A DNA stretch of 64,000 nt from the NCBI GenBank assembly GCA_943787795.1, contig CALSNU010000001.1, forward strand, positions 1,152,001-1,216,000, written 5' to 3'. Shown one piece after another: positions 1 to 64,000 of this stretch; positions within the stretch are counted from its first letter, which is position 1, and the number at the start of each line of letters is the position of its first letter. The position numbers and the translations under genes were made by a program. Source of the DNA: an uncultured bacterium (GTDB lineage Bacteria; Planctomycetota; UBA1135; GCA-002686595). The notes below the pieces were generated by a model. The model saw only the letters and a list, made by a program, of their open reading frames with translations. It was not told where the DNA came from and ran no database searches.

Positions 1-1038
1 AACACCGGTGGCAAGACGCTGGCGCTGAAGACCGCCGGCTTGTTCGCGCTCATGTCACGCGTCGGGCTGCCCGTCCCCGCAGAGGACGGCACGACGATTC
101 CCCTGTACGACGGCATCGCCGCGGACATCGGCGACGAGCAGGAGATCCGGCAGAACCTCTCGACGTTCGCGTCACACCTCGTGCGCGTCTCCGATGCCCT
201 GCAGCGGGCCACGCCCGACACGCTCGTCCTGCTGGACGAGCTCGGAGGTGGGACAGACCCGGACGAGGGGGGGGCGCTTGGCACGGCTGTGCTGGAGCGC
301 CTGCTGACCGCGCGGGTGCCCACGCTCGTCTCCACCCACATCGGCAAGCTCAAGGAGTTCGCCTACCGGCATGCGCGCGCGGAGAACGCCTGTGCGGAGT
401 TCGATCACGAGACGCTCGCCCCGCGCTACCGGCTGATGCTCGGGACTCCTGGCGAGTCATGCGCGCTCGTCATCGCCCGACGCATCGGCCTCTCCGAGTC
501 GGTGGTCGAGGTCGCGAGGGCGCGGCTGGAGCGGAGGGAGGGCGAGCTCGAGGACCTCATGAGCGATGTGCGCTCCGCGCGCATGGCGGCGGAGGAGACG
601 CGCCTGGGCGCCGAGGCGGAGCTGGCGCGGGCGCGCGAGCGGAGCCGCGTGGTGGACGAGCGCGAGGCGGTGCTCGAGCGGCGCATCGACCAGCTGGAGC
701 GGGAGGCGCAGAAGGGAATTGAGGAGCGCGTCCGTGACGCCGCGCGGACGCTGGAGCGCGGCCGGCGGCTGCTGGATCAGCTCCCGCCGGAGACCCGAAG
801 GGAGATGGAGGAGACGCTGGACCAGCTGGAGGCGGAGCTGACCGGGGCGTCTCTCACGGAGCGCCGCGAGGCCTTCATCGCAGGGCTCGGAAAGGGCTCG
901 CTGGTGTACCTGCCGCGCTATCGCCAGCGGGTCCTCGTGCACAAGATCGACCGGGAGCGGCGGCAGGTGGTCGCGAAGCTGGGGTCCATGAAGGTCAAGG
1001 TGTCCTTCGACGAGGTGACCCCGTACGAGAGCCTCTGA
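1..1038 (+). CDS. mutS2: MutS2-family ATPase, 5'-truncated by the window edge; ends after a KOW-like domain with no Smr domain
   Basis: Frame from nt 1 reads NTGGKT (Walker A end), ADIGDEQ, NLSTFASH, LLDELGGGTDPDEG (Walker B), STH and G.PGES.A..IA.R.G, followed by a coiled coil and a C-terminal GSLVYLP...KLGSMKVKV KOW-like segment. Confidence 0.9.
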   Translation, partial: NTGGKTLALKTAGLFALMSRVGLPVPAEDGTTIPLYDGIAADIGDEQEIRQNLSTFASHLVRVSDALQRATPDTLVLLDELGGGTDPDEGGALGTAVLERLLTARVPTLVSTHIGKLKEFAYRHARAENACAEFDHETLAPRYRLMLGTPGESCALVIARRIGLSESVVEVARARLERREGELEDLMSDVRSARMAAEETRLGAEAELARARERSRVVDEREAVLERRIDQLEREAQKGIEERVRDAARTLERGRRLLDQLPPETRREMEETLDQLEAELTGASLTERREAFIAGLGKGSLVYLPRYRQRVLVHKIDRERRQVVAKLGSMKVKVSFDEVTPYESL

Positions 1039-1053
1039 CGCTCGAGAGCCGTG

Positions 1054-1120
1054 GACCCACGCGGCCCGTTGACCCACGTCGCCTGCTGACCCACGAGAGC
1101 CCGCTGACCCACGAAAGCCT
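1054..1120. repeat. Degenerate 17-18 bp tandem repeat, 4 copies with core GACCCACG
   Basis: GACCCACG occurs at 1054, 1071, 1088 and 1106. Confidence 0.75.
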
Positions 1121-1277
1121 GTCCGCACGGCGCCACCGGCGGCTCAGGTCGCCCAGCGGCGTGATCGAAGCCGCGATCGCCCCAATTCGATCCGGAACAC
1201 GGAGGGTCGCGCTGCGGTGAGGGTGCGGCCGGCCTTCGTGGGATCTGAGGCTGGCGGGCGGCGGTACACTTGGGTCC

Positions 1278-3560
1278 ATGCTTGCCTTGATGCTGGCCCT
1301 CGTCGTTGGAGACGGTTTCGATGAAGCCGCCCGCCCCTTCATCGAGGCGCACTGTCTTCGCTGCCACGGGGGAGCGTCGACCCAGGGGGATCTCGACCTC
1401 TCGACCGCGGATGCGAGCGCCCTGGCTCGGAGCCCGGAGGAGTGGGACTGGCTCCTCGAGCGCGTGGAGCTCGGTGAGATGCCGCCGCCAGGTGAGGCGG
1501 CCCCCTCGGCGCAGGAGCGGGAGCGCTTCAGCGCCTGGATGCGGACCCAGCTGGGGGCGTCCGGTGACGTCGTGGGCGACCTCCCAGAGGTTCCGCTCCG
1601 CCGCCTGACCGTGGCGGAGTACGCGGCGGCAGCCAGGGACCTCTTCGATGTGTCCATCGACGCCAAGCGCTACCTGCCGGAGGACGCCGTGGGGTTCGGC
1701 TTCGACCATGTCTCCGCGGCGCAGTCTCTCTCTGACCTGGACTTCAGGCGCTACCTGGAGGCGGCGGAGGCCGTCGCGGATCGGGCCCTGGCGGCCGACG
1801 AGCCGGGCCCTCCTCGGGTCCGTCGGTACGTCCCGTCGGATCTCACGGGCGGTGCGCCGAGGGGGCGCACCTACTGGCTCCATACCCGCGGGGTGGCGGG
1901 CGTACTTGCGCCGCTGCCGAGAGCGGGGGAGTACCTCGTTCGCGCGCAGGTGTGGGGGCAGCAGGCGGGGGACGAGGCCTGTGAGATCCGGCTCGTCCTC
2001 GGGGATCGCGGGAGGGGACGCGTGGAGGAGGCGCGAGGTCCACGCGCGGAGGCTGCCGAGGTCTTCGAGGCGCGGCTCCGCGTTGACGCGGGGGGTGATG
2101 TCCTCGCGGGCGTGGAGTTCCGAAACGACTTCTATCGTCCGGCGAAGGACGGCAAGCGCGCGGCCGATCGGAACCTCGCCGTCGACTGGGTGGAGGTGGT
2201 CGGGCCGCTGGACAAGGGCGGCTCGACGCGCCTCTGGACGCGCTGCTCCGAGCGCCTCGCGGAGGCCGATGACCCCGAGGAGGCCCTCGAGTCGCTGGTC
2301 GCGTCCCTGGCGGCGAACACCTGGCGGGTGGCGGCGGTCGAATCCGGGGACGTCAGGCGGCTCCTGAGCCTCTCCGATCAGGACGACGAGCCCCGAGCTC
2401 GGCTGCGGGCGGCGCTGGTCGGGCTGCTCGTGAGCCCCCGCTTCCTCTTCAAGCCCGAGGTCGGGACGGGGGAGGTGGACGCACGGCGGAGTCGGCGCCT
2501 CAGCGGACACGAGCTGGCCACGCGGCTCGCGGGGTTCCTCTGGAACGGGGTGCCGGACCGCGGGCTCCTCGAGGTCGCGCGGACGGGCGGCCTGAACACC
2601 GAGGATGGGGTCCTCCTTGTTGCCGAGGAGATGATCGCGGATGAGCGGGCGGACGCGCTCGTGCGGAGCTTCGGAGAGCAGTGGCTTCAGCTGCGTGTCC
2701 TGGCGACGAAGCGTCCGGATCGGCGCGCCTTCCCCGGATTCTCGACCCGGCTCCTCCGCTCCATGGTCGAGGAGACCGCTCGCGTCCTGCTGCGGTCCTT
2801 CAGGGAGGAGCGCAGCCTCTGGGAGCTGGTCGACGGGACGGAGACCGTGGTCGACCTGCGACTCGCGAAGCTCTACGGGCTGGACCGCGAGGATCGGCTG
2901 GAGAGCCTCGGAGGCGGGTGGTACGTGTCGGACCTCTCCCGCACGGAGCGCCGCGGCCTGCTCGGGCATGCCAGCGTGCTCTTCGCCACGAGCGAATCCA
3001 CGCGCTCCTCACCGGTGAAGCGCGGCAAGTGGGTCCTCGATGTCCTGCTGGGAAGCGCGCCGCCGCCGCCTCCCCCTGGAGTCGATGGGCTCGACGAGGC
3101 CGCGCCGGGAGAGGAGGGCCTCAGCTTCAAGGAGCGATTTGCCAGGCACCGAGCGGACCCCAACTGCGCCGCTTGCCACGCGCGGATGGACCCCCTGGGG
3201 TTCGGGCTGGAGGCGTACACCGCGATCGGGGCCCTGCGGGCGCCTGGGGATCCGCTCCGCCTGGAGGCCGCCGGAGAGCTCCCGGACGGGCGGACGTTCA
3301 CCGGACCTGCCGAGCTGGCGGCCGTCCTGCGCTCGGAAGACCGCTTCCTCGAGGCCTTCGTCGAGCGCATGTCCATCTACGGGCTCGGTCGCGCGCTCGA
3401 ACGCGGCGACCGGGCGCTGGTCGCGCAGATCATCGACGGATTGGAGCCTGGACGGCCAACGATGAAGCGTGTCATCCTCGGTGTCGTGGCCTCGGACGAG
3501 TTTCAGCGCATCAGCACAGGCGTTCAGACGCCGAGGGCTGCGGAGGTGGATGATGAGTGA
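1278..3560 (+). CDS. Planctomycete-type DUF1592/DUF1588 (PSD/PSCyt) cytochrome c domain protein with a CBM60-like insert
   Basis: Signal-like N-terminus, CLRCH and CAACH haem motifs, RRLTVAEY, VSPRFLF, ELATRLAGFLW..PD, SSPVKRGKWVL, MDPLGFGLE; FRND...DRNLAVDWVEV resembles a Ca-dependent carbohydrate-binding module. Confidence 0.85.
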   Translation: MLALMLALVVGDGFDEAARPFIEAHCLRCHGGASTQGDLDLSTADASALARSPEEWDWLLERVELGEMPPPGEAAPSAQERERFSAWMRTQLGASGDVVGDLPEVPLRRLTVAEYAAAARDLFDVSIDAKRYLPEDAVGFGFDHVSAAQSLSDLDFRRYLEAAEAVADRALAADEPGPPRVRRYVPSDLTGGAPRGRTYWLHTRGVAGVLAPLPRAGEYLVRAQVWGQQAGDEACEIRLVLGDRGRGRVEEARGPRAEAAEVFEARLRVDAGGDVLAGVEFRNDFYRPAKDGKRAADRNLAVDWVEVVGPLDKGGSTRLWTRCSERLAEADDPEEALESLVASLAANTWRVAAVESGDVRRLLSLSDQDDEPRARLRAALVGLLVSPRFLFKPEVGTGEVDARRSRRLSGHELATRLAGFLWNGVPDRGLLEVARTGGLNTEDGVLLVAEEMIADERADALVRSFGEQWLQLRVLATKRPDRRAFPGFSTRLLRSMVEETARVLLRSFREERSLWELVDGTETVVDLRLAKLYGLDREDRLESLGGGWYVSDLSRTERRGLLGHASVLFATSESTRSSPVKRGKWVLDVLLGSAPPPPPPGVDGLDEAAPGEEGLSFKERFARHRADPNCAACHARMDPLGFGLEAYTAIGALRAPGDPLRLEAAGELPDGRTFTGPAELAAVLRSEDRFLEAFVERMSIYGLGRALERGDRALVAQIIDGLEPGRPTMKRVILGVVASDEFQRISTGVQTPRAAEVDDE

Positions 3561-4971
3561 CCCGAGAACAGACCGGTCGATCGAGGAACTGGAGGGCAGG
3601 GGCCCGCGGGTCTCTCGGTCCGGCTTGCCCCGCCGCGCCGTCCTACGAGGGGCGGGGACCCTGGTCGCCCTGCCCTGGCTCGAGGCCATGGCGAGCGCCG
3701 GGGCGCCGCTTCGCTCCGCGCCGCGCACCCGTCGCCTGGTGTACGTCTACGCACCGAACGGCGTCCACGTGGGCCAGTGGAGAGAGCCCCTCGGCGGTGG
3801 AGAGGAAGGGCGCGCCAGAGGCGCGGCGCCCCTGGGCGAGCTCCCTCCGCTGCTCGCTCCCCTGGGTGGGGTCCGCCAGAACCTGCTCCTGTTGCGCGGC
3901 CTCACCCAGGACAAGGCGCGCGCCAACGGCGACGGGCCAGGTGACCACGCGCGCGCCGCGGCCGCCTATCTCACGGGGGTCCAGCCGCTCAAGACCGAGG
4001 GCCAGGTGCGCCTTGGAGAGTCCGCCGACCAGCGCGCCGCCCGCCTGATCGGTGAGCGGACGCGGGTCCGCGCCCTCGCTCTCGGGCTGGAGGCGGGTCG
4101 ACAATCGGGGCAGTGTGATTCCGGTTACGCCTGCGCCTACTCAGGCCACATCTCTTGGCAGTCCTCCACGACGCCTGCGGCGAAGGAGAGCGATCCGCAG
4201 CGGGTGTTTGATCGCCTCTTCCGCGGGGGCGATCCCGGGCGAAGCGCCGAGGCCCGCCAGCGGCGTGCCAACGAACGGCGCAGCGTGCTGGACTTCGTAC
4301 GCGAGGAGTCTCGTCGCCTCGAGCGGCGACTGGGCGCGGAGGATCGGGCCCGCGTGGATGAGTACGAGACGGGCCTTCGGGAGCTCGAGCGCCAGCTGTC
4401 GTTCGAAGGGGCCGCTCACGTGGGCGACGTCCCGGACAGCGCGCGACCTGAGCGTGGCCGACCTGGGTTCGCCGAGCAGGCGGACCTGATGGGGTCGCTG
4501 ATCCGCCTCGCCTTTGAGACCGACGTCACCCGCATCGCGACCCTCATGCTCGGGAATGAGGGCAGCTCAAGGAGGTACCCCGAGGTGGGGGCTCGCGAGG
4601 GGCACCACGCCCTGAGCCATCACAAGGGCGACCAGGGAAAGCTGAAGCAGATCGCCGCGATCAACGGCCTTCATATGGAGGCATTCGCGCGCTTTGTGAT
4701 GGGGCTGGAGGGAGCCAGGGACGGCGGCGGCTCCGTGCTGGATCGCTCGATGGTCGTCTTCGGGAGCGGGATCGCGGACGGGAACCGTCACGACCACCAT
4801 GACCTTCCCGTGGCCGTCGTCGCGGGCAAGAAGGTTGGGCTCGGCGGGGACCGCTCGGTGTCCTTCAAGCGCAACACGCCCCTGAACAACCTGCACCTGG
4901 CCCTGCTGGAGCGGTTGGGGGTCGAGGCCTCGCCCCTGGGCGACAGCACCGGCGTCCTCGCGCTCTCCTGA
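3553..4971 (+). CDS. DUF1552 (HXXSHH) family protein with Tat-like leader
   Basis: RRAVLRGAG..VALPWLEAM, CDSGYACAY, GHHALSHH, DGNRHDH; usual partner of the upstream DUF1592 gene, which it overlaps; GGAGG precedes the start. Confidence 0.9.
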   Translation: MSDPRTDRSIEELEGRGPRVSRSGLPRRAVLRGAGTLVALPWLEAMASAGAPLRSAPRTRRLVYVYAPNGVHVGQWREPLGGGEEGRARGAAPLGELPPLLAPLGGVRQNLLLLRGLTQDKARANGDGPGDHARAAAAYLTGVQPLKTEGQVRLGESADQRAARLIGERTRVRALALGLEAGRQSGQCDSGYACAYSGHISWQSSTTPAAKESDPQRVFDRLFRGGDPGRSAEARQRRANERRSVLDFVREESRRLERRLGAEDRARVDEYETGLRELERQLSFEGAAHVGDVPDSARPERGRPGFAEQADLMGSLIRLAFETDVTRIATLMLGNEGSSRRYPEVGAREGHHALSHHKGDQGKLKQIAAINGLHMEAFARFVMGLEGARDGGGSVLDRSMVVFGSGIADGNRHDHHDLPVAVVAGKKVGLGGDRSVSFKRNTPLNNLHLALLERLGVEASPLGDSTGVLALS

Positions 4972-5073
4972 CGCCGCCGGGTCGCGGGAGCCGCGAATCG
5001 CTCAAGCCGACCACCGAGGGGGCCGAAGAGTCCTGATGAGGGACCCTCCGCGTAGGCGCTGGGTCCGTTCGTC

Positions 5074-6240
5074 ATGATCCAGAACGCCGGCGGCCCCTTC
5101 TCACACGAGCCCGACTCGTTGCTCGCGCCCGTGGGCGACGTGGACGGGCACGGCCCCAGTCTGGACTCGCTCCCTGACCTGGACACGGTGCTCGTGCTGG
5201 GCGGCGGCGCGATGCGCGGAATGGCGCACATCGGCGTGCTCCGCGCCCTCGACGACCTCGGGATCAGCGTGGACGCGATCGTCGGCACGAGCATCGGCTC
5301 ATTGATCGGGGCGCTCTACGCCAGCTCCATGAGCCCCGCCGAGATGGGGGAGGTGCTCCCCGGGCTCGCCAAGGACGACTACTTCCGACTGAACTTCGCC
5401 AAGTTCCTCAGCCGCGGCATTCGCGCGCCGAGCATGTACAGCGGCGAGACCTTCCGGAAGAGCCTCGAGCGGCTGATCCCCTCGCGGAACTTCGACGAGC
5501 TGAACCTGCCCTTCTTCTGTAACTCGGTCTGTCTGGAGACCGGCGGCCCGGTCTTCTTCGGGACGCGCGGCTTCCGTGATATCCCGCTCATTCAGGCGAT
5601 CTACGGCTCCTGTGCCCTACCTGGCGTCTTCGAGCCCCTGTCCTGGAAGGGCCGCCACTTCATGGATGGCGGCATCACGGACGCCCTCCCACTGCGTTTC
5701 GCGAAGCTCCTCAAGCCGCGCCGGATCATCGCTATTGACCTCACCGTCAAGCCGAGCCACAAGGTGCCGAACTACCGCTCTCATGCGGTCTCGACTCTCT
5801 TCCGGGCCTTCGACATCGTCGAGAACGTGATCATGGAGCACTCCCTCCATGCCCAGGTCTCGGACGAGGTCTGCCTCGTCCAGCCCAAGATCCGGGACAT
5901 GGATCGGTTTGACTTTGAGCGGGTCCATGAGCTGGTCGAGGCTGGCTACCGTGAGGCCGTGCGAGCGGTCTCATCCCACCCGACCACCCGCGGCCTGGTG
6001 CGGAGCGACCTCCCGGACGGCGTGGCCTGCCCGGTGACCCCGCACGAGTACGTCAGCCTCCGCCTTGACCCTGCCGCGTGCATCGGTTGTGGCATCTGCG
6101 AGATGACCTGCGCGACCGGCGGTTTCGAAGCCCGCGGCGACACGGCCGTGGTGAAGAAGCCGTTCAACTACGACTGTACCCGGGATCAGTCGTGCGTCCG
6201 GGCCTGCCCAACAGGCGCGATCCGGCTCGGGAACCTCTGA
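5074..6240 (+). CDS. Patatin-like phospholipase fused to a C-terminal 4Fe-4S dicluster ferredoxin
   Basis: GGGAMRG, GTSIG and DGG patatin motifs; C-terminal CIGCGICEMTC and CTRDQSCVRACP. Confidence 0.85.
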   Translation: MIQNAGGPFSHEPDSLLAPVGDVDGHGPSLDSLPDLDTVLVLGGGAMRGMAHIGVLRALDDLGISVDAIVGTSIGSLIGALYASSMSPAEMGEVLPGLAKDDYFRLNFAKFLSRGIRAPSMYSGETFRKSLERLIPSRNFDELNLPFFCNSVCLETGGPVFFGTRGFRDIPLIQAIYGSCALPGVFEPLSWKGRHFMDGGITDALPLRFAKLLKPRRIIAIDLTVKPSHKVPNYRSHAVSTLFRAFDIVENVIMEHSLHAQVSDEVCLVQPKIRDMDRFDFERVHELVEAGYREAVRAVSSHPTTRGLVRSDLPDGVACPVTPHEYVSLRLDPAACIGCGICEMTCATGGFEARGDTAVVKKPFNYDCTRDQSCVRACPTGAIRLGNL

Positions 6241-6548
6241 GTCGATGAGCGAGCGGGGGCCCCTCCGCCGCGCCCCGACGGGCTCTCCTCGCGGTGAGTG
6301 GTCGGCACCGAACGCGTGCCTCAGGAGCGGGTGGGGAGCCCTCTTCACGGAAGAAAGTTCCGGGTGAGCCGCACCGAATCAGGTGGTGGGGTGGAGGACT
6401 TCAACGGCGCCCGCCAACTTCTGCTCAAGGTCTGCCCCGGGAATGACTCGATAAGCGACGTAGAACGGCCCGCGCTCTGTCAGCGGCTGTTCACACCCAC
6501 CAAGTGTCTCGTTTCCCCGCTCGCGTCCGTCCAGTGGCGCTCAAGACC

Positions 6549-9500
6549 GTGAATCTCCTCAGCACGCCTGCCGCCGCCGTAGCGGCCCTGTTCAACAAGG
6601 TCCGTCTCGCGCTTCTCGCCATCGCCGTTGTTGCGGTGCCCGCCTGCTCTTCCTCGAGCGGCCCGGACGCCGTCACGACCGGCGAGATGGTCCAGAACCT
6701 CACCCTCGATCCGGCTGGCCAGACCATCGTCGCTACGCTGCAGGGGCTCGAAGGGACGATCCCTACGGCCTCAATCGAGGCCTCCGGCGGCCAGAGCGCG
6801 ACCAGCGTGACCCAGTCGGGCGCGACGTTCTCCATCACCTTTGACGAGATCGTCTCCCCGGATCACCAGGTCCGGTTCCTGGGACTCAGTGGCGTGACTG
6901 AGGAGTGGCGCCCCGTCACCTCGAGCGACTCACGGGAGACGGCCTTCTCGGTTGTCTCTGCCACGCAGGACACCTCGGACCTCGTGCTGGGGGGGGATAC
7001 GATCTCCGTTGAGTTCTACGCGGGGCCCAGGGTCATCGAGACCGAGGCCGAGGACATTGCCAACTGGACGCTCTCGGTTGAGGGGACGACTCTCGACCTG
7101 GTGGGGTCGAGCATCAGCTTCGATAACGCGACGCAGGTCGCGAGCCTTACCCTGGGCCGCTTCGCGAACCTCCACTCGTCCTTCACGATCAGCTGCAATG
7201 CCGCGACCGTCGCGGCGACGTCCGTCTGGAATGTCACCCTGACCGGGGCGGCCACAGGAGACGCGGCGGCTCCAACCGTCTCGACCGTGACCCAGGACCT
7301 CAACGCGGTCTCCCCTGGCGATGAGTTCGGCCGGGTCCTGGTCTTTGACTTCAACGAGCCCGTCAGCCCGATCTTCGGCGCGCAGCCCGCCAACTTCACC
7401 GTCGTGGATCACGCCCAAGCTCAGGGCGTGACCATGCCGACCAGCGTGGACTTCGAGGCCGGCGACGACTCGCAGCTGCGCGTTACCTTCAGTCGGCCGG
7501 TGGTGCCCGGCCTGGACCAGATCGACATTGACGGGCTGGTAGATGCTCACGGCAACCAGATCGTGGCCGTGACCAATTCGATCATCGCCGGCAGCGCTCC
7601 CGCCAACTCGTTTACTAGCGTGACGTTCGAGACGGTGGAGGGGGCGGGCAACGACCGCATGATCGCCAGCACGTCCCAGGCGCTGGACCCGGACACCGCG
7701 GCAGACGCGGCTCTCTGGGCGCTCACGGTCGGCGGTGGCGTCGGGGTCGTGGATCTCACGGCCCAGACGCTCAGCTACGACCTCCTGAGCCGTACCTTAA
7801 CGGTCGACCTGGTCTTCGACGTCCCGAACGGGACGACCGGCGACCTGGTCGCCTCAGGCGTCATTGAGGTGGACGGTGAGGCCTTCTCCGTCGCCGCAGC
7901 TCAGGCGCTCGCCGCCGGTGACTCGAGCTCACCCGGGGTCTCCTCGCTCACGCAGAACCGGATCACGGACAGTTCCGGCAAGACGGTGGACGTGACCTTC
8001 ACCGAGGACCTCGATCCCACGACCGCGCAAGACCCTGCCAACTACACCTTCGCTCCTGCTCTGACGGTGAACTCGGCCACCTTGATGGCCGGCAATCTCG
8101 TGCGGCTGCAAACGGACGACGTGGCCCTGCCGGGGGACTACACCCTCAGCCTGGCGCAGGTCGTGTCTGATCCGGCAGGTAACGACCTCGGCGCGCCCTT
8201 CGGACCCGCAGCGTTCCCCTCGACGGACGTCGCGGCGCCCTCCGCGATCGCCGCGTCGGGCACGGCGGTCGAAGGAGCTGAGAACGACCAGATCTCTGTC
8301 CTCTTCGACGATGTCATGGTTGCAGCCGAGGTGCAGAATCTGAGCAACTGGACCCTCGAGTCGCCGATCGGCACCCCGGTCAACCTGGCTGGCTCGTCGG
8401 TCACCTACACTGCGGTGAGCTCTGCCGAGCTCAGCATCGCCACGCTCGTGCTCGACGCGCCCGGCGCGGCTGCGCTGGTCCGATCCTACGACCTGCAGGT
8501 CGACTTCAGCGGCATGCGTGACCTCGGAGGCAACTCTGTCCTGGGGACCCCCGTCGCCGCGACCGTGGTCGGTGAGGCCAATCGGCCGGGGCTGGAGGCT
8601 GCCTTCATCAACGCCGGCGTTGGAGACGAGGTCACGCTCCGCTTCTCCGAGCCCATGCGCAGAATCACAGACCTCTTCGACGCCGTCTCGAACCCCGCTG
8701 GGGTCAAGTACACCGTGACGGACGCGGTCAGTGGGTCTCCGCTGACGCCGGTCTCTGTCACGGAGGTGGACGGCGGCCTCGGGGCGGTCCTGTCCTTCGG
8801 TACGGTGATCGATCCGGCGTCCACGGTCGACGTTGTCGGGCTGGTGGACCTCGCGGGGAACGTCCTCTTCCCGGTCCTCGCGTCGGCCCTCGAGGCCGAG
8901 GTCACCGACGTCCCGGCGATCAGCTCGGTGACCTTCCTGGCGGTCGAGGGCAGCGACAATGACCAGATCAGCGTGACCTTCAATCAGCCCATGTCGGCCT
9001 GGGGAATCACCTCCGCGGAGAGCTACAGCTGCGCGGATTCCAGGCCGGCTCCGGTCGCGCTGACGGACGCGGCCTTCAGCTTCGACGGCGTGGACACGGT
9101 CACGATCAGCCTCGCTGCCGCGAGCAACGTGGACCTGCAGAGCGCCCTGACCTATACGCTCACCCTGGAGACGTCGCCGACCCGGCCCCTGCGGACCAAG
9201 TATGGGGTGGCGCTGCCCATCTCCTCGTCCTCGCCGGCGACGGCCGTGACGGGGGACGTCACCGTGGGTCCGTCCCCGACAACCAGCCTGGCCATTGTTG
9301 ACCCGAGCTCCACGGAGAATGCCTTCGTGATCTTCAGCGAGAGTGTCAACGCCACGGAGGCCGTGTACGTCCTGAACTACACCTATGACGGGGGTACGGC
9401 CGCCACCTCAGCGGTGCTGGTCGATCCCCGGGTGGTCCAGGTGACCTTCACCGGGGCCACGGTCGCGCCAGCGGGCGTGGTTGATGTGCTTGCCAGCGTG

Positions 9501-10166
9501 GTTGACACCGCGGGCAACGCCTCCGCCGGCTTGCTGAGCCTGGCGGTGACGTCCGACTCGACCGCTCCGACGATCACCTCTGCGACCGCCGTGATCGCCC
9601 CTGGGTTTGGCGGGGACTACGTGGACGTGGCGTTCAATGAGGCGCTCGACCCCGCGACCGCCTCGGTGAGCGCGAACTATGCCCTGACCGTCGGCGGCGA
9701 GACGCTGCGCCTCCTGGGCGTGATCCACGACAGCGAAGCGAACTCGATTCGCCTGCTGGTCGAGGACATGCCGGAGGGCAGCACCGTCGTCACGACCGTG
9801 CAGAACGTCGCGGACTTCGCGGGTAACGCCCTGGCCCTGCCGGTCGCCACACCCGCGGTCGCGGGCGGGGACGTCACGATCCCTGCGCTCGGCGGTGGGG
9901 TGATCAACCTCTGGTGGGATGCCGCCGGGACGACGGTCGACCTGCGCTTCTCCGAGGACATCGACTACGCCTTCCCCGAGGTCCTGGCGAACTGGAGCAC
10001 CTCAGGGACCGCCACCGTCACGGCGGCCGAGGCGATCGGGCTCGACCACGTGCGGCTGACGCTCTCGGCGCCGCTCGCTGTGGGCGAGACGCTGGACCTC
10101 CAGGCGGGCCTCGCTGACTCCGCTGGCAACGTGGCGGGCAGCCTCTCGATCTCGCCTTCGAACTGA
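6549..10166 (+). CDS. Large acidic lipoprotein built from tandem Ig-like (SbsA/Big_5-like) repeats; probable surface or S-layer-like protein; start uncertain (6504 or 6549)
   Basis: Hydrophobic leader with VPA-C lipobox; roughly 110-aa repeats carrying V.V.F.E....A...NY/NW and D.AGN motifs; rich in Ala, Val, Thr, Ser and Asp. Confidence 0.75.
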   Translation: MNLLSTPAAAVAALFNKVRLALLAIAVVAVPACSSSSGPDAVTTGEMVQNLTLDPAGQTIVATLQGLEGTIPTASIEASGGQSATSVTQSGATFSITFDEIVSPDHQVRFLGLSGVTEEWRPVTSSDSRETAFSVVSATQDTSDLVLGGDTISVEFYAGPRVIETEAEDIANWTLSVEGTTLDLVGSSISFDNATQVASLTLGRFANLHSSFTISCNAATVAATSVWNVTLTGAATGDAAAPTVSTVTQDLNAVSPGDEFGRVLVFDFNEPVSPIFGAQPANFTVVDHAQAQGVTMPTSVDFEAGDDSQLRVTFSRPVVPGLDQIDIDGLVDAHGNQIVAVTNSIIAGSAPANSFTSVTFETVEGAGNDRMIASTSQALDPDTAADAALWALTVGGGVGVVDLTAQTLSYDLLSRTLTVDLVFDVPNGTTGDLVASGVIEVDGEAFSVAAAQALAAGDSSSPGVSSLTQNRITDSSGKTVDVTFTEDLDPTTAQDPANYTFAPALTVNSATLMAGNLVRLQTDDVALPGDYTLSLAQVVSDPAGNDLGAPFGPAAFPSTDVAAPSAIAASGTAVEGAENDQISVLFDDVMVAAEVQNLSNWTLESPIGTPVNLAGSSVTYTAVSSAELSIATLVLDAPGAAALVRSYDLQVDFSGMRDLGGNSVLGTPVAATVVGEANRPGLEAAFINAGVGDEVTLRFSEPMRRITDLFDAVSNPAGVKYTVTDAVSGSPLTPVSVTEVDGGLGAVLSFGTVIDPASTVDVVGLVDLAGNVLFPVLASALEAEVTDVPAISSVTFLAVEGSDNDQISVTFNQPMSAWGITSAESYSCADSRPAPVALTDAAFSFDGVDTVTISLAAASNVDLQSALTYTLTLETSPTRPLRTKYGVALPISSSSPATAVTGDVTVGPSPTTSLAIVDPSSTENAFVIFSESVNATEAVYVLNYTYDGGTAATSAVLVDPRVVQVTFTGATVAPAGVVDVLASVVDTAGNASAGLLSLAVTSDSTAPTITSATAVIAPGFGGDYVDVAFNEALDPATASVSANYALTVGGETLRLLGVIHDSEANSIRLLVEDMPEGSTVVTTVQNVADFAGNALALPVATPAVAGGDVTIPALGGGVINLWWDAAGTTVDLRFSEDIDYAFPEVLANWSTSGTATVTAAEAIGLDHVRLTLSAPLAVGETLDLQAGLADSAGNVAGSLSISPSN

Positions 10167-10193
10167 TCCCGCGCGTCTGAACTTGCGCCCCAT

Positions 10194-10233
10194 GGGAGGG
10201 GGGTCGGAATCATTTTCCGGCCCCCCTTCCTTC
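10194..10233 (+). terminator. Stem-loop after the Ig-repeat gene
   Basis: GGGAGGGGGGTCGGAA / TTCCGGCCCCCCTTCC forms a 16-bp stem with G-U pairs and a short T tail. Confidence 0.55.
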
Positions 10234-10348
10234 GTGCGTGGGGGCGGAGAAGCGGCCTTCGCCCGACATCCGTGATTCCCATACAGATCCCCGTGCAGGT
10301 CGCTCGATAACCCTAGTGCCCGCTTCAAGCGGACTCTTCCTGCCAATC

Positions 10349-10903
10349 ATGATTCGAGACGCCAACTTCGAGGATCTCCGACGCTCGGCCAATCGCCGCC
10401 GGTTGGTGCACATCGTGATCGGTTCGACGGTCCTGTCCACTCTGCTGACGGTCGGCGTGACTCGGGAAGTGAAGATCTACCGGGAGGTCGGCGCCGTTCA
10501 CCCCGCTGATGTCCGCGACCTCTCTGCCCTCGAGCAGCGGAATGTGGAGCTGGAGCGTATCGCGAGGACGCATCACTTCTGGACTGGCGCGATCGGGCTG
10601 CGGGGCGAGATCTCGGACCTGACTGTCGCGATCGCCGAGCTTCGACGCGCATCAGACGCGCGTGAGGCCGAGTCTCAACGGGAAGAGGAGCGCCTCCGTG
10701 AGGAGGCGGAGCTGGAGCGTATGCGCGGCCTTGCGGCCGTGGAGCGGGGCCGGTACTCGGAGGCCTTGAGCCACTTCAAGGCGGCGCGACAGATCTCCGA
10801 TTCGGTCGGCCCGACGGGGTTCGCCGGCGGTCCGTGGAGTCATCGAGAGCAGGTGATCCTCGATATCCAGGCCCTCGAGCAGTGGGAGGCGGAGCGCCGC
10901 TGA
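10349..10903 (+). CDS. Hypothetical single-TM coiled-coil protein with a C-terminal TPR-like helix pair; first gene of the mgl-like operon
   Basis: RRRLVHIVIGSTVLSTLLTVGV TM segment, E/R-rich coil, RGLAAVERGRYSEALSHFKAA TPR-like motif; ends 10 nt before the next gene. Confidence 0.65.
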   Translation: MIRDANFEDLRRSANRRRLVHIVIGSTVLSTLLTVGVTREVKIYREVGAVHPADVRDLSALEQRNVELERIARTHHFWTGAIGLRGEISDLTVAIAELRRASDAREAESQREEERLREEAELERMRGLAAVERGRYSEALSHFKAARQISDSVGPTGFAGGPWSHREQVILDIQALEQWEAERR

Positions 10904-10913
10904 GCGAGCAGTC

Positions 10914-11978
10914 ATGGCCCTCTTGAAGAACATCTGGACCCGTGTATCGGGTTACGCCCTGGATCGTGCATCGACTCCTGAGGCGGCCGCGCGTCGGGTC
11001 CGAAAGCTCGCCGGGGGCGGGGACTACAGCGGCGCCCTGGAGGTCTGCAAGGACGCTCTTGACCGCTTCCCCGAGGACCACAAGCTCCAGCGCTTGTCTC
11101 GCGATGTGCGGCTCGCTGAGCGGGACACTCGGCGAAGCTCGCTCATGGCCGAGCTCGAGGCGACCCCCTCGGTGGATGGTTACCGCGAGCTGTGCGACCT
11201 GCTGCTGAAGCGGGGCGAGGCCGCCGGTGCGCTCGAATTCGTCGGCCGCTGGCGGCAGGTCGATTCCTCCGGAGAGCCGCTCTACTACGAGGCGGCAGCC
11301 TTCGGCGAGCTCTTCTTCGGGAACCACCTGAGCCGAGACGGGCTGCGCGCGTTCCAGCTGGCCGCGGAGGCCGGGAAGATCCGGAGGGATGACCCGCGGC
11401 CCTTCCGCCTCCAATTCGAGATCGCGCGCCGCTGTGGTGCCTGGGAAGACGCCCGCATCGCGCTCGCCCGCCTCCTCGACCTGATGCCAGGCAACCGGCT
11501 CATCGAGGGGCGCTTTCGCGGCGTGATCGCCAACTGCGCGAACTCACGATCGCTCTCGAAGGCGATCGCGGACGTCGAGCGCACTGGCCGGTTCCTGGAT
11601 GACGACCTCGACACGGATGGAACCCTCGACCGCGACCTGATCCGCCCGGGCCTGCAAGAGCTCGCTGGGCGGGATGATGTTCACGTGGCGTTCTTCCTGC
11701 GCGGCAATACTGCGCTTGTTCAGGGAGCCCAGGGGACGGCGGCTGATCGATCGGCGCGGGCCGTCCGAGATGTCCTGTCCATGACGCGGAGTTCGTCGCG
11801 GAAGCTCTTGCTGGGCGTTCCGGTGGAGCTGCGCTGTGAGGGGTCCGGTGGGTCGCTGGTCTTGAAGGCGGGCGATGAAGGCACGGCCGCGGTCTGGGCC
11901 GCGCGCAGCCTGACCGAGACATCGAGCCGACTCATGTCCGAGCTTTCGAGCGGATCCGTTGTGGAGAAGGCCGCATGA
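10914..11978 (+). CDS. TPR-repeat protein with a C-terminal roadblock/LC7-like domain
   Basis: TPR-like units (GDYSGALEVCKDALDRFPED; GAWEDARIALARLLDLMPGN); the last ~110 aa show a roadblock-like pattern (LQELAGRDDVHVAFFL...KLLLGVPVELRCEGSGGSLVL). Confidence 0.65.
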   Translation: MALLKNIWTRVSGYALDRASTPEAAARRVRKLAGGGDYSGALEVCKDALDRFPEDHKLQRLSRDVRLAERDTRRSSLMAELEATPSVDGYRELCDLLLKRGEAAGALEFVGRWRQVDSSGEPLYYEAAAFGELFFGNHLSRDGLRAFQLAAEAGKIRRDDPRPFRLQFEIARRCGAWEDARIALARLLDLMPGNRLIEGRFRGVIANCANSRSLSKAIADVERTGRFLDDDLDTDGTLDRDLIRPGLQELAGRDDVHVAFFLRGNTALVQGAQGTAADRSARAVRDVLSMTRSSSRKLLLGVPVELRCEGSGGSLVLKAGDEGTAAVWAARSLTETSSRLMSELSSGSVVEKAA

Positions 11979-12607
11979 TGAAGGACGTCCTGGATTCGGT
12001 GACGAGCCAGCAAGGGGTTCGCCTGGCCGCGATCTTCAGCAACGAGGGCGTGCCCCTCTGCATTCTCGAGGCCGACAGCATCGCTGGCGGTTGGGTTGAC
12101 ATCACCACTGGCTCGACCGTCGCGGTCGACGCCGAGCGCCAGCAGGTGGACGCGGCGTCTATCGTGGCCTTCGCAGCGAGCTGGGTCGAGGACCTCGCCC
12201 GGACGAGTGGGGGGGCCGGCTGGGACTTCGAGAAGCGCTTCTCCATGATCGCCACAGAGGGGGCGCTTGTGGTGCAGCTTGGTCCCGGTGCCAATGTCCT
12301 CGCGGTGCTTGAGCCCGGTGCGGACCCCCAGAGCGTTCACTTCCCCATGGATGTCGCGGTTGAGCGCCTTCATCGGCTGCTCCGCGAAATGGGCCGATCC
12401 GAACAGGAGCAACCGCCCGCGCCGATCGCGGGCGTTCAAACGGAGAGCGAGGGGGCCGCCAGCGCGGCTGGATCCTCGAAGCCGAGCGGAACGGTTCCGC
12501 TCGGGCAACTGATGACCAACACCGTCAGTGAGCCGGGCGCGGCCGCTGACGTCCCGACGGCTGGCGCCGTCAACAACGCAACCAACAGATCCTCGGGAGA
12601 CCACTGA
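11975..12607 (+). CDS. Roadblock/LC7 domain protein with a disordered C-terminal tail
   Basis: MKDVLDSVTSQQGVRLAAIFSNEGVPL N-terminus and MIATEGALVVQLGPGANVLAVL strands are typical of the roadblock fold; ATGA overlap with the upstream gene. Confidence 0.7.
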   Translation: MMKDVLDSVTSQQGVRLAAIFSNEGVPLCILEADSIAGGWVDITTGSTVAVDAERQQVDAASIVAFAASWVEDLARTSGGAGWDFEKRFSMIATEGALVVQLGPGANVLAVLEPGADPQSVHFPMDVAVERLHRLLREMGRSEQEQPPAPIAGVQTESEGAASAAGSSKPSGTVPLGQLMTNTVSEPGAAADVPTAGAVNNATNRSSGDH

Positions 12608-12608
12608 G

Positions 12609-13934
12609 ATGGTTCAGATCAACTTTGCTCAGAAGAGCGTGACGGTGAAGATCGTCTACTACGGCCCCGGCATGTCCGGAAAGACCACCAACCTCGAGAT
12701 CGTCCATCAGCGGGCGCCCGAGTCCAACAAGGGGGATCTGACCAGCATCTCGACGGACGGCGATCGAACGCTGTTCTTCGACTTCATGCCCCTGGACCTG
12801 GGGACGGTGGCGGGGATGCGGACGCAGTTCCAGCTCTACACGGTTCCTGGCCAGGTCTACTACAACTCGACGCGCAAGCTAGTGTTGCAGGGCGTGGACG
12901 GTGTCATCTTCATCGCTGACTCCAGCGGCTCGATGATGGATGAGAACCTGGAGTCTCTCCGCAACCTGGAGGAGAACCTCCGGGAGTACGGGAAGGACAT
13001 CTCCACCATCCCGATGGTGATCCAATACAACAAGCGCGACCTGCCGGACGCGCTCTCTGTCGAGGAGTTGGAGGCCAAGATCAACCGCTACGGCGCCCCC
13101 TCGTTCGAGGGCATCGCGAGCTCAGGCCAAGGCGTCTTTCCGACGCTGAAGTCCCTCGCAGCGAGCGTGCTCGACACGATCCATGAGCAGACAGGCGCGG
13201 CGAGCGCTGGCCGTCCGGCGACCGCCCCCGCGGCAGTACAGCCCGCCGCAGTGCAGCCCGCCGCAGTGCAGCCCGCGGCCCCGCTTCCGGCGCCCGCGGC
13301 CGCCGCGCCTGCCCCGCAGCAGCCACCCGCCGTTCCCGCCTTGGCGGGGCAGGGGCAGCAGGGTGCTGCGGCGCTGGGGACGCCGCCCCAGCCAGCTGGC
13401 GCTGCACCGATGATGTCGATGCCGCCCACCGCCCCGGCTCCACAGGCTCCTGCAGCTCAGGCCCCCGCTGCCCAGGCCCCCGCTGCCCCGGCCCAGCCCG
13501 CCCAGGCTTCGGCGCCGACCGCCCCGGCGGAGGGGCTGCGCCTCGCGGAAAGTCGTCCTGCATCCGCCGCTCCGGCTCCCATGAGCCCGCCGGCCATGCC
13601 CGCCTCACCCCCCGCTTCGGCGATCCCGATGGCTCCGACCCCGCCCCCTGCGTCCTCGCCGCCTCAGGCGCCGGCCGCCAACAGGGGCGCGACGGCTCGG
13701 GCCTATGCGCCCACGGTCGCAGGTCAGCCAGGCCCCGGCGCCTCGGTGCCCGGGCCTCGCGCAGGCAGCACGGCGCCTTCCGGACGCCTTCGCCCGCGCG
13801 GCGCCTCCACTCGGGCCATGTCGGCGACGCCTCAGCAGTCGGCCAGGAAATCCACGTTCATCACCGCCGCCGTGGTCGTCGTCGCTGTTGCGGCGGGGAT
13901 CGCGATCGGCGGAGCCGTGTTCAACCTTATCTGA
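12609..13934 (+). CDS. mglA: MglA-family small Ras-like GTPase with a Pro/Ala/Gln-rich extension and C-terminal TM helix
   Basis: KIVYYGPGMSGKTTNL, DRTLFFDF, LYTVPGQVYY..TRKLVL.GVDG, QYNKRDLP; about 220 aa of low-complexity linker; ends RKSTFITAAVVVVAVAAGIAIGGAVFNLI. Confidence 0.95.
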   Translation: MVQINFAQKSVTVKIVYYGPGMSGKTTNLEIVHQRAPESNKGDLTSISTDGDRTLFFDFMPLDLGTVAGMRTQFQLYTVPGQVYYNSTRKLVLQGVDGVIFIADSSGSMMDENLESLRNLEENLREYGKDISTIPMVIQYNKRDLPDALSVEELEAKINRYGAPSFEGIASSGQGVFPTLKSLAASVLDTIHEQTGAASAGRPATAPAAVQPAAVQPAAVQPAAPLPAPAAAAPAPQQPPAVPALAGQGQQGAAALGTPPQPAGAAPMMSMPPTAPAPQAPAAQAPAAQAPAAPAQPAQASAPTAPAEGLRLAESRPASAAPAPMSPPAMPASPPASAIPMAPTPPPASSPPQAPAANRGATARAYAPTVAGQPGPGASVPGPRAGSTAPSGRLRPRGASTRAMSATPQQSARKSTFITAAVVVVAVAAGIAIGGAVFNLI

Positions 13935-13942
13935 GGGGCTCC

Positions 13943-14446
13943 ATGCGTATCTCGGATGAGAACCTCCGGCAGGGCCGGCTCGTGTTCTACGAGCAGGACG
14001 TCTGCCGACTCGACGGGGAGCTCGACGGCTTCCTCGAATTCTCCGGTGCCCGATGCGCGGTCCTGATTGACCGTGAGGGGCACCTGGTGACCCGCCGTGG
14101 CGATACCGCTTCTGCCAACCTCGACTCGCTATCGGCGCTCATGGCCGGCAGCTTCGCGGCGACCAAGGAGATCGCTCATCAGCTCGGCGAGGAGAGCTTC
14201 AGCACGCTGCTGCACCAGGGCGATCAGCAGAGCATTCAGGTTTCGATCGTGGGAGAGCGGACGCTCTTCTGCGTGGTCTGGGATGAGCGAAGCAACTTCG
14301 GCCTCGTTCGGTTCTACGCCCAGGAGACGACGAAGCGGCTCGAGCAGATCTTCAAGGAGATGTCAGATCGCACGGAAAACCCGAGCGTGAGCCTGTCGGA
14401 CGGATACTCCGACGAGGCGGCAGCTGCGCTCGACGATCTCTTCTGA
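13943..14446 (+). CDS. mglB: MglB-family roadblock/LC7 protein (putative GAP of MglA)
   Basis: LVFYEQD, VLIDREGHLV, SLSALMAGSFAATKEIA..LGEESF..LLHQG, NFGLVR and C-terminal LDDLF match the Myxococcus MglB pattern; GAGG RBS. Confidence 0.9.
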   Translation: MRISDENLRQGRLVFYEQDVCRLDGELDGFLEFSGARCAVLIDREGHLVTRRGDTASANLDSLSALMAGSFAATKEIAHQLGEESFSTLLHQGDQQSIQVSIVGERTLFCVVWDERSNFGLVRFYAQETTKRLEQIFKEMSDRTENPSVSLSDGYSDEAAAALDDLF

Positions 14447-14876
14447 CCCGCACTGCCCCGTCTGATCCGCGCTGGCTCTTCTGATTCGCACGGGCTCCTG
14501 ATCACTCGAGCGGGTCCCCGCTGCCGAGCTTCGGCTCCGAGTCGGCTTGGTGGATCCTGGAAAGCGCGGTCTCCTGGGCCGAAAAGTCGACCTCAATGAG
14601 GGCGCACTCGCGGGACGCGAGCGCGCCCTCTGTCGTTGAATCGCACGCGCGGCGTTGCGGTGACGTGCGCGCAAGCTCCTTTATTTTCAACGCTTGGGGC
14701 GGCGTTCTTGGAAATCCACCATTGCGGTCGGAAAACGCTCCGGATTTACGCGGAGATTTGAGACAGGTCACCCATAGACGCGTCGATGGACGCACCGATG
14801 TCGTGGTTTCCCCTCGCGCTCGCTTCGAGCGCGAACCATCCCCCCAGGGCCTCACGGTCCAAGGAGAACCACTCAA

Positions 14877-15254
14877 ATGGCAAAGAAGAAAGCCACCCGC
14901 AAGAAGGCGACCAAGAAGGCCGCCAAGAAGAAGGTCGCCAAGAAGAAGGTGACCAAGAAGAAGGCCGCCAAGAAGGCGACCAAGAAAAAGGCCACCAAGA
15001 AGAAGGCGACCAAGAAGGCCGCCAAGAAGAAGGTGACCAAGAAGAAGGCCACCAAGAAGAAGGCGACCAAGAAGGCCGCCAAGAAGAAGGTGACCAAGAA
15101 GAAGGCCGCCAAGAAGAAGGTCGCCAAGAAGAAGGCGACCAAGAAGAAGGCCACCAAGAAGAAGGCCACCAAGAAGGCCGCCAAGAAGAAGGTGACCAAG
15201 AAGAAGGCCACCAAGAAGAAGGCGGCCAAGAAGAAGGCCACGCGCCGCCGCTGA
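14877..15254 (+). CDS. Histone H1-like, lysine-rich repetitive DNA-binding protein
   Basis: 125 aa of KKKAT/KKAA/KKKVT repeats, over half Lys, no acidic residues; AAGGAG RBS upstream. Confidence 0.85.
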   Translation: MAKKKATRKKATKKAAKKKVAKKKVTKKKAAKKATKKKATKKKATKKAAKKKVTKKKATKKKATKKAAKKKVTKKKAAKKKVAKKKATKKKATKKKATKKAAKKKVTKKKATKKKAAKKKATRRR

Positions 15255-15577
15255 TCTTCCAGCCCCGGTCCTCACTCGACACGCAACGGCGTCCGGCTGC
15301 GCAACTGCGCTTCATCGCCGGGCTCCCGCGAGTTGCCTCGCCCCTCAGGGTCTTCGCTCCACCGCACAGGAGAGCGAGCGTCTGGGGTCGGACAGCAGCG
15401 CGCGCTGACGAGAGTGGGCAGGTGGTTCACCCCGCCCGCGCTGCGCGCTGATGGACCCCAGGGACATCACGCCCCGTAGCGAGAAGAGGGGATCGGAGCA
15501 AAGACTCAGCGAATGCGCCCCCGCCGGCCGCGGGATCATCTGGTGTGGATGGTCTCACGAATCGGTACCGAACGACG

Positions 15578-15616
15578 AGGCGGCCCCATCCCTGCAGGGG
15601 GTGGGGCCGCCTTTCT
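15578..15616. terminator. Stem-loop between the convergent histone-like gene and metG
   Basis: AGGCGGCCCCATCCCT / GGGGGTGGGGCCGCCT, followed by TTCTC. Confidence 0.6.
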
Positions 15617-15697
15617 CATGGACGGAGTCGACCTCGGCGGCTGATCTGATGCCAGGTCGGGGCGGGCCGCGGACTGTCCCCGGCTCAAGCCCTAGAG

Positions 15698-17374
15698 TCA
15701 GGCCTCTGATTCAGGAAGTTGGACCCTCGGGAAGAGGGCCTCGGGCGTCCCGAGGGCTGCCCCGGCGTCGAGGCCCCGCCAGGTTCCGGCCTGCGGTAGG
15801 CCCGGCCAGGGCTGGCTGGCGACCTCGTCGGTCTTGCCGAGCATCTCCCATAGCTGCTGCGCCTTGGTCGGCATGAAGGGCGCCATCCATCGAGCCTGCC
15901 AGCTCAGCCACTCGCAGAGGGTGTTGAGGGCGGAGGCCGCCTTCTCCGGGTCTTCCTTGCGGAGCGCCCACGGGGCTATCCTGTCCACGAAGATATTGGC
16001 GACCGTGGCGTTGGCCACGACGGCTTCGGCAGCGCGGCGGAAGCGGAATTCTCGTACGTGGGCGGCGGGGTCTTCGATCGGCCCGCACTCCTCCAGGATC
16101 AGTCGATCCATCTCCTCGCGGTGCGGGTCATGCAGCGTCGGGATCACGGCATCGAAGTTCTTGGCGATGAACTTCAGGACCCGCGTCGCTAGGTTGCCGA
16201 TCGTGCCGGCGAGGGATGTGTTGGCGGTCTGGACGAACTGCTCCAGGGAGAACTCCGAGTCCGCCGTCTCCGGCATGGTCGAGCACAGGTAGAACCGCGT
16301 CGTGTCCACGTCCCACTCCTTGGCGAACTCCACGACGTCGAAGGCGTTGCCGCCCGAGGTCGAGAACTTGCCGCCCTTGAGGTTGTAGAACTCATTGGCC
16401 GGTACCGCGGAGGGGAGGACGTAGCCGTCCTTCACCCCGTGGAGCATTGAGGGGAAGACCAGGCAGTGGAAGGGGATGTTGTCCTTCCCGATGAAGTGCA
16501 CCAGCTGGGTGTCCTCGCCCTGCCACCAGTCCTTCCACGCCTCAGGGGTTCCTCGCTCCCGCATGAGCTCCTTGGTAAAGCTGACATACCCGATGGGCGC
16601 GTCGAACCAGACGTAGAGCACCTTGCCCTCTCCAGCATCGCCGACCTCGGGGGGCAGGCTGACGCCCCAGCTCATGTCCCGCGTGATCGCGCGCTCGGGG
16701 ACATCCTCGAGGAGGTTCTCAATGAACTTCTCCACGTTGGCCTTCCACTCGTGGTCGCGGATCCAGGCCCCAATCTTCTCGTCTCGAAGTTTGGGGAGGT
16801 CCAGATACCAGTGGGTGGTGGTCCGCTGTTCCGGGGTGGAGCCGCAGATCTTGCAGCGCGGGTCCTTGAACTCGAGCGGGTCGATCCAGGTACCGCAGCT
16901 CGGGCACTCGTCGCCGCGTGCGCCGTCGGCACCGCACTTGTAGCAGGTCCCCTCCACGTACCGGTCCGCAAGGAACATGTCGTCATGAACGCAGAAGAGC
17001 TGCTTGGTCTGCCGCTCCGCCAGGTAGCCGTTCTCCAGCAGTCGAGAGAAGAACTCGCGGGACGAGTCGGCGTGCTCGGGGCACGTGCTCGTCCCGGAGA
17101 CCACGTCGTAGCGGATGTCCAGCGCGTCGAACGTGGCGCGCATGTTGCCGTTCCAGCGCGCCACGTAGGAGGCGTAGTCCTCGCCCGCCTTCTCCGCCGA
17201 GATCGTGATGGCGACCCCGTGATCGTCCGATCCTGAGACGGCGAGCACGTCCTCTCCGCACATTCTGAGGGTGCGGACATAGACGTCCGCGGGCAGGTAA
17301 GCGCCGGCGATATGACCGAAGTGAAGCGGCCCGTTGGCGTACAGGAGGGCCGAAGTGACGATGGTGCGGGCCAC
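15698..17374 (-). CDS. metG: Methionyl-tRNA synthetase, short form without the C-terminal tRNA-binding domain
   Basis: YANGPLHFGH, Zn knuckles (CYKC, CPSC, CKIC), YVWFDAPIGY, FIGKDNIPFH, KFSTS. Confidence 0.97.
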   Translation of the reverse strand: MARTIVTSALLYANGPLHFGHIAGAYLPADVYVRTLRMCGEDVLAVSGSDDHGVAITISAEKAGEDYASYVARWNGNMRATFDALDIRYDVVSGTSTCPEHADSSREFFSRLLENGYLAERQTKQLFCVHDDMFLADRYVEGTCYKCGADGARGDECPSCGTWIDPLEFKDPRCKICGSTPEQRTTTHWYLDLPKLRDEKIGAWIRDHEWKANVEKFIENLLEDVPERAITRDMSWGVSLPPEVGDAGEGKVLYVWFDAPIGYVSFTKELMRERGTPEAWKDWWQGEDTQLVHFIGKDNIPFHCLVFPSMLHGVKDGYVLPSAVPANEFYNLKGGKFSTSGGNAFDVVEFAKEWDVDTTRFYLCSTMPETADSEFSLEQFVQTANTSLAGTIGNLATRVLKFIAKNFDAVIPTLHDPHREEMDRLILEECGPIEDPAAHVREFRFRRAAEAVVANATVANIFVDRIAPWALRKEDPEKAASALNTLCEWLSWQARWMAPFMPTKAQQLWEMLGKTDEVASQPWPGLPQAGTWRGLDAGAALGTPEALFPRVQLPESEA

Positions 17375-17606
17375 GGTGCTGCTGGTTGGCGCTAGGGGGG
17401 GGCGGGGGGATCAAGACTGCGACACCCGGTCTCGGACGCCCGAAATCGGCGGGCGGGGGAGGGGAGGACGCGGTGCGGAAGACTAAGATCTTCCGCCTCT
17501 GAACACCGCCACCGATCCCGCGGTCCGGTTCAGACCCGCTGGATTTCCCATCCAGGCAGACGTTGTCACCCCCAGAACACCCGGGCCCCATTCCGCCCGA
17601 ACACGC

Positions 17607-18776
<1,170 letters not shown>

Positions 18777-18805
18777 CTCAGGCGCGCCCGCCGGGCGCGC
18801 CCTGA

Positions 18806-18852
18806 ACGAGGCGAGCCCCCCTCCGCGTATGGCGGAGGGGGGCTCGCCTCGT
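18806..18852. terminator. Perfect 21-bp stem-loop between convergent genes
   Basis: ACGAGGCGAGCCCCCCTCCGC-gtatg-GCGGAGGGGGGCTCGCCTCGT. Confidence 0.75.
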
Positions 18853-18905
18853 CTCGGGACCCCCCTGACGGGTGGGAACTCCGGCGGAGATCCCAGCGGT
18901 GAGCC

Positions 18906-21450
<2,545 letters not shown>

Positions 21451-21628
21451 AGAGGGGGGGATTCGAAGGCCGGGGCGGGTTGAAACGCGTCCCTGGGGCG
21501 AGAGCGTGACGCTCCGGCAGCCTTTCACGGACCCCCCGAGCGTCCGCGCTGGGCAGGCCGAGCCACCGGTTCGGTGTGAGCGGCCCGCTGGGTGGGGGGA
21601 GACCCCTCACTCCGTGGACCTCGCAACC

Positions 21629-24016
21629 CTACTCAGCGGCGAGGCCGCTCTCAAGGCGAACGTCGATTGCCTTGCTCCCCGTCTCGAAGGAGCCGATCAG
21701 GAGCTCGCCGTGGACGGGTGAGAAGCGCCACCCGTCATCGGACCTCCCCGACCCCGGCGAGACATCATCTCGCTCCGCGTGGACGCCCGCCGGGTCGATG
21801 GGCTCGAGACGACCGGTGATGAGGCGCCGACCCTGGGCATCGGCATCCAGGGTGGCCATGTCGAACCAGAGGTGGGCCCTGCTGCCGCGCCGGACGGTCT
21901 CGAACTCCTCCTGGAGCGACAGCGGCCCCTGATCGGGGGCCAGGAGGAAGCCCTCCGTCCAGGTCGTCCCCTGGGGCCAGCTGCGCACATCCCCCCGGCC
22001 CCAGTCGGGCCTGCGGTAGGAGGTATAGCCCCGTCGCCCGCTGGCGTCCGACACGCGCAGCCCAAGGGCATAGGCGCCCCGCACGACCTCGCCGCGCTGG
22101 TTGATGTCCACCTCGACCCAGTAGAGGCCGTCGCCGGGGAGTCGGGAGACCCTCAGGTCGTCCAGGCTCATCACCTCGCGCTCCGGCCCGAGGGGGCGCT
22201 CGAGGCGCACGGACCCGAGCGTGGACGTCGGCGAGGGCGAGGGACCCTCTCGAACCACGCGGCGGCGCACGCCCTTGGGGACCTGGCGGGTGAACACCAC
22301 CACCGCGCCCGTCCCGGTGTCAGCGGTGCGATCCCAGAAGGCCGCGGCCACGTGGTACTCCCGGGCGAGCACCTCGACGACCTCCGAAGCCCACGGGGCG
22401 TGCAGGAGGGAGGAGTGAATCAGGAGGGCGTCCTGGGCCCGCATCCGGGCGAGGCTGCTCGCCATGGCCTCGGGGTCCAGTCGTACCTTGGCGGCGTCGA
22501 GCTGGAACGGGAGCTTCTCCAGCTCCCAGCTGGCCGGCGTCCGAAAGAGCACCGCCCAGTGGTAGCTGGACGCGACCTTCGGGGCGCGCCCATCTGCCGA
22601 GATGGGCGCCTGCTCCAGCCACCGCGCCGCGCGCTCGAAGGCCCCAAAGGGTGCGGTGGGGGTCAGGGAGGCGAGGAGGGCGGCTTGCAGCACACCGCCG
22701 AGCAACAGGATCGCGACCACCGCGGCCCGCAGGCGCGGCGCGGCGGCGGAGGCGCTGCCCGCGAGGACGACGAGCCCGATGCCCATGTATGCCGCGTAGG
22801 CCGGCAGCACGGGGAGCCAGATGCGCATGTCCTTGCTGCCCTTGAAGCTCGTGAGCGCTCCGTACGCCAGCGCGATACCCAGGGGCATGAGGCCAACCAG
22901 GGCGGCGCGACTCCCGCCCCGGACGGACCTCAACGCGACTGCGGCGGCGCCCAGACCCACCGCGGGCGCCAGCCAGCGCGCGGAGAACCACTGGAAGTGG
23001 TCGAGGTACCAGGTCCGGCCGGCCAGGGCCCTGAAGTCGTCCGTGGATCGGGAGACGTCGTCCAGGGTGACCTCACCGATGGCGTTCGCGCCCTGCTGGT
23101 AGAGCCACTGGCCGAGGTCCACGGCGCCGATCTCGTACAGCAGCTGGCCGGACTGGGGGCCAAAGTTGATCAGGAGGTAGGTCCAGAGTCCCACGCCGAA
23201 CTGCCCGTAGGTCACCCGGTCCAGGACGCACTGGGCCAGCACGAGGGTGGCCAAGGAGGTCATCGCACCGCTGGCCGTCCGCGCGGCAGCCCTGGGCCCA
23301 CTGGAGAGCGTGCGCCCGACCACCATCGCGACCAGCACCATGAGCACCAGCGGGATGGCCTTGTAGGCGCACATCACGGCGACCCCCAGCCAGGCGCCCG
23401 CGGCCCTTCCCCGGCCGCCAGCCCGCCGGCCTCCGCCGGCTTCCTGGGCGGCCCCGGCGGGATCGAACAGCGCTCGCTCCATCCCCAGGGCCAGGGCGGC
23501 GCCCGCGGCCACGTCGGTCATGGGGATGGCCATGAACTGCACGAGCGTGGGGGACGCCAGGGCGGCGGCTGCCGCCAGGTTCCCCGCGGCAGGCAGCCTC
23601 TCGTTCCGCACCCCGATGGCCCCGGCGATCGCGATGGTCAGCTGCCGCGTGGCGAAGAGCAGGGAGGCGCTGATGAGGAGGTGCACGAATCCCGCGTAGA
23701 GCAGCACCCAGGGCCCCTCGGCGACGCCCGCGAGCCCGGCCAGCCAGAGCGCCGGCGCGTGCAGTGCCGTGATGCCGGCTGCGCGGACCTTCTGGGCGTC
23801 GAGAAGCTCCTCACCTGCGACCAGGGCGCGGGCTCGCTCGAGGTACTCGACGACATCGGCGAAGAGGGCGCCCTCGACGCGGATCCAGGACCAGGTGCCT
23901 AGCAGGGCGGCCACGCCGACGAGCGCGAGGAAGCCGGGATCCCGCCACGCTCCGGCGGCGCCTGACGGTGCCTGCGGCCGCGCGCCGGCGGGGGACCCTT
24001 GGTGTGGGGCGCTCAT
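21629..24016 (-). CDS. Multi-TM membrane protein, probable GT-C (ArnT/PMT-like) glycosyltransferase with a soluble C-terminal domain
   Basis: First TM followed by ADVVEYLERARAL, many hydrophobic segments, MTDV, KDMRIWLPVLP; C-terminal W.RGDVRSWP.G. Confidence 0.6.
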   Translation of the reverse strand: MSAPHQGSPAGARPQAPSGAAGAWRDPGFLALVGVAALLGTWSWIRVEGALFADVVEYLERARALVAGEELLDAQKVRAAGITALHAPALWLAGLAGVAEGPWVLLYAGFVHLLISASLLFATRQLTIAIAGAIGVRNERLPAAGNLAAAAALASPTLVQFMAIPMTDVAAGAALALGMERALFDPAGAAQEAGGGRRAGGRGRAAGAWLGVAVMCAYKAIPLVLMVLVAMVVGRTLSSGPRAAARTASGAMTSLATLVLAQCVLDRVTYGQFGVGLWTYLLINFGPQSGQLLYEIGAVDLGQWLYQQGANAIGEVTLDDVSRSTDDFRALAGRTWYLDHFQWFSARWLAPAVGLGAAAVALRSVRGGSRAALVGLMPLGIALAYGALTSFKGSKDMRIWLPVLPAYAAYMGIGLVVLAGSASAAAPRLRAAVVAILLLGGVLQAALLASLTPTAPFGAFERAARWLEQAPISADGRAPKVASSYHWAVLFRTPASWELEKLPFQLDAAKVRLDPEAMASSLARMRAQDALLIHSSLLHAPWASEVVEVLAREYHVAAAFWDRTADTGTGAVVVFTRQVPKGVRRRVVREGPSPSPTSTLGSVRLERPLGPEREVMSLDDLRVSRLPGDGLYWVEVDINQRGEVVRGAYALGLRVSDASGRRGYTSYRRPDWGRGDVRSWPQGTTWTEGFLLAPDQGPLSLQEEFETVRRGSRAHLWFDMATLDADAQGRRLITGRLEPIDPAGVHAERDDVSPGSGRSDDGWRFSPVHGELLIGSFETGSKAIDVRLESGLAAE

Positions 24017-24307
24017 GGGAGCGTGAAGATACCCACTGGGAGATCGATCTCTTCGCGGAAAGGCAGCAGCCGGTACTTGAAACGGGCGCGCCCGATCTCG
24101 ATTGTGGGGACGCCCCGGTGCTCCGGAGCGTCGCCCGCACATCGACGCCCCGGATGTTCGCCGGGTCCCCCGTGACCGCGGGGAGCTCCGCACACCGTCC
24201 ACCACACCACACCGTCGGCCCTCGCGCGCCGCCGGCCACGCGCCCTGCTCCAGGGGCGGAGTCTTCTCCGCCCGATCGGCACCGCGCCACCAGAGGGAAG
24301 TTCATCC

Positions 24308-25042
24308 ATGGGAAAGACCGAGAAGATCGTGGTCCTCAGCGTCCTCTTCGCCGTCGTCGTCCTCTTTGTCTGGTCGCTTCAGGGGCCCGAGGCCCGCGCG
24401 TCTGCTGCTGAAGGTCCCGACCCGGTACCGAGCACGAGCCAGCAGGAGGAGTCAGCCAATGTCTTCCAGCGGGCCACGCCCAAGCCCCGCCCCGTCATCA
24501 ACCTCGAGGAGCCCGACGACGTCGATCTGACCCTCGGGGGCACCTCGACCGTCGCCCGCGCTGACGATGTCGCGACCCTGGGAGGGGAGGGCCTTCTCAA
24601 CTCCGCCGTCGTCGTAGAGAACCCGGTAGACCGCAGCGCCGTTGCACTGCAGGCCGGCTGGGACCTCGTCACCGTCCGCGGCCTGGAGCCGACCGTGGAC
24701 CCGGAGATGATGATCCTCCGCCCCGAAGCCGGGTCGACGTGGACCTCGCTCGCCGCCACCCTCTACGGGGACGAGAGCCGGTCGCGCCTCCTGCGTCACT
24801 ACAACGAGGGGATGTCGGCCCCCGGTGAGCAGATCCTCGTCCCTGCGGTGGATGACCTCGGGCCTGCGCCGACCTTCCTCAAGGTCGAGGTCCTCGACGG
24901 GGAGAGCCTCTGGCTGGTCTCCGAGAGGACCCTCGGCTCGGGTGCCCGGTGGAAGGAGATCTTCGACCTCAACCGGGACCTGATCTCCGACGCGAGCAAG
25001 GTCCGCCCGGGGCTCGTGCTGCGGGTCCCGGCGGCCAACTGA
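24308..25042 (+). CDS. Membrane-anchored LysM-domain protein
   Basis: N-terminal TM; V..GESLW.VSER.LGSGARWKEIFDLN.......VRPG.VL.VP LysM plus a degenerate second copy. Confidence 0.85.
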   Translation: MGKTEKIVVLSVLFAVVVLFVWSLQGPEARASAAEGPDPVPSTSQQEESANVFQRATPKPRPVINLEEPDDVDLTLGGTSTVARADDVATLGGEGLLNSAVVVENPVDRSAVALQAGWDLVTVRGLEPTVDPEMMILRPEAGSTWTSLAATLYGDESRSRLLRHYNEGMSAPGEQILVPAVDDLGPAPTFLKVEVLDGESLWLVSERTLGSGARWKEIFDLNRDLISDASKVRPGLVLRVPAAN

Positions 25043-25359
25043 CGGCTCTGGGTCTCCGGGGCTCCGGGTCTCAGGGGCTCTGCGCTCTGGGGCTGCGGGA
25101 CTGGCTCGTCCGCTGGATTCTCCTCGGTCGTTGGGTCCGGCCCCGGGAGCTGGCGCGTCCGGGGGGACTGGTATCCCCTGGAGAGGGGCCCCTCAGGCGG
25201 GGCCGTGATGAAGGGCACACCGCGCCCAGGAGTTCGCGCGAGGGGTCTGACCGTCCGCCTCGCCGGCTCGGCCTTGACCGCTGTTCCAGCGCAGTTCCAG
25301 CGGCGCTGCAGCCGCCTGGTGGCCTCGCCTGAACTGGACCGCCGCGGCCCGCGCCGACT

Positions 25360-26772
25360 TCAGCGCAGGCCGTAGCGGTCCAGCTTCTTGTAGAGATGGC
25401 TGCGCTGCATGCCCAGTTCCTCGGCGGTCCGCTTCACGTTGCCGCTGTTCCGCTCGAGCCGTCGTTCGAAGAACAGGGCCTCGGCCTCGTTCTTGAACTG
25501 CTCGAACGTCTCCGCCTCGAAGGGCCCCTCGACCGATGCCGAGCCCGGGCGAGTCGGGGCGAGCGCGGGGCCGGTCGCGAGCACGCGGCTGATGTCGTCC
25601 CCCTCGATCCGCTGGTCGTCGCAGAAGATCGACGCGGCTTCGAGGACGTTCCTCAACTGCCGGACATTGCCCGGCCAACCGTGAGACTGCAGGGCGTCCT
25701 CCGCGTCGCTGGCGAGCGCGACAGGGCTCCTGCCGATGCGCTCCGCCTGCCGCTCCAGCAGGTGGCGGGCGATGAGCGGGATGTCCCCGGGCCGCGCACG
25801 CAGAGGGGGGACCTCGATGGCGACCACGTTGAGGCGGTAGTAGAGGTCCATGCGGAACGCGCGGTCCTCCACGGCCTTCGAGAGGTCCGCGTTCGTGGCA
25901 GCGAGCACCCGCAGGTCCACGGCTCGGCTGGTGCTGTCTCCGACGCGGACGACCTCGTGAGACTCGAGGGCGCGCAGCACCTTGGCCTGGGCGGGCAGGG
26001 GCATGTCGCCCACCTCGTCCAGGAAGAGGTCGCCCCCGTGGGAGGCCTCGAAGTGACCGACCCGATCCTCATGAGCGCCGGTGAAGGACCCCTTCACGTG
26101 GCCGAAGAGCTCGGACTCCACGAGGTCGGGGGGGATCGCGGCACAGTTGACGGTGACGAACGGGCCGGCGGCTCGGGGTCCGTTGAGGTGAATGTTGCGG
26201 GCCACCAGCTCCTTGCCGACACCGTTCTCCCCGGTGATCAGCACCGAGGCGTCGGTCTGGGCGACCCGTTCGATGGTCTCGCCCATCTGCCGCATGACGT
26301 CGGACTCGCCGATCAGCTCGTAGCCCGACCTGAGCTGCTGCTTGAGGCCCCGGTTCTCGACCACCAGGTCCTGTTCCCGGATGGCTCGATGGACGGTGAC
26401 GAGGAGTCGGTGCTCGTCGAGCGGCTTCTCGAGGAAGTTGACCGCGCCACGCTGCATGGCGTCCACGGCAACCGGCACGTCGCCGTGCCCGCTGATGAGG
26501 ACCACCGGCGGCGCGGACTCGACGGCGGCGATGCGGTCCAGGAGCTCGAGGCCGTCGAGGCCCGGCATCTTCACATCCGTCAGCACGAGAGCCGGCGCCT
26601 CAGGTTCGGACTCCAGGCGGGCCAGGGCCTCGGTGCCCGACCTGGCGGTCCAGACCTCGAAACCCTCGTACTGCAGGGTCATCTCCAGGGTCTGCCGGAT
26701 GTCCGCATCGTCGTCGACGACAAGGATGGCCTTGCGGGCCCCGGGGAGGGCGGCGTTGGTGAGATCTCCCAT
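25360..26772 (-). CDS. Sigma-54-dependent response regulator (NtrC/NtrX family, REC-AAA-Fis)
   Basis: ILVVDDD, DVKMPG, GENGVGKE, ESELFGHVKGSFTGA, LFLDEVGD, WPGNVRQL, Fis-type HTH. Confidence 0.95.
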   Translation of the reverse strand: MGDLTNAALPGARKAILVVDDDADIRQTLEMTLQYEGFEVWTARSGTEALARLESEPEAPALVLTDVKMPGLDGLELLDRIAAVESAPPVVLISGHGDVPVAVDAMQRGAVNFLEKPLDEHRLLVTVHRAIREQDLVVENRGLKQQLRSGYELIGESDVMRQMGETIERVAQTDASVLITGENGVGKELVARNIHLNGPRAAGPFVTVNCAAIPPDLVESELFGHVKGSFTGAHEDRVGHFEASHGGDLFLDEVGDMPLPAQAKVLRALESHEVVRVGDSTSRAVDLRVLAATNADLSKAVEDRAFRMDLYYRLNVVAIEVPPLRARPGDIPLIARHLLERQAERIGRSPVALASDAEDALQSHGWPGNVRQLRNVLEAASIFCDDQRIEGDDISRVLATGPALAPTRPGSASVEGPFEAETFEQFKNEAEALFFERRLERNSGNVKRTAEELGMQRSHLYKKLDRYGLR

Positions 26773-26820
26773 GGCCCTATTGTGCCCGATCCATCGGTTC
26801 GATCCGCGGGCTCGATCCGC

Positions 26821-26924
26821 GGAGCCGACCGGCGGAGCCGACCGGGGGAGCGGACCCGAGGAGCAGATTCGGGGAGCAGATTCGGGGAGCAGATTCGGGG
26901 AGCCGACTTGCGGGGCCGACCCGC
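26821..26924. repeat. 13-bp tandem repeat, 8 copies (GGAGCAGATTCGG consensus)
   Basis: Three identical central units flanked by diverged units such as GGAGCCGACCGGC. Confidence 0.85.
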
Positions 26925-27260
26925 GACGCCGTCGCCTCCGCCCGGGGGAGGCGCAGGGAGCTGGGCTGCGTCCGTCCCCTCTCCGGCACAGCGAGCCGGC
27001 GGGCGGGCCCTTGGACGGTGGGCGACGGCTCGACAGCTGACCGCCATCAGGTCACCGCCGCGCGAGGGCCGTCCTGGTCAGGCGCGGGCCTTGCCGGCGA
27101 AGTTCCGGTGAAGTTCCGGTGAGGTGCCGTGGCCTGAGCCCGCCGGAGGTTCATGCGAAGGTCCACGCGAAGGGTCGTGCAAAGGACCGCGAGCGGGCCG
27201 TGGCCATGGGAAGTCCGGGACATGGCCCGCGTACCCCCGTGATTCCGGTTCAATGTCGCC

Positions 27261-28541
27261 ATGCACTCAAGGCCGCCTGGAGATCGAGCGTTCCTCGCGG
27301 ACAGAGACCTGGTGGCGGGGGTCCTGTCAGGGACCTCGGCGGACGGGATCGACGTCGCGGTGGGGCGGATCGCGCTGCGCGACCACGATGGAGGGCAGAC
27401 GGTCCGCGGGGTCGAGGCCACCGAGATGGCGACGGTGCCCATGGCGGCCGAGCTGTCGTCGCGCGTTCGAGGTGTCCTCGATGGGGCCGCGATCTCCCTC
27501 CCGGACCTCGCGGCGCTTGACCGGGACCTCGGCCTCGCCTTTGGCGCCGCGGTCCGAACGGTGGCAGGGGCGGACGCGCCCCTGGCCCTGGTCGCGAGCC
27601 ACGGGCAGACCGTCTTCCACCACGACGGCGAGCCTGGCCTGGGCAAGGTGACCCTGCAGCTCGGGGACGGAGACTTCGTCGCCGAGGCGGCGGGGTGCGC
27701 GGTGGCCTCTGACTTCCGCACCCGTGACTGCGCTGCGGGCGGAGAGGGCGCGCCGCTGGTGGTGTTGGTGGACGAGGTGCTGTTCGCAGCGGCGCCCCGC
27801 CCCCTCGCCATCCTCAACCTGGGCGGGATCGCCAACTGGACGCTGCTGCGCCCTGGGGCTCCCCCCGTGGGGTCGGACGCTGGCCCCGCCGGAGCCCTGC
27901 TGGACGGGCTGGCCCGCTCGGTGCTCGACCGCCCCATGGACAGGGACGGGCTCGTAGCGGCTCGGGGCGCGGTGCTGCCCGGGCCGCTCGAGGCGCTGAG
28001 CGACCACCCCTTTCTGGCGCGTCCCTGGCCAAAATCGACCGGCCTGGACACCTTCGGCCCCGCCTTCGTGGCGGCCTTCATGGCCTCCGCGCCCGGGGCT
28101 TCGGCGGAAGATTTGCTGGCCACGGCCACGCGATTCGTCGCCCAGGCCTCGGTGGGGGACCTCCTCGGGGAGGACCGCTGGAGATCCCTCCAGGCCGGAG
28201 CTGAGCAGGCCGGAGCTGGGCAGGCCGGAGCTGGGCAGCCGGGGGCTGAGCAGGCGGGGGTCGAGGTGGCCGTGGCGGGGGGCGGGGCGAGGAATCCGAC
28301 CCTCATGCGTGGGATCGAGGAGGAGCTCCGGACCCAACTCTCGCCCCTCGGATCCAGGCTAAGCGGGTTCGGGCCATCGGATCGGCACGGGGTCCCCGCT
28401 GATTTCAGAGAGGCCCTGGCGTTCGCGGTCCTGGGAGCGCGGCTCGCGGTGGGCGAATCCTCCTCGCGGCCCGAGGTCACGGGCGCGCGACGGGGCAGGG
28501 TGCTCGGGAAATGGTCGAGCGGGGCCCCGGGCGGGCTCTGA
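27261..28541 (+). CDS. anmK: Anhydro-N-acetylmuramic acid kinase
   Basis: LSGTSADGID, SHGQTVFH, DFRTRD.AAGGEGAPL, LNLGGIAN, PKSTG, GGGARN, REALAFA. Confidence 0.93.
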   Translation: MHSRPPGDRAFLADRDLVAGVLSGTSADGIDVAVGRIALRDHDGGQTVRGVEATEMATVPMAAELSSRVRGVLDGAAISLPDLAALDRDLGLAFGAAVRTVAGADAPLALVASHGQTVFHHDGEPGLGKVTLQLGDGDFVAEAAGCAVASDFRTRDCAAGGEGAPLVVLVDEVLFAAAPRPLAILNLGGIANWTLLRPGAPPVGSDAGPAGALLDGLARSVLDRPMDRDGLVAARGAVLPGPLEALSDHPFLARPWPKSTGLDTFGPAFVAAFMASAPGASAEDLLATATRFVAQASVGDLLGEDRWRSLQAGAEQAGAGQAGAGQPGAEQAGVEVAVAGGGARNPTLMRGIEEELRTQLSPLGSRLSGFGPSDRHGVPADFREALAFAVLGARLAVGESSSRPEVTGARRGRVLGKWSSGAPGGL

Positions 28542-28718
28542 GAGGGGGCGGTCATCCAGGAATTGGCGGGTAGCCTCCGGCCGGCACGGGACATATGGAC
28601 AGCGGAGCCCTTTCACTTCGGGCGGGATCTCGCCCGATCCTCCGGTCAATTCCTCCCTTCAGGGCGGCGCCGGCGGCAAGAGATCCTGCTCGCTGACGAT
28701 TGCGGGGCGTTGCGTTCC

Positions 28719-28746
28719 TTGACCACCCCCCTCGCTCCGCTATCAT
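28719..28746 (+). promoter_or_regulatory. Putative sigma-70 promoter for the HEAT-repeat gene
   Basis: TTGACC-16 nt-TATCAT. Confidence 0.55.
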
Positions 28747-29039
28747 CCTGGCTCCCCCGACAGGTCATCCGACCTTGCCGCGGGGTGCATCATCCCCCCA
28801 AGTTCCTCTCAACGGTCCGCGTTGTGTGACCTGGCCCGGGCTCGCCCGGATCGTCAGGTCTCTCGGATCGCTTCTCCGAATACGGACTTCACCTCCGCCA
28901 TTCTCCCCGACCGGATTCCCTGCTCTGAGCGGCCCTCAATCGAGGGCTTCCTGGGGCGAGTGATTCGGCCTCCTGCGGCCCTGTCCGCCTGAGGCCTTCG
29001 GTCCGACAGTCCGCCTCCACGGGTTCTTCCATTTCCGCC

Positions 29040-31130
29040 ATGAGCCGATCGCGCTTCCTGGGCCTCTTCGCCCTCCCCGTCCTCGTTGCGAGCGCCACCG
29101 CGTTCCCCCTGGACGTTTCCAGCGACTTCGACGCCGCCATCGACCTGTGGTCGCGCGGCCGTAAGCAGGAGGCGCTCGACGCGATGCGTCGCATGCTCGC
29201 CTCCGACCCGGAACCGGCCGAGGTCTTCCAGGTCTATCTCGCCGCGGACTCGGACACCCTCGCCGACTTCATGGCTGAGGGCGATGAGTACACCCAGGTC
29301 GCACTGCGCTTCATCGAGCGCGCGAGCCTCGGCCGTGCCGAGCTTCGTAACGACGATTCGTCGATTCGCAGCCTCGTTCGCGAGTACTTCGGAGCGACGA
29401 CCACCGCTGACCGCCTCTCGGCGCTGTCGCGCATCAGCGCCCAGCACGGTGAATACGCGGTGCCGATGTTCGTGAACGTGCTCGGTGACGACAGCGATCC
29501 CGAGCGGGTCACTGACGCCATGCTGGCGGTTCAGACCATGGGTCCGGCCGCGGTTCAGCCGCTGCTGGCCGCTCTGGCCTCAGAGGATGACTTCCAGCGT
29601 CGCAACGTCGTCATGGCGCTCGGCAACATTGCCGACCCCCGCGCTGGTGCGGCGCTGCTGATGCACGCCACCGCCGACGCTTCCGAGACCATTCGAGCCG
29701 TCGCCGCCCTCGGCGCTGAGCGCTGCGGCGCCGCCGGAGATCCGACGGCCCTCTTCCTCCAACTCGGTGAGGACTACCACCACCGGCGCGCTTCGGTCCT
29801 CCGTGACCTCGACTACAGCGACGTCATCTGGACCTGGAGCGACCGCGCCCTGGTGGCCAACGAGAGCCCGCGTGCCATCTACAACAATGTGCTGGCCAAG
29901 GGTGCGTTCTACCACGCGCTGGGGCTCGCCCCCGACTCCCAGGACGCCGTCGCCGGCATCGCACGTGAGTCGGTGGACATCCAGTCGAAGCTGGCCGCCC
30001 TCGACGCTGCTGGCGAAGACGTCGGCGCCCACCTTGAGGCCGCGAACGAAGGGATGCTGGCCGTGATGAGCGCGGGCACCGACGCCCTCGACCGTGCGCT
30101 GAACATGTCCGTGGCTTCAGGCGACTCCGCCACGGGCGGCCGCCTCGCCTCGGTCCTCGGGCAAATCGCCTCGGCCCCGACGAGCGGCCTCAACGCAGCC
30201 CTGATCGGCGGCGGCGCATCGATGGCCGGTGAGGCCGCCGTGGCCCTCGGCATGATCGGAGCCCGCACCAACACCGCTGTCTCCAGCGATGTGGTCGCCG
30301 AGCTCGGAACCGCTGCGGGTCGCCGTGTCGTCAAGCTGGCCGTGATCATCGACGGGGACGCCCAGCGTGCCGCTGACATGATCACCGCGCTCGACGGACA
30401 GGGCGTCCTCGCCCAGCACGCAGGAAGCGGCGCCCAAGGGCTGGTCATGATCGGCCAGCTCGGCGGCATCGACACGATCCTGGTGGGGGACGACCTTCCG
30501 GATCTCACCACGGACGCGGTCATCTCCCGAGTGCGTCAGAACCCCGCGTTCGAGGGCACCCCGACCTACCTGCTCACCGCGGACGAGGACCTGGCTGACG
30601 CTTACGGCGATCGGATCCAGGGCAGCTTCGCCGGTGCCGACGGGATCGACGCCCTCTCCGATGTCTTCGAGGCTCGTCTCGACGAGAACCGCGCCCGCGC
30701 GGACGCCCTCGCTCAGAGCGCTGCCATGGCACTCCGGATGCTCGCCTGGCGCGGGAACACGGACCTCTCTGGCGCTGTCCCGGGCCTCGCGGCCGCGACC
30801 GACGGTCGCCGCGACGGCATCGCGGTCCCCGCGCTCAACACGATCGGGCTCATCGGCGACGCTTCCCACGTGGACGTGGCCCTCGCGGTGCTCGCCAACG
30901 GCGGCGCATCGGACCTGAGTCGAATCGCTGCCGCGGAAGCTGTCGGGAGGATCGGTGGTCGCATCGACCTCGCCGCTGCCGTCTCCAGCGCCATGCGCGA
31001 GGTGATGGAGAGCGACGCGAGCCTGGAGCTGCGTACCGCCACCGCCAAGGCCCTGGGCCACATGAACCTCGGTGCGGAGTCCCGCGCCGGCGTCCTCGAG
31101 AGCGTCCGCTCGCGAGTCGGCGCTCAGTGA
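29040..31130 (+). CDS. Exported HEAT-repeat protein with an inserted degenerate receiver-like domain
   Basis: Signal peptide (ATA-FP); HEAT units (AVQPLLAALASEDDFQRRNVVMALGNI; LRTATAKALG); LAVIIDGD...SGAQGL...DTILVGDDLPD...TPTYLLT. Confidence 0.7.
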   Translation: MSRSRFLGLFALPVLVASATAFPLDVSSDFDAAIDLWSRGRKQEALDAMRRMLASDPEPAEVFQVYLAADSDTLADFMAEGDEYTQVALRFIERASLGRAELRNDDSSIRSLVREYFGATTTADRLSALSRISAQHGEYAVPMFVNVLGDDSDPERVTDAMLAVQTMGPAAVQPLLAALASEDDFQRRNVVMALGNIADPRAGAALLMHATADASETIRAVAALGAERCGAAGDPTALFLQLGEDYHHRRASVLRDLDYSDVIWTWSDRALVANESPRAIYNNVLAKGAFYHALGLAPDSQDAVAGIARESVDIQSKLAALDAAGEDVGAHLEAANEGMLAVMSAGTDALDRALNMSVASGDSATGGRLASVLGQIASAPTSGLNAALIGGGASMAGEAAVALGMIGARTNTAVSSDVVAELGTAAGRRVVKLAVIIDGDAQRAADMITALDGQGVLAQHAGSGAQGLVMIGQLGGIDTILVGDDLPDLTTDAVISRVRQNPAFEGTPTYLLTADEDLADAYGDRIQGSFAGADGIDALSDVFEARLDENRARADALAQSAAMALRMLAWRGNTDLSGAVPGLAAATDGRRDGIAVPALNTIGLIGDASHVDVALAVLANGGASDLSRIAAAEAVGRIGGRIDLAAAVSSAMREVMESDASLELRTATAKALGHMNLGAESRAGVLESVRSRVGAQ

Positions 31131-31200
31131 GACACGCCCCCGGCTGAGGGGCTGCGGGCGCACCGGCCTGCGGCACTTTGGACGGGTGTTGTCCCGGGTG

Positions 31201-31245
31201 AAAAAAACTGCGAGGCCCGCTGCCGCTCCCGGCAGCGGGCCTCGC
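31201..31245 (-). terminator. Perfect 16-bp hairpin with its T-tract on the minus strand
   Basis: A7-CT-GCGAGGCCCGCTGCCG-ctcc-CGGCAGCGGGCCTCGC. Confidence 0.65.
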
Positions 31246-31320
31246 TATGATTCCTCGCCGCTCGAAGGCGAGCCTGGATCGCGCATCACGCGCGCCGGCC
31301 TTTCCTCCGAGCACCTGAAG

Positions 31321-31395
31321 GCCAGAGTAGCTCAGTGGTAGAGCACTGCTTTCGTAAAGCAGCGGTCACGGGTTCAAATCCCGTCTCTGGCTCCA
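31321..31395 (+). tRNA. tRNA-Thr (anticodon CGT)
   Basis: Acceptor stem GCCAGAG/CTCTGGC, D arm GCTC/GAGC, anticodon stem CTGCT/AGCAG with loop TTCGTAA, T loop GTTCAAATC, encoded CCA. Confidence 0.97.
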
Positions 31396-31425
31396 TCCCC
31401 CTTCGCGCCCCAGGAGGGCCCGCGG

Positions 31426-32226
31426 ATGCCGAGCCCCTCCGAGCCGAAGGATCGCCTGGTCGGCGTCCTTCACCTGCTGCCGACGCCGGGCGCGCCCGCC
31501 GCGCAAGGCGGTTCCATGGAGGGCCTTGTGGCGCTCGCTGTCCAGGACGCGGCGGCTTATGTGGCGGGCGGGATCTCGACCCTGGTGGTGGAGAACTATC
31601 ACGACGCGCCGTTCTTCAAGGACGACGCGGGCCCGGCGACCCACGCGGCGATGACGGTTGCAGCGGCCCGGGTGCTCGCCGTTCCGGGGGTCGAGTCGCT
31701 CGGCATCAACGTGCTGCGCAACGACGCCCACGGCGCGCTTGGAATCGCTGCTGCCGTGGGAGCGGACTTCATCCGGGTCAATGTCCACACCGGTTCGATG
31801 TACACCGACCAGGGCCTGATCGAGGGGCAAGCGGCGAGGACCATGCGTCAGCGGGCGGCGCTCTGTCCGGCGGTGCGAGTCTTCGCCGACGTTCACGTCA
31901 AGCATGCCTCGCCGGTGGTGGGGGAGGTCCTCGAGGACGCCGCTCGGGACGCGGTGTATCGGGGACGTGCGGACGGCTTGATCGTGTCGGGGGTGGCCAC
32001 CGGGGCAGCGCCGGACCCGCAACGCGTGGAGCGTGTCCGAGGCGCAGTGGGTGCAAGCGTCCCGATCCTCATCGGGTCGGGCTTCTCCCTTGAGAACGCC
32101 GCCGAGCTGCTCGCCCACGCCGACCGTGCGATCGTCGGGACCGCGGCCAAGGAGGGCGGCGACGTCCGCGCGCCGGTCTGCTCGGATCGAGTTCGCGCGC
32201 TCGTGGCCGCGGCGGCGCGCAGCTGA
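31426..32226 (+). CDS. BtpA/SgcQ family protein
   Basis: GVLHLLPTPGAP, VENYHDAPF, GINVLRND, TDQGLIEG, ADVHVKHA, IVSGVATG. Confidence 0.92.
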   Translation: MPSPSEPKDRLVGVLHLLPTPGAPAAQGGSMEGLVALAVQDAAAYVAGGISTLVVENYHDAPFFKDDAGPATHAAMTVAAARVLAVPGVESLGINVLRNDAHGALGIAAAVGADFIRVNVHTGSMYTDQGLIEGQAARTMRQRAALCPAVRVFADVHVKHASPVVGEVLEDAARDAVYRGRADGLIVSGVATGAAPDPQRVERVRGAVGASVPILIGSGFSLENAAELLAHADRAIVGTAAKEGGDVRAPVCSDRVRALVAAAARS

Positions 32227-32386
32227 CGCTCCTGGCCGCCCAGACCCGTCGCCTCCGACCCGGCGACGGATTCGCCTCGGATCCAGCGATGGGCAGGGCG
32301 CGGTCGACGCTCAAGCGGTCCGTCCCGCGGGGCTCCGCCGGTGCCTCCTCAGCCTCAGCGGGCACGGGGCGCGGCCGACGCGCTGG

Positions 32387-33292
32387 TCAGGCCCTCGTCG
32401 CTGTCGGGGCGCCGGGCTCGAAGGAGACCTCGCGGGCGTGCCCGCCCTCCAGCGGCGCTCTGAGCGCCTCGGCGACCGGCGCCATGCCCTCCCTGGGGCC
32501 GATGGCGACGATTCCAGAGCCTGCGCCGCTCAGGCACGCGGCGTAGGCGCCCGCCTCGAGGGCCGCGGCCACCGCCTTGTCCGCGCCTGGGATCAGCGCC
32601 CGTCGGAACCGTTCGTGCAGGCGGTCGTGGACGCCGAGGGTCAGCCGGCGCGCTTGGCCGGTCCGGAGGCCGTCCAGAAGCAGGGCCAGACGGCGCGGAT
32701 TCTCCACCGCGTCGGCGAAGGGCACCGATTCGGGGAGGACCGCCCTCGATTGCTCGGTGAAGAGGGGCGCTTCGGGCCAGGCGAGGGCGAAGCCCAGGGA
32801 GGGGTGGATCGGGTGCTGGAGAACCTCCAGCCCATCTTCGTGGGGGATCGAGAGCGTGCAACCGCCCAGCAGGGAGGCGGTTCCGTTGTCGGGGTGCCCC
32901 TCGAGCTCAAGGGCGAGGTGCACCAGCTCGGTTCGCGCTCGGGGGCCTGTGGGGTCGACCTCGGCGGCGATGAGCAGCCCCGCTGCGGTCGCGGCGCCGC
33001 TACTCCCGAAGCCGCGGCCCACCGGAATCTCGGAGGAGACGGAGACCTTCAGCGAGGGAAGGGTGACGTCAAAGTGCTCGGAGTAGCGTTGCATGGAGCG
33101 GACGATGAGATCCTCGTCGTCCGCCCAGGCCGCGGCGGGAGACCAGTCGACCTCCCTGGCGATTGGCGGTGCCCCCGCATCAACGCAGACGTCGATGTCC
33201 AGGAAGAGGCCGAGGCACAAACCGAGGGAGTCGAAGCCCGGGCCAAGGTTGGAGGTGGAGCACGGAACTCGCAGCGCGAAGCGGTCGCTCAT
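32387..33292 (-). CDS. thrB: Homoserine kinase
   Basis: STSNLGPGFDSLG, IPVGRGFGSSGAA, EGHPDN, DRLHERFR, LSGAGS. Confidence 0.95.
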   Translation of the reverse strand: MSDRFALRVPCSTSNLGPGFDSLGLCLGLFLDIDVCVDAGAPPIAREVDWSPAAAWADDEDLIVRSMQRYSEHFDVTLPSLKVSVSSEIPVGRGFGSSGAATAAGLLIAAEVDPTGPRARTELVHLALELEGHPDNGTASLLGGCTLSIPHEDGLEVLQHPIHPSLGFALAWPEAPLFTEQSRAVLPESVPFADAVENPRRLALLLDGLRTGQARRLTLGVHDRLHERFRRALIPGADKAVAAALEAGAYAACLSGAGSGIVAIGPREGMAPVAEALRAPLEGGHAREVSFEPGAPTATRA

Positions 33293-33479
33293 GGACCCCA
33301 GTCTATGTCGTCGTTGCGACGTTCTTGCTGTTGGCCTGCCGGATGACTAACGTGGGGAGGTCAACGCGCCGGCCGCACCTGGCGTGACGACACCTTCCCG
33401 GGTCTGTTCGGCTCAGATGCTGCGTCGCCCCGACCCTGGATATCCACGCTCCGCACCGTAGGAACCAGGAGGTTGCCCC

Positions 33480-33746
33480 ATGTCCGTCGACTTCACTTGT
33501 GATGAGAAGGACCGTTTCTCTTCTCGTCTGTCCACTATCCCCGGGATCCGACCGCTGCCCTCGGTCGGCGACTGGATCCTCCTGGAGGTCACCAAGCCCC
33601 AGGAGATCGCGCGCAAGGTCAACCGCCGCCTCGAGCCCGGGATCATGAGCGTCCCGCGCGGCATGGACGGGGCGGTTCGCGTCCACGTTGGCGACCCCAA
33701 GATCAACGAGCAGGTCCTCAGGACCCTCCGCGACCTGGTGGCCTGA
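33480..33746 (+). CDS. Small protein resembling the C-terminal small domain of HisC-type PLP aminotransferases
   Basis: AGGAGG RBS; pattern EKDRF..RL..IPG..PLPS.GDWILL...GAVRVHVG.P..NE.VL..L. Confidence 0.65.
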   Translation: MSVDFTCDEKDRFSSRLSTIPGIRPLPSVGDWILLEVTKPQEIARKVNRRLEPGIMSVPRGMDGAVRVHVGDPKINEQVLRTLRDLVA

Positions 33747-33768
33747 TCGGAGGCTCCTGCGGGGCCCG

Positions 33769-33878
33769 CCTGGCTGTCCTCACCTGGCTGTCCTCACCTG
33801 GCTGTCCTCACCTGGCAGTCCTGACCTGGCAGGGCCGACCCAGCGGGTCCCACCTGACGAGGTTGACCTGGCGTGGCC
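33769..33878. repeat. 14-bp tandem repeat, about 8 copies (CCTGGCTGTCCTCA), decaying rightwards
   Basis: Three exact copies at 33769, 33783 and 33797, then progressively diverged units in register. Confidence 0.85.
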
Positions 33879-34072
33879 TCTGCAGAGGCGGCCTGTCTTG
33901 CCTCCCTGGACCCATGGGCGCCCGGTTCGGACCACGAGCCGGGCGCCCGGTCCGTTCAAGGCCCTGGTGGGTCTCCGCTGACCCGCTGACCTGCCGCACC
34001 GCGCGCGCACCGCGCGCGACGAACTGCACTCCCCCGATGACGGCCCGCGTGGCCGGGGGCTATCCTCGGGCC

Positions 34073-35575
34073 ATGCTCAGACTCCTCTGCTCGCTGCTCC
34101 TCCTCGCGCCAGCCGCGCCCGCTCTCCAGGACACAGCTCTCCAGGGCACAGTTCTCAGGGATACAGCGCGCCAGGAAACCGCGCGCGAGGACGCTGACGG
34201 CTTCCCCGGCGACCTCACTGTCAGCGCAGAAGTCGGCGCCGATGAGCTGCGCGGTCATGTGCAGGCGCTCGCCTCCGATGCCATGCAAGGACGGGCCATG
34301 GGCAGCGAGGGGAGCCACGCCACGGCGCGCTATCTCGCCGCGCGCCTCGCCGCGGCGGGATTCGAGCCGGGCGCAGGCGAGGGCTCCTTCCTGCAGCGGA
34401 TCCCCCTGCAGCGCTTGAACTACAGCGGCGTCCCCGAGCTCCTGGTCAAAGGCAAGGGGCTCGAGGAGGTGCTCTACAACGGGGAGAGCTTCACCTTCTC
34501 CTCGCGGGGAGCCATCCCCGGCGAGCCGCGGACGTTCAAGGTTCAGGTGGTCCGCGAGGAGTCGGACGTCCCCTCCGAGGCGAACGCGGAGCTCGCCCTG
34601 GTCATGACCACGTCGGCCATGAAGTCGCGGCGCTGGCTCAGCGACGCCGGGCACGGGGGCGGAGAGGGCTTCGGCATGATTGTCCTCCCGCGCAAGGCCA
34701 AGGCGCGCGAGCGATCAAAGCCCAATGGCAGCTCGCTCGGCCCGGTCGCAGCGGGCGGCAGCGCCGCCGTGCAGCTGTCGCTCCGCGGGCCGTGGAGCGA
34801 GCGGTTCTCAAGCGGCGATGTGCAGGAGATCACCCTCGACGCCAAGGCCTCGGTCGAGGAGGGCGAGGACTTCAACGTGGTCGGGTTCCTGAAGGGGGCG
34901 GGCTCGGAGGGTTCCCCTGAGCTCGCGGATGAGATCGTCGTCCTGTCTGCCCACCGGGATCACATCGGCGTCAGCTCCCGGATTCAGCGCGGCGACGCCG
35001 AGGCGGACGCGATCATGAACGGGGCGGACGACGATGCGTCAGGCTGCGCCGCCGTGATGGAGGTGGCGGAGGCCCTCGCCGCTGGGGAGCGCCCCGTCCG
35101 GTCTGTGGTGGCGATCTTCGACACGGGCGAGGAGCGGGGGTTCGTGGGCTCGACGTACTGGGTGGCGAACCCGACGCACCCGATTGACCGGGTCGTGTGC
35201 GCCCTGAACTTCGAGATGTTGGGCCGTCCAGATCCGCTCGTTGGTGGGGCCGGCAACGTCTGGCTGACCGGGGACGATCGATCCGATCTCGGGCCGGGGT
35301 TGCGGGAGCGGGGCATCGCGGTCAAGGCGGACCTGCGCCCTGGCATGAGCTTCTTCACTCGCTCCGACAACGTCCCCTTTGCCAGGGCCGGGATCGTGGC
35401 CCAGACCCTCTCTACGTACGGGGAGCACACGGACTATCACCAGCCGTCCGACGAGTGGCAAACCCTCGACTACCAGCACATGGAGACCGCCGTCCGGGTC
35501 TGCCTCGAGGCGGCGAGAGCGCTCGTCAACGAGCCCTGGCGGCCGGCCTGGAATGAGGGCGAGCCGCGCCTCTGA
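34073..35575 (+). CDS. Exported M28 family metallopeptidase
   Basis: Signal peptide; LASDAMQGR, SAHRDH, NGADDDASG, GEERGFVGS, NFEMLGR, RSDN, DYHQPSD. Confidence 0.92.
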   Translation: MLRLLCSLLLLAPAAPALQDTALQGTVLRDTARQETAREDADGFPGDLTVSAEVGADELRGHVQALASDAMQGRAMGSEGSHATARYLAARLAAAGFEPGAGEGSFLQRIPLQRLNYSGVPELLVKGKGLEEVLYNGESFTFSSRGAIPGEPRTFKVQVVREESDVPSEANAELALVMTTSAMKSRRWLSDAGHGGGEGFGMIVLPRKAKARERSKPNGSSLGPVAAGGSAAVQLSLRGPWSERFSSGDVQEITLDAKASVEEGEDFNVVGFLKGAGSEGSPELADEIVVLSAHRDHIGVSSRIQRGDAEADAIMNGADDDASGCAAVMEVAEALAAGERPVRSVVAIFDTGEERGFVGSTYWVANPTHPIDRVVCALNFEMLGRPDPLVGGAGNVWLTGDDRSDLGPGLRERGIAVKADLRPGMSFFTRSDNVPFARAGIVAQTLSTYGEHTDYHQPSDEWQTLDYQHMETAVRVCLEAARALVNEPWRPAWNEGEPRL

Positions 35576-35660
35576 CGGCGCCCGTGTGACGTGAAACCTC
35601 AGCGAGGGCGCGAAAGTCGCGCTCTCGCTCGCTAACCTGCTCGCTCGCTGCGCAACGGCG

Positions 35661-35735
35661 CGAGCACAGAGTCCTCGAGCACAGAGACCTCGAGCACAGA
35701 GTCCTCGAGCGCAGAGACCTCGAGCACCAAGACCC
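35661..35735. repeat. 15-bp tandem repeat, 5 copies (CGAGCACAGAGWCCT)
   Basis: Lies directly upstream of the methyltransferase and resembles its first codons (CAAGCACCAAGAC). Confidence 0.85.
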
Positions 35736-35746
35736 AGGGGGACCAG

Positions 35747-36709
35747 ATGGCCTCAAGCACCAAGACAAAATCTGACAAGGCCAAGGGCTCCGGCAAGGGC
35801 AAGGGCCCCGGCAAGAGCAAGGGCGACGGCAAGGGATCCGGGGGCGAGGAGCGCCGGCGGACATCGCGCGCCAAGGATCAGCCGGGCAAGGACGGCAAGA
35901 AGCGGGATCGGCGGATGAACGCCAAGAACGCTGACCGGTTCGAGCTGTATCAGCGCGCGGTCAACTCCCCCGAGACCGACATCGACTTCCTCGAGAAGGC
36001 GTATGCGCACTACCGCGAAGGGACCCCCCTTCGCTTCCGGGAGGACTTCTGCGGCACGGCCTCCATGTGCTCGGAGTGGGTGCGCCGTGACCCGGCCCGC
36101 TCGGCGGAGGGCGTCGACCTCGACGCCGAGCCGGTGGAGTGGGGTAAGCGCAACAACTTCATCAAGGTGGAGGACGGGATCGAGCGCGTGGAGTTCCGGC
36201 TCGACGACGTGCGCTCGGCCTCTCCGCAGAAGCCGGACATCACCGCGGCGCAGAACTTCAGCTACTGGTGCTTCAAGACGCGCAAGGAGCTGGTCGACTA
36301 CTGCAAGTCCGTGCGTGAGAACCTCGCGGACGACGGCATCTTCGTCATGGACCTCTACGGCGGCCCCGAGGCCACCGTCGAGCAGGAGGAGCTCCGCTCC
36401 CTCGGCGGCGGGATCGAGTACGTCTGGGACCAGCGCGAGTATGTGCCGGGCACCGGGCAGTTCCTCACGGCCATCCACTTCCGATTCCGTGACGGCTCCG
36501 AGCTGACCAACGCCTTCGAGTACGACTGGCGCTTCTGGCACCTCGGTGAGATCCGCGACGTCCTCTACGACGCGGGCTTCTCGGACGTCACGACCTGGTT
36601 CGAGGGTACGGACCCTGACGACGAGGACGAGGGCGACGGCGTCTTCGAGATCGACGAGCGCGGTGAGAACTGCGAGGCCTGGCTGGGCTACCTCGTCTCG
36701 GCGAAGTGA
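35747..36709 (+). CDS. Class I SAM-dependent methyltransferase with a basic disordered N-terminus
   Basis: REDFCGTA motif I variant, GVDLD, DDV, NFSYW, L..DGIFVMD. Confidence 0.85.
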   Translation: MASSTKTKSDKAKGSGKGKGPGKSKGDGKGSGGEERRRTSRAKDQPGKDGKKRDRRMNAKNADRFELYQRAVNSPETDIDFLEKAYAHYREGTPLRFREDFCGTASMCSEWVRRDPARSAEGVDLDAEPVEWGKRNNFIKVEDGIERVEFRLDDVRSASPQKPDITAAQNFSYWCFKTRKELVDYCKSVRENLADDGIFVMDLYGGPEATVEQEELRSLGGGIEYVWDQREYVPGTGQFLTAIHFRFRDGSELTNAFEYDWRFWHLGEIRDVLYDAGFSDVTTWFEGTDPDDEDEGDGVFEIDERGENCEAWLGYLVSAK

Positions 36710-36754
36710 GGCTCTGCCGCGGCCGAGCCGCGAGCCCGACCGCGGATCCAAGCC

Positions 36755-36791
36755 AACGGCCCGGCGCCCCCTCAGGGAGCGCCGGGCCGTT
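36755..36791. terminator. Stem-loop between convergent genes
   Basis: AACGGCCCGGCGC ... GCGCCGGGCCGTT. Confidence 0.6.
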
Positions 36792-36860
36792 CAAATAGCG
36801 CGGGGCTTTGGGTGTCAGGCATTCGACGGGCAGGCCGCGGGACCCCGCCCGCCCTGAAGC

Positions 36861-37934
36861 TCAGTGCCGCAGGTCGGTCACGTTCTGCACCATGAAGTTC
36901 TCGTCCACGTCGAAGGCGATGGGGGTCGTGATGCCGTAGCCGCGCTTGAGCGCCGGCAGCGTCACCTTCTGGGAGGGCTCGGGGAGCAGCTCGCAGAGGT
37001 TGTTCTCGGCGGTGTCCTTGTTCTCGATGATCCGCAGGAGCACCAGGCTCTGGCCGCCCGCGGCGCCGCCGTCGCTGGCCCAGCGGCTCGGGTCGTTCTG
37101 GGCCTCCTCCCAGAGCTCCTCCAGGTGCTCCTTGCAGACCTCGCAGGTCTGGCGGTAGACGACCACGTGGCTGTTCGGGAGGACCGCGCCCATGCTCTGA
37201 TCGGCGAAGGCCGCGATGTCGGTGGCGTAGAAGTCCTGGCCGGTCCACTCCGTCGAGCGGAGCTCGTAGAACTCAGGCAGCTCACCGCTCGGCTCCGTGG
37301 CCTCCTCCTCAGCCGGCGCGGGCCTGGGCTCTTCGGTTCCGCCGGCGGACGGGCCCGGGTCGGCGCCTTCAGGTCCCGGATCGGCGGCCTGGCCGTCGCC
37401 CTCGCCCTGTGGGGCGGCAGCGGTGATCCCATTGGGGCGGATCAACGTGGGGAGCGTCGGCGGGTCGAGCTTCATCAGGGGGGCGACGATCGCTACGAGG
37501 AGGAAGGGGATGAATGCGGGTGCGCCAAGCCCGGCCTCCTTCGGCAGCCGCCATGGGGCGGAGAAGAGCAGCAGCCCCAGGAGGCTCCCGTCGATGAGCA
37601 TCATCTGCCACGGCGCGATGGTCACGTTGGAGCCGAAGCACCCGCACGAGGACTCGCCCCCAAGGGCGAGCGGGACGAGCACCGCGAGGAACACCGAGAA
37701 GATCCCGCTCAGGGCGATCCAGCCGAGGCGAGGGACGGTGAGCACGAGCCCGACCACCGCGAACTCCGCCGCGATCGCGAGCCGGAAGGTGTTGAACTTG
37801 TCGAAGGGCGAGTGCTCGACCACCGGCTGGGGGAGGTCGTTGGGGGACCCATCGAAGAACTTATAGAGCGCCCCGGCAAGGAGCCAGAGGAGGCCACAGG
37901 CGAGGGCGAAGCCGGGGAGGCGGGGACGGTCCAT
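36861..37934 (-). CDS. MauE/DoxX-like membrane protein with a C-terminal CxxC thioredoxin-like domain
   Basis: About 5 TM segments with SCGCFG; Pro-rich linker; YRQTCEVCKEHL and ITTP. Confidence 0.7.
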   Translation of the reverse strand: MDRPRLPGFALACGLLWLLAGALYKFFDGSPNDLPQPVVEHSPFDKFNTFRLAIAAEFAVVGLVLTVPRLGWIALSGIFSVFLAVLVPLALGGESSCGCFGSNVTIAPWQMMLIDGSLLGLLLFSAPWRLPKEAGLGAPAFIPFLLVAIVAPLMKLDPPTLPTLIRPNGITAAAPQGEGDGQAADPGPEGADPGPSAGGTEEPRPAPAEEEATEPSGELPEFYELRSTEWTGQDFYATDIAAFADQSMGAVLPNSHVVVYRQTCEVCKEHLEELWEEAQNDPSRWASDGGAAGGQSLVLLRIIENKDTAENNLCELLPEPSQKVTLPALKRGYGITTPIAFDVDENFMVQNVTDLRH

Positions 37935-38027
37935 GCTGAGTCAGGGGCGAAGTGGAGGGGGTGCCGCGCGTACGGCGAGGCGGTGGGCGCGTTGGCGTCG
38001 CCAGGGAATCCTACCGGGGCACAGGCT

Positions 38028-38600
38028 CTATTGCGGCAGGGAGGCCAGCGCAGCGGGGAGGGCCTCCCTGCGGCCCCAGACCGGGTCGAAGAGCCACATG
38101 AAGGGACAGCGGGCGAGGGCAGCCTCGGCGGCGGGGCCGGCGCCCTCCGCGAAGATCTCGAGCTCCTGGTCGCGCGCCTCGGGCCCGAGGACGAGGAAGG
38201 GCAGCCCGTCCCTCAGGCCCACGGGGACGGAGCGGGCGGAGGGGGGGAGCCCGGGTCCCTGGAGCAGGGCCTCCAGTCCCCAGCGCGTCGCGGCCGCCGC
38301 GATGGCGGCGGCCCGCTCTGGCGCGACGAAGCCGCCCACGAAGGCTCGCCGGCCCCAGTCGAGGTCATCGTGGCCCGGCGCGAAGGGCTCCCCAGGCTGG
38401 GAGGCCACGGGGAGGAGCCCGGCGTCCACGGCCTGGAGCAGTCCGTCGCGCAGGTCGTCGGTCTCCTCATCAAGGTCTCCCGCGCCCCAGCCAGGGAACC
38501 GGTCGATCGCCCCGGTCAGGAAGCGCCGGGTGAGCCGCAGGAGTTCCTCGAGGGTCGCCGCGCTTGACCAGTCCGCCGCGTCCCCAGGCGCGCCGCTCAA
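38028..38600 (-). CDS. Hypothetical protein (DUF6919-like)
   Basis: TTG start overlapping the upstream stop (TTGA); LDEET..L...L......G.L...SQPG...RAFV.GF and DPVWGR pattern. Confidence 0.55.
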   Translation of the reverse strand: MSGAPGDAADWSSAATLEELLRLTRRFLTGAIDRFPGWGAGDLDEETDDLRDGLLQAVDAGLLPVASQPGEPFAPGHDDLDWGRRAFVGGFVAPERAAAIAAAATRWGLEALLQGPGLPPSARSVPVGLRDGLPFLVLGPEARDQELEIFAEGAGPAAEAALARCPFMWLFDPVWGRREALPAALASLPQ

Positions 38601-39721
38601 TCGTCCTCGGGCGCCCCAACCCGGTCGAGGATATCCGCCCAGTCGATGTCGAGCGGGTCCGGCTCCACGCCCTCGGCGGCGTCGACCTGTGCCTGGATGT
38701 CGTCGACCCGCGTCGAGTGCATGGGGTGGGTGCTCATCCAGCCGAGCACCCCCGGGGTCTCGCCGTACTTCTCCTTGAGGATGAGGAAGAACTCGCCCAG
38801 CTCTTTGGCGTCGAGGCCCGCACGGATCATCGCGGTGGTCCCGAGTACGTCCGCCTCCGTCTCCTGGGAACGGTCCCACTCGCGTCCCTTGGCGAGGGCG
38901 AGTACATCGCCGGCCATGCCGACCAGGCCGCCCGTGCCGCCGAAGATGAGCTGCACGCCGGCGAAGAGCCCGAGCTGGTTCGCGACCCGACGGAGGCCGT
39001 GACGCTGGAGCACGTGGGCCATCTCGTGGCCGATCACACCGGCGACCATGTCGGGGCTCGTCGCCTCCTCGATCAGGCCCGTGTAGACCGTGATATAGCC
39101 GCCGGGGAGGGCGAAGGCGTTGACCTCCTCGCTGTCCACCACGCGCACGTTCCAGGTCACCTCGGCAGGGTTGACGTCGGTGTCCTGGAACTCGCCGCTG
39201 AGGCGCTCGACCATGAGCTCGATGGCCTGCTGCACCTCGGCGTCATCGACCACGTCGCTCACCTCCATCGACTCCTCGGTGACCCGCCCGAGCTCCTCAT
39301 CGACGGAGTAGGGGAGCTGGTCCACCGTGGCGTCCATCGTGCTCCGGAAGCACCCCGGCACCGCGGTCACGAGGACCCATACGAGGACCAGGAACCCCAG
39401 GCACCCCAGGATGCTCGACCCCTTGAGGCCGACCTGACCGCCGACGAGCTTGGCGAGCTCGCGGTCGAGGGTGTTGCCAGCGGCGCCCTCCAGCGAGCGC
39501 AGGAAGCCCGGGTCGTCGGAGCCCAGGACCCGGTCGCGGGTCACGACGAGGACGGCGCCGTCCGCCTCGTCCCGCCGCAGCTTGACGTGTCGCCACGGCT
39601 CCATCGCTCCGCCGTCGACCGAGATCCCCTCGAGGTCGAGGGTCAGCTTGATCGGGCGTCTCTGGCCACCGGCGACATGAAAGCCGTCGAGGACCATGTG
39701 GGTCTTGAACTCGTCCTGCAT
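38597..39721 (-). CDS. M48 family zinc metallopeptidase
   Basis: One TM; VNAFALPGG, GHEMAH, QETEAD, MSTHP. Confidence 0.93.
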   Translation of the reverse strand: MQDEFKTHMVLDGFHVAGGQRRPIKLTLDLEGISVDGGAMEPWRHVKLRRDEADGAVLVVTRDRVLGSDDPGFLRSLEGAAGNTLDRELAKLVGGQVGLKGSSILGCLGFLVLVWVLVTAVPGCFRSTMDATVDQLPYSVDEELGRVTEESMEVSDVVDDAEVQQAIELMVERLSGEFQDTDVNPAEVTWNVRVVDSEEVNAFALPGGYITVYTGLIEEATSPDMVAGVIGHEMAHVLQRHGLRRVANQLGLFAGVQLIFGGTGGLVGMAGDVLALAKGREWDRSQETEADVLGTTAMIRAGLDAKELGEFFLILKEKYGETPGVLGWMSTHPMHSTRVDDIQAQVDAAEGVEPDPLDIDWADILDRVGAPEDD

Positions 39722-39758
39722 GGGGGAATCGTGGTCTCGCTACAGGCACAATAGCGAC

Positions 39759-41126
39759 ATGCGCCTCGGAATCGTCCTCCTTGCCCTGCTCAGTGGGAGC
39801 TGCGGTGGCCCGCCGCAGAGTGGATCTGTGGATTCGCGTCCTGACCTTCTCCTGCTGGTCTCGGACGACCAGGGAGTGGTGCTGGGGTGCTATGGCGCTG
39901 AGGGGGTGCAGACCCCCCGGCTGGACGCCATGGCCCGAGATGGGCGCCGCTTCACGCGGGCCTACGCACCGAGCGCCGTCTGTACCCCGTCCCGCTCCTC
40001 GATCTACACGGGGCTCATGCCGGCCAGGCACGGCGCCAACGGCTTCGGGCCCATTGTCGACGGCGTCCCCGTGTGGGGGGAGCTGCTCGGTGATGCGGGC
40101 TACCGCACGGGGCTCATCGGCAAGGTCGGCGCGAAGCCACTGCGCCGCTTCCCGTTCGACTTCCTCTCCCGCTCCGGTCGCGCGGACGAGGGGGCCCGCA
40201 GCCTCCGGTGGCACGTGGAGCAGCTCGACGCCTTCCTCCAGGAGGATGACGGTCGTCCGTGGGCACTCGTGGTGAACTTCCGCGACAGCCACTGGCCCTT
40301 TCCCACCGACGGCGCGCCCTTCGGGGAGGGCTCCCCGCCGCCCCATGACCCTGCGGCGGTCGCCGTCCCAGGTGCGCTCGTGGATACCCCCGTGGTCCGG
40401 GCCGAGCTCGCACGCTTCCATGACGGCCTCCGGCGTATGGACGCCACGGTGGGGGCCGTGCTCGACCGCCTGGCCGAGGAGGAGAGGGACAATGTCGTCG
40501 GGTTCTTCACCAGCGACAACGGGCCGCCGTTCCCCCTCGCCAAGACGACCCTCTACGAGGCCGGGATTCACATGCCGCTCCTCGCGTTCGGGCCCGGGGT
40601 CGAAGCTGGTGACGACGATCACCTCGTGTCTCTCACCGACCTGCTGCCGACCTTTCTAGACCTCGCAGGGAGCCCTGGCGTGGCAGGAGCCTTCGACGGT
40701 CGGTCCCTGGTGCCGCTGCTCGAGGGCGGCGACCCGCAGGACTGGCGGACGAGTATCTTCGCGACTCACGATGCCCACCGGGTGGAGCCCGCCGTCCCCT
40801 CACGCTCGGTCCGCTTCGGTGACTGGAAGTACATCCGCACCTGGGGCGAGGGGCTGAGCTTCGAGAACGCTGTGATGCTCACGTCCGACACCTGGCACGA
40901 GATGGTGCGCGGTGCATCGGAGGGCGACGCGGGCCTCGCCCGCCGAGTCCAGCGCCTGCGGTTCCGACCGTCGGAGGAGCTCTATGACCTCGGCCGCGAC
41001 CCCGAGGAGCTTGTGAACCTCGCGGAGGACCCTGGGGCGCCTGTGGCGACTGAGGCCGCGGAGGCCCTCGCCGAGGGGCGTCGGCTGCTGGCCGGGACCG
41101 ACCTCGTCAGCGACCCCGGGCGCTGA
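39759..41126 (+). CDS. Formylglycine-dependent sulfatase (sulfamidase-like), probable lipoprotein
   Basis: SDDQG, TPRLD, CTPSRSSIYTG, SDNG, KTTLYEAG.H.P, ELYDL..DP.E..NLA. Confidence 0.93.
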   Translation: MRLGIVLLALLSGSCGGPPQSGSVDSRPDLLLLVSDDQGVVLGCYGAEGVQTPRLDAMARDGRRFTRAYAPSAVCTPSRSSIYTGLMPARHGANGFGPIVDGVPVWGELLGDAGYRTGLIGKVGAKPLRRFPFDFLSRSGRADEGARSLRWHVEQLDAFLQEDDGRPWALVVNFRDSHWPFPTDGAPFGEGSPPPHDPAAVAVPGALVDTPVVRAELARFHDGLRRMDATVGAVLDRLAEEERDNVVGFFTSDNGPPFPLAKTTLYEAGIHMPLLAFGPGVEAGDDDHLVSLTDLLPTFLDLAGSPGVAGAFDGRSLVPLLEGGDPQDWRTSIFATHDAHRVEPAVPSRSVRFGDWKYIRTWGEGLSFENAVMLTSDTWHEMVRGASEGDAGLARRVQRLRFRPSEELYDLGRDPEELVNLAEDPGAPVATEAAEALAEGRRLLAGTDLVSDPGR

Positions 41127-42866
41127 TCACTTGCGCGCAGCGCCGAGGCTCAGGAGCGCGTAGCTCGTGGCGAGCACGGGGTTGCCTTCCCACCACCGGG
41201 GCGCGTTCCGATTCGCCCAGCTACCGTTCCCGCGATCCTGGAGCGAGAGGAGCCGGCCGGCGAGCTCGGCGCGCCAGTCGTGCTTCACGCCCTTCCCGTC
41301 CACGACCTCGTCGACGCCGTAGACGTCGAGGGCCTTCGCCATGGTGTGGAAGTAGTAGTAGAGGCCCTGGTAGGGGGCCACGGGATCGCCGCCGGGGTCG
41401 AAGCCCGGGTTGACGTCGAGGGTGTAGTTCTCGCACAGCCACTTCCAGCAGGCCTCGACCCGCGGATCGTCCTGGCTGAGGCCGGCGAAGACGAAGCTCT
41501 TGAGCAGGGCGTAGGTCATGGACCCGTAGGAGCGCGGGACCTTCGTGCCGTCCGCTAGCTGCACGAAGCCGGCCTTGGAGTCCCCCGGCGCGTAGCCCGC
41601 GCCGCCGTCGTCGCCGGACTTGATGAGGATGCCCTTGCGGGTCAGCTCGACGTCATTGGTCTCGGAGCGATTCTGGCAGCGCTCAAGGAACTTCAGGGCT
41701 CGCTGGAAGGCGGCGTCGTCCCGGGAGAGTCCAGAGGCGGCCAGCGCCTCAAGGGACATCTGGAGGTTGGAGAGGTCGGGGCGCTCGTCGCCGCCGTAAC
41801 CGATCCCGCCGTAGTACAGGTCGCCCTCGGAGTAGCCCTCGCCCTCGTCCGCCTGGAGCCCGATGAGCCAGTTGCGCGCGCGCAGCACGGGCTCGGCGTA
41901 CTTCGGTTCGGCAGCGAGCGCCATGATGGACGCCGAGGTGACGTAGTTCGCGAGGCGCCCCTGGTGGATGGAGCCGTTCGCTTTCTGGTGGGTGAGGATC
42001 CAGGCGAGGGCGTCGTCGATGGCGGCCTGGATGTCGGCGGGCCGCGGCTCGGGGACCTCGAGGAGCGCGCTGGTGACCATGGCGGTCAAGCCCGCGTCAG
42101 GCTGACCCGGCGCACCCCAGCGCGCGCCCTCTCCCGCGGCGAGGAGGAAGCGCGCCCCGCGCAGGACGGCCTCATCGATGTCGACGCGGGTCGCCGGGGA
42201 GTAGCGCGGGAGCGGGGACGGCTTGCCCGGAGCCGCGGCCGGCGGGGCGACCTGGCTGCGGATGCGCGTCAGCGCCTCGACGCCGCGGGCCGTCTCGGTG
42301 ACCCTGCCGCGCGGCCCCTCCCAGGAGCCCTCCTTCGCGCGGTCGCCGAGGAGCTTGAAGGCCAGGCGGGTCGCGCCGGCCTCGTCCTCGGGGACCTCGA
42401 TCTGCTCGAGTGAGGGGGCGTCGACGCCGTTGCTCGCGAGGTACTTCAGGGCCTTGCCGAGGGGCGCGACCGAGCGGTCGTCGATGTGCACCGAGAGCGC
42501 GGCGGCAGCGGCGCGGGTCGAGCCCAGGGCGGACCCCTCGGGCCGGTCCGCGTCCACGAAGGAGCCGTCCTCTCGCTGGAGAGAGAGGAGGTAGTCGAGG
42601 GCCTTCGAGATGAAGGGGCCGTCCGGCCGCTCGTACTTGCGCGGGCTCCTTGCCAGGGCGAAGAGGACCCACGCGGTGGCCTCGATGTCGCCGCCGTAGG
42701 CGCCGGTCTCGGGGTTCTGGGTGCTCCTCAGCCATCGGATCGAGAAGTCGATCTCGCCCTTCAGATCCGGGAGTTCGTCGGCCCTGGGGGCCTGGGCGGA
42801 GGCGAGTCCGGCGAGGGCCAGCGCGGAGAGGGCGATAGCGAGGGGGAGAGTGAGCAGTCTCAGCAT
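41127..42866 (-). CDS. Exported prenyltransferase/squalene-cyclase-like repeat protein
   Basis: Signal peptide; repeated (W/Y)L...Q..DGS(F/W) motifs, RPDLSN, YGSMTYALLKS, YYYFHT.AKAL. Confidence 0.85.
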   Translation of the reverse strand: MLRLLTLPLAIALSALALAGLASAQAPRADELPDLKGEIDFSIRWLRSTQNPETGAYGGDIEATAWVLFALARSPRKYERPDGPFISKALDYLLSLQREDGSFVDADRPEGSALGSTRAAAAALSVHIDDRSVAPLGKALKYLASNGVDAPSLEQIEVPEDEAGATRLAFKLLGDRAKEGSWEGPRGRVTETARGVEALTRIRSQVAPPAAAPGKPSPLPRYSPATRVDIDEAVLRGARFLLAAGEGARWGAPGQPDAGLTAMVTSALLEVPEPRPADIQAAIDDALAWILTHQKANGSIHQGRLANYVTSASIMALAAEPKYAEPVLRARNWLIGLQADEGEGYSEGDLYYGGIGYGGDERPDLSNLQMSLEALAASGLSRDDAAFQRALKFLERCQNRSETNDVELTRKGILIKSGDDGGAGYAPGDSKAGFVQLADGTKVPRSYGSMTYALLKSFVFAGLSQDDPRVEACWKWLCENYTLDVNPGFDPGGDPVAPYQGLYYYFHTMAKALDVYGVDEVVDGKGVKHDWRAELAGRLLSLQDRGNGSWANRNAPRWWEGNPVLATSYALLSLGAARK

Positions 42867-42999
42867 GTCATCGGTAACGTAGTCGAGCCTCGCGCGCAGG
42901 TCACCCCTCCGAGGGGGTCCGGCGCAGTGCCCTGGACGACCCCCGTAACGGCGCGCAGCCAGGGAGGTTCATCCCATTGTCCACATCCCCCGTGTCCCC

Positions 43000-43665
43000 A
43001 TGGCCGATGCCCCCTTCATTCCGCTCGAGTTCCGCCGCCAAGGCGAGGACGAGATGCGTGCGCGGGCCGCGGCCTTCGCCGCGGAGGCCGATCGGCGGCG
43101 TTCTGTACGGTCCTTCTCGCCTGAGCCGGTGCCGCTTGAAGTCCTCGAGGACTGCATCCGGGCAGCAGGGACCGCGCCCTCAGGCGCCCACAAGCAGCCG
43201 TGGACCTTTGCGCTTGTCACGGACCCGGAGCTGAAGGCGAAGATCCGGGCCGCGGCCGAGGAGGAGGAGGAGGCGAACTACCGCGGTCGTATGAACGACG
43301 AGTGGCTCGCGGATCTCCAGCCCTTCGGCACGGACGCGAGCAAGCCGTTCCTCGAGATCGCCCCCGCGCTCATCATCGTCTTTCGCCACGCCTGGGAGCT
43401 GCAGGGGGACGGGAGTCAGGGGCAGAACTACTACACCCAGGAGTCCGTGGGAATCGCGAGCGGCATGCTGCTCGCCGCGCTGAACGCCGCCGGCCTCGTG
43501 ACGCTGACGCACACGCCTAGCCCCATGGGCTTCCTCGCGAAGGTGCTCGACCGCCCCGCGAACGAGCGGGCGTTCCTGCTCATCCCGGTGGGCTACCCCG
43601 CCGACGGCTGCCAGGTCCCCGCGCTCGCGCGCAAGGACCTCGACGAGATCCTCGCTCGGTACTGA
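43000..43665 (+). CDS. Nitroreductase superfamily, iodotyrosine deiodinase-like
   Basis: RRSVRSF, APSGAHKQPW, EEEEANY, KPFLE.AP, ESVGIA, LTHTPSPM. Confidence 0.88.
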   Translation: MADAPFIPLEFRRQGEDEMRARAAAFAAEADRRRSVRSFSPEPVPLEVLEDCIRAAGTAPSGAHKQPWTFALVTDPELKAKIRAAAEEEEEANYRGRMNDEWLADLQPFGTDASKPFLEIAPALIIVFRHAWELQGDGSQGQNYYTQESVGIASGMLLAALNAAGLVTLTHTPSPMGFLAKVLDRPANERAFLLIPVGYPADGCQVPALARKDLDEILARY

Positions 43666-43719
43666 GTCCTTCCTCGGCACTGAATCCTCGCTCGGCACCG
43701 AATCCTCGCGCGCTGCTGA
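43648..43719. repeat. 18-bp tandem repeat, 4 copies derived from the last six codons of the upstream gene
   Basis: ATCCTCGCTCGGTACTGA, GTCCTTCCTCGGCACTGA, ATCCTCGCTCGGCACCGA, ATCCTCGCGCGCTGCTGA. Confidence 0.85.
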
Positions 43720-43749
43720 GCGTCCGCCAGCGGCAGGCGCCGGCGTGGC

Positions 43750-44079
43750 TCAGCCCTGGTCGGGGCGAACGACCTTGACCGCCGTGCCGTAGGCCACGAC
43801 CTCGGCGCAGTTCTTCGCGACCTCACTGGTGGCGAAGCGGAAGCCGACGACCGCGTCTGCGCCGAGGGCGAAGGCCTCGGCCTTCATGCGATCGAGCGCC
43901 TCCTCCCGCGCCTCGGCGATGACCTTGGTGTACTCGTGGACCTCACCGCCGACCAGGCCCTTGAAGGCGGCGATCAGGTTGTGGCCCCAGTGGCGCGTCC
44001 GGACGGTGGTCCCGCGGACGAGCCCGAGGCTCTCGGTGATCTCAGCGGCGGCGACCTCGGTGGTGGTCAGGATCAACAT
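43750..44079 (-). CDS. YbjQ (UPF0145) family protein
   Basis: LGLVRG, VGGEV..YT.....AREEAL.RM...A..LGADAVVG, EVVAYGTAV. Confidence 0.93.
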   Translation of the reverse strand: MLILTTTEVAAAEITESLGLVRGTTVRTRHWGHNLIAAFKGLVGGEVHEYTKVIAEAREEALDRMKAEAFALGADAVVGFRFATSEVAKNCAEVVAYGTAVKVVRPDQG

Positions 44080-44080
44080 G

Positions 44081-44551
44081 TCAGCGCTGGACGTGGCGGT
44101 AGGGGTCGAGGGGGATGGCGCGCAGGCGGCGGCGGAGCACCGCGCTGAAGAGCAGCGCGAGCCCGAGCACACCGGCCCCCGCGAGGGCGCGGGCAGGGAA
44201 GGGGACCGTGTCGTCGAGGAGGAAGCTCCCGCTCGCGACGGCGGCGCCGATGAGCGCGGACGCGGTGAGCAGCACCCAGCCGGCGACGGTGCTCCCTCGA
44301 TGGGTGGGGTCTGCCTTGAGCCTCGCCCAGTCGATCTCGGCTGGTTCGGGGTGCCCCACCTGCCGCGCGAGGGCGTCGAGGGCCCGGTGCTCGGCCACGA
44401 GACGCAGGAGGGCGGGGTCGCTCTTCAGGCGCGTGGCGAAGGCCGCGGCTTCCTCGGCGCCCAGCTCGCCATCGGCAAAGGCCATGGCCATGAGCTCATC
44501 CTCGCCAGGCGGCGGCTCCTCGGGATGGCGGTTGTCCGGGTCCAGCATCAT
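44081..44551 (-). CDS. Putative anti-sigma factor membrane protein
   Basis: AFADGEL..EE...F..RL N-terminus, two TM helices, DPY..V.R end; directly downstream of the ECF sigma. Confidence 0.7.
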   Translation of the reverse strand: MMLDPDNRHPEEPPPGEDELMAMAFADGELGAEEAAAFATRLKSDPALLRLVAEHRALDALARQVGHPEPAEIDWARLKADPTHRGSTVAGWVLLTASALIGAAVASGSFLLDDTVPFPARALAGAGVLGLALLFSAVLRRRLRAIPLDPYRHVQR

Positions 44552-44577
44552 GGGTGGTCTTACGCGCCGAGCTGAGC

Positions 44578-45192
44578 TCAGCGCGGCGAGCGTCCTCCGT
44601 CGCTCGTTGGACTCAAGAGATCTTCGATCCTCGGTTCAAGATGTACGCGCAGTCGCTTCCGTGCGTGGAAGAGCCGCGACATGACGGTCCCCTGGGGGAT
44701 CTCCAGGGCCTCTGAGATCTCGCGGTAGGAGAGCTCCTGGTAGTGGCGAAGGACCAGGATCTCCCGGTCGGTCGCGGAGAGTCGCTCGAGGGCGACCTCG
44801 AAGTGCTCGCGGCGCTCCTCTGCGACGAACCGGTCCGAGGGGCTCGGAGCGGACTCGTCCTCCAGCTGGAGGGTGTGGCTCTCGCCGTCCGAATCGACGG
44901 CGTGTAGCGAGGTGTTGCGCGCGCGGCCGCGCTTGCGGAGGAAGCTGAAGCAGGTGTTCCTCAGGATGCGGTGGAACCAGGGCAGGAACGGCTGGTCCGG
45001 GTCATAGCTCCCCTTCGCCTTGTAGGCCTTGATGAAGGCCTCCTGCGTCATGTCGAGGGCGTCCGCATGGGAGCCGACCAGGGAGCGTGCCGACTGGATG
45101 GCGACCCCGCGGACCTTCAGGAACAGGGCCTCGAACGCCTCTTCGTCACCCGAGCGGGCGGCGGTCATGAGTTGTGTGGCCTCGCAGTGCAT
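44578..45192 (-). CDS. ECF RNA polymerase sigma factor
   Basis: GDEEAFEAL, DMTQEAF, F.PWFHRI.RN, LSYREISEAL.IP.GTVMSRLFHAR; start position approximate. Confidence 0.93.
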   Translation of the reverse strand: MHCEATQLMTAARSGDEEAFEALFLKVRGVAIQSARSLVGSHADALDMTQEAFIKAYKAKGSYDPDQPFLPWFHRILRNTCFSFLRKRGRARNTSLHAVDSDGESHTLQLEDESAPSPSDRFVAEERREHFEVALERLSATDREILVLRHYQELSYREISEALEIPQGTVMSRLFHARKRLRVHLEPRIEDLLSPTSDGGRSPR

Positions 45193-45358
45193 CGTCGAAC
45201 GGCTGTACCCGGGGCTCTCGGGGTCATTCAATGAATGTGATGAAAACCCATGCCCTGCGCTCGGGGACGGGTCAGGAGCCCCCTCGGAGGGCCCTGCGGC
45301 GCCGCCAGGGAGGTCCGCCGTGGGCGACCCGTCTGCGTCGCTGGAAGGTGGCTTCGGC

Positions 45359-46726
45359 TCAGGCACGGGCTGGGGCTCCTGTGGCCCCCGGGGGCGTGGC
45401 GAGGTTGAGGGCGTGGGCCGCCGCGCGGTCAATGGCGCCCGGCGGACCGAGGCGGCGGGCGGCCCCCTCGAGGCCCTCGGAGGCGCGCGCGCGGGTCTCG
45501 GGATCCAGGAAGGCGTCTCGAACCTGGGCTCCCACTAGCCCGACGGGGCCCTCTCCGCGGAAGCCGTGCTCGGGGAGCACCTCGCTGCCGGCGAGCAGGT
45601 TGGTGGACGCGAAGAAGGGGGTCGTGAGCACGTGGTCATAGAGAAAAGACTCGAGCCTCTTCGAGAACCGGTAGAGCACGACCGTGGGGAGTCGATGATG
45701 GAGCACGTCCGTCAGGATGGTCCCTGACACGGCGAAGGCGGACCGGGCTCGGGCGAGCTCTCCGTGCAGGTCCCCGCTGGCGAAGGTCACCACATGGTCC
45801 CGGGCGAGCTCTCCGATCAGAGCGGCGTGTTCGTCGGTGGCCTGGAGGATCCGCACCTCGGCGTCGGGCGCGGCCTTCCGGAGCGGCTCTAGGGCGTCGA
45901 GCATCCACGGGAGATTGCGCTGGATCACGCCCCGGCGGCTCCCGGGGAGCAGCGCGAGGACCCGTGACCGCTCATCGGGTCGGGTCACGGGGGTCTCCGC
46001 GAGATGGTCGAGGAGGGGGTGGCCGATGTGGCGGGTGTGGACCTCGTGCCTCGAGTACCAGGCGGGCTCGTGGGGGAGAATGGTGAGGGCGAGGTCCATG
46101 GCCCTTCGGTAGCCCCGGACTCGCCAGGGGGCCCAGCCCCAGTACTGCGGCGCCACGAGGTGGCAGGTCTTGACGCCATAACGCCGGACGGCGTGGGCCA
46201 GGGGCACATTCAGAGCGGGGGAGTCCACCGGGATGAAGAGGTCCGGGCGTACCGTTCGAGCGTGCCGGGCGGTGTCCTCGATCACCCCGACGTAGTACGG
46301 CAGCGACTCGAGGACGCCGTCGAAACCTGTGTGGGCGCGGGCCACGGGGTCCGCGATGGTCGGAACATCGAGGGCGCGGATGCGCTCTCCGCCCAGCGCG
46401 GCGAACTCCGGAGCCGGGCCACCGGCGGCCTCGACGCGGGCGCGAATGGCCTGGATCAGGTTGGCGCCGTGGATCTCGCCGGAGGCCTCGGCGGCCCCGA
46501 TCAGGATGCGAAGCGGGCGATCGGTCGGGACCTCGGGTGTGGGGAGCGGGCTGAGCACCCCGGCGCCCTCGTGCACGTCCTCTCGGATCTCCGAGAGGAC
46601 ACGGCGCCGCACCGGCACGTGGGCCGCGTATCGCAGCGGCGCGAGGAGCGCCCCGCCGAGGGCGCGGCCCAGCTCGAGCCGCGCCGCCGTCCGCGGTCGG
46701 GTGCCATGTAGAGATCGATCAGCCAC
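45359..46726 (-). CDS. lpxB: Lipid-A-disaccharide synthase
   Basis: AEASGEIHG, DSPALN, APQYWGWAPWR, ILPHE, GHPLLD, LLPGSR, SGT. Confidence 0.88.
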   Translation of the reverse strand: MADRSLHGTRPRTAARLELGRALGGALLAPLRYAAHVPVRRRVLSEIREDVHEGAGVLSPLPTPEVPTDRPLRILIGAAEASGEIHGANLIQAIRARVEAAGGPAPEFAALGGERIRALDVPTIADPVARAHTGFDGVLESLPYYVGVIEDTARHARTVRPDLFIPVDSPALNVPLAHAVRRYGVKTCHLVAPQYWGWAPWRVRGYRRAMDLALTILPHEPAWYSRHEVHTRHIGHPLLDHLAETPVTRPDERSRVLALLPGSRRGVIQRNLPWMLDALEPLRKAAPDAEVRILQATDEHAALIGELARDHVVTFASGDLHGELARARSAFAVSGTILTDVLHHRLPTVVLYRFSKRLESFLYDHVLTTPFFASTNLLAGSEVLPEHGFRGEGPVGLVGAQVRDAFLDPETRARASEGLEGAARRLGPPGAIDRAAAHALNLATPPGATGAPARA

Positions 46727-46767
46727 GTCGGGAGGATACGTTCGTGGTGCGTTATCCTCCCCACGGG

Positions 46768-47466
46768 ATGGCTCGACTCCTCATCTTCTTCGTCTCGGTC
46801 TTCATTCTGACGGGCTTCCTGGCGCAGCTTCCGCTGGTCGGGGCGCTGTTCCGGATCCCCTTCCTGGGCTTCTGGTTCACGGCTCTGCTGGTCTCTGCGG
46901 TGGCAGCGAAGCTCGGCACCGAGGCCGTTGATGCGGGCGCGCGGCGGCGGCTCGAGCGATCGCTGGGGGCCGTGGATACACCCCACCACAAGGGGAAGCT
47001 GGGCGCGCTGTTGCTCTCCCAGGGCAAGGCCCGTCGGGCGATCCCGCTGCTGGAGGCCGCGTCCGAGGGGGACCCCTCCTCCCTGGAGCTGCGCTATCGG
47101 TTAGGGGAGGCTCGGCTTCGCGCGGGTGGCGACCCTGAGGGCGCCCTCGAGGCGCTCGACTCGGTCCTCCAAGAGGACGAGGAGTATGCCTACGGCGGGG
47201 CGATGCTGCGGTCGGTCGAGGCGGCCCGGGCTGCGAGGCAGTGGGAGGGCGCGCTGGAGCGGGTGAAGCGGCTGGAGCGAAATCACGGCGAGACTCCGGA
47301 GAGCGCGATGCTGCGCGCGCGGATCCTGCGCGCCGCCGGCGACGTCGAGTCGGCGCGCCGAGCGTTCGATGAGGTGGTGCCCCTGGCGGCGGTCAGCGGT
47401 CGGGGGGGCGCGTCCCGAACCTGGACATGGCGGCTCAGGACGATGCTGGCGCGTAGCTTCGGCTGA
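46768..47466 (+). CDS. Membrane-anchored TPR protein
   Basis: Two N-terminal TM segments followed by TPR-like units (LG.LLL.QG..RRAIPLLE). Confidence 0.75.
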   Translation: MARLLIFFVSVFILTGFLAQLPLVGALFRIPFLGFWFTALLVSAVAAKLGTEAVDAGARRRLERSLGAVDTPHHKGKLGALLLSQGKARRAIPLLEAASEGDPSSLELRYRLGEARLRAGGDPEGALEALDSVLQEDEEYAYGGAMLRSVEAARAARQWEGALERVKRLERNHGETPESAMLRARILRAAGDVESARRAFDEVVPLAAVSGRGGASRTWTWRLRTMLARSFG

Positions 47467-47508
47467 CCCGTCTGGAGCGTGGGGGTGCTCGTGGACGATC
47501 AAGGGTCC

Positions 47509-48984
47509 ATGCGAGCATGCCACCTGCTGATCCTCGGAGCTCTGTTGATGGCCAGCGCCTCTGGCGCTTCCTCCAGCGGCGCGACGCCGGAGCGACTCGA
47601 GAAGTACCCCGCGCTTGGCTTCGGTTTCGAGCGCTCCTCCCGGCTTGAAGCGCGGCAAGTACCGCCGGACGCGGAGGGGTTGCTGATGCTCTTCGCGACG
47701 AAGGAGGGGCCGAGTGATCGAGCGGCGCCTTGTACCCAGAGCGTGTACCGGGTGGAGAAGCCCGGGCTCGACGCGACGGGGACCCGGGCCTGGGCCCAGG
47801 GCGTCTTCCCGACGTCGGACCTCGACGAGGAGCGCTACGTCCGCGTTCGCTTCGGCCGCAAGCCGTTCCGCCTCTCCGGGTATCACGTGGTGGATGGGAA
47901 GAAGCGGAGCGTCTTCATCCACGCGTGGGCAGGGCCCAAGGACGCCATCGTCTTCGTGGGAGAGTGCGAGGAGTCGCTCTACCGCCGCGAGCGTCGGGCC
48001 TTTCAGCGGGCGGCGACCAGCTTCAAGTTCTTCGAGCAGGCCGAGGTGGACCAGGGTCGCAGGAAGTGGGAGGCGCGGTATCGAAAGACGGTGCTCCCAT
48101 TCGAGGAGGAGCGTATCGAGATCGGCGTCAAGCTGGCCGATGGCTGGAGCGTCACGGACACCAAGAGCGCGATGGTCTTGTTCCACGGGCCCAAGCACTC
48201 GCCCCTCCCCGTGCAGCTCTCAGGGGCCATGATGGCCGTTCGCCGCAGGCTCACGGCGGACCTCCCACCCGATCGGAAGATCTCATCGCTCGCGGTGGTT
48301 CGAATCTGCCGCGATCGCGGGGAGTACCTGACCTATGGCGGGAGCCCCACGACCGTGGGCTACTTCAACCCAGGAGTCGGAGAGCTCGTCCTCTACGACG
48401 CCCGCCAGGACTCCGAGGGTCCCATCCCGCTGGATCACCCCACGGCCAGGACGCTCTACCACGAGGTCTGCCACCAGTACCTCGACCAGGTGATGAGCGC
48501 CGCTTCGCCTCAGACCTGGTTCGGCGAGGGCCTCTCGGAGTACTACGCCGGCGCGCGTATTCGATCCGGCCGGGTCGTCGAGATCGGGCCCCTGGAGCAG
48601 CAACTCGAGTACCTACAGCGCAAGGAGGTCCGCGCTGCGCTGCCGTCGCTCGGCGAGTTGATCGGCCTCTCCAGGTCAGCCTTCTACGCCAACGCTGCAG
48701 CGTGCTATCCGTACAGCTACGCCTTCATCCGGTTCCTGCAGACCAGCAAGGAGGCTCAGTCGCGCAGGGCATGGGGCTCGTTGGTCGAGCGGTACTTCCT
48801 GGCCCTGAGGGAGAGTTGGCGCTCGGAGGTCGAGGAGCTCGCGCTCAGCGGGATCACCCAGCGCGCGTATGACGCGGCTGTGGCCCGGAGCCAGCTGAGC
48901 GCCCTCGACGCAGCCTTCGAGGGGGTGGACGTGCCGGAGCTGGAGCGAGCGTTCTGGGACTGGATCACGCGCGGAGAAGGCTGA
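47509..48984 (+). CDS. Exported DUF1570/peptidase MA-like zinc-binding protein
   Basis: Signal peptide; GYF.P, LYHEVCHQY, WFGEGLSEYY. Confidence 0.75.
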   Translation: MRACHLLILGALLMASASGASSSGATPERLEKYPALGFGFERSSRLEARQVPPDAEGLLMLFATKEGPSDRAAPCTQSVYRVEKPGLDATGTRAWAQGVFPTSDLDEERYVRVRFGRKPFRLSGYHVVDGKKRSVFIHAWAGPKDAIVFVGECEESLYRRERRAFQRAATSFKFFEQAEVDQGRRKWEARYRKTVLPFEEERIEIGVKLADGWSVTDTKSAMVLFHGPKHSPLPVQLSGAMMAVRRRLTADLPPDRKISSLAVVRICRDRGEYLTYGGSPTTVGYFNPGVGELVLYDARQDSEGPIPLDHPTARTLYHEVCHQYLDQVMSAASPQTWFGEGLSEYYAGARIRSGRVVEIGPLEQQLEYLQRKEVRAALPSLGELIGLSRSAFYANAAACYPYSYAFIRFLQTSKEAQSRRAWGSLVERYFLALRESWRSEVEELALSGITQRAYDAAVARSQLSALDAAFEGVDVPELERAFWDWITRGEG

Positions 48985-49223
48985 GCCCCCGGATGGCCCG
49001 AGGTGCGCCCGAGCGATCGCCGGAGGAGTTCGAGCCTCCGATGGACGCCAGCACCCGGGCGGCCCCCAGGCTCGCGCCAGGGCTCAGGGCAGAGGGTCCA
49101 GCAAGGAGGGCTCAGCACAGAGGGCCCGAGACAAGGAGCTCAGAACTCCGGCCCCAGCGTTCCCTGCGCAGCGCCTTCTACCCGGGGCTCCCAACCCGGG
49201 GCTCCCTACCCGGGGCTTGGCCC

Positions 49224-49988
49224 TCAGGGCACTCGCTTGAGGAACGCACGAACAGAGAGGCCGTAGGCGGCGGCGGTGCAGGCGAGCATCGGCGCGAGCA
49301 GCGTCCAGTTCATGGCATCGTTCGTGATGATGCGCATGAACACCTTGATCTCGACCAGGCGGTAGAGGGAGTAATGGGTGACGCCCTCCACCAGGTAGAG
49401 GGCGAAGACCATGACGGAGACGAAGAGCATCACGAAGCTGATGCGCATGGGCTCGGAGCTGTGGCATGACCACAGGAAGCTGACCGCGTAGATCGCCGCC
49501 AGGAAGGCGCTCATGTGCACGGAGCAGCGCATCAGGTCCGAGATGGCCATGGTCTTGTCGAACATGCCGAGGAGCCCAGGGACCGTCAGGCTCGTCGCAA
49601 ACACCGGCCCGATCACGACGAGCAGGCCTCCAAGCCAGCGTTCGCTCACGAGCCTCAGCCGCGACACCGGGCGCGCGAGCCAGATCTCCATGGTGCCGCG
49701 GTGGGCCTCGCCGGCGACCGAGTTGGCCGCGAACAGCACCGCCGCCGCGGTTCCAAGCGCGCTGCAGCCCTTGAAGAAGTGCTGGCCCACGATGTAACCC
49801 GAGACGCCGAACTGGTCGACCTGGTCCACGAGGTCGCTGAGCATCGCGATCGGGGCCGCGATGGCCTTGATCGAGGGAATGTTCTGCTCGAAGGTCGGCC
49901 ACCAGTAGATCGCCGCGACGAGCATGATCTCCAGCACGGCGAAGAAGCCGATCCCGTAGATGATGTAGCCCCTGCTGCCCTTGAACAT
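49224..49988 (-). CDS. ABC-2 type transporter permease
   Basis: About 6 TM segments; AGEAHRGTMEIWLARPVSR. Confidence 0.9.
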   Translation of the reverse strand: MFKGSRGYIIYGIGFFAVLEIMLVAAIYWWPTFEQNIPSIKAIAAPIAMLSDLVDQVDQFGVSGYIVGQHFFKGCSALGTAAAVLFAANSVAGEAHRGTMEIWLARPVSRLRLVSERWLGGLLVVIGPVFATSLTVPGLLGMFDKTMAISDLMRCSVHMSAFLAAIYAVSFLWSCHSSEPMRISFVMLFVSVMVFALYLVEGVTHYSLYRLVEIKVFMRIITNDAMNWTLLAPMLACTAAAYGLSVRAFLKRVP

Positions 49989-50950
49989 CAGGTGCCCTCC
50001 ACGCCGTAGAGCGTCCGGTACAGCTCGCTCAAGGAGATCCGGCCGTGCTCCACGCTGATGGGGGCGGGCAGATCGCCAGAGGCGGCGAGGCGGCCGAGAA
50101 ATGCCCTGGGGTCATCGTCAGAGAGCATGACGTTCACCCGGTCGGCGGCCTCCTCGACGGACTCGACCCCGGGACCCTCGAGGACCGTGGTGCTCGTCGG
50201 CTTCAGGGCGCCTGGGGAGAACCGGAGCCGGACGAGGCGGCCGGCGCGGCGCCGGACCTCCTCCGCGCTCTCGTCGGCGACGACGCGGCCAGCGTTCAGG
50301 AAGACGAGCCGCTGGCAGGAGCGATCCACCTCGCCCAGGTGATGGGAGGAGAGCAGGATCGTGGTCCCTCGCGCCGCGTCCGCGTCGATGAGGTCGAGGA
50401 CCTGACTCCGCTTGGCCGGGTCGAGCCCCTCGCTGATCTCGTCGAGGATCCGGACCCGGACCTCCGGCGCGATGGCCGCCGCGAAGAGGAGCTGGCGCTT
50501 CATTCCGTGGCTGTACTCGCGGATCCTGCGGTCCAGGGGGAGGCCCAGCTCTCCGGCGATGGCGCGTGCGCGCTCGAGGCTCGAGCCGGGGCGCCCGCGC
50601 ATGAGAAACCGCAGGTGCTCGCCGCCCTTCAGCTCCCCGTACAGGTGGAGCTCGCCGGGCGCGTAGGTGGTGCGCCGCCGGATCGCGAGCCCATCGCCGG
50701 TGAGGCGTACGCCATCCACGGAGATCTCTCCCCGCTGCTTCGGGACCAGGCCCGTGAGCAGGCGCATCAGCGTGCTCTTGCCGCTCCCGTTGGGACCCAG
50801 CAGGCCGACGACGCCGCCGGGAGGGATCTGGAGGTCGGTGGGGTGCAGCGCCTGGTTGGCGCCGAAGCGGTGCTCCAGCCCGCGGACCTCGACGCCGCCA
50901 GCAGTCTCCGAGGGAGGGGACGCGGCCTGGTTGGGGGCGACGGCGGACAT
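49988..50950 (-). CDS. ABC transporter ATP-binding protein
   Basis: GPNGSGKST, YSHGMKR, ILDE, SSH. Confidence 0.95.
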   Translation of the reverse strand: MSAVAPNQAASPPSETAGGVEVRGLEHRFGANQALHPTDLQIPPGGVVGLLGPNGSGKSTLMRLLTGLVPKQRGEISVDGVRLTGDGLAIRRRTTYAPGELHLYGELKGGEHLRFLMRGRPGSSLERARAIAGELGLPLDRRIREYSHGMKRQLLFAAAIAPEVRVRILDEISEGLDPAKRSQVLDLIDADAARGTTILLSSHHLGEVDRSCQRLVFLNAGRVVADESAEEVRRRAGRLVRLRFSPGALKPTSTTVLEGPGVESVEEAADRVNVMLSDDDPRAFLGRLAASGDLPAPISVEHGRISLSELYRTLYGVEGT

Positions 50951-50971
50951 GTGCGTGGTAGGTTACTCAGC

Positions 50972-51796
50972 GTGGGAACGGTTCGCATCCAGGAGGAGAT
51001 GAAACGGGACGCTCTAGGCGCCGTTCACCGGGTCGTCCTGGAGCGCATGGACGAGCCGCAGCGGGAGTTCGTGATGCGCTCCATCGACGGGTGGGCGGTC
51101 CTGCGTCCCTTCGCGCGCCTGCTCGCCCGGCGGGAGCAGCGCGCCATGGCCGCCTGCCGAGGGGGAGGCCTGTCACGCTTTGAGCCCCCTGCTGCCCTGC
51201 GGGAGGAGGAGCGCGTGGCCCTCGGCAAGACGCCCGGCGTCCGAGCCCGGGAGATCTTCGCGCGTCCCTTCTTCCCCGGCGCACCGCTCCACCGCGCCGA
51301 GCGCTTGCCCCTGGACTTCTTTGACCTCCTCGAGGCCGCTGTGCGTGACCTGCACGCCGTCGGGGTCTGTCACAATGATCTCCACAAGGAGCAGAACGTC
51401 GTCGTCGACCGTGCCGGCCGGCCGCAGCTGATCGACTTCCAGCTCGCGAGCGTGCACCCCGGAGGCCTGGGCAAGCGCTTCGCGTCCCGCTGCCGGGACG
51501 ATCTGCGGCACGTGCAGAAGCTCCGGCGTCGCTACACCATGAACGGCCGCGGGCCCGCGGAGATCGCCGTCCCCGAGGCGTCGCGCATGCGCCGGCGCGG
51601 GCTGGCGCTGGTGTGGCGCCGGACCGGAAAGCCGGCCTACCTCTTCCTCACGCGAGGTCTCATGGGGACCAAGGATGGCGAGGATCGGCGTCCGTTCGAG
51701 GGCCCCTGGCCGCAGTGGGATGCGCCGGTCGGACCCGCGCCCGCGGGGACGCTTGGGGCGGCCCGTTCGGGCGGCGCTGATCCCCACGGGGGCTGA
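50972..51796 (+). CDS. RIO1/Kdo-kinase-like protein kinase-fold enzyme
   Basis: HNDLHKEQN catalytic loop, IDFQLA, REQRA; GTG start supported by TAGGTT 7 nt upstream. Confidence 0.75.
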   Translation: MGTVRIQEEMKRDALGAVHRVVLERMDEPQREFVMRSIDGWAVLRPFARLLARREQRAMAACRGGGLSRFEPPAALREEERVALGKTPGVRAREIFARPFFPGAPLHRAERLPLDFFDLLEAAVRDLHAVGVCHNDLHKEQNVVVDRAGRPQLIDFQLASVHPGGLGKRFASRCRDDLRHVQKLRRRYTMNGRGPAEIAVPEASRMRRRGLALVWRRTGKPAYLFLTRGLMGTKDGEDRRPFEGPWPQWDAPVGPAPAGTLGAARSGGADPHGG

Positions 51797-51807
51797 GCCC
51801 AGCGCCG

Positions 51808-52386
51808 TCAGCGGCTGCAGCAATCGAGGAAGTTCCTGAAGACGGTCAAGCCGCCGTCGATGCTCAGGATGGACTCGGGGTGCCCCTGGAGGCCGAAGAG
51901 TGGCCGGGAGGCATGGCGCAGGCCCGCGATGTCGCCGTCCTCGGTTCGTGCGGTGATGACGAGGTCGGTCGGGAGGGCAGCCTCGTCCACCACGAGGGAG
52001 TTGTAGCGGGCCATCGGGAAGGGGCTGGGGAGTCCCGTCAGCAGGCCCTCGCCGTCATGGTGGATCGGGCGCACGGCTCCGTGGACGAGCTCGGAGGCGG
52101 GGCGGATGTTGGCGCCCAGGGCGCTCCCGAGAGCCTGGTGACCCAGGCAGATCCCCAGGATTGGAGGCGCCCCGGGTCGCGCGACCGCCATCCGGAAGAC
52201 CTCCTCGCTGCAGCCTGCCGCGCTCGGCTCACCGGGCCCGGGGCCCACGAGGACCCCTTCGGCGCCCATGACCTCCTCGGCGCGGGCGCTGCGTCCGTCG
52301 ATGACGGCCACCTCGGCGCCCAGCCGCTGGAGGGCCTGAACGAGGTTGAAGGTGAACGAATCGCGATTGTCGACGAGGGCGATCAC
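51808..52386 (-). CDS. Anthranilate/aminodeoxychorismate synthase component II (TrpG/PabA)
   Basis: DNRDSFTFNL, GPGPG, GICLGHQ, RYNSL, QGHPES. Confidence 0.93.
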   Translation of the reverse strand: MIALVDNRDSFTFNLVQALQRLGAEVAVIDGRSARAEEVMGAEGVLVGPGPGEPSAAGCSEEVFRMAVARPGAPPILGICLGHQALGSALGANIRPASELVHGAVRPIHHDGEGLLTGLPSPFPMARYNSLVVDEAALPTDLVITARTEDGDIAGLRHASRPLFGLQGHPESILSIDGGLTVFRNFLDCCSR

Positions 52387-52431
52387 CGTCCTGTTGTACC
52401 CCGCGGCGGCCAGGGTCTATCGTTCCGCACG

Positions 52432-53772
52432 ATGAACATCGTGATCATTGGCGCAGGCGAGGTCGGCCAGCACCTCGCCGGGGTCCTCAGCCGTGAGGAG
52501 CACTCGGTGACCGTGGTGGATCCGGATCCTTCGAAGTCACGCAAGCTGACCGAGTCCCTGGACGTGCAGTCGATCGTCGGGGACGGGACGCGTGCGGACA
52601 CGCTCACCGACGCCGGAGCGTCCTCGGCGGACCTCGTCATCGCGGTGTCCGACGACGACCGCGTCAACATGCTCACGAGCGTGATCGCCAAGAAGCTCGG
52701 CGCGAGCCGGGTCATCATCCGGCTGAAGGACACGCGTGTGCTGGCGGACTACCGCTACTTCTACAAGGACGCCCTCGGCTTCGACGTCGTGCTCTCCACC
52801 GAGGAGCTCGTCGCAGAGGAGCTCCTCGGCCTCGTCCGTGAGCGGCACGCGCTGGAGGTCCAGAGCTTCGCTAACGGCCAGGTCCAGCTTCGGCGCCTGC
52901 GGCTCAAGGAGGACTCGCAGCTCACCAGTCGGCCGCTCGAGGAGCTGAAGATCCCCGCGGGGGTCCTGGTGACGGCGGTCTCCAGGGGCGGCAAGCTGAC
53001 GGTCCCCTCCGGCAGCGACGAGCTCCTCGGCAAGGACCAGGTCTACGTCCTTGGGTCCTCGAAGGACCTCGATCAGTTCGAGCGGCTCGCCGGGGAGAAG
53101 GTCGAGTGGAAGCGGTCGGTGGTGATCATGGGCGCCGGCGGCATCGGCCGGGAGATCGCCCTGCGGCTCTCCGGGGAGCCGGGGATCAGCGTGCTGGTGC
53201 TCGAGCAGGACCCCGCGCGGGCGAGGGCGCTGGACCTCGAGCGCTCGGGGGACCTGACCGTGATGGTGGGCGACGCGACGGACATGATGCTCTTCCGTGA
53301 GGAGCGCCTCGCCGACGCCAGCGTCTTCGTCGCGACCACTCACGACGACGAGGACAACATCGTCGCCTGCCAGCTGGCCAAGTCATTCGGCGTGGAGCGC
53401 ACGGTCGCGCTGGTGGAGAAGTCCTCCTACGCCGAGATCTTCGACCTCCTCGAGGGCGTGGACCAGGCCATCAGCCCGCGCATGATGTGCGCCAAGGCCA
53501 TCACCCGCCTCGCCAGAGCGGGCTCGCCGCGGGCCATCGCGGCGATCGGGAACGGCCAGGCGGAGATCATCGAGCTCGAGGTCGGGCTGAAGGAACCCGT
53601 CAAGCTCAGGAAGCTGGGCCTCCCCAGGGGCGTCGTGCTCGGGGCGCTGGTCCGCGACAACGCCGTGACCATCCCCGGCGGAGACACCGTCGTTCGCAAG
53701 GGGGACACCGCGGTCGTGTTCGCCATGCGGGAGTCCCTCGAGGAGGCCGAGCGAGCGCTCGGGGCCCTCTGA
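52432..53772 (+). CDS. trkA: Trk potassium uptake NAD-binding subunit
   Basis: Two RCK_N domains (GAGEVG, GAGGIG), each followed by an RCK_C domain. Confidence 0.95.
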   Translation: MNIVIIGAGEVGQHLAGVLSREEHSVTVVDPDPSKSRKLTESLDVQSIVGDGTRADTLTDAGASSADLVIAVSDDDRVNMLTSVIAKKLGASRVIIRLKDTRVLADYRYFYKDALGFDVVLSTEELVAEELLGLVRERHALEVQSFANGQVQLRRLRLKEDSQLTSRPLEELKIPAGVLVTAVSRGGKLTVPSGSDELLGKDQVYVLGSSKDLDQFERLAGEKVEWKRSVVIMGAGGIGREIALRLSGEPGISVLVLEQDPARARALDLERSGDLTVMVGDATDMMLFREERLADASVFVATTHDDEDNIVACQLAKSFGVERTVALVEKSSYAEIFDLLEGVDQAISPRMMCAKAITRLARAGSPRAIAAIGNGQAEIIELEVGLKEPVKLRKLGLPRGVVLGALVRDNAVTIPGGDTVVRKGDTAVVFAMRESLEEAERALGAL

Positions 53773-53830
53773 CCGTGGTGGCGCCCCGGACCATCCCCCC
53801 GCGGCCGCGGACCTCAGCAGGAGGCTGCCA

Positions 53831-55342
53831 GTGAACTTCCGCGCGGTCGCGCAGATGCTCGGCGTCGTCCTGCTGCTGATGGCGGGGTTCCTGGCGGTGC
53901 CCGCCGCGGTCGGCCTCGGGATGGGGGAGCGTGGCCCCGCCGCGAGCTGCGGGCTCGCGGCGTTCGTCACGGCGCTGGTGGGGGCGCTGGTGACCTTTGT
54001 CTTCCGGGGCGCGACCCGCGACACCCGCAAGCGCCCGGACTACTTTCGCCGAGAGGGGCTCGCCACGGTCGGGCTGGCGTGGCTCGTGGGGGGCGTCGCT
54101 GGCGCCCTGCCGTTCCTCTTCGAGGGGACGATCACCTCCCCGGTCGACGCCTTCTTCGAGTCAGTCTCGGGCCTGACGACCACGGGCTCGACGGTGATGA
54201 CGGCGGAGCAGATCGACTCCATGCCCGCGGCCATCGCCTTCTGGCGGAGCTTCAGCCAGTGGCTCGGGGGCTTCGGCATCGTCATGGTCTTCGTGGTGAT
54301 CTTCCCCACCGGGGGCCGCAGCCTCTTCCGCTCGGAGGTGCCCGGCATCTCACGCGAGGCCGGGCACCAACGCGTGCGAGACGCCGCCTTGATGCTGATG
54401 AAGATCTACCTGGTCCTCAGCGTCACGCTGCTCGCCGCGCTGATGCTGGTCGGGCTCCCGGTCTTCGACGCGGTGATCCACACGTTCACGACGGTGGCCA
54501 ACGGTGGGTTCTCCAACCACTCGGAGAGCATCGCCTACTTCGACTCCGCGTTGGTGGAGGGGGTGCTGGTGGTGTTCATGCTCCTCTCCGCCCTCAACTT
54601 CGCGATCTACGACACGCTGATCCGGGTGGGGCCGCGCCCAGCCTGGCGCAAGCTGGTGGGCAGCCTCGAGGTGCGGCTCTTCTTCGGCATCGTGGTGGGG
54701 GCCTCGTTGGTCATCGCGGCGGTGCTCTGGTTCGCTGGCGGAGGGGCCGCTGCCGGAGGGGGGGATGCCCAGAGCGTCCCAGGGCCGCTGGCCGCGCTTC
54801 GGCTCAGCGTCTTCCACGTGGTCTGCCAGATCACCACGGCGGGCTACGCCACGGCCGACTTCAACGCCTGGCCCCAGTTCTGCCGCATCGCGCTGATGCT
54901 CCTGGCGTTCTGCGGGGCCTGCGCCGGGTCCACCAGCGGCGGACTGAAGCTGGTGCGGCTGGCGATCGTGCTCAAGGCCGCGCTGGTCGCTGTGCGTCGC
55001 TTCGCGCGACCGCGGGTGATCCACCGGATCCGGATCGACGGTCAGGCGCTGGACGAGTCGGTCGTGGCGTCCGTCACGGGCTACCTCGTGCTGTGGCTCA
55101 TGGTCTTCGTGGCGGCAACGACGCTGCTCGGCGCCTACGGCATTGACCTCGAGACCAGCGCAACCGCCGTCCTCGTGACGCTCAACAACGTGGGGCCGGG
55201 CCTCGGAGGAGTCGGGCCAGCCATGAACTTCGGGGACCTTCCTGGAGCGGCGAAGTTCGCCCTCTCGATCTGCATGGTCCTCGGCCGGCTCGAGTTCTAT
55301 GCGCTCGTGGCGCTGTTGATGCCGACGTTCTGGCGGCGTTGA
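53831..55342 (+). CDS. trkH: Trk potassium uptake membrane subunit
   Basis: FFESVSGLTTTG, QWLGGFG, NGGFS, TTAGY, GSTSGGLK, NNVGPG, GRLE. Confidence 0.95.
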   Translation: MNFRAVAQMLGVVLLLMAGFLAVPAAVGLGMGERGPAASCGLAAFVTALVGALVTFVFRGATRDTRKRPDYFRREGLATVGLAWLVGGVAGALPFLFEGTITSPVDAFFESVSGLTTTGSTVMTAEQIDSMPAAIAFWRSFSQWLGGFGIVMVFVVIFPTGGRSLFRSEVPGISREAGHQRVRDAALMLMKIYLVLSVTLLAALMLVGLPVFDAVIHTFTTVANGGFSNHSESIAYFDSALVEGVLVVFMLLSALNFAIYDTLIRVGPRPAWRKLVGSLEVRLFFGIVVGASLVIAAVLWFAGGGAAAGGGDAQSVPGPLAALRLSVFHVVCQITTAGYATADFNAWPQFCRIALMLLAFCGACAGSTSGGLKLVRLAIVLKAALVAVRRFARPRVIHRIRIDGQALDESVVASVTGYLVLWLMVFVAATTLLGAYGIDLETSATAVLVTLNNVGPGLGGVGPAMNFGDLPGAAKFALSICMVLGRLEFYALVALLMPTFWRR

Positions 55343-55352
55343 CAGCGCTCCC

Positions 55353-55442
55353 GCTGCACGACGGGTTCCAGCTGCACGACGGGTTCCAGCAACTCGATGG
55401 GCTCAAATCGAACGACCGGCTCAAACCGCACGACCGGTTCCG
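55353..55442. repeat. 18-bp tandem repeat, 5 copies (GCTGCACGACGGGTTCCA)
   Basis: Two exact copies then three diverged ones, just after the trkH stop. Confidence 0.8.
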
Positions 55443-55641
55443 GTGGCGCTGAAGGGGACCCGCCCAGGGGGCCTCGGCCTGGGAGCTCTGGGCCTGCTCC
55501 GGACGGAGATTCCCTGGCTCCAGGGGCCGTCGGTAGAGTCCTCGAGCGGACCCTGATGGCGCGGCCGAGGCGGCTGAATGAAGAGGGCCGACCCTGCGGT
55601 CGGCCCCCGGTGGATTCAGTTCGACGAGCTGGCGGCTCGGC

Positions 55642-56322
55642 TCAGAGGAGGTCCTCGCGGTACACGAACGGCCGGCGACGGAGCTTGTCCTTGCGGTGCG
55701 CTGCGAGGCGCCAGAGGGTGTTGGCGCCGACGACCGCGAGGTACTGGTGGCTCTGGCCATCGCGCTGAATCGAGACCTTGCCAGAGACGAGGCCCACGAG
55801 GTCCTTCGTGAACTCCCCGGTCTGGCGGTAGACGCCCGCGCCGGTCTGGTCGACGCTGTCGAGGAAGCCCTCGGGAATCTCCACCAGGACGCCTTCGACG
55901 CCCTCCACGATGCGGCAGCTGGTCATGGCGGACCAGCGGTCCCAACCGCGGCGGCCCATGATCTCGAGCGCCTCGCCCTCCGTGGGGAGATCGAATGTGA
56001 TCGGAACGTGCGGCAGCCGAATCTCCATGTCCGCGGTGTAGAGCCCACCGCCGACCGGCTCGATGACCGACTGCTCCATGGAGGGGCCGTCGCCGAAGAA
56101 CGCCTCGACGATGACGGGGCCGCGGTCCGTGGTCTTGCCCAGGAAGACCACGCCGAACTCCGTGGACACTCCGAGCTCCATCCCGCGGTCGGTCATGATG
56201 CCGACGACCGGGTCGGTCAGCTTGCGGGTGCCCGTGCACGCCGTCAGCGAGAGGGCCAGCGCGATGGCGGCCACGCCGCGCAGGGAGCGCCTGGGGGCCA
56301 GTTGGAGGGGGGATTTACTCAT
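55642..56322 (-). CDS. Hypothetical lipoprotein
   Basis: IALALSLTA-C lipobox; beta-rich body. Confidence 0.75.
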   Translation of the reverse strand: MSKSPLQLAPRRSLRGVAAIALALSLTACTGTRKLTDPVVGIMTDRGMELGVSTEFGVVFLGKTTDRGPVIVEAFFGDGPSMEQSVIEPVGGGLYTADMEIRLPHVPITFDLPTEGEALEIMGRRGWDRWSAMTSCRIVEGVEGVLVEIPEGFLDSVDQTGAGVYRQTGEFTKDLVGLVSGKVSIQRDGQSHQYLAVVGANTLWRLAAHRKDKLRRRPFVYREDLL

Positions 56323-56498
56323 GGCTTGTCAACCCGAGGAGGATGAGGGACGACCCGCCGTCCCGCTACGATTATCGTCGGGACCGTGCCTGGACTCGAC
56401 AGGTCCTCGGATTTGATCCGAATCCGGACCCCCTTCGCCGTCCCAGGGGACTCCTGGTCGCCGTTCACCCTCCAGAAAACGACCCACGCGAGCAGAAC

Positions 56499-59477
56499 AT
56501 GACCCACGCGAGCAAAGCTGGACCCAGGCTCCTCCTCGGAGTTGTCGCTTTGCTTTGCCTCGGTGTGCTCCTCTGGTTGGCCCCCTGGGAGTCGGCGAGA
56601 CCCGAGGGGGGGCTCGAGGTGCTCCAGAGGTCCGACGCCTTCGCGATCGGCGCCCCGGGCCAGGACCAGGCCCTGCCCGGGATCGGTCAAGCGAAGGGGA
56701 GGCGCCCCGACCAGGTCTCCGCGGAGGCCCTCGCCGCCGCTGAGGCGGAGGCGGCGCGCGCTGAAGCCAATGGGCCCGCGGCCCAGCTCATCGGACGGGT
56801 GGTGGGGCCGGCCGGGGAGCCGCTGGCAGCGGCCAGGGTCCTCGCGACCACAGGGCGATCCGCGGGTTCCTCCCTGGGGATGGAGCTCGAGGACCGGGAG
56901 CTCCGGAGCGTCTGTTCTGCAGAGAGCGGCGACGATGGGGAGTTCCGGATCGGCGTCGCGGAGGGCGTCCCCGAACTTGAAGAAGGGAGGACCGTCTCGG
57001 CCTTGATCCGGGCGTCGGGCTGGGTGGTTCAGAGCCGCCGCCTAGGCCGCTTCCCGGGGCGGCTGCCGATGGTGATCGACCCGATTGTCATGGAGCCCGG
57101 CGCGGCGATCTCCGGTCGGGTCATCGGTCCCGACGGTCTCGCTGCCGAGGGCGCCACGGTCTACTTCGGGCAGTCCGCAACGGTCGGAGGCCTGCGCGTG
57201 AGCGCCCCGAGCCGAGGGTATCCGCTGGGGACGACGGGCAGCGACGGCGCCTTCCGCTGCGACGAGCTGGCGCCAGGTGCCTTCCACCTCGTCGTGGAGA
57301 AGCCGGGTCATCCCGTGGCGTTCTTCGAGGGGGAGGCGACCCTCGGGCGAGAGCTCGAAGGGGTGACGGTGCGGTTGGATCGAGGAGTCTCCATCACGGG
57401 CTCGGTGAAGGGCGCCGGGACGCGCGCCTCCTCTCTCTGGATCTCGGTCTGGCCGGCGGGGGACGATGCTCCGGCGGTGGACCGTCGCCCGCGGGGCGTG
57501 GCCCCCGCCAGCGACGGGGCGTTCGAGTTGACCGGGCTGCGTCCCGGCGGAGAGTACGTGCTCACCCTGCACTCGAGCCGCGGGGCTCGGCGGCGCAGGG
57601 GGCGGGACGGGGAGCGCGTCGTGGCCGTGAGCGGCGCTCGTGGGGTTCAACTCGTGTGGACGCCGCGGTCGAGCGTTGGGGGGCGGGTCGTGGGGTTGAC
57701 GGACGGCGCTGGCGCGCCGGCTCCTCTGGAGCAGTTCGTGCTCTGGCACACCTTCAAGACCCCGAAGGACGACCTCTTCTCCGGCGAGGCGCTCGAAGTG
57801 GACGGCGAGGTCGTCGCGGTGCACCCAGATGGCCGCTTCTTGATCGAGGGCCTGCGCTTGGATCCTGGCTCGACCGGGCAAATGGCCCTCCGGATCCGGG
57901 CGCCGGGCTTCGAGCAGCTCGTTCGCCTCGGAGTGGCGGTGCCCCACGCGGCGGACGTCGACCTCGGGGAGATCGCCTTGGCGCCAGCCCCGGGGCTCAG
58001 GGTCCGGGTCGTGGAAGCTGGCAGCGAGCGTCCGCTGGACGGGGCGAGGGTCTTCCTGGCCGCTCAAGCGGAGCGGAAGAGCCTGGGCCGCTGGCGCCTC
58101 CGTGACACGCCTGCCCACGGCAGTACCAAGACTCGCTACGCGGAGACGGACGCGACGGGCTACGCGCTCCTCCAGCTCCCGAAGAAGCGACCCTGGATCG
58201 TCTTCGCTAACGCCGACGGCTTCCCTGTCGGGGAGTTTCGCACGGTCGCGGGCGAGGAGGAGGTCGTGGTGCTCGAGCTCGTTCGTGGATCGAGTCTGGC
58301 CGCCGAGGTGGTGGACCTCGCGGGCAATCCGCTGAAGGGAGTCGAGGTCTCCATGCGCGTCAGCGGGGAGGAGGGCGGGAGCATCTGGCTCCCACGCCGT
58401 GTGGTCCGGACCGATGCCGCCGGGGTTGCGCTCTTCGAGCACATCGAGGCCGGCGTCGCGACGGTGAGGGCCGAGCCGCCGCGCATGCGGCCCCGCCAGC
58501 CGAAGGCCTGGCAGGAGGCGGTCGAGCGGGTGGAGGTCTCCGAAGGGGAGGAGTTGGCGGTCCGGCTGGTGATGCCCCTTTCCGCCGAGCTCAGGGGAAG
58601 GGTCCGCCTCGGAGGCGCGCCGCTCCCCGACGCTCGGCTACGCCTCGCCGTCGACGAGGGCGGTCAAATCCTGCGTCCGGATACCACCTCGGACACGCTC
58701 CGGGCGATCACGAACGAGGACGGAGAGTTCGCGTTGCAGGGGGTCCCGACCGGGACGTACGCCGTGACGGTCAGCCACCGGTCACTGGCGATGGCGTCGG
58801 TCTTCACCTACGAGGTCCGACCCGAGCCGAGCGAGCTGGTGGTCGACCTGGTGGAGACGCGCGTGTCCGGGCGGGTGGTCCTCGAGGGGACCGGCGAGCC
58901 TGCGCGGGGCGTCCAGGTGAGGGTGGCGGGTCCAACCCAGCTCCATCGCGCCTGGATCGGCCAGCGCGCGCTGCGGGAGGACTGGTGGGGTGGAATGGAC
59001 TCCAGCGATCGCTGGCTGGAGCCAGGCAAGCTGACCACCGGTGAGGACGGGACCTTCGAGTTCGCAGGGATCACCCCGGGGGTGCCTGTCTCGCTGGAGC
59101 TCTCCGGTGAGCTGATCCGCGCCAAGACCGAATCGCTCGGCGTCTTCGACGAGGGCACGGTGCGAGAGGAGGTCATCCTTGAGGTCGAGGCCGGGGCGAG
59201 CCTGCGGGTCGTCGCGGAGAACTCGGCCCGTCGAAGAGGGGGGCGTTCGGGGCGATCTCGGGCCTACGGAATTCGTCTCCGTGCGCTTGATCAGCGAATG
59301 CGAGACAAGGTGGTGAAGTCGTTCAGGGGCTCCTCGCACCGTTTCATTTCCCTGCGGCCGGGCCGCTACAGCGTCGAGACGATCGATCTTGGGGCCGAGG
59401 GGGCTCCCGCGATCGAGGCTCGAGAGGTCACGCTGGTCGGCGGAGAGCGGGCCGAGGTCACGATGCCGGGTCTGTGA
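56499..59477 (+). CDS. Membrane-anchored protein with tandem carboxypeptidase-regulatory-like (prealbumin-fold) domains
   Basis: N-terminal TM; repeated G.V....G.P...A.V ... T..DG.F....L.PG.Y units. Confidence 0.8.
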   Translation: MTHASKAGPRLLLGVVALLCLGVLLWLAPWESARPEGGLEVLQRSDAFAIGAPGQDQALPGIGQAKGRRPDQVSAEALAAAEAEAARAEANGPAAQLIGRVVGPAGEPLAAARVLATTGRSAGSSLGMELEDRELRSVCSAESGDDGEFRIGVAEGVPELEEGRTVSALIRASGWVVQSRRLGRFPGRLPMVIDPIVMEPGAAISGRVIGPDGLAAEGATVYFGQSATVGGLRVSAPSRGYPLGTTGSDGAFRCDELAPGAFHLVVEKPGHPVAFFEGEATLGRELEGVTVRLDRGVSITGSVKGAGTRASSLWISVWPAGDDAPAVDRRPRGVAPASDGAFELTGLRPGGEYVLTLHSSRGARRRRGRDGERVVAVSGARGVQLVWTPRSSVGGRVVGLTDGAGAPAPLEQFVLWHTFKTPKDDLFSGEALEVDGEVVAVHPDGRFLIEGLRLDPGSTGQMALRIRAPGFEQLVRLGVAVPHAADVDLGEIALAPAPGLRVRVVEAGSERPLDGARVFLAAQAERKSLGRWRLRDTPAHGSTKTRYAETDATGYALLQLPKKRPWIVFANADGFPVGEFRTVAGEEEVVVLELVRGSSLAAEVVDLAGNPLKGVEVSMRVSGEEGGSIWLPRRVVRTDAAGVALFEHIEAGVATVRAEPPRMRPRQPKAWQEAVERVEVSEGEELAVRLVMPLSAELRGRVRLGGAPLPDARLRLAVDEGGQILRPDTTSDTLRAITNEDGEFALQGVPTGTYAVTVSHRSLAMASVFTYEVRPEPSELVVDLVETRVSGRVVLEGTGEPARGVQVRVAGPTQLHRAWIGQRALREDWWGGMDSSDRWLEPGKLTTGEDGTFEFAGITPGVPVSLELSGELIRAKTESLGVFDEGTVREEVILEVEAGASLRVVAENSARRRGGRSGRSRAYGIRLRALDQRMRDKVVKSFRGSSHRFISLRPGRYSVETIDLGAEGAPAIEAREVTLVGGERAEVTMPGL

Positions 59478-59513
59478 TCGAGCCGGCGGTCAGCAGGAGC
59501 TAGGATCTGCCCC

Positions 59514-60353
59514 ATGACGCGCGAGTACGACGCCCTGCTCCTGGACCTCGACGGGACCCTGCTGACCCCAGACGAGACGATTCACCCCCGGACGCGAGAG
59601 GCGATCCTCGAGGCCGAGCGCCAGGGGGTCGAGGTCATGGTGGTGACCGGCCGCTCCAAGATCTCGGCCATGCCCATTGTCACGGACCTGGGACTCGACG
59701 CTCCGACGGTGCTCTTCAACGGGTGCGCTGTCTGGTGTCACAAGGGGGAGCGCATGCTCGAGGAGCGGACCATCGCGACCCGGACGCTCCAGCGCCTGCA
59801 CCGCTGGGCTGCCGAGCGCGAAGCCCAGGTCCTCGTCATGACCGCCGACGAGAAGCTCGCCCTGGCGCCGCGGAGCGACGAGGAGGCCCGCAACTTCGAG
59901 GGCTTCATCGGGGTGCAGTTTGTGGACCGCCCAGGGCTGATCCGGGACTACACCATCCGGCTCAGCTTCCTGATGAAGTGCGGGGACGTCGGCTCGGCGA
60001 CCGTGGCCGCGGAGCTCGAGGAGGCGGCCGGGGCGCCGATCTACATCTCGCACTTCCCGCTCTCCATCCTGCCGCGCCACCACACCAACCCCTACAGCGC
60101 GATCGACGTCCACGCGCCGTGCCAGGGAAAGGCCGAGGCGATCCGCCTGCTCCAGGAGACCAAGGGGATTCCTGCGTCGCGGGTCATCGCGATCGGTGAC
60201 GCGGACAATGACGTTCCCATGCTCCGGCGCGCCGGCCTTGGCGTCGCGATGGGGAACGCGTTCCCCGAGGTCCAGGCCGAAGCGAACCTCGTCCTCGCCC
60301 ATCATCGGACGGACACCATCGGTGCGCTCGTCGAGGAGAAGCTCCTGCGCTGA
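59514..60353 (+). CDS. Cof-type HAD-IIB hydrolase
   Basis: DLDGTLL, VTGR, NG, K..A, GDADND..ML..AG.GVAMGNA. Confidence 0.95.
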   Translation: MTREYDALLLDLDGTLLTPDETIHPRTREAILEAERQGVEVMVVTGRSKISAMPIVTDLGLDAPTVLFNGCAVWCHKGERMLEERTIATRTLQRLHRWAAEREAQVLVMTADEKLALAPRSDEEARNFEGFIGVQFVDRPGLIRDYTIRLSFLMKCGDVGSATVAAELEEAAGAPIYISHFPLSILPRHHTNPYSAIDVHAPCQGKAEAIRLLQETKGIPASRVIAIGDADNDVPMLRRAGLGVAMGNAFPEVQAEANLVLAHHRTDTIGALVEEKLLR

Positions 60354-60390
60354 GGCGCTCCCCCTGGCTCCAAGGTGACCCCGGCGGATG

Positions 60391-60450
60391 CCCTGCTTCA
60401 GGGAACCCGGCTTCGATGAATCCGGCTTCGATGAATCCGGCTTCGAGGGG
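60391..60450. repeat. 15-bp tandem repeat, 4 copies (YCCGGCTTCGATGAA)
   Basis: Visible directly between convergent genes. Confidence 0.75.
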
Positions 60451-60547
60451 TGCGGTGGAGCCCTCCCCTGCGGTCAGGCCGCACGACAGGCGGCAGAGGG
60501 TCCTCCGCCTGCGCGACTCTGGAGCCCGGCCCCTTCCAGGACGAGCC

Positions 60548-60868
60548 TCAGTCCCCTGAGGGCTTGCTCTTCCTCTTCGAGGAGGACCCGCTCTTCGAGG
60601 ACGAGTCGCTCTTCGGGGACGAGCCGCCGGACTCGGAGCTCTTCTTCTCCGCGGTATCGGCCTTCTTCGCGTCGTCGTAGCTCTTCGAGCGATAGTCCGT
60701 GACGTAGTACCCGGAGCCCTTGAAGACGAAGCCCGCTCCGGAGCCGATCAGGCGCTCAAGCTTCAGCTTCCCGCACTCCGGGCACTTGCGCATGACGCGA
60801 TCGCTCATCATCTGGAACTCCTCGAACGTATGTCCGCAGGCGTTGCAGCGATAGTCGTACGTCGGCAT
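60548..60868 (-). CDS. FmdB family zinc-ribbon protein
   Basis: MPTYDYRCNACG..FE, CPECG, FKGSGYYVTDY; Ser/Lys-rich tail. Confidence 0.95.
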   Translation of the reverse strand: MPTYDYRCNACGHTFEEFQMMSDRVMRKCPECGKLKLERLIGSGAGFVFKGSGYYVTDYRSKSYDDAKKADTAEKKSSESGGSSPKSDSSSKSGSSSKRKSKPSGD

Positions 60869-61584
60869 CAGGCGCTCCCCTCGACGCCCTCTTCAACGCC
60901 GCCGTTGTCAGCCGCCTCGGCGACCTCCTCGTGGGCCGTGTCTCCCGTGGAGCCGGCCCCGTCCGCGGGAGCCTCATCCGCGGGAGCCTCATCTGCAGGG
61001 GCCTCATCCGCAGGGGCATCGGGCGCTGCAGCGACTCGGACCTGAGCGAACCGGAGGACGGCCTCGCCGATGGTCCAGCCGCCGCGCACGACCTCGACGA
61101 TCGTGCCGGGCTCATGCTCGTCGGTCTCGACAGTGGAGACGGCCTGGTGCCGGCTGGGATCGAAGGCGCCCTCGGCGGTGACGGCCCTGACGTTCATCCT
61201 GTCGAACAGCGCCTGCAGCTGCTGGCGGGTCATCTCGACCCCGACCTTGAGGTTCTTGGCCTCCTCGCTGGTGACCTCGAAGGCGAGCGCCATGTCGAGG
61301 TAGTCGAGGATAGTGACGGCCTCACCGAGGACCTCCGACCGGGCGTTGGCCACGGCCGTGTCGATGTTGGTCTGCGCGTGGCGCCGGTGGTTCTGGAAGT
61401 CGGCCTGGAGCCGCATCCAGCGGTCCACGGCGTCGTCTCTCTCGCGGGCCAGCGTGAGCAGCGGATCCTCGTCCTCGACGACCTCCTCCACGGGGGCGTC
61501 TTGCGCCTCCGTGGAGGGCTCCTCGCTCGCGGGCTCTGCCTTCTTCTCGCTTCTCTTGCTCTTTCCGAATGCCATGGCGGTCAC
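60868..61584 (-). CDS. grpE: Nucleotide exchange factor GrpE
   Basis: RLQADFQNHRR, FDPSRHQAV, GW.IG..VLRFAQV.V; acidic APADE-repeat tail. Confidence 0.93.
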   Translation of the reverse strand: MTAMAFGKSKRSEKKAEPASEEPSTEAQDAPVEEVVEDEDPLLTLARERDDAVDRWMRLQADFQNHRRHAQTNIDTAVANARSEVLGEAVTILDYLDMALAFEVTSEEAKNLKVGVEMTRQQLQALFDRMNVRAVTAEGAFDPSRHQAVSTVETDEHEPGTIVEVVRGGWTIGEAVLRFAQVRVAAAPDAPADEAPADEAPADEAPADGAGSTGDTAHEEVAEAADNGGVEEGVEGSA

Positions 61585-62708
61585 TTGAAGTACTCGGTGA
61601 CGCGATCGAAGAACGACTTACGGCCGCTCGTCTCCCGGTCAATCTCCTGGAACTCCTCGAGCAGCTCGCGCTGCCGGTCGGTGATCTTCTTGGGCACCTC
61701 GCAGAAGACTCGCACGAGCTGGTCCCCGCGGGCGCGGCTGTCCAGGCGAGGCAGCCCTTGGCCGCGAAGGCGGAAGACCTTGCCGCTCTGGGTGCCGGCG
61801 GGCACGGTCATTTCGACCTTGCCGCGCAGGGTGGGGATCTCGATCTTGTCCCCGAGCGCCAGCTGCGAGAAGGCGAAGGGGACCTCGGTCAGGACATCCG
61901 GCCCCGACCGCTGGAAGACGCGGTGCTCCTTCTCACGGATCACGCAGTAGAGGTCGCCTCGCGGGGAGCCGTTCGCTCCGGCGTCGCCCTCGCCGGTGAT
62001 GCGCAGCTGAACACCCTCCTCGACTCCCGCCGGGACCTGGATCTCGACCTCGGTGCGATCTTGGACGTTGCCGCTGCCGCTGCAGGACTGGCAGGGAGAC
62101 TCGATCACCTCTCCGGCCCCGCGGCAGGAGGGGCAGGGGGAGGCCATCTGGAAGAAGCCCGCGCTGCGGGTCACCTGGCCGCTGCCGTTGCACGTCGAGC
62201 AGCGCGACTTGCCGGTACCCTTGCGCGCGCCGGATCCCGAGCAGGTCCCGCAGCCGTCCATGCGCTTGAGCGCGACCGTCTTGGACACGCCCTCGTCGAT
62301 CTCTTCGAGGGTGAGGTCGAGGACAATGCGGAGGTCGCGGCCCCGCTGGGGCCCACGGCGCCGCCCGCCGCCGCCTCCGAACATGCTCCCGAAGCCGCCC
62401 GAGCCACCGAAGATGTCACCGAAGGCCGAGAAGATGTCATCGACGTTGGTGAAGCCGCCCGCTCCGGCCCCGGCCCCCTGATCGAAGGCCTGGTGCCCGA
62501 ACTGGTCGTATCGGGGCCGCTTCTCCGCGTCGCCCACGACGTCATAGGCCTCGGCCGCCTCCTTGAAGCTGGCCTCCGCGTCGGCGTCGTCGGGGTTCTG
62601 ATCGGGGTGGTACTTGAGGGCGAGCTTGCGGTACGCCTTCTTGATGTCACCTGCCGGAGCGTCCTTGGGGACGCCGAGCACCTCGTAGTAGTCGCGCTTC
62701 TGGCTCAT
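61581..62708 (-). CDS. dnaJ: Molecular chaperone DnaJ
   Basis: J domain with HPD, G/F region, four CxxCxGxG zinc motifs. Confidence 0.98.
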   Translation of the reverse strand: MSQKRDYYEVLGVPKDAPAGDIKKAYRKLALKYHPDQNPDDADAEASFKEAAEAYDVVGDAEKRPRYDQFGHQAFDQGAGAGAGGFTNVDDIFSAFGDIFGGSGGFGSMFGGGGGRRRGPQRGRDLRIVLDLTLEEIDEGVSKTVALKRMDGCGTCSGSGARKGTGKSRCSTCNGSGQVTRSAGFFQMASPCPSCRGAGEVIESPCQSCSGSGNVQDRTEVEIQVPAGVEEGVQLRITGEGDAGANGSPRGDLYCVIREKEHRVFQRSGPDVLTEVPFAFSQLALGDKIEIPTLRGKVEMTVPAGTQSGKVFRLRGQGLPRLDSRARGDQLVRVFCEVPKKITDRQRELLEEFQEIDRETSGRKSFFDRVTEYFK

Positions 62709-62758
62709 CGGGGCGATTCGGTCGGGGACGGCTGTGACTGGAGGCGGTGCAAATGGGA

Positions 62759-62796
62759 GCCGGGCGGCGGGACGGGAGTCCGTCCCGCCGCCCGGC
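62759..62796. terminator. Perfect 17-bp stem-loop between groEL and dnaJ
   Basis: GCCGGGCGGCGGGACGG-gagt-CCGTCCCGCCGCCCGGC; no long U-tract. Confidence 0.6.
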
Positions 62797-62828
62797 GCTG
62801 AGGGTCGCGGCCGTGTGGCCGCGAGCGA

Positions 62829-64000
62829 TCAGGCGACCGACCCCTCGATGGAGTGATCGTTCTTGAGGTCCGTGATCATCGAGTCCGTCGTCAGGAGCAG
62901 GCCTGAGATTGACGCGGCGTTCTGCAGCGCGCTGCGCACCACCTTCGCCGGGTCAATGACGCCGGCCTTGAACATGTCCTCGTACTCGCCCGTGAGCGCG
63001 TTGTACCCCGTGGACTTGCCCTTCTCTCGGACCATCTCCGCGACGACCGAACCGTCGACGCCCGCGTTCTCGGCGATCTGCCGGATCGGGGCCTCGAGGG
63101 CGCGCTCGATGATGAGCGCGCCGAACTTCTCGTCGCCCTTGTAGCGGCCCTCGGCCACGGCAGAGGAGGCGCGCAACAGGGCGACTCCGCCGCCCGGCAC
63201 GATGCCCTCTTCGATGGCGGCACGGGTGGCATTGAGGGCGTCCTCGACGCGGTCCTTGCGCTCCTTCATCTCGGCCTCGGTCTTGCCGCCGACCTTGATG
63301 ACGGCGACGCCGCCGGTGAGCTTCGCGAGGCGCTCCTCGAGCTTCTCCTTGTCGTAGTCCGAGGTCGACTTCTCGATCTGGACCCGGATCTGAGCGGCGC
63401 GCTCGGAGACGGCCTTCTTCTTCCCGGAGCCCTGGATGATCGTGGTCGAGTCCTTGGAGACGACGACGCGGCTAGCGTGGCCGAAGTGCTCGGCGGTGAC
63501 GCTCTCCAGGGGCATCCCCAGCTCGTCCGTGATCGCGGTCCCGCCGGTGAGGGCGGCGATGTCCTCGAGGTACGACTTGCGACGCTCGCCGAAGCCGGGC
63601 GCCTTCACGGCGGCGACGTTGAGGACGTTCTTGAGGCGGTTGATGACGAGGGCCGTGAGGGCCTCGCCTTCGATGTCTTCAGCGATGATCAGCAGCGGCT
63701 TACCCGTGCGCATGGCGGCCTCGAGGGCAGGCACCAGCTCGCGGACCGTCGAGATCTTCTTGTTGCAAATGAAGATGTGGACGTCCTCGTACTCAGCGAC
63801 GAGCTTCGAGAGGTCCGTCGCGAAGTAAGGCGAGAGGTAGCCCTTGTCGAACTCCATTCCCTCGACGTGGTCGAGGAGGGTGTCGATGCCCTTGTTCTCC
63901 TCGACGGTGATCACGCCCTCATTGCCAACCTTGTCGAAGGCCTCGGCCAGGAGCTCACCCGTCTCGGGGTCGTTGTTCGCGGAGATCGTCGCGACAGCGG
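62829..64000 (-). CDS. groEL: Chaperonin GroEL, 5' part outside the window
   Basis: [52 protein letters not shown]. Confidence 0.97.

Follow-up and report, generated by a model that had tools for sequence, protein, structure and literature searches.

A predicted membrane-tethered MglA GTPase with a long disordered linker and a C-terminal helix in Planctomycetota

We describe a 441-aa, putatively membrane-anchored MglA, mglA-TA, encoded on the forward strand at 12609..13934 (the whole gene including the stop codon, 13932-13934) of the 64,000-nucleotide stretch of planctomycete DNA analysed here (the window). The protein has three parts: a complete G domain, a linker of 221 aa and a hydrophobic helix of 25 aa that runs up to the stop codon. 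It is probably a true MglA GTPase of the group-1 type, held in the inner membrane by a single C-terminal pass. A literature search found no description of an MglA with a long linker and a C-terminal membrane helix.

Results

A complete MglA G domain in an open reading frame

The G domain (aa 1-195; 12609..13193, + strand) had been read as intact and about 195 aa long in the initial annotation, and all of its signatures are present: the P-loop GPGMSGKT (aa 19-26), DRTLFFDF with the Arg finger R53, TVPGQ with Q82, and NKRD (aa 141-144). These motifs align identically to both PDB MglA sequences compared. A phmmer search against solved MglA chains returned E-values of 2.6e-67 (3t12) and 5.8e-66 (5ymx) over residues 2-193, while the next PDB family, SAR1b, reached an E-value of only 1.2e-05; the Pfam Arf model matched at 5.6e-07. 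The P-loop, R53, T54, Q82 and NKRD are invariant among 44 MglA homologues, and passages of PMC4316618 give R53 and Q82 (M. xanthus numbering) as the Arg finger and catalytic Gln of MglA. The protein thus carries the group 1 hallmarks of a Ras-like P-loop GxxxxGK[ST] with a G4 NKxD and of an intrinsic Arg finger with a catalytic Gln, and a Roadblock/LC7 mglB gene is coupled to it 8 nt downstream. It departs from the single-domain soluble format of about 195-200 aa through its length of 441 aa, its linker and its terminal transmembrane (TM) helix. Several JGI gene calls label these homologues "signal recognition particle receptor subunit beta", a label that we ascribe to Arf-like similarity only.

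The reading frame is open from either GTG 12528 or ATG 12609 through the stop codon. ATG 12609 is the likely start, since GGGAG lies ahead of it, the stop codon of the upstream gene falls 1 nt before it, and the N-terminal M1-V-Q-I-N-F-A is invariant in 44 aligned homologues. A single MglA match was found in the window's own genome (84.9% complete), as in each of the same-family genomes (7/7). A sigma-70 promoter scan of 6200-15700 gave no sites, and 15 terminator-like matches in the same interval were set aside, being mostly artefacts of a Lys-rich repeat gene on the opposite strand.

A C-terminal hydrophobic helix at the end of a low-complexity linker

The C-terminal TM helix (aa 417-441; 13857..13931, + strand) has the sequence FITAAVVVVAVAAGIAIGGAVFNLI, is uncharged, contains a G-x-x-x-G(G) motif and, as originally described, is followed directly by the stop codon. 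Its hydrophobicity stands out clearly: the Kyte-Doolittle 19-residue mean of 2.55 is the highest in the protein, against a maximum of 1.14 over aa 1-400. The AF2 model places a helix at 412-440 (pLDDT 64-87) after a structureless linker; TM calls in this work combine the hydropathy window with the AF2 helix in place of a dedicated predictor. The full-length AF2 model is poor (mean pLDDT 52), and its use was limited to the linker and helix because the first half of the G domain (aa 1-96) stays below a pLDDT of 50. Over aa 1-60 the 19-residue maximum is 0.50, which bears out the reported lack of a signal peptide. The protein therefore shows the features of a tail-anchored protein, with a single TM segment at the extreme C-terminus, no N-terminal signal sequence and a positive-inside pattern. 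From these features, we infer that this MglA is inserted in the membrane and permanently tethered there, with the G domain placed in the cytoplasm because it needs GTP.

The linker between the two domains (aa 196-416; 13194..13856, + strand) is Ala/Pro/Gln-rich and of low complexity (A 32%, P 24%, Q 8%; 12 K+R against 2 D+E). The repeats noted initially are there (AAVQP three times, APAAQ twice), together with QAPAA three times in tandem, and these peptide repeats rest on 15-nt DNA tandem repeats of 3.3 and 4.3 copies. The linker ends in the basic juxtamembrane patch GRLRPRGASTRAMSATPQQSARKST, and the expected excess of basic residues holds for aa 381-416 (7 K+R, 0 D+E). AF2 gave the linker no secondary structure (pLDDT about 45-55), and it is predicted to be disordered. 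It is also fast-evolving: linkers cannot be aligned even among relatives whose G domains are 96% identical, and across long homologues their length ranges from 94 to 342 aa with a Pro content of 23%. At the juxtamembrane position, 128 of 183 TM homologues carry [KR]P[KR]; no other conserved linker motif was seen across homologues.

The anchored form across Planctomycetota

Among long MglA homologues, a conserved terminal TM segment is found in 183 of 195 unique sequences longer than 250 aa (111 of the best 120 long homologues). Among these 183, the terminal segment is followed by zero residues in 136 and contains a G-xxx-small motif in 172. The 15 residues preceding the TM segment in homologues carry a net charge of +3.0, against +0.15 on its far side. 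Many of the 12 long homologues that lack the segment look truncated or frameshifted. The nearest short homologues, which might have pointed to an early end near 195 aa, are mostly contig-end fragments labelled 'partial'.

MglA is present in 175 of 301 sampled Planctomycetota genomes. In loci L001-L030 of the Planctomycetota sample, a TM segment lies at the end of every complete ORF (28/28), and two more ORFs run off their contigs; in a second set, 23 of 24 complete ORFs have the TM segment. One complete planctomycete ORF, L132, is an exception in that a TPR-like segment takes the place of the TM helix at its end. The TM segment is followed by 30-95 further residues in 10 of the 24 ORFs from other families, and strict tail anchoring is therefore clade-specific. 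The TM segment of MglA and the presence of MglB persist across the phylum sample, and TM-anchored MglA is the usual form in Planctomycetota. The same mglA gene is carried by a cultured relative, Saltatorellus ferox Poly30, where it encodes 471 aa. Surface adhesion or amoeba-like locomotion has been reported for Saltatorellus-clade bacteria.

The wider family holds roughly 6,757 representative relatives at E<=0.001. In long relatives without a TM helix, a basic C-terminal motif (two hydrophobic, two other, two hydrophobic residues) occurs in 35 of 86 sequences, compared with an average of 1.3 and a maximum of 5 in 500 shuffles of the tails; ..KKKGFFKRLFG.. is an example. A hydrophobic-moment test of these basic tags was dropped because it did not discriminate (best 11-residue window 0.52 versus 0.51 shuffled; 44% of shuffles equal or higher). 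The amphipathic-tag class (query P0305) was not found in the 301 sampled Planctomycetota genomes, in which the best matches, at most 64% identical, were TM forms. An organism name is attached to 1 of 10 clusters of the non-TM classes, and their Atlas taxa serve as leads only. That distant long MglAs from other phyla have the basic motif in place of the TM helix hints at a general layout in which a disordered spacer joins the G domain to a C-terminal membrane address tag. A FastTree phylogeny of 140 G-domain rows groups the tag types (35 changes versus a shuffled mean of 76; 0 of 200 shuffles as low) and puts the window's MglA in a starred set in which 22 of 23 rows are tail-anchored. Since 55 of 137 inner branches are unsupported, we draw no conclusion on single versus multiple origins of the tags.

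Alternative readings of the tail and linker

A long ORF of this kind could arise if an assembly or frameshift error had joined an mglA of ordinary short length to low-complexity DNA lying downstream, and the linker DNA, repetitive and GC-rich (G+C rising to 0.75-0.81), is of an error-prone type. Against this, the read coverage across the linker that had been proposed as a check comes from two independent DNA runs, both from other studies (X3, 30/30 bins; X4, 29/30 bins), which cross the gene without stop, frameshift or indel, and the tail is in frame and kept in the homologues from many assemblies and in the complete genomic ORFs counted above. The long ORF is not an assembly error, and we regard the chance of an artefact as negligible. 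Parts of the gene, among them 13099-13276 and 13566-13991, are also represented in contigs from RNA libraries; these derive from metatranscriptomes, which could contain DNA and do not report transcript levels. If the tail is real, its helix might still not span the membrane. It could be a sorting or cleavage signal, or an oligomerisation or protein-protein element, since soluble assemblies, too, can be packed through Ala/Gly/Val-rich helices with G-xxx-G. We consider this very improbable given the hydropathy over 19 residues within a 25-aa uncharged stretch, the positive-inside charge pattern in homologues, and the other membrane-type tag that relatives have in place of the helix. A sorting signal was rejected because known C-terminal sorting signals need an N-terminal signal peptide, which is absent here, and because none of the C-terminal sorting-signal models in NCBIfam matched. 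The linker, for its part, might be more than a passive leash and act as a multivalent dock for proline-binding modules (e.g. bacterial GYF-type), making it an effector platform. Its Pro content, here and across homologues, would suit such a role, and passages of PMC11135422 describe a bacterial GYF domain that binds a proline-rich sequence and an over-representation of GYF proteins in Planctomycetes-Verrucomicrobia. The same passages, however, report ZnR-GYF proteins to be uncorrelated with MglA-MglB operons outside Myxococcales, and the failure of linkers to align, their variable length and the lack of a conserved motif beyond [KR]P[KR] make docking an unlikely function.

A gene cluster with Roadblock-type candidate partners

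On the same strand, mglA lies in the order Ig1220 - P221 - TPR354 - U210 - MglA - MglB, with tight or overlapping junctions, and this order is kept on one strand in close relatives (loci with enough flank). In outline, the cluster holds a putative surface Ig-like lipoprotein, a putative membrane adaptor and three known or putative Roadblock modules. At its head, Ig1220 (6504..10166, +; 1220 aa) has Ig-like repeats (Pfam Big_5, 1.9e-13) and a probable lipoprotein signal (..VAVPAC), and is found upstream on the same strand in 41 of 57 loci with enough flank. P221 (10238..10903, +; start GTG 10238 or ATG 10349; 55/67 loci) is a small bitopic membrane protein whose N-terminus, MIRD(L/A)..-basic-TM, is conserved (20+ homologues) and leads into a helical part of about 150 aa; its TPR_2 match is weak and below cut-off. 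At the other end, mglB (13943..14446, +) begins 8 nt 3' of mglA and encodes a 167-aa Roadblock/LC7 protein (Pfam Robl_LC7, 1.8e-11) that matches the NCBIfam MglB model at 5.9e-29, albeit with 101 bits against a cut-off of 200; MglB lies downstream on the same strand in 54 of 55 related loci with enough flank.

Two further genes may encode Roadblock-type proteins. U210 (11975..12607, +; 68/73 related loci), whose start overlaps the TPR354 stop and whose stop lies just ahead of mglA, comprises a divergent Roadblock-like domain of about 130 aa and a variable tail. The window's copy alone gave nothing above cut-off in Pfam and NCBIfam (PF03259, 0.012), and the Roadblock profile and fold are recognised only via its family: PF03259 matches 26 of 28 homologues at E<=1 (lowest E-value 5.9e-08), alignment to the MglB profile with hhalign gives a probability of 84% (E 7.7e-06), and PDB Roadblock chains match at 3e-4 to 2e-3. 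TPR354 (10914..11978, +; 71/71 loci; AF2 pLDDT 86) combines a TPR solenoid (aa about 22-224; PDB profile TPR, 3.9e-11) with a C-terminal domain (240-345) that may be Roadblock-like, with the AF2 topology alpha-beta-beta-alpha-beta-beta-beta-alpha. In a Foldseek search the domain hit chain 9jue_F, an Asgard Roadblock3, with E 1e-3 and TMt 0.65 but at a rank of only 26, and neither the MglB profile (probability 0.1%) nor the U210 profile (0.7%) matched TPR354 significantly.

We then modelled MglA(1-196) against U210(1-140) and TPR354(238-354) together. The complex scored 0.65, against 0.42 for the best of three controls. For comparison, 116 of 157 solved complexes attain that mark, and among mismatched pairs 2 of 215 do; runs agreed in at least 84% of contacts, and partner pLDDT was at least 78. 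Confident contacts involve MglA residues 1-7 and 10 only, against TPR354 residues 240-285, and a control with U210 replaced still gave 0.42. The pass may reflect likeness to GTPase-Roadblock complexes, which have already been solved. The model supports, but does not show, binding of MglA to U210 and the TPR354 C-terminal domain. We know of no described counterpart of the putative TPR-Roadblock fusion or of its modelled contact with the MglA N-terminal strand.

Discussion

Most likely, MglA and MglB here form a switch in the cytoplasm that is restricted to the inner membrane. A catalytically complete G domain would sit in the cytoplasm on a disordered Ala/Pro/Gln leash of about 220 aa. At about 0.36 nm per residue, we estimate a contour length of at most about 80 nm for this leash, which would lead through the basic, positive-inside juxtamembrane patch into the 25-aa TM helix. 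The co-encoded MglB would most likely run the GTP/GDP cycle as a GAP, and the Roadblock-type U210 and the putatively Roadblock-like TPR354 C-terminal domain could serve as scaffold or exchange factors. As the switch would be unable to leave the membrane, its nucleotide state would control recruitment or activation at the membrane, within reach of the leash. As to output, homology and neighbourhood allow a guess at cell polarity, surface adhesion or motility.

This switch might more specifically be the dedicated cytoplasmic on/off subunit of one envelope-spanning complex containing P221 and Ig1220, with the MglA TM helix docking laterally via its G-xxx-G face, a possibility that would refine rather than exclude the main reading. 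The retained order of Ig1220, P221, TPR354, U210 and MglB in relatives, the prevalence of G-xxx-small in TM tails and the conserved cytoplasmic MIRDLRY-basic-TM head of P221 all favour it. The tblastn query used, on the other hand, recovered U210 in only 6 of the 29 loci of the phylum sample, while TM-bearing MglA and MglB persist phylum-wide, and we hold such a dedicated role to be possible but doubtful.

Returning to the anchored MglA/MglB switch, a broader and similarly tentative proposal has two parts that we advance only jointly. The spacer and interchangeable-tag MglAs may form a large, multi-phylum, undescribed class, tagged by a TM helix in Planctomycetota and by a MinD-like basic amphipathic peptide in relatives whose few named clusters point to Zixibacteria, Fibrobacterota and Acidobacteriota; and in the Saltatorellus clade, which includes this window, the tethered MglA and its six-gene cluster may steer surface adhesion or amoeba-like locomotion. 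If true, this would be a bacterial parallel to the eukaryotic Ras/Rab hypervariable region and lipid anchor. Planctomycetota have an unusual cell biology, with budding, invaginated membranes, shape-shifting and prey engulfment, and since Saltatorellus ferox Poly30 is cultured and carries the gene, the idea of an anchored MglA is testable.

Compared with group-1 MglA from Myxococcus xanthus and Thermus thermophilus (PDB 5ymx, 6h17, 3t12), the G domain described here aligns end to end, and a Roadblock-type mglB likewise lies immediately downstream. Solved MglA chains are 195-203 aa long without a membrane segment, whereas this MglA continues beyond the G domain into a disordered linker of 221 aa and a C-terminal TM helix. 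The group-1 classification is that of Wuichet and Sogaard-Andersen 2014 (PMC4316618), in passages of which 'planctomycetes' does not appear and the sole 'transmembrane' concerns CvnA kinases. The cluster resembles the Myxococcus polarity module with MglC and other extra Roadblock partners (PMC4719450, PMC9481161) in having more than one Roadblock-fold protein (here MglB, U210 and perhaps the TPR354 C-terminal domain). U210 and TPR354 are not detectably orthologous to MglC. In current models MglA diffuses freely, its GTP form binding one cell pole and its GDP form being cytosolic. Myxococcus MglA relocates from cytosol to pole, whereas the anchored MglA would act at the membrane, and an anchored switch would imply control of polarity or motility via two-dimensional diffusion, local activation or partner recruitment.

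Disordered linkers also tether other bacterial proteins, as in the ZipA P/Q domain and the FtsZ C-terminal linker, and MinD has a C-terminal amphipathic membrane-targeting sequence. The likeness lies in a nucleotide-binding domain held at the membrane by a disordered spacer of variable length; the proteins and their functions differ, and the resemblance of the distant-MglA tags to the MinD amphipathic peptide was judged by eye only. Among eukaryotic GTPases, Ras, Rho and Rab carry a hypervariable C-terminal region with a lipid anchor, and Miro and SR-beta are TM-anchored (by a C-terminal and an N-terminal segment, respectively). The C-terminally anchored members share with this MglA a design of small G domain, variable unstructured spacer and C-terminal membrane anchor, although the anchor here would be a protein helix and not a prenyl group, and the spacer is about ten times the Ras hypervariable region. 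The likeness is one of design, by analogy, and not of anchor homology. The MglA variants would then offer a natural experiment on the tuning of a small GTPase by the length of its leash and the type of its anchor. They would also provide a bacterial equivalent of the logic by which eukaryotic Ras-superfamily proteins are anchored to membranes.

A complete MglA G domain is followed by a long linker and a terminal hydrophobic helix

The mglA gene of the window is a single open frame on the forward strand that runs from either GTG at 12528 or ATG at 12609 to a stop codon at 13932–13934. ATG 12609 was taken as the start codon, since it lies 1 nt past the stop of the upstream gene, has GGGAG ahead of it and opens an invariant N-terminus (MVQINFA, unchanged in 44 aligned homologues). 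The product is 441 aa long and has three parts. Residues 1–195 form a complete MglA G domain, for which phmmer against all PDB chains returned Thermus MglA (3t12, 2.6e-67), Myxococcus MglA (5ymx, 5.8e-66) and further matches to 6h17 and 6hjh (1.1e-65); the next family, SAR1b, reached only 1.2e-05. In these alignments GPGMSGKT, DRTLFFDF, TVPGQ and NKRD are in register with the solved MglA proteins, as the initial annotation had read them, and Pfam gave only its generic Arf model (5.6e-07). Residues 196–416 are a low-complexity linker (A 32%, P 24%, Q 8%; 12 K+R vs 2 D+E), matching the Pro/Ala/Gln tether of ~220 aa described from sequence; AAVQP occurs three times and QAPAA three times in tandem, encoded by 15-nt tandem repeats where G+C rises to 0.81. 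The proposed basic patch was found in the linker's final 36 residues (7 K+R, no acidic residues). The last part, FITAAVVVVAVAAGIAIGGAVFNLI (residues 417–441), is hydrophobic and reaches the stop codon, with a Kyte-Doolittle 19-residue mean (KD19) of 2.55 vs at most 1.14 elsewhere in the protein; the first 60 residues reach 0.50, in line with the claimed absence of a signal peptide. AlphaFold2, run on a 44-row alignment, placed no secondary structure in residues 197–411 (pLDDT about 45–55) and a helix at 412–440 (pLDDT 64–87); the full-length model was poor over the first half of the G domain, and therefore only its tail was used. The initial observation of a tail-anchored MglA is confirmed in every detail, and its interpretation as a GTPase on a flexible stalk, predicted to be permanently tethered to the membrane, is supported. 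The protein has the G-domain features and the mglB partner of a group-1 MglA, but not the single-domain, soluble form of about 195 aa.

The terminal helix is conserved and the long gene is real

A homologue search limited to proteins of 242–772 aa scored 8,000 candidates, 5,911 of them at E≤1e-5. Of the best 120 long homologues, 111 have a hydrophobic window with KD19≥1.6 that lies at most 12 residues from the C-terminus, and the other nine appear truncated or frameshifted. Pooling these homologues with ORFs read at genomic loci gave 195 unique long sequences, and 183 of them carried the terminal TM. Across the 183, the linker spans 94–342 aa (median 213; A 24%, P 23%, Q 10%), net charge is +3.0 over the 15 residues ahead of the TM and +0.15 beyond it, and hydrophobic segments have a median of 25 residues, with no residue beyond them in 136. 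A [KR]P[KR] motif lies about 15–26 residues N-terminal to the TM in 128 sequences, and a G-xxx-small pattern occurs in the TM segment of 172. For relatives with 95–97% identical G domains, alignments span just 44–46% of the query: even here the linker is unalignable, and the last ~45 residues are near-identical. Constraint therefore acts on the helix, on the basic patch next to it and on what the linker is made of and how long it may be, but not on the linker sequence itself, as expected of a spacer plus anchor.

An extension rich in repeats could be an assembly artefact. The nearest proteins below 242 aa are mostly contig-end fragments, many of them 'partial' at NCBI. Two DNA runs of other studies cover 30/30 (X3) and 29/30 (X4) bins across 11900–14600 and differ from the window by a handful of substitutions, with no insertion, deletion or joint; neither run shows a stop or frameshift. 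Contigs from two metatranscriptome libraries lie over parts of mglA, including linker DNA (13099–13276) and the TM-to-mglB junction (13566–13991); such libraries can hold DNA, and the contigs are no measure of transcript level. Conservation of the long form is more telling than read coverage, and we consider the long mglA a real feature.

A predicted membrane anchor on MglA is the rule across Planctomycetota

The window bears planctomycete-specific PSD and PSCyt domains. One protein at 1278–3560 (+) combines PSCyt1, PSD3, PSD4, PSCyt3 and PSD2 domains with a CBM60-like module, a combination specific to planctomycetes and independent evidence for assigning the window to Planctomycetota. Named relatives of its MglA are nearly all Planctomycetota MAGs; the sole cultured one, Saltatorellus ferox Poly30, encodes a homologue of 471 aa, annotated plainly as MglA, whose G domain is 87% identical. 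Of 301 genomes drawn from the whole phylum, 175 had an MglA match (E≤1e-20). The 30 best loci hold 28 complete ORFs, all with a TM at most 9 residues from the C-terminus, and two ORFs cut off by contig ends. Another 30 loci, with four genomes in common with the first set, gave 24 complete, unmasked ORFs, 23 of which have a TM; in 13 of these no more than 14 residues separate it from the end, and in 10 it is followed by 30–95 residues. One ORF, at L132, has no TM. Given the counts in both sets, a single-pass membrane anchor on MglA is the rule across the phylum, and in the window's clade it is typically a strict tail anchor. The genome that holds the window (4.71 Mb, 84.9% complete) yielded no second MglA match, and each of seven same-family genomes yielded one match.

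In loci of other Planctomycetota families (L110, L125, L123, L133, L137) and in the homologue P0259, a short conserved stretch, ..GGYTGKL...LQKFYDDKLAP.LGG.., comes after the TM, with a low-complexity tail behind it. The stretch is presumably periplasmic, and these MglAs are bitopic, not strictly tail-anchored.

Long MglAs beyond the phylum carry other C-terminal endings

When the G domain by itself was run through full HMMER against 1.84 billion representatives, 6,757 relatives passed E≤0.001, and 2,261 of them passed E≤1e-30. The best 150 are 55–87% identical and nearly all 244–936 aa long with the G domain N-terminal; three are shorter fragments. This excess of long forms does not give a ratio of long to short genes, since fast linker divergence swells the number of long clusters at 50% identity. 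A terminal TM is present in only 48 of the 150 and an internal TM in 13 more. Within the last 20 residues of the long TM-less relatives, 35 of 86 carry two hydrophobic, two other and two hydrophobic residues (for example FFKRLF, FLDNLF and FLSKFF), vs on average 1.3 and never more than 5 when the tails were shuffled 500 times, and none in a control window 40–60 residues from the end. This spacing is that of one face of an amphipathic helix, and the tails with the motif hold 7.3 K+R on average in their last 25 residues; we take them to resemble the membrane-targeting peptide of MinD. Tag types also group together on a G-domain tree with weak support (35 changes vs 76 on average after shuffling). 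Taken together, the results suggest an address-tag role for the C-terminal extension of long MglAs, with the TM helix one among several solutions.

The basic ending replaces the TM in P0289, P0295, P0305, P0316, P0321, P0328, P0353, P0358 and others (..KKKGFFKRLFG.., ..FLDNLFNK), often preceded by FFTSV(N/D)TDR..K(K/R)P(V/I)NPK. One cluster of this class is named Candidatus Zixiibacteriota, and Atlas neighbours point, as leads only, to Fibrobacterota, Zixibacteria, Acidobacteriota and Myxococcota; with P0305 as query, the class was not found in the 301 sampled Planctomycetota genomes. Two further endings recur: P0338, P0341, P0344, P0347 and P0320 have an acidic ending, ..DDSPF(I/L)DL(Q/K)PF.G(V)D, and P0352, P0364, P0366, P0377, P0379 and P0383 a beta-strand-like segment, ..IRVPIRLTIGDQNISLELRVNLVVD...

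mglA lies in a conserved cluster with Roadblock-type genes

The mglB gene (13943–14446, +) begins 8 nt downstream of mglA, and its product matches Robl_LC7 (1.8e-11) and the NCBIfam MglB model (5.9e-29, under the model cut-off). Directly upstream of mglA lies U210 (11975–12607, +; 210 aa), which has no family match of its own. PF03259 (E≤1) was found by 26/28 of its homologues (best 5.9e-08), its family aligned to the MglB profile in hhalign (probability 84%, E 7.7e-06), and PDB Roadblock chains scored 3e-4 to 2e-3; through these homologues U210 is identified as a divergent Roadblock protein. Its start overlaps the stop of the gene for TPR354 (10914–11978, +; 354 aa), a TPR solenoid (PDB profile 3.9e-11) whose AlphaFold2 model (pLDDT 86) has a C-terminal alpha-beta-beta-alpha-beta-beta-beta-alpha domain at residues 240–345. 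Foldseek matched this domain to the Asgard Roadblock homodimer 9jue_F (E 1e-3, TMt 0.65) at rank 26, after TPR matches, and sequence-profile comparisons gave no support for the match; the domain looks Roadblock-like and is a candidate member of that family. Farther upstream are P221 (10238–10903, +), a small bitopic membrane protein in which a MIRDLRY-basic-TM head is conserved, and Ig1220 (6504–10166, +), 1220 aa with Ig-like domains and a probable lipoprotein signal. Over 78 related loci, counting for each gene only those with enough flank, same-strand recurrence was 54/55 for MglB, 68/73 for U210, 71/71 for TPR354, 55/67 for P221 and 41/57 for Ig1220. In the more distant sample of the phylum MglB was downstream in 27/29 loci (contig ends cut short the other two) and tblastn detected U210 in 6/29 only, so the accessory set may differ between clades.

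Just upstream of the cluster, one protein at 5074–6240 (+) shows an unusual fusion: its patatin-like phospholipase domain (1.4e-37) is joined at the C-terminal side to a ferredoxin-type 4Fe-4S segment (Fer4, 1e-6 to 1e-5). A 125-aa ORF 430 nt downstream of mglB (14877–15254, +) consists almost wholly of AKKK/ATKKK repeats (GC3 0.97, strong AT skew), has no Pfam or NCBIfam match and looks like a histone-H1-like or Hc1-like basic protein; tblastn, its sensitivity limited by low complexity, found it in place at 1 of 107 loci (L108). No Pfam family at E≤1e-4 was found for the products of 21632–24205 (−; 858 aa, GC3 0.88) or 25396–27108 (+; 571 aa, GC3 0.74).

A modelled contact joins MglA to TPR354

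A complex of MglA(1–196), U210(1–140) and TPR354(238–354) was folded and scored 0.65 vs 0.42 for the best of three controls; the benchmark mark is reached by 116/157 solved complexes vs 2/215 mismatched pairs. Three runs agreed in at least 84% of contacts, with partner pLDDT of at least 78. Since a control with U210 swapped out kept a score of 0.42, TPR354 and not U210 is the source of the signal. GTPase-Roadblock complexes have already been solved, and part of the pass may therefore be likeness; the model supports MglA binding without showing it. Confident contacts link MglA residues 1–7 and 10 with TPR354 residues 240–285, and in the contacted strand, 264–270, G264, T266, L268, V269 and Q270 are invariant in 28 homologues. 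The model pairs the invariant MglA strand VQINF (residues 1–7, 12609–12629) with the invariant TPR354 G-x-T-A-L-V-Q (residues 264–270), a pairing predicted to take the form of beta-strand addition. The counterparts of these MglA residues in solved chains align inside the G domain, so the strand may not be free to bind. The predicted contact offers a lead for mutagenesis.

A probable tethered MglA compared with known systems

Our computations yield a catalytically complete MglA with a disordered, fast-evolving spacer and a conserved terminal helix with positive-inside flanks, in a tight operon that also encodes MglB, the divergent Roadblock protein U210 and TPR354 with its candidate Roadblock-like domain. 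The helix would cross the inner membrane and leave the G domain in the cytoplasm. MglB, described as the GAP in Myxococcus and Thermus, would serve as GAP of the tethered MglA, and nucleotide state would set which membrane partners MglA engages within reach of its leash, rather than whether it sits at the pole or in the cytosol. In the window's clade an envelope-spanning adhesion or motility device is a reasonable output, given that a membrane protein and a surface Ig-like lipoprotein are encoded in the same cluster. Saltatorellus ferox is reported to shift shape and to move over surfaces in an amoeba-like manner (10.1101/817700); the available text of that work on Saltatorellota mentions neither MglA nor GTPase, and a link to the tethered MglA is speculation.

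We found no description of a membrane-anchored MglA in a literature search that extended to neither supplements nor most subscription journals. The available text of the survey by Wuichet and Sogaard-Andersen (PMC4316618) does not contain 'planctomycetes', and its supplementary tables could list such sequences. We regard the protein, with its predicted membrane anchor, as a real variant of known MglA for which no prior description was found. It is homologous to MglA and would be alike in working, but differ in cellular logic: whereas characterised group-1 MglA is soluble, the window protein is, as predicted from its sequence, membrane-anchored through a long extension.
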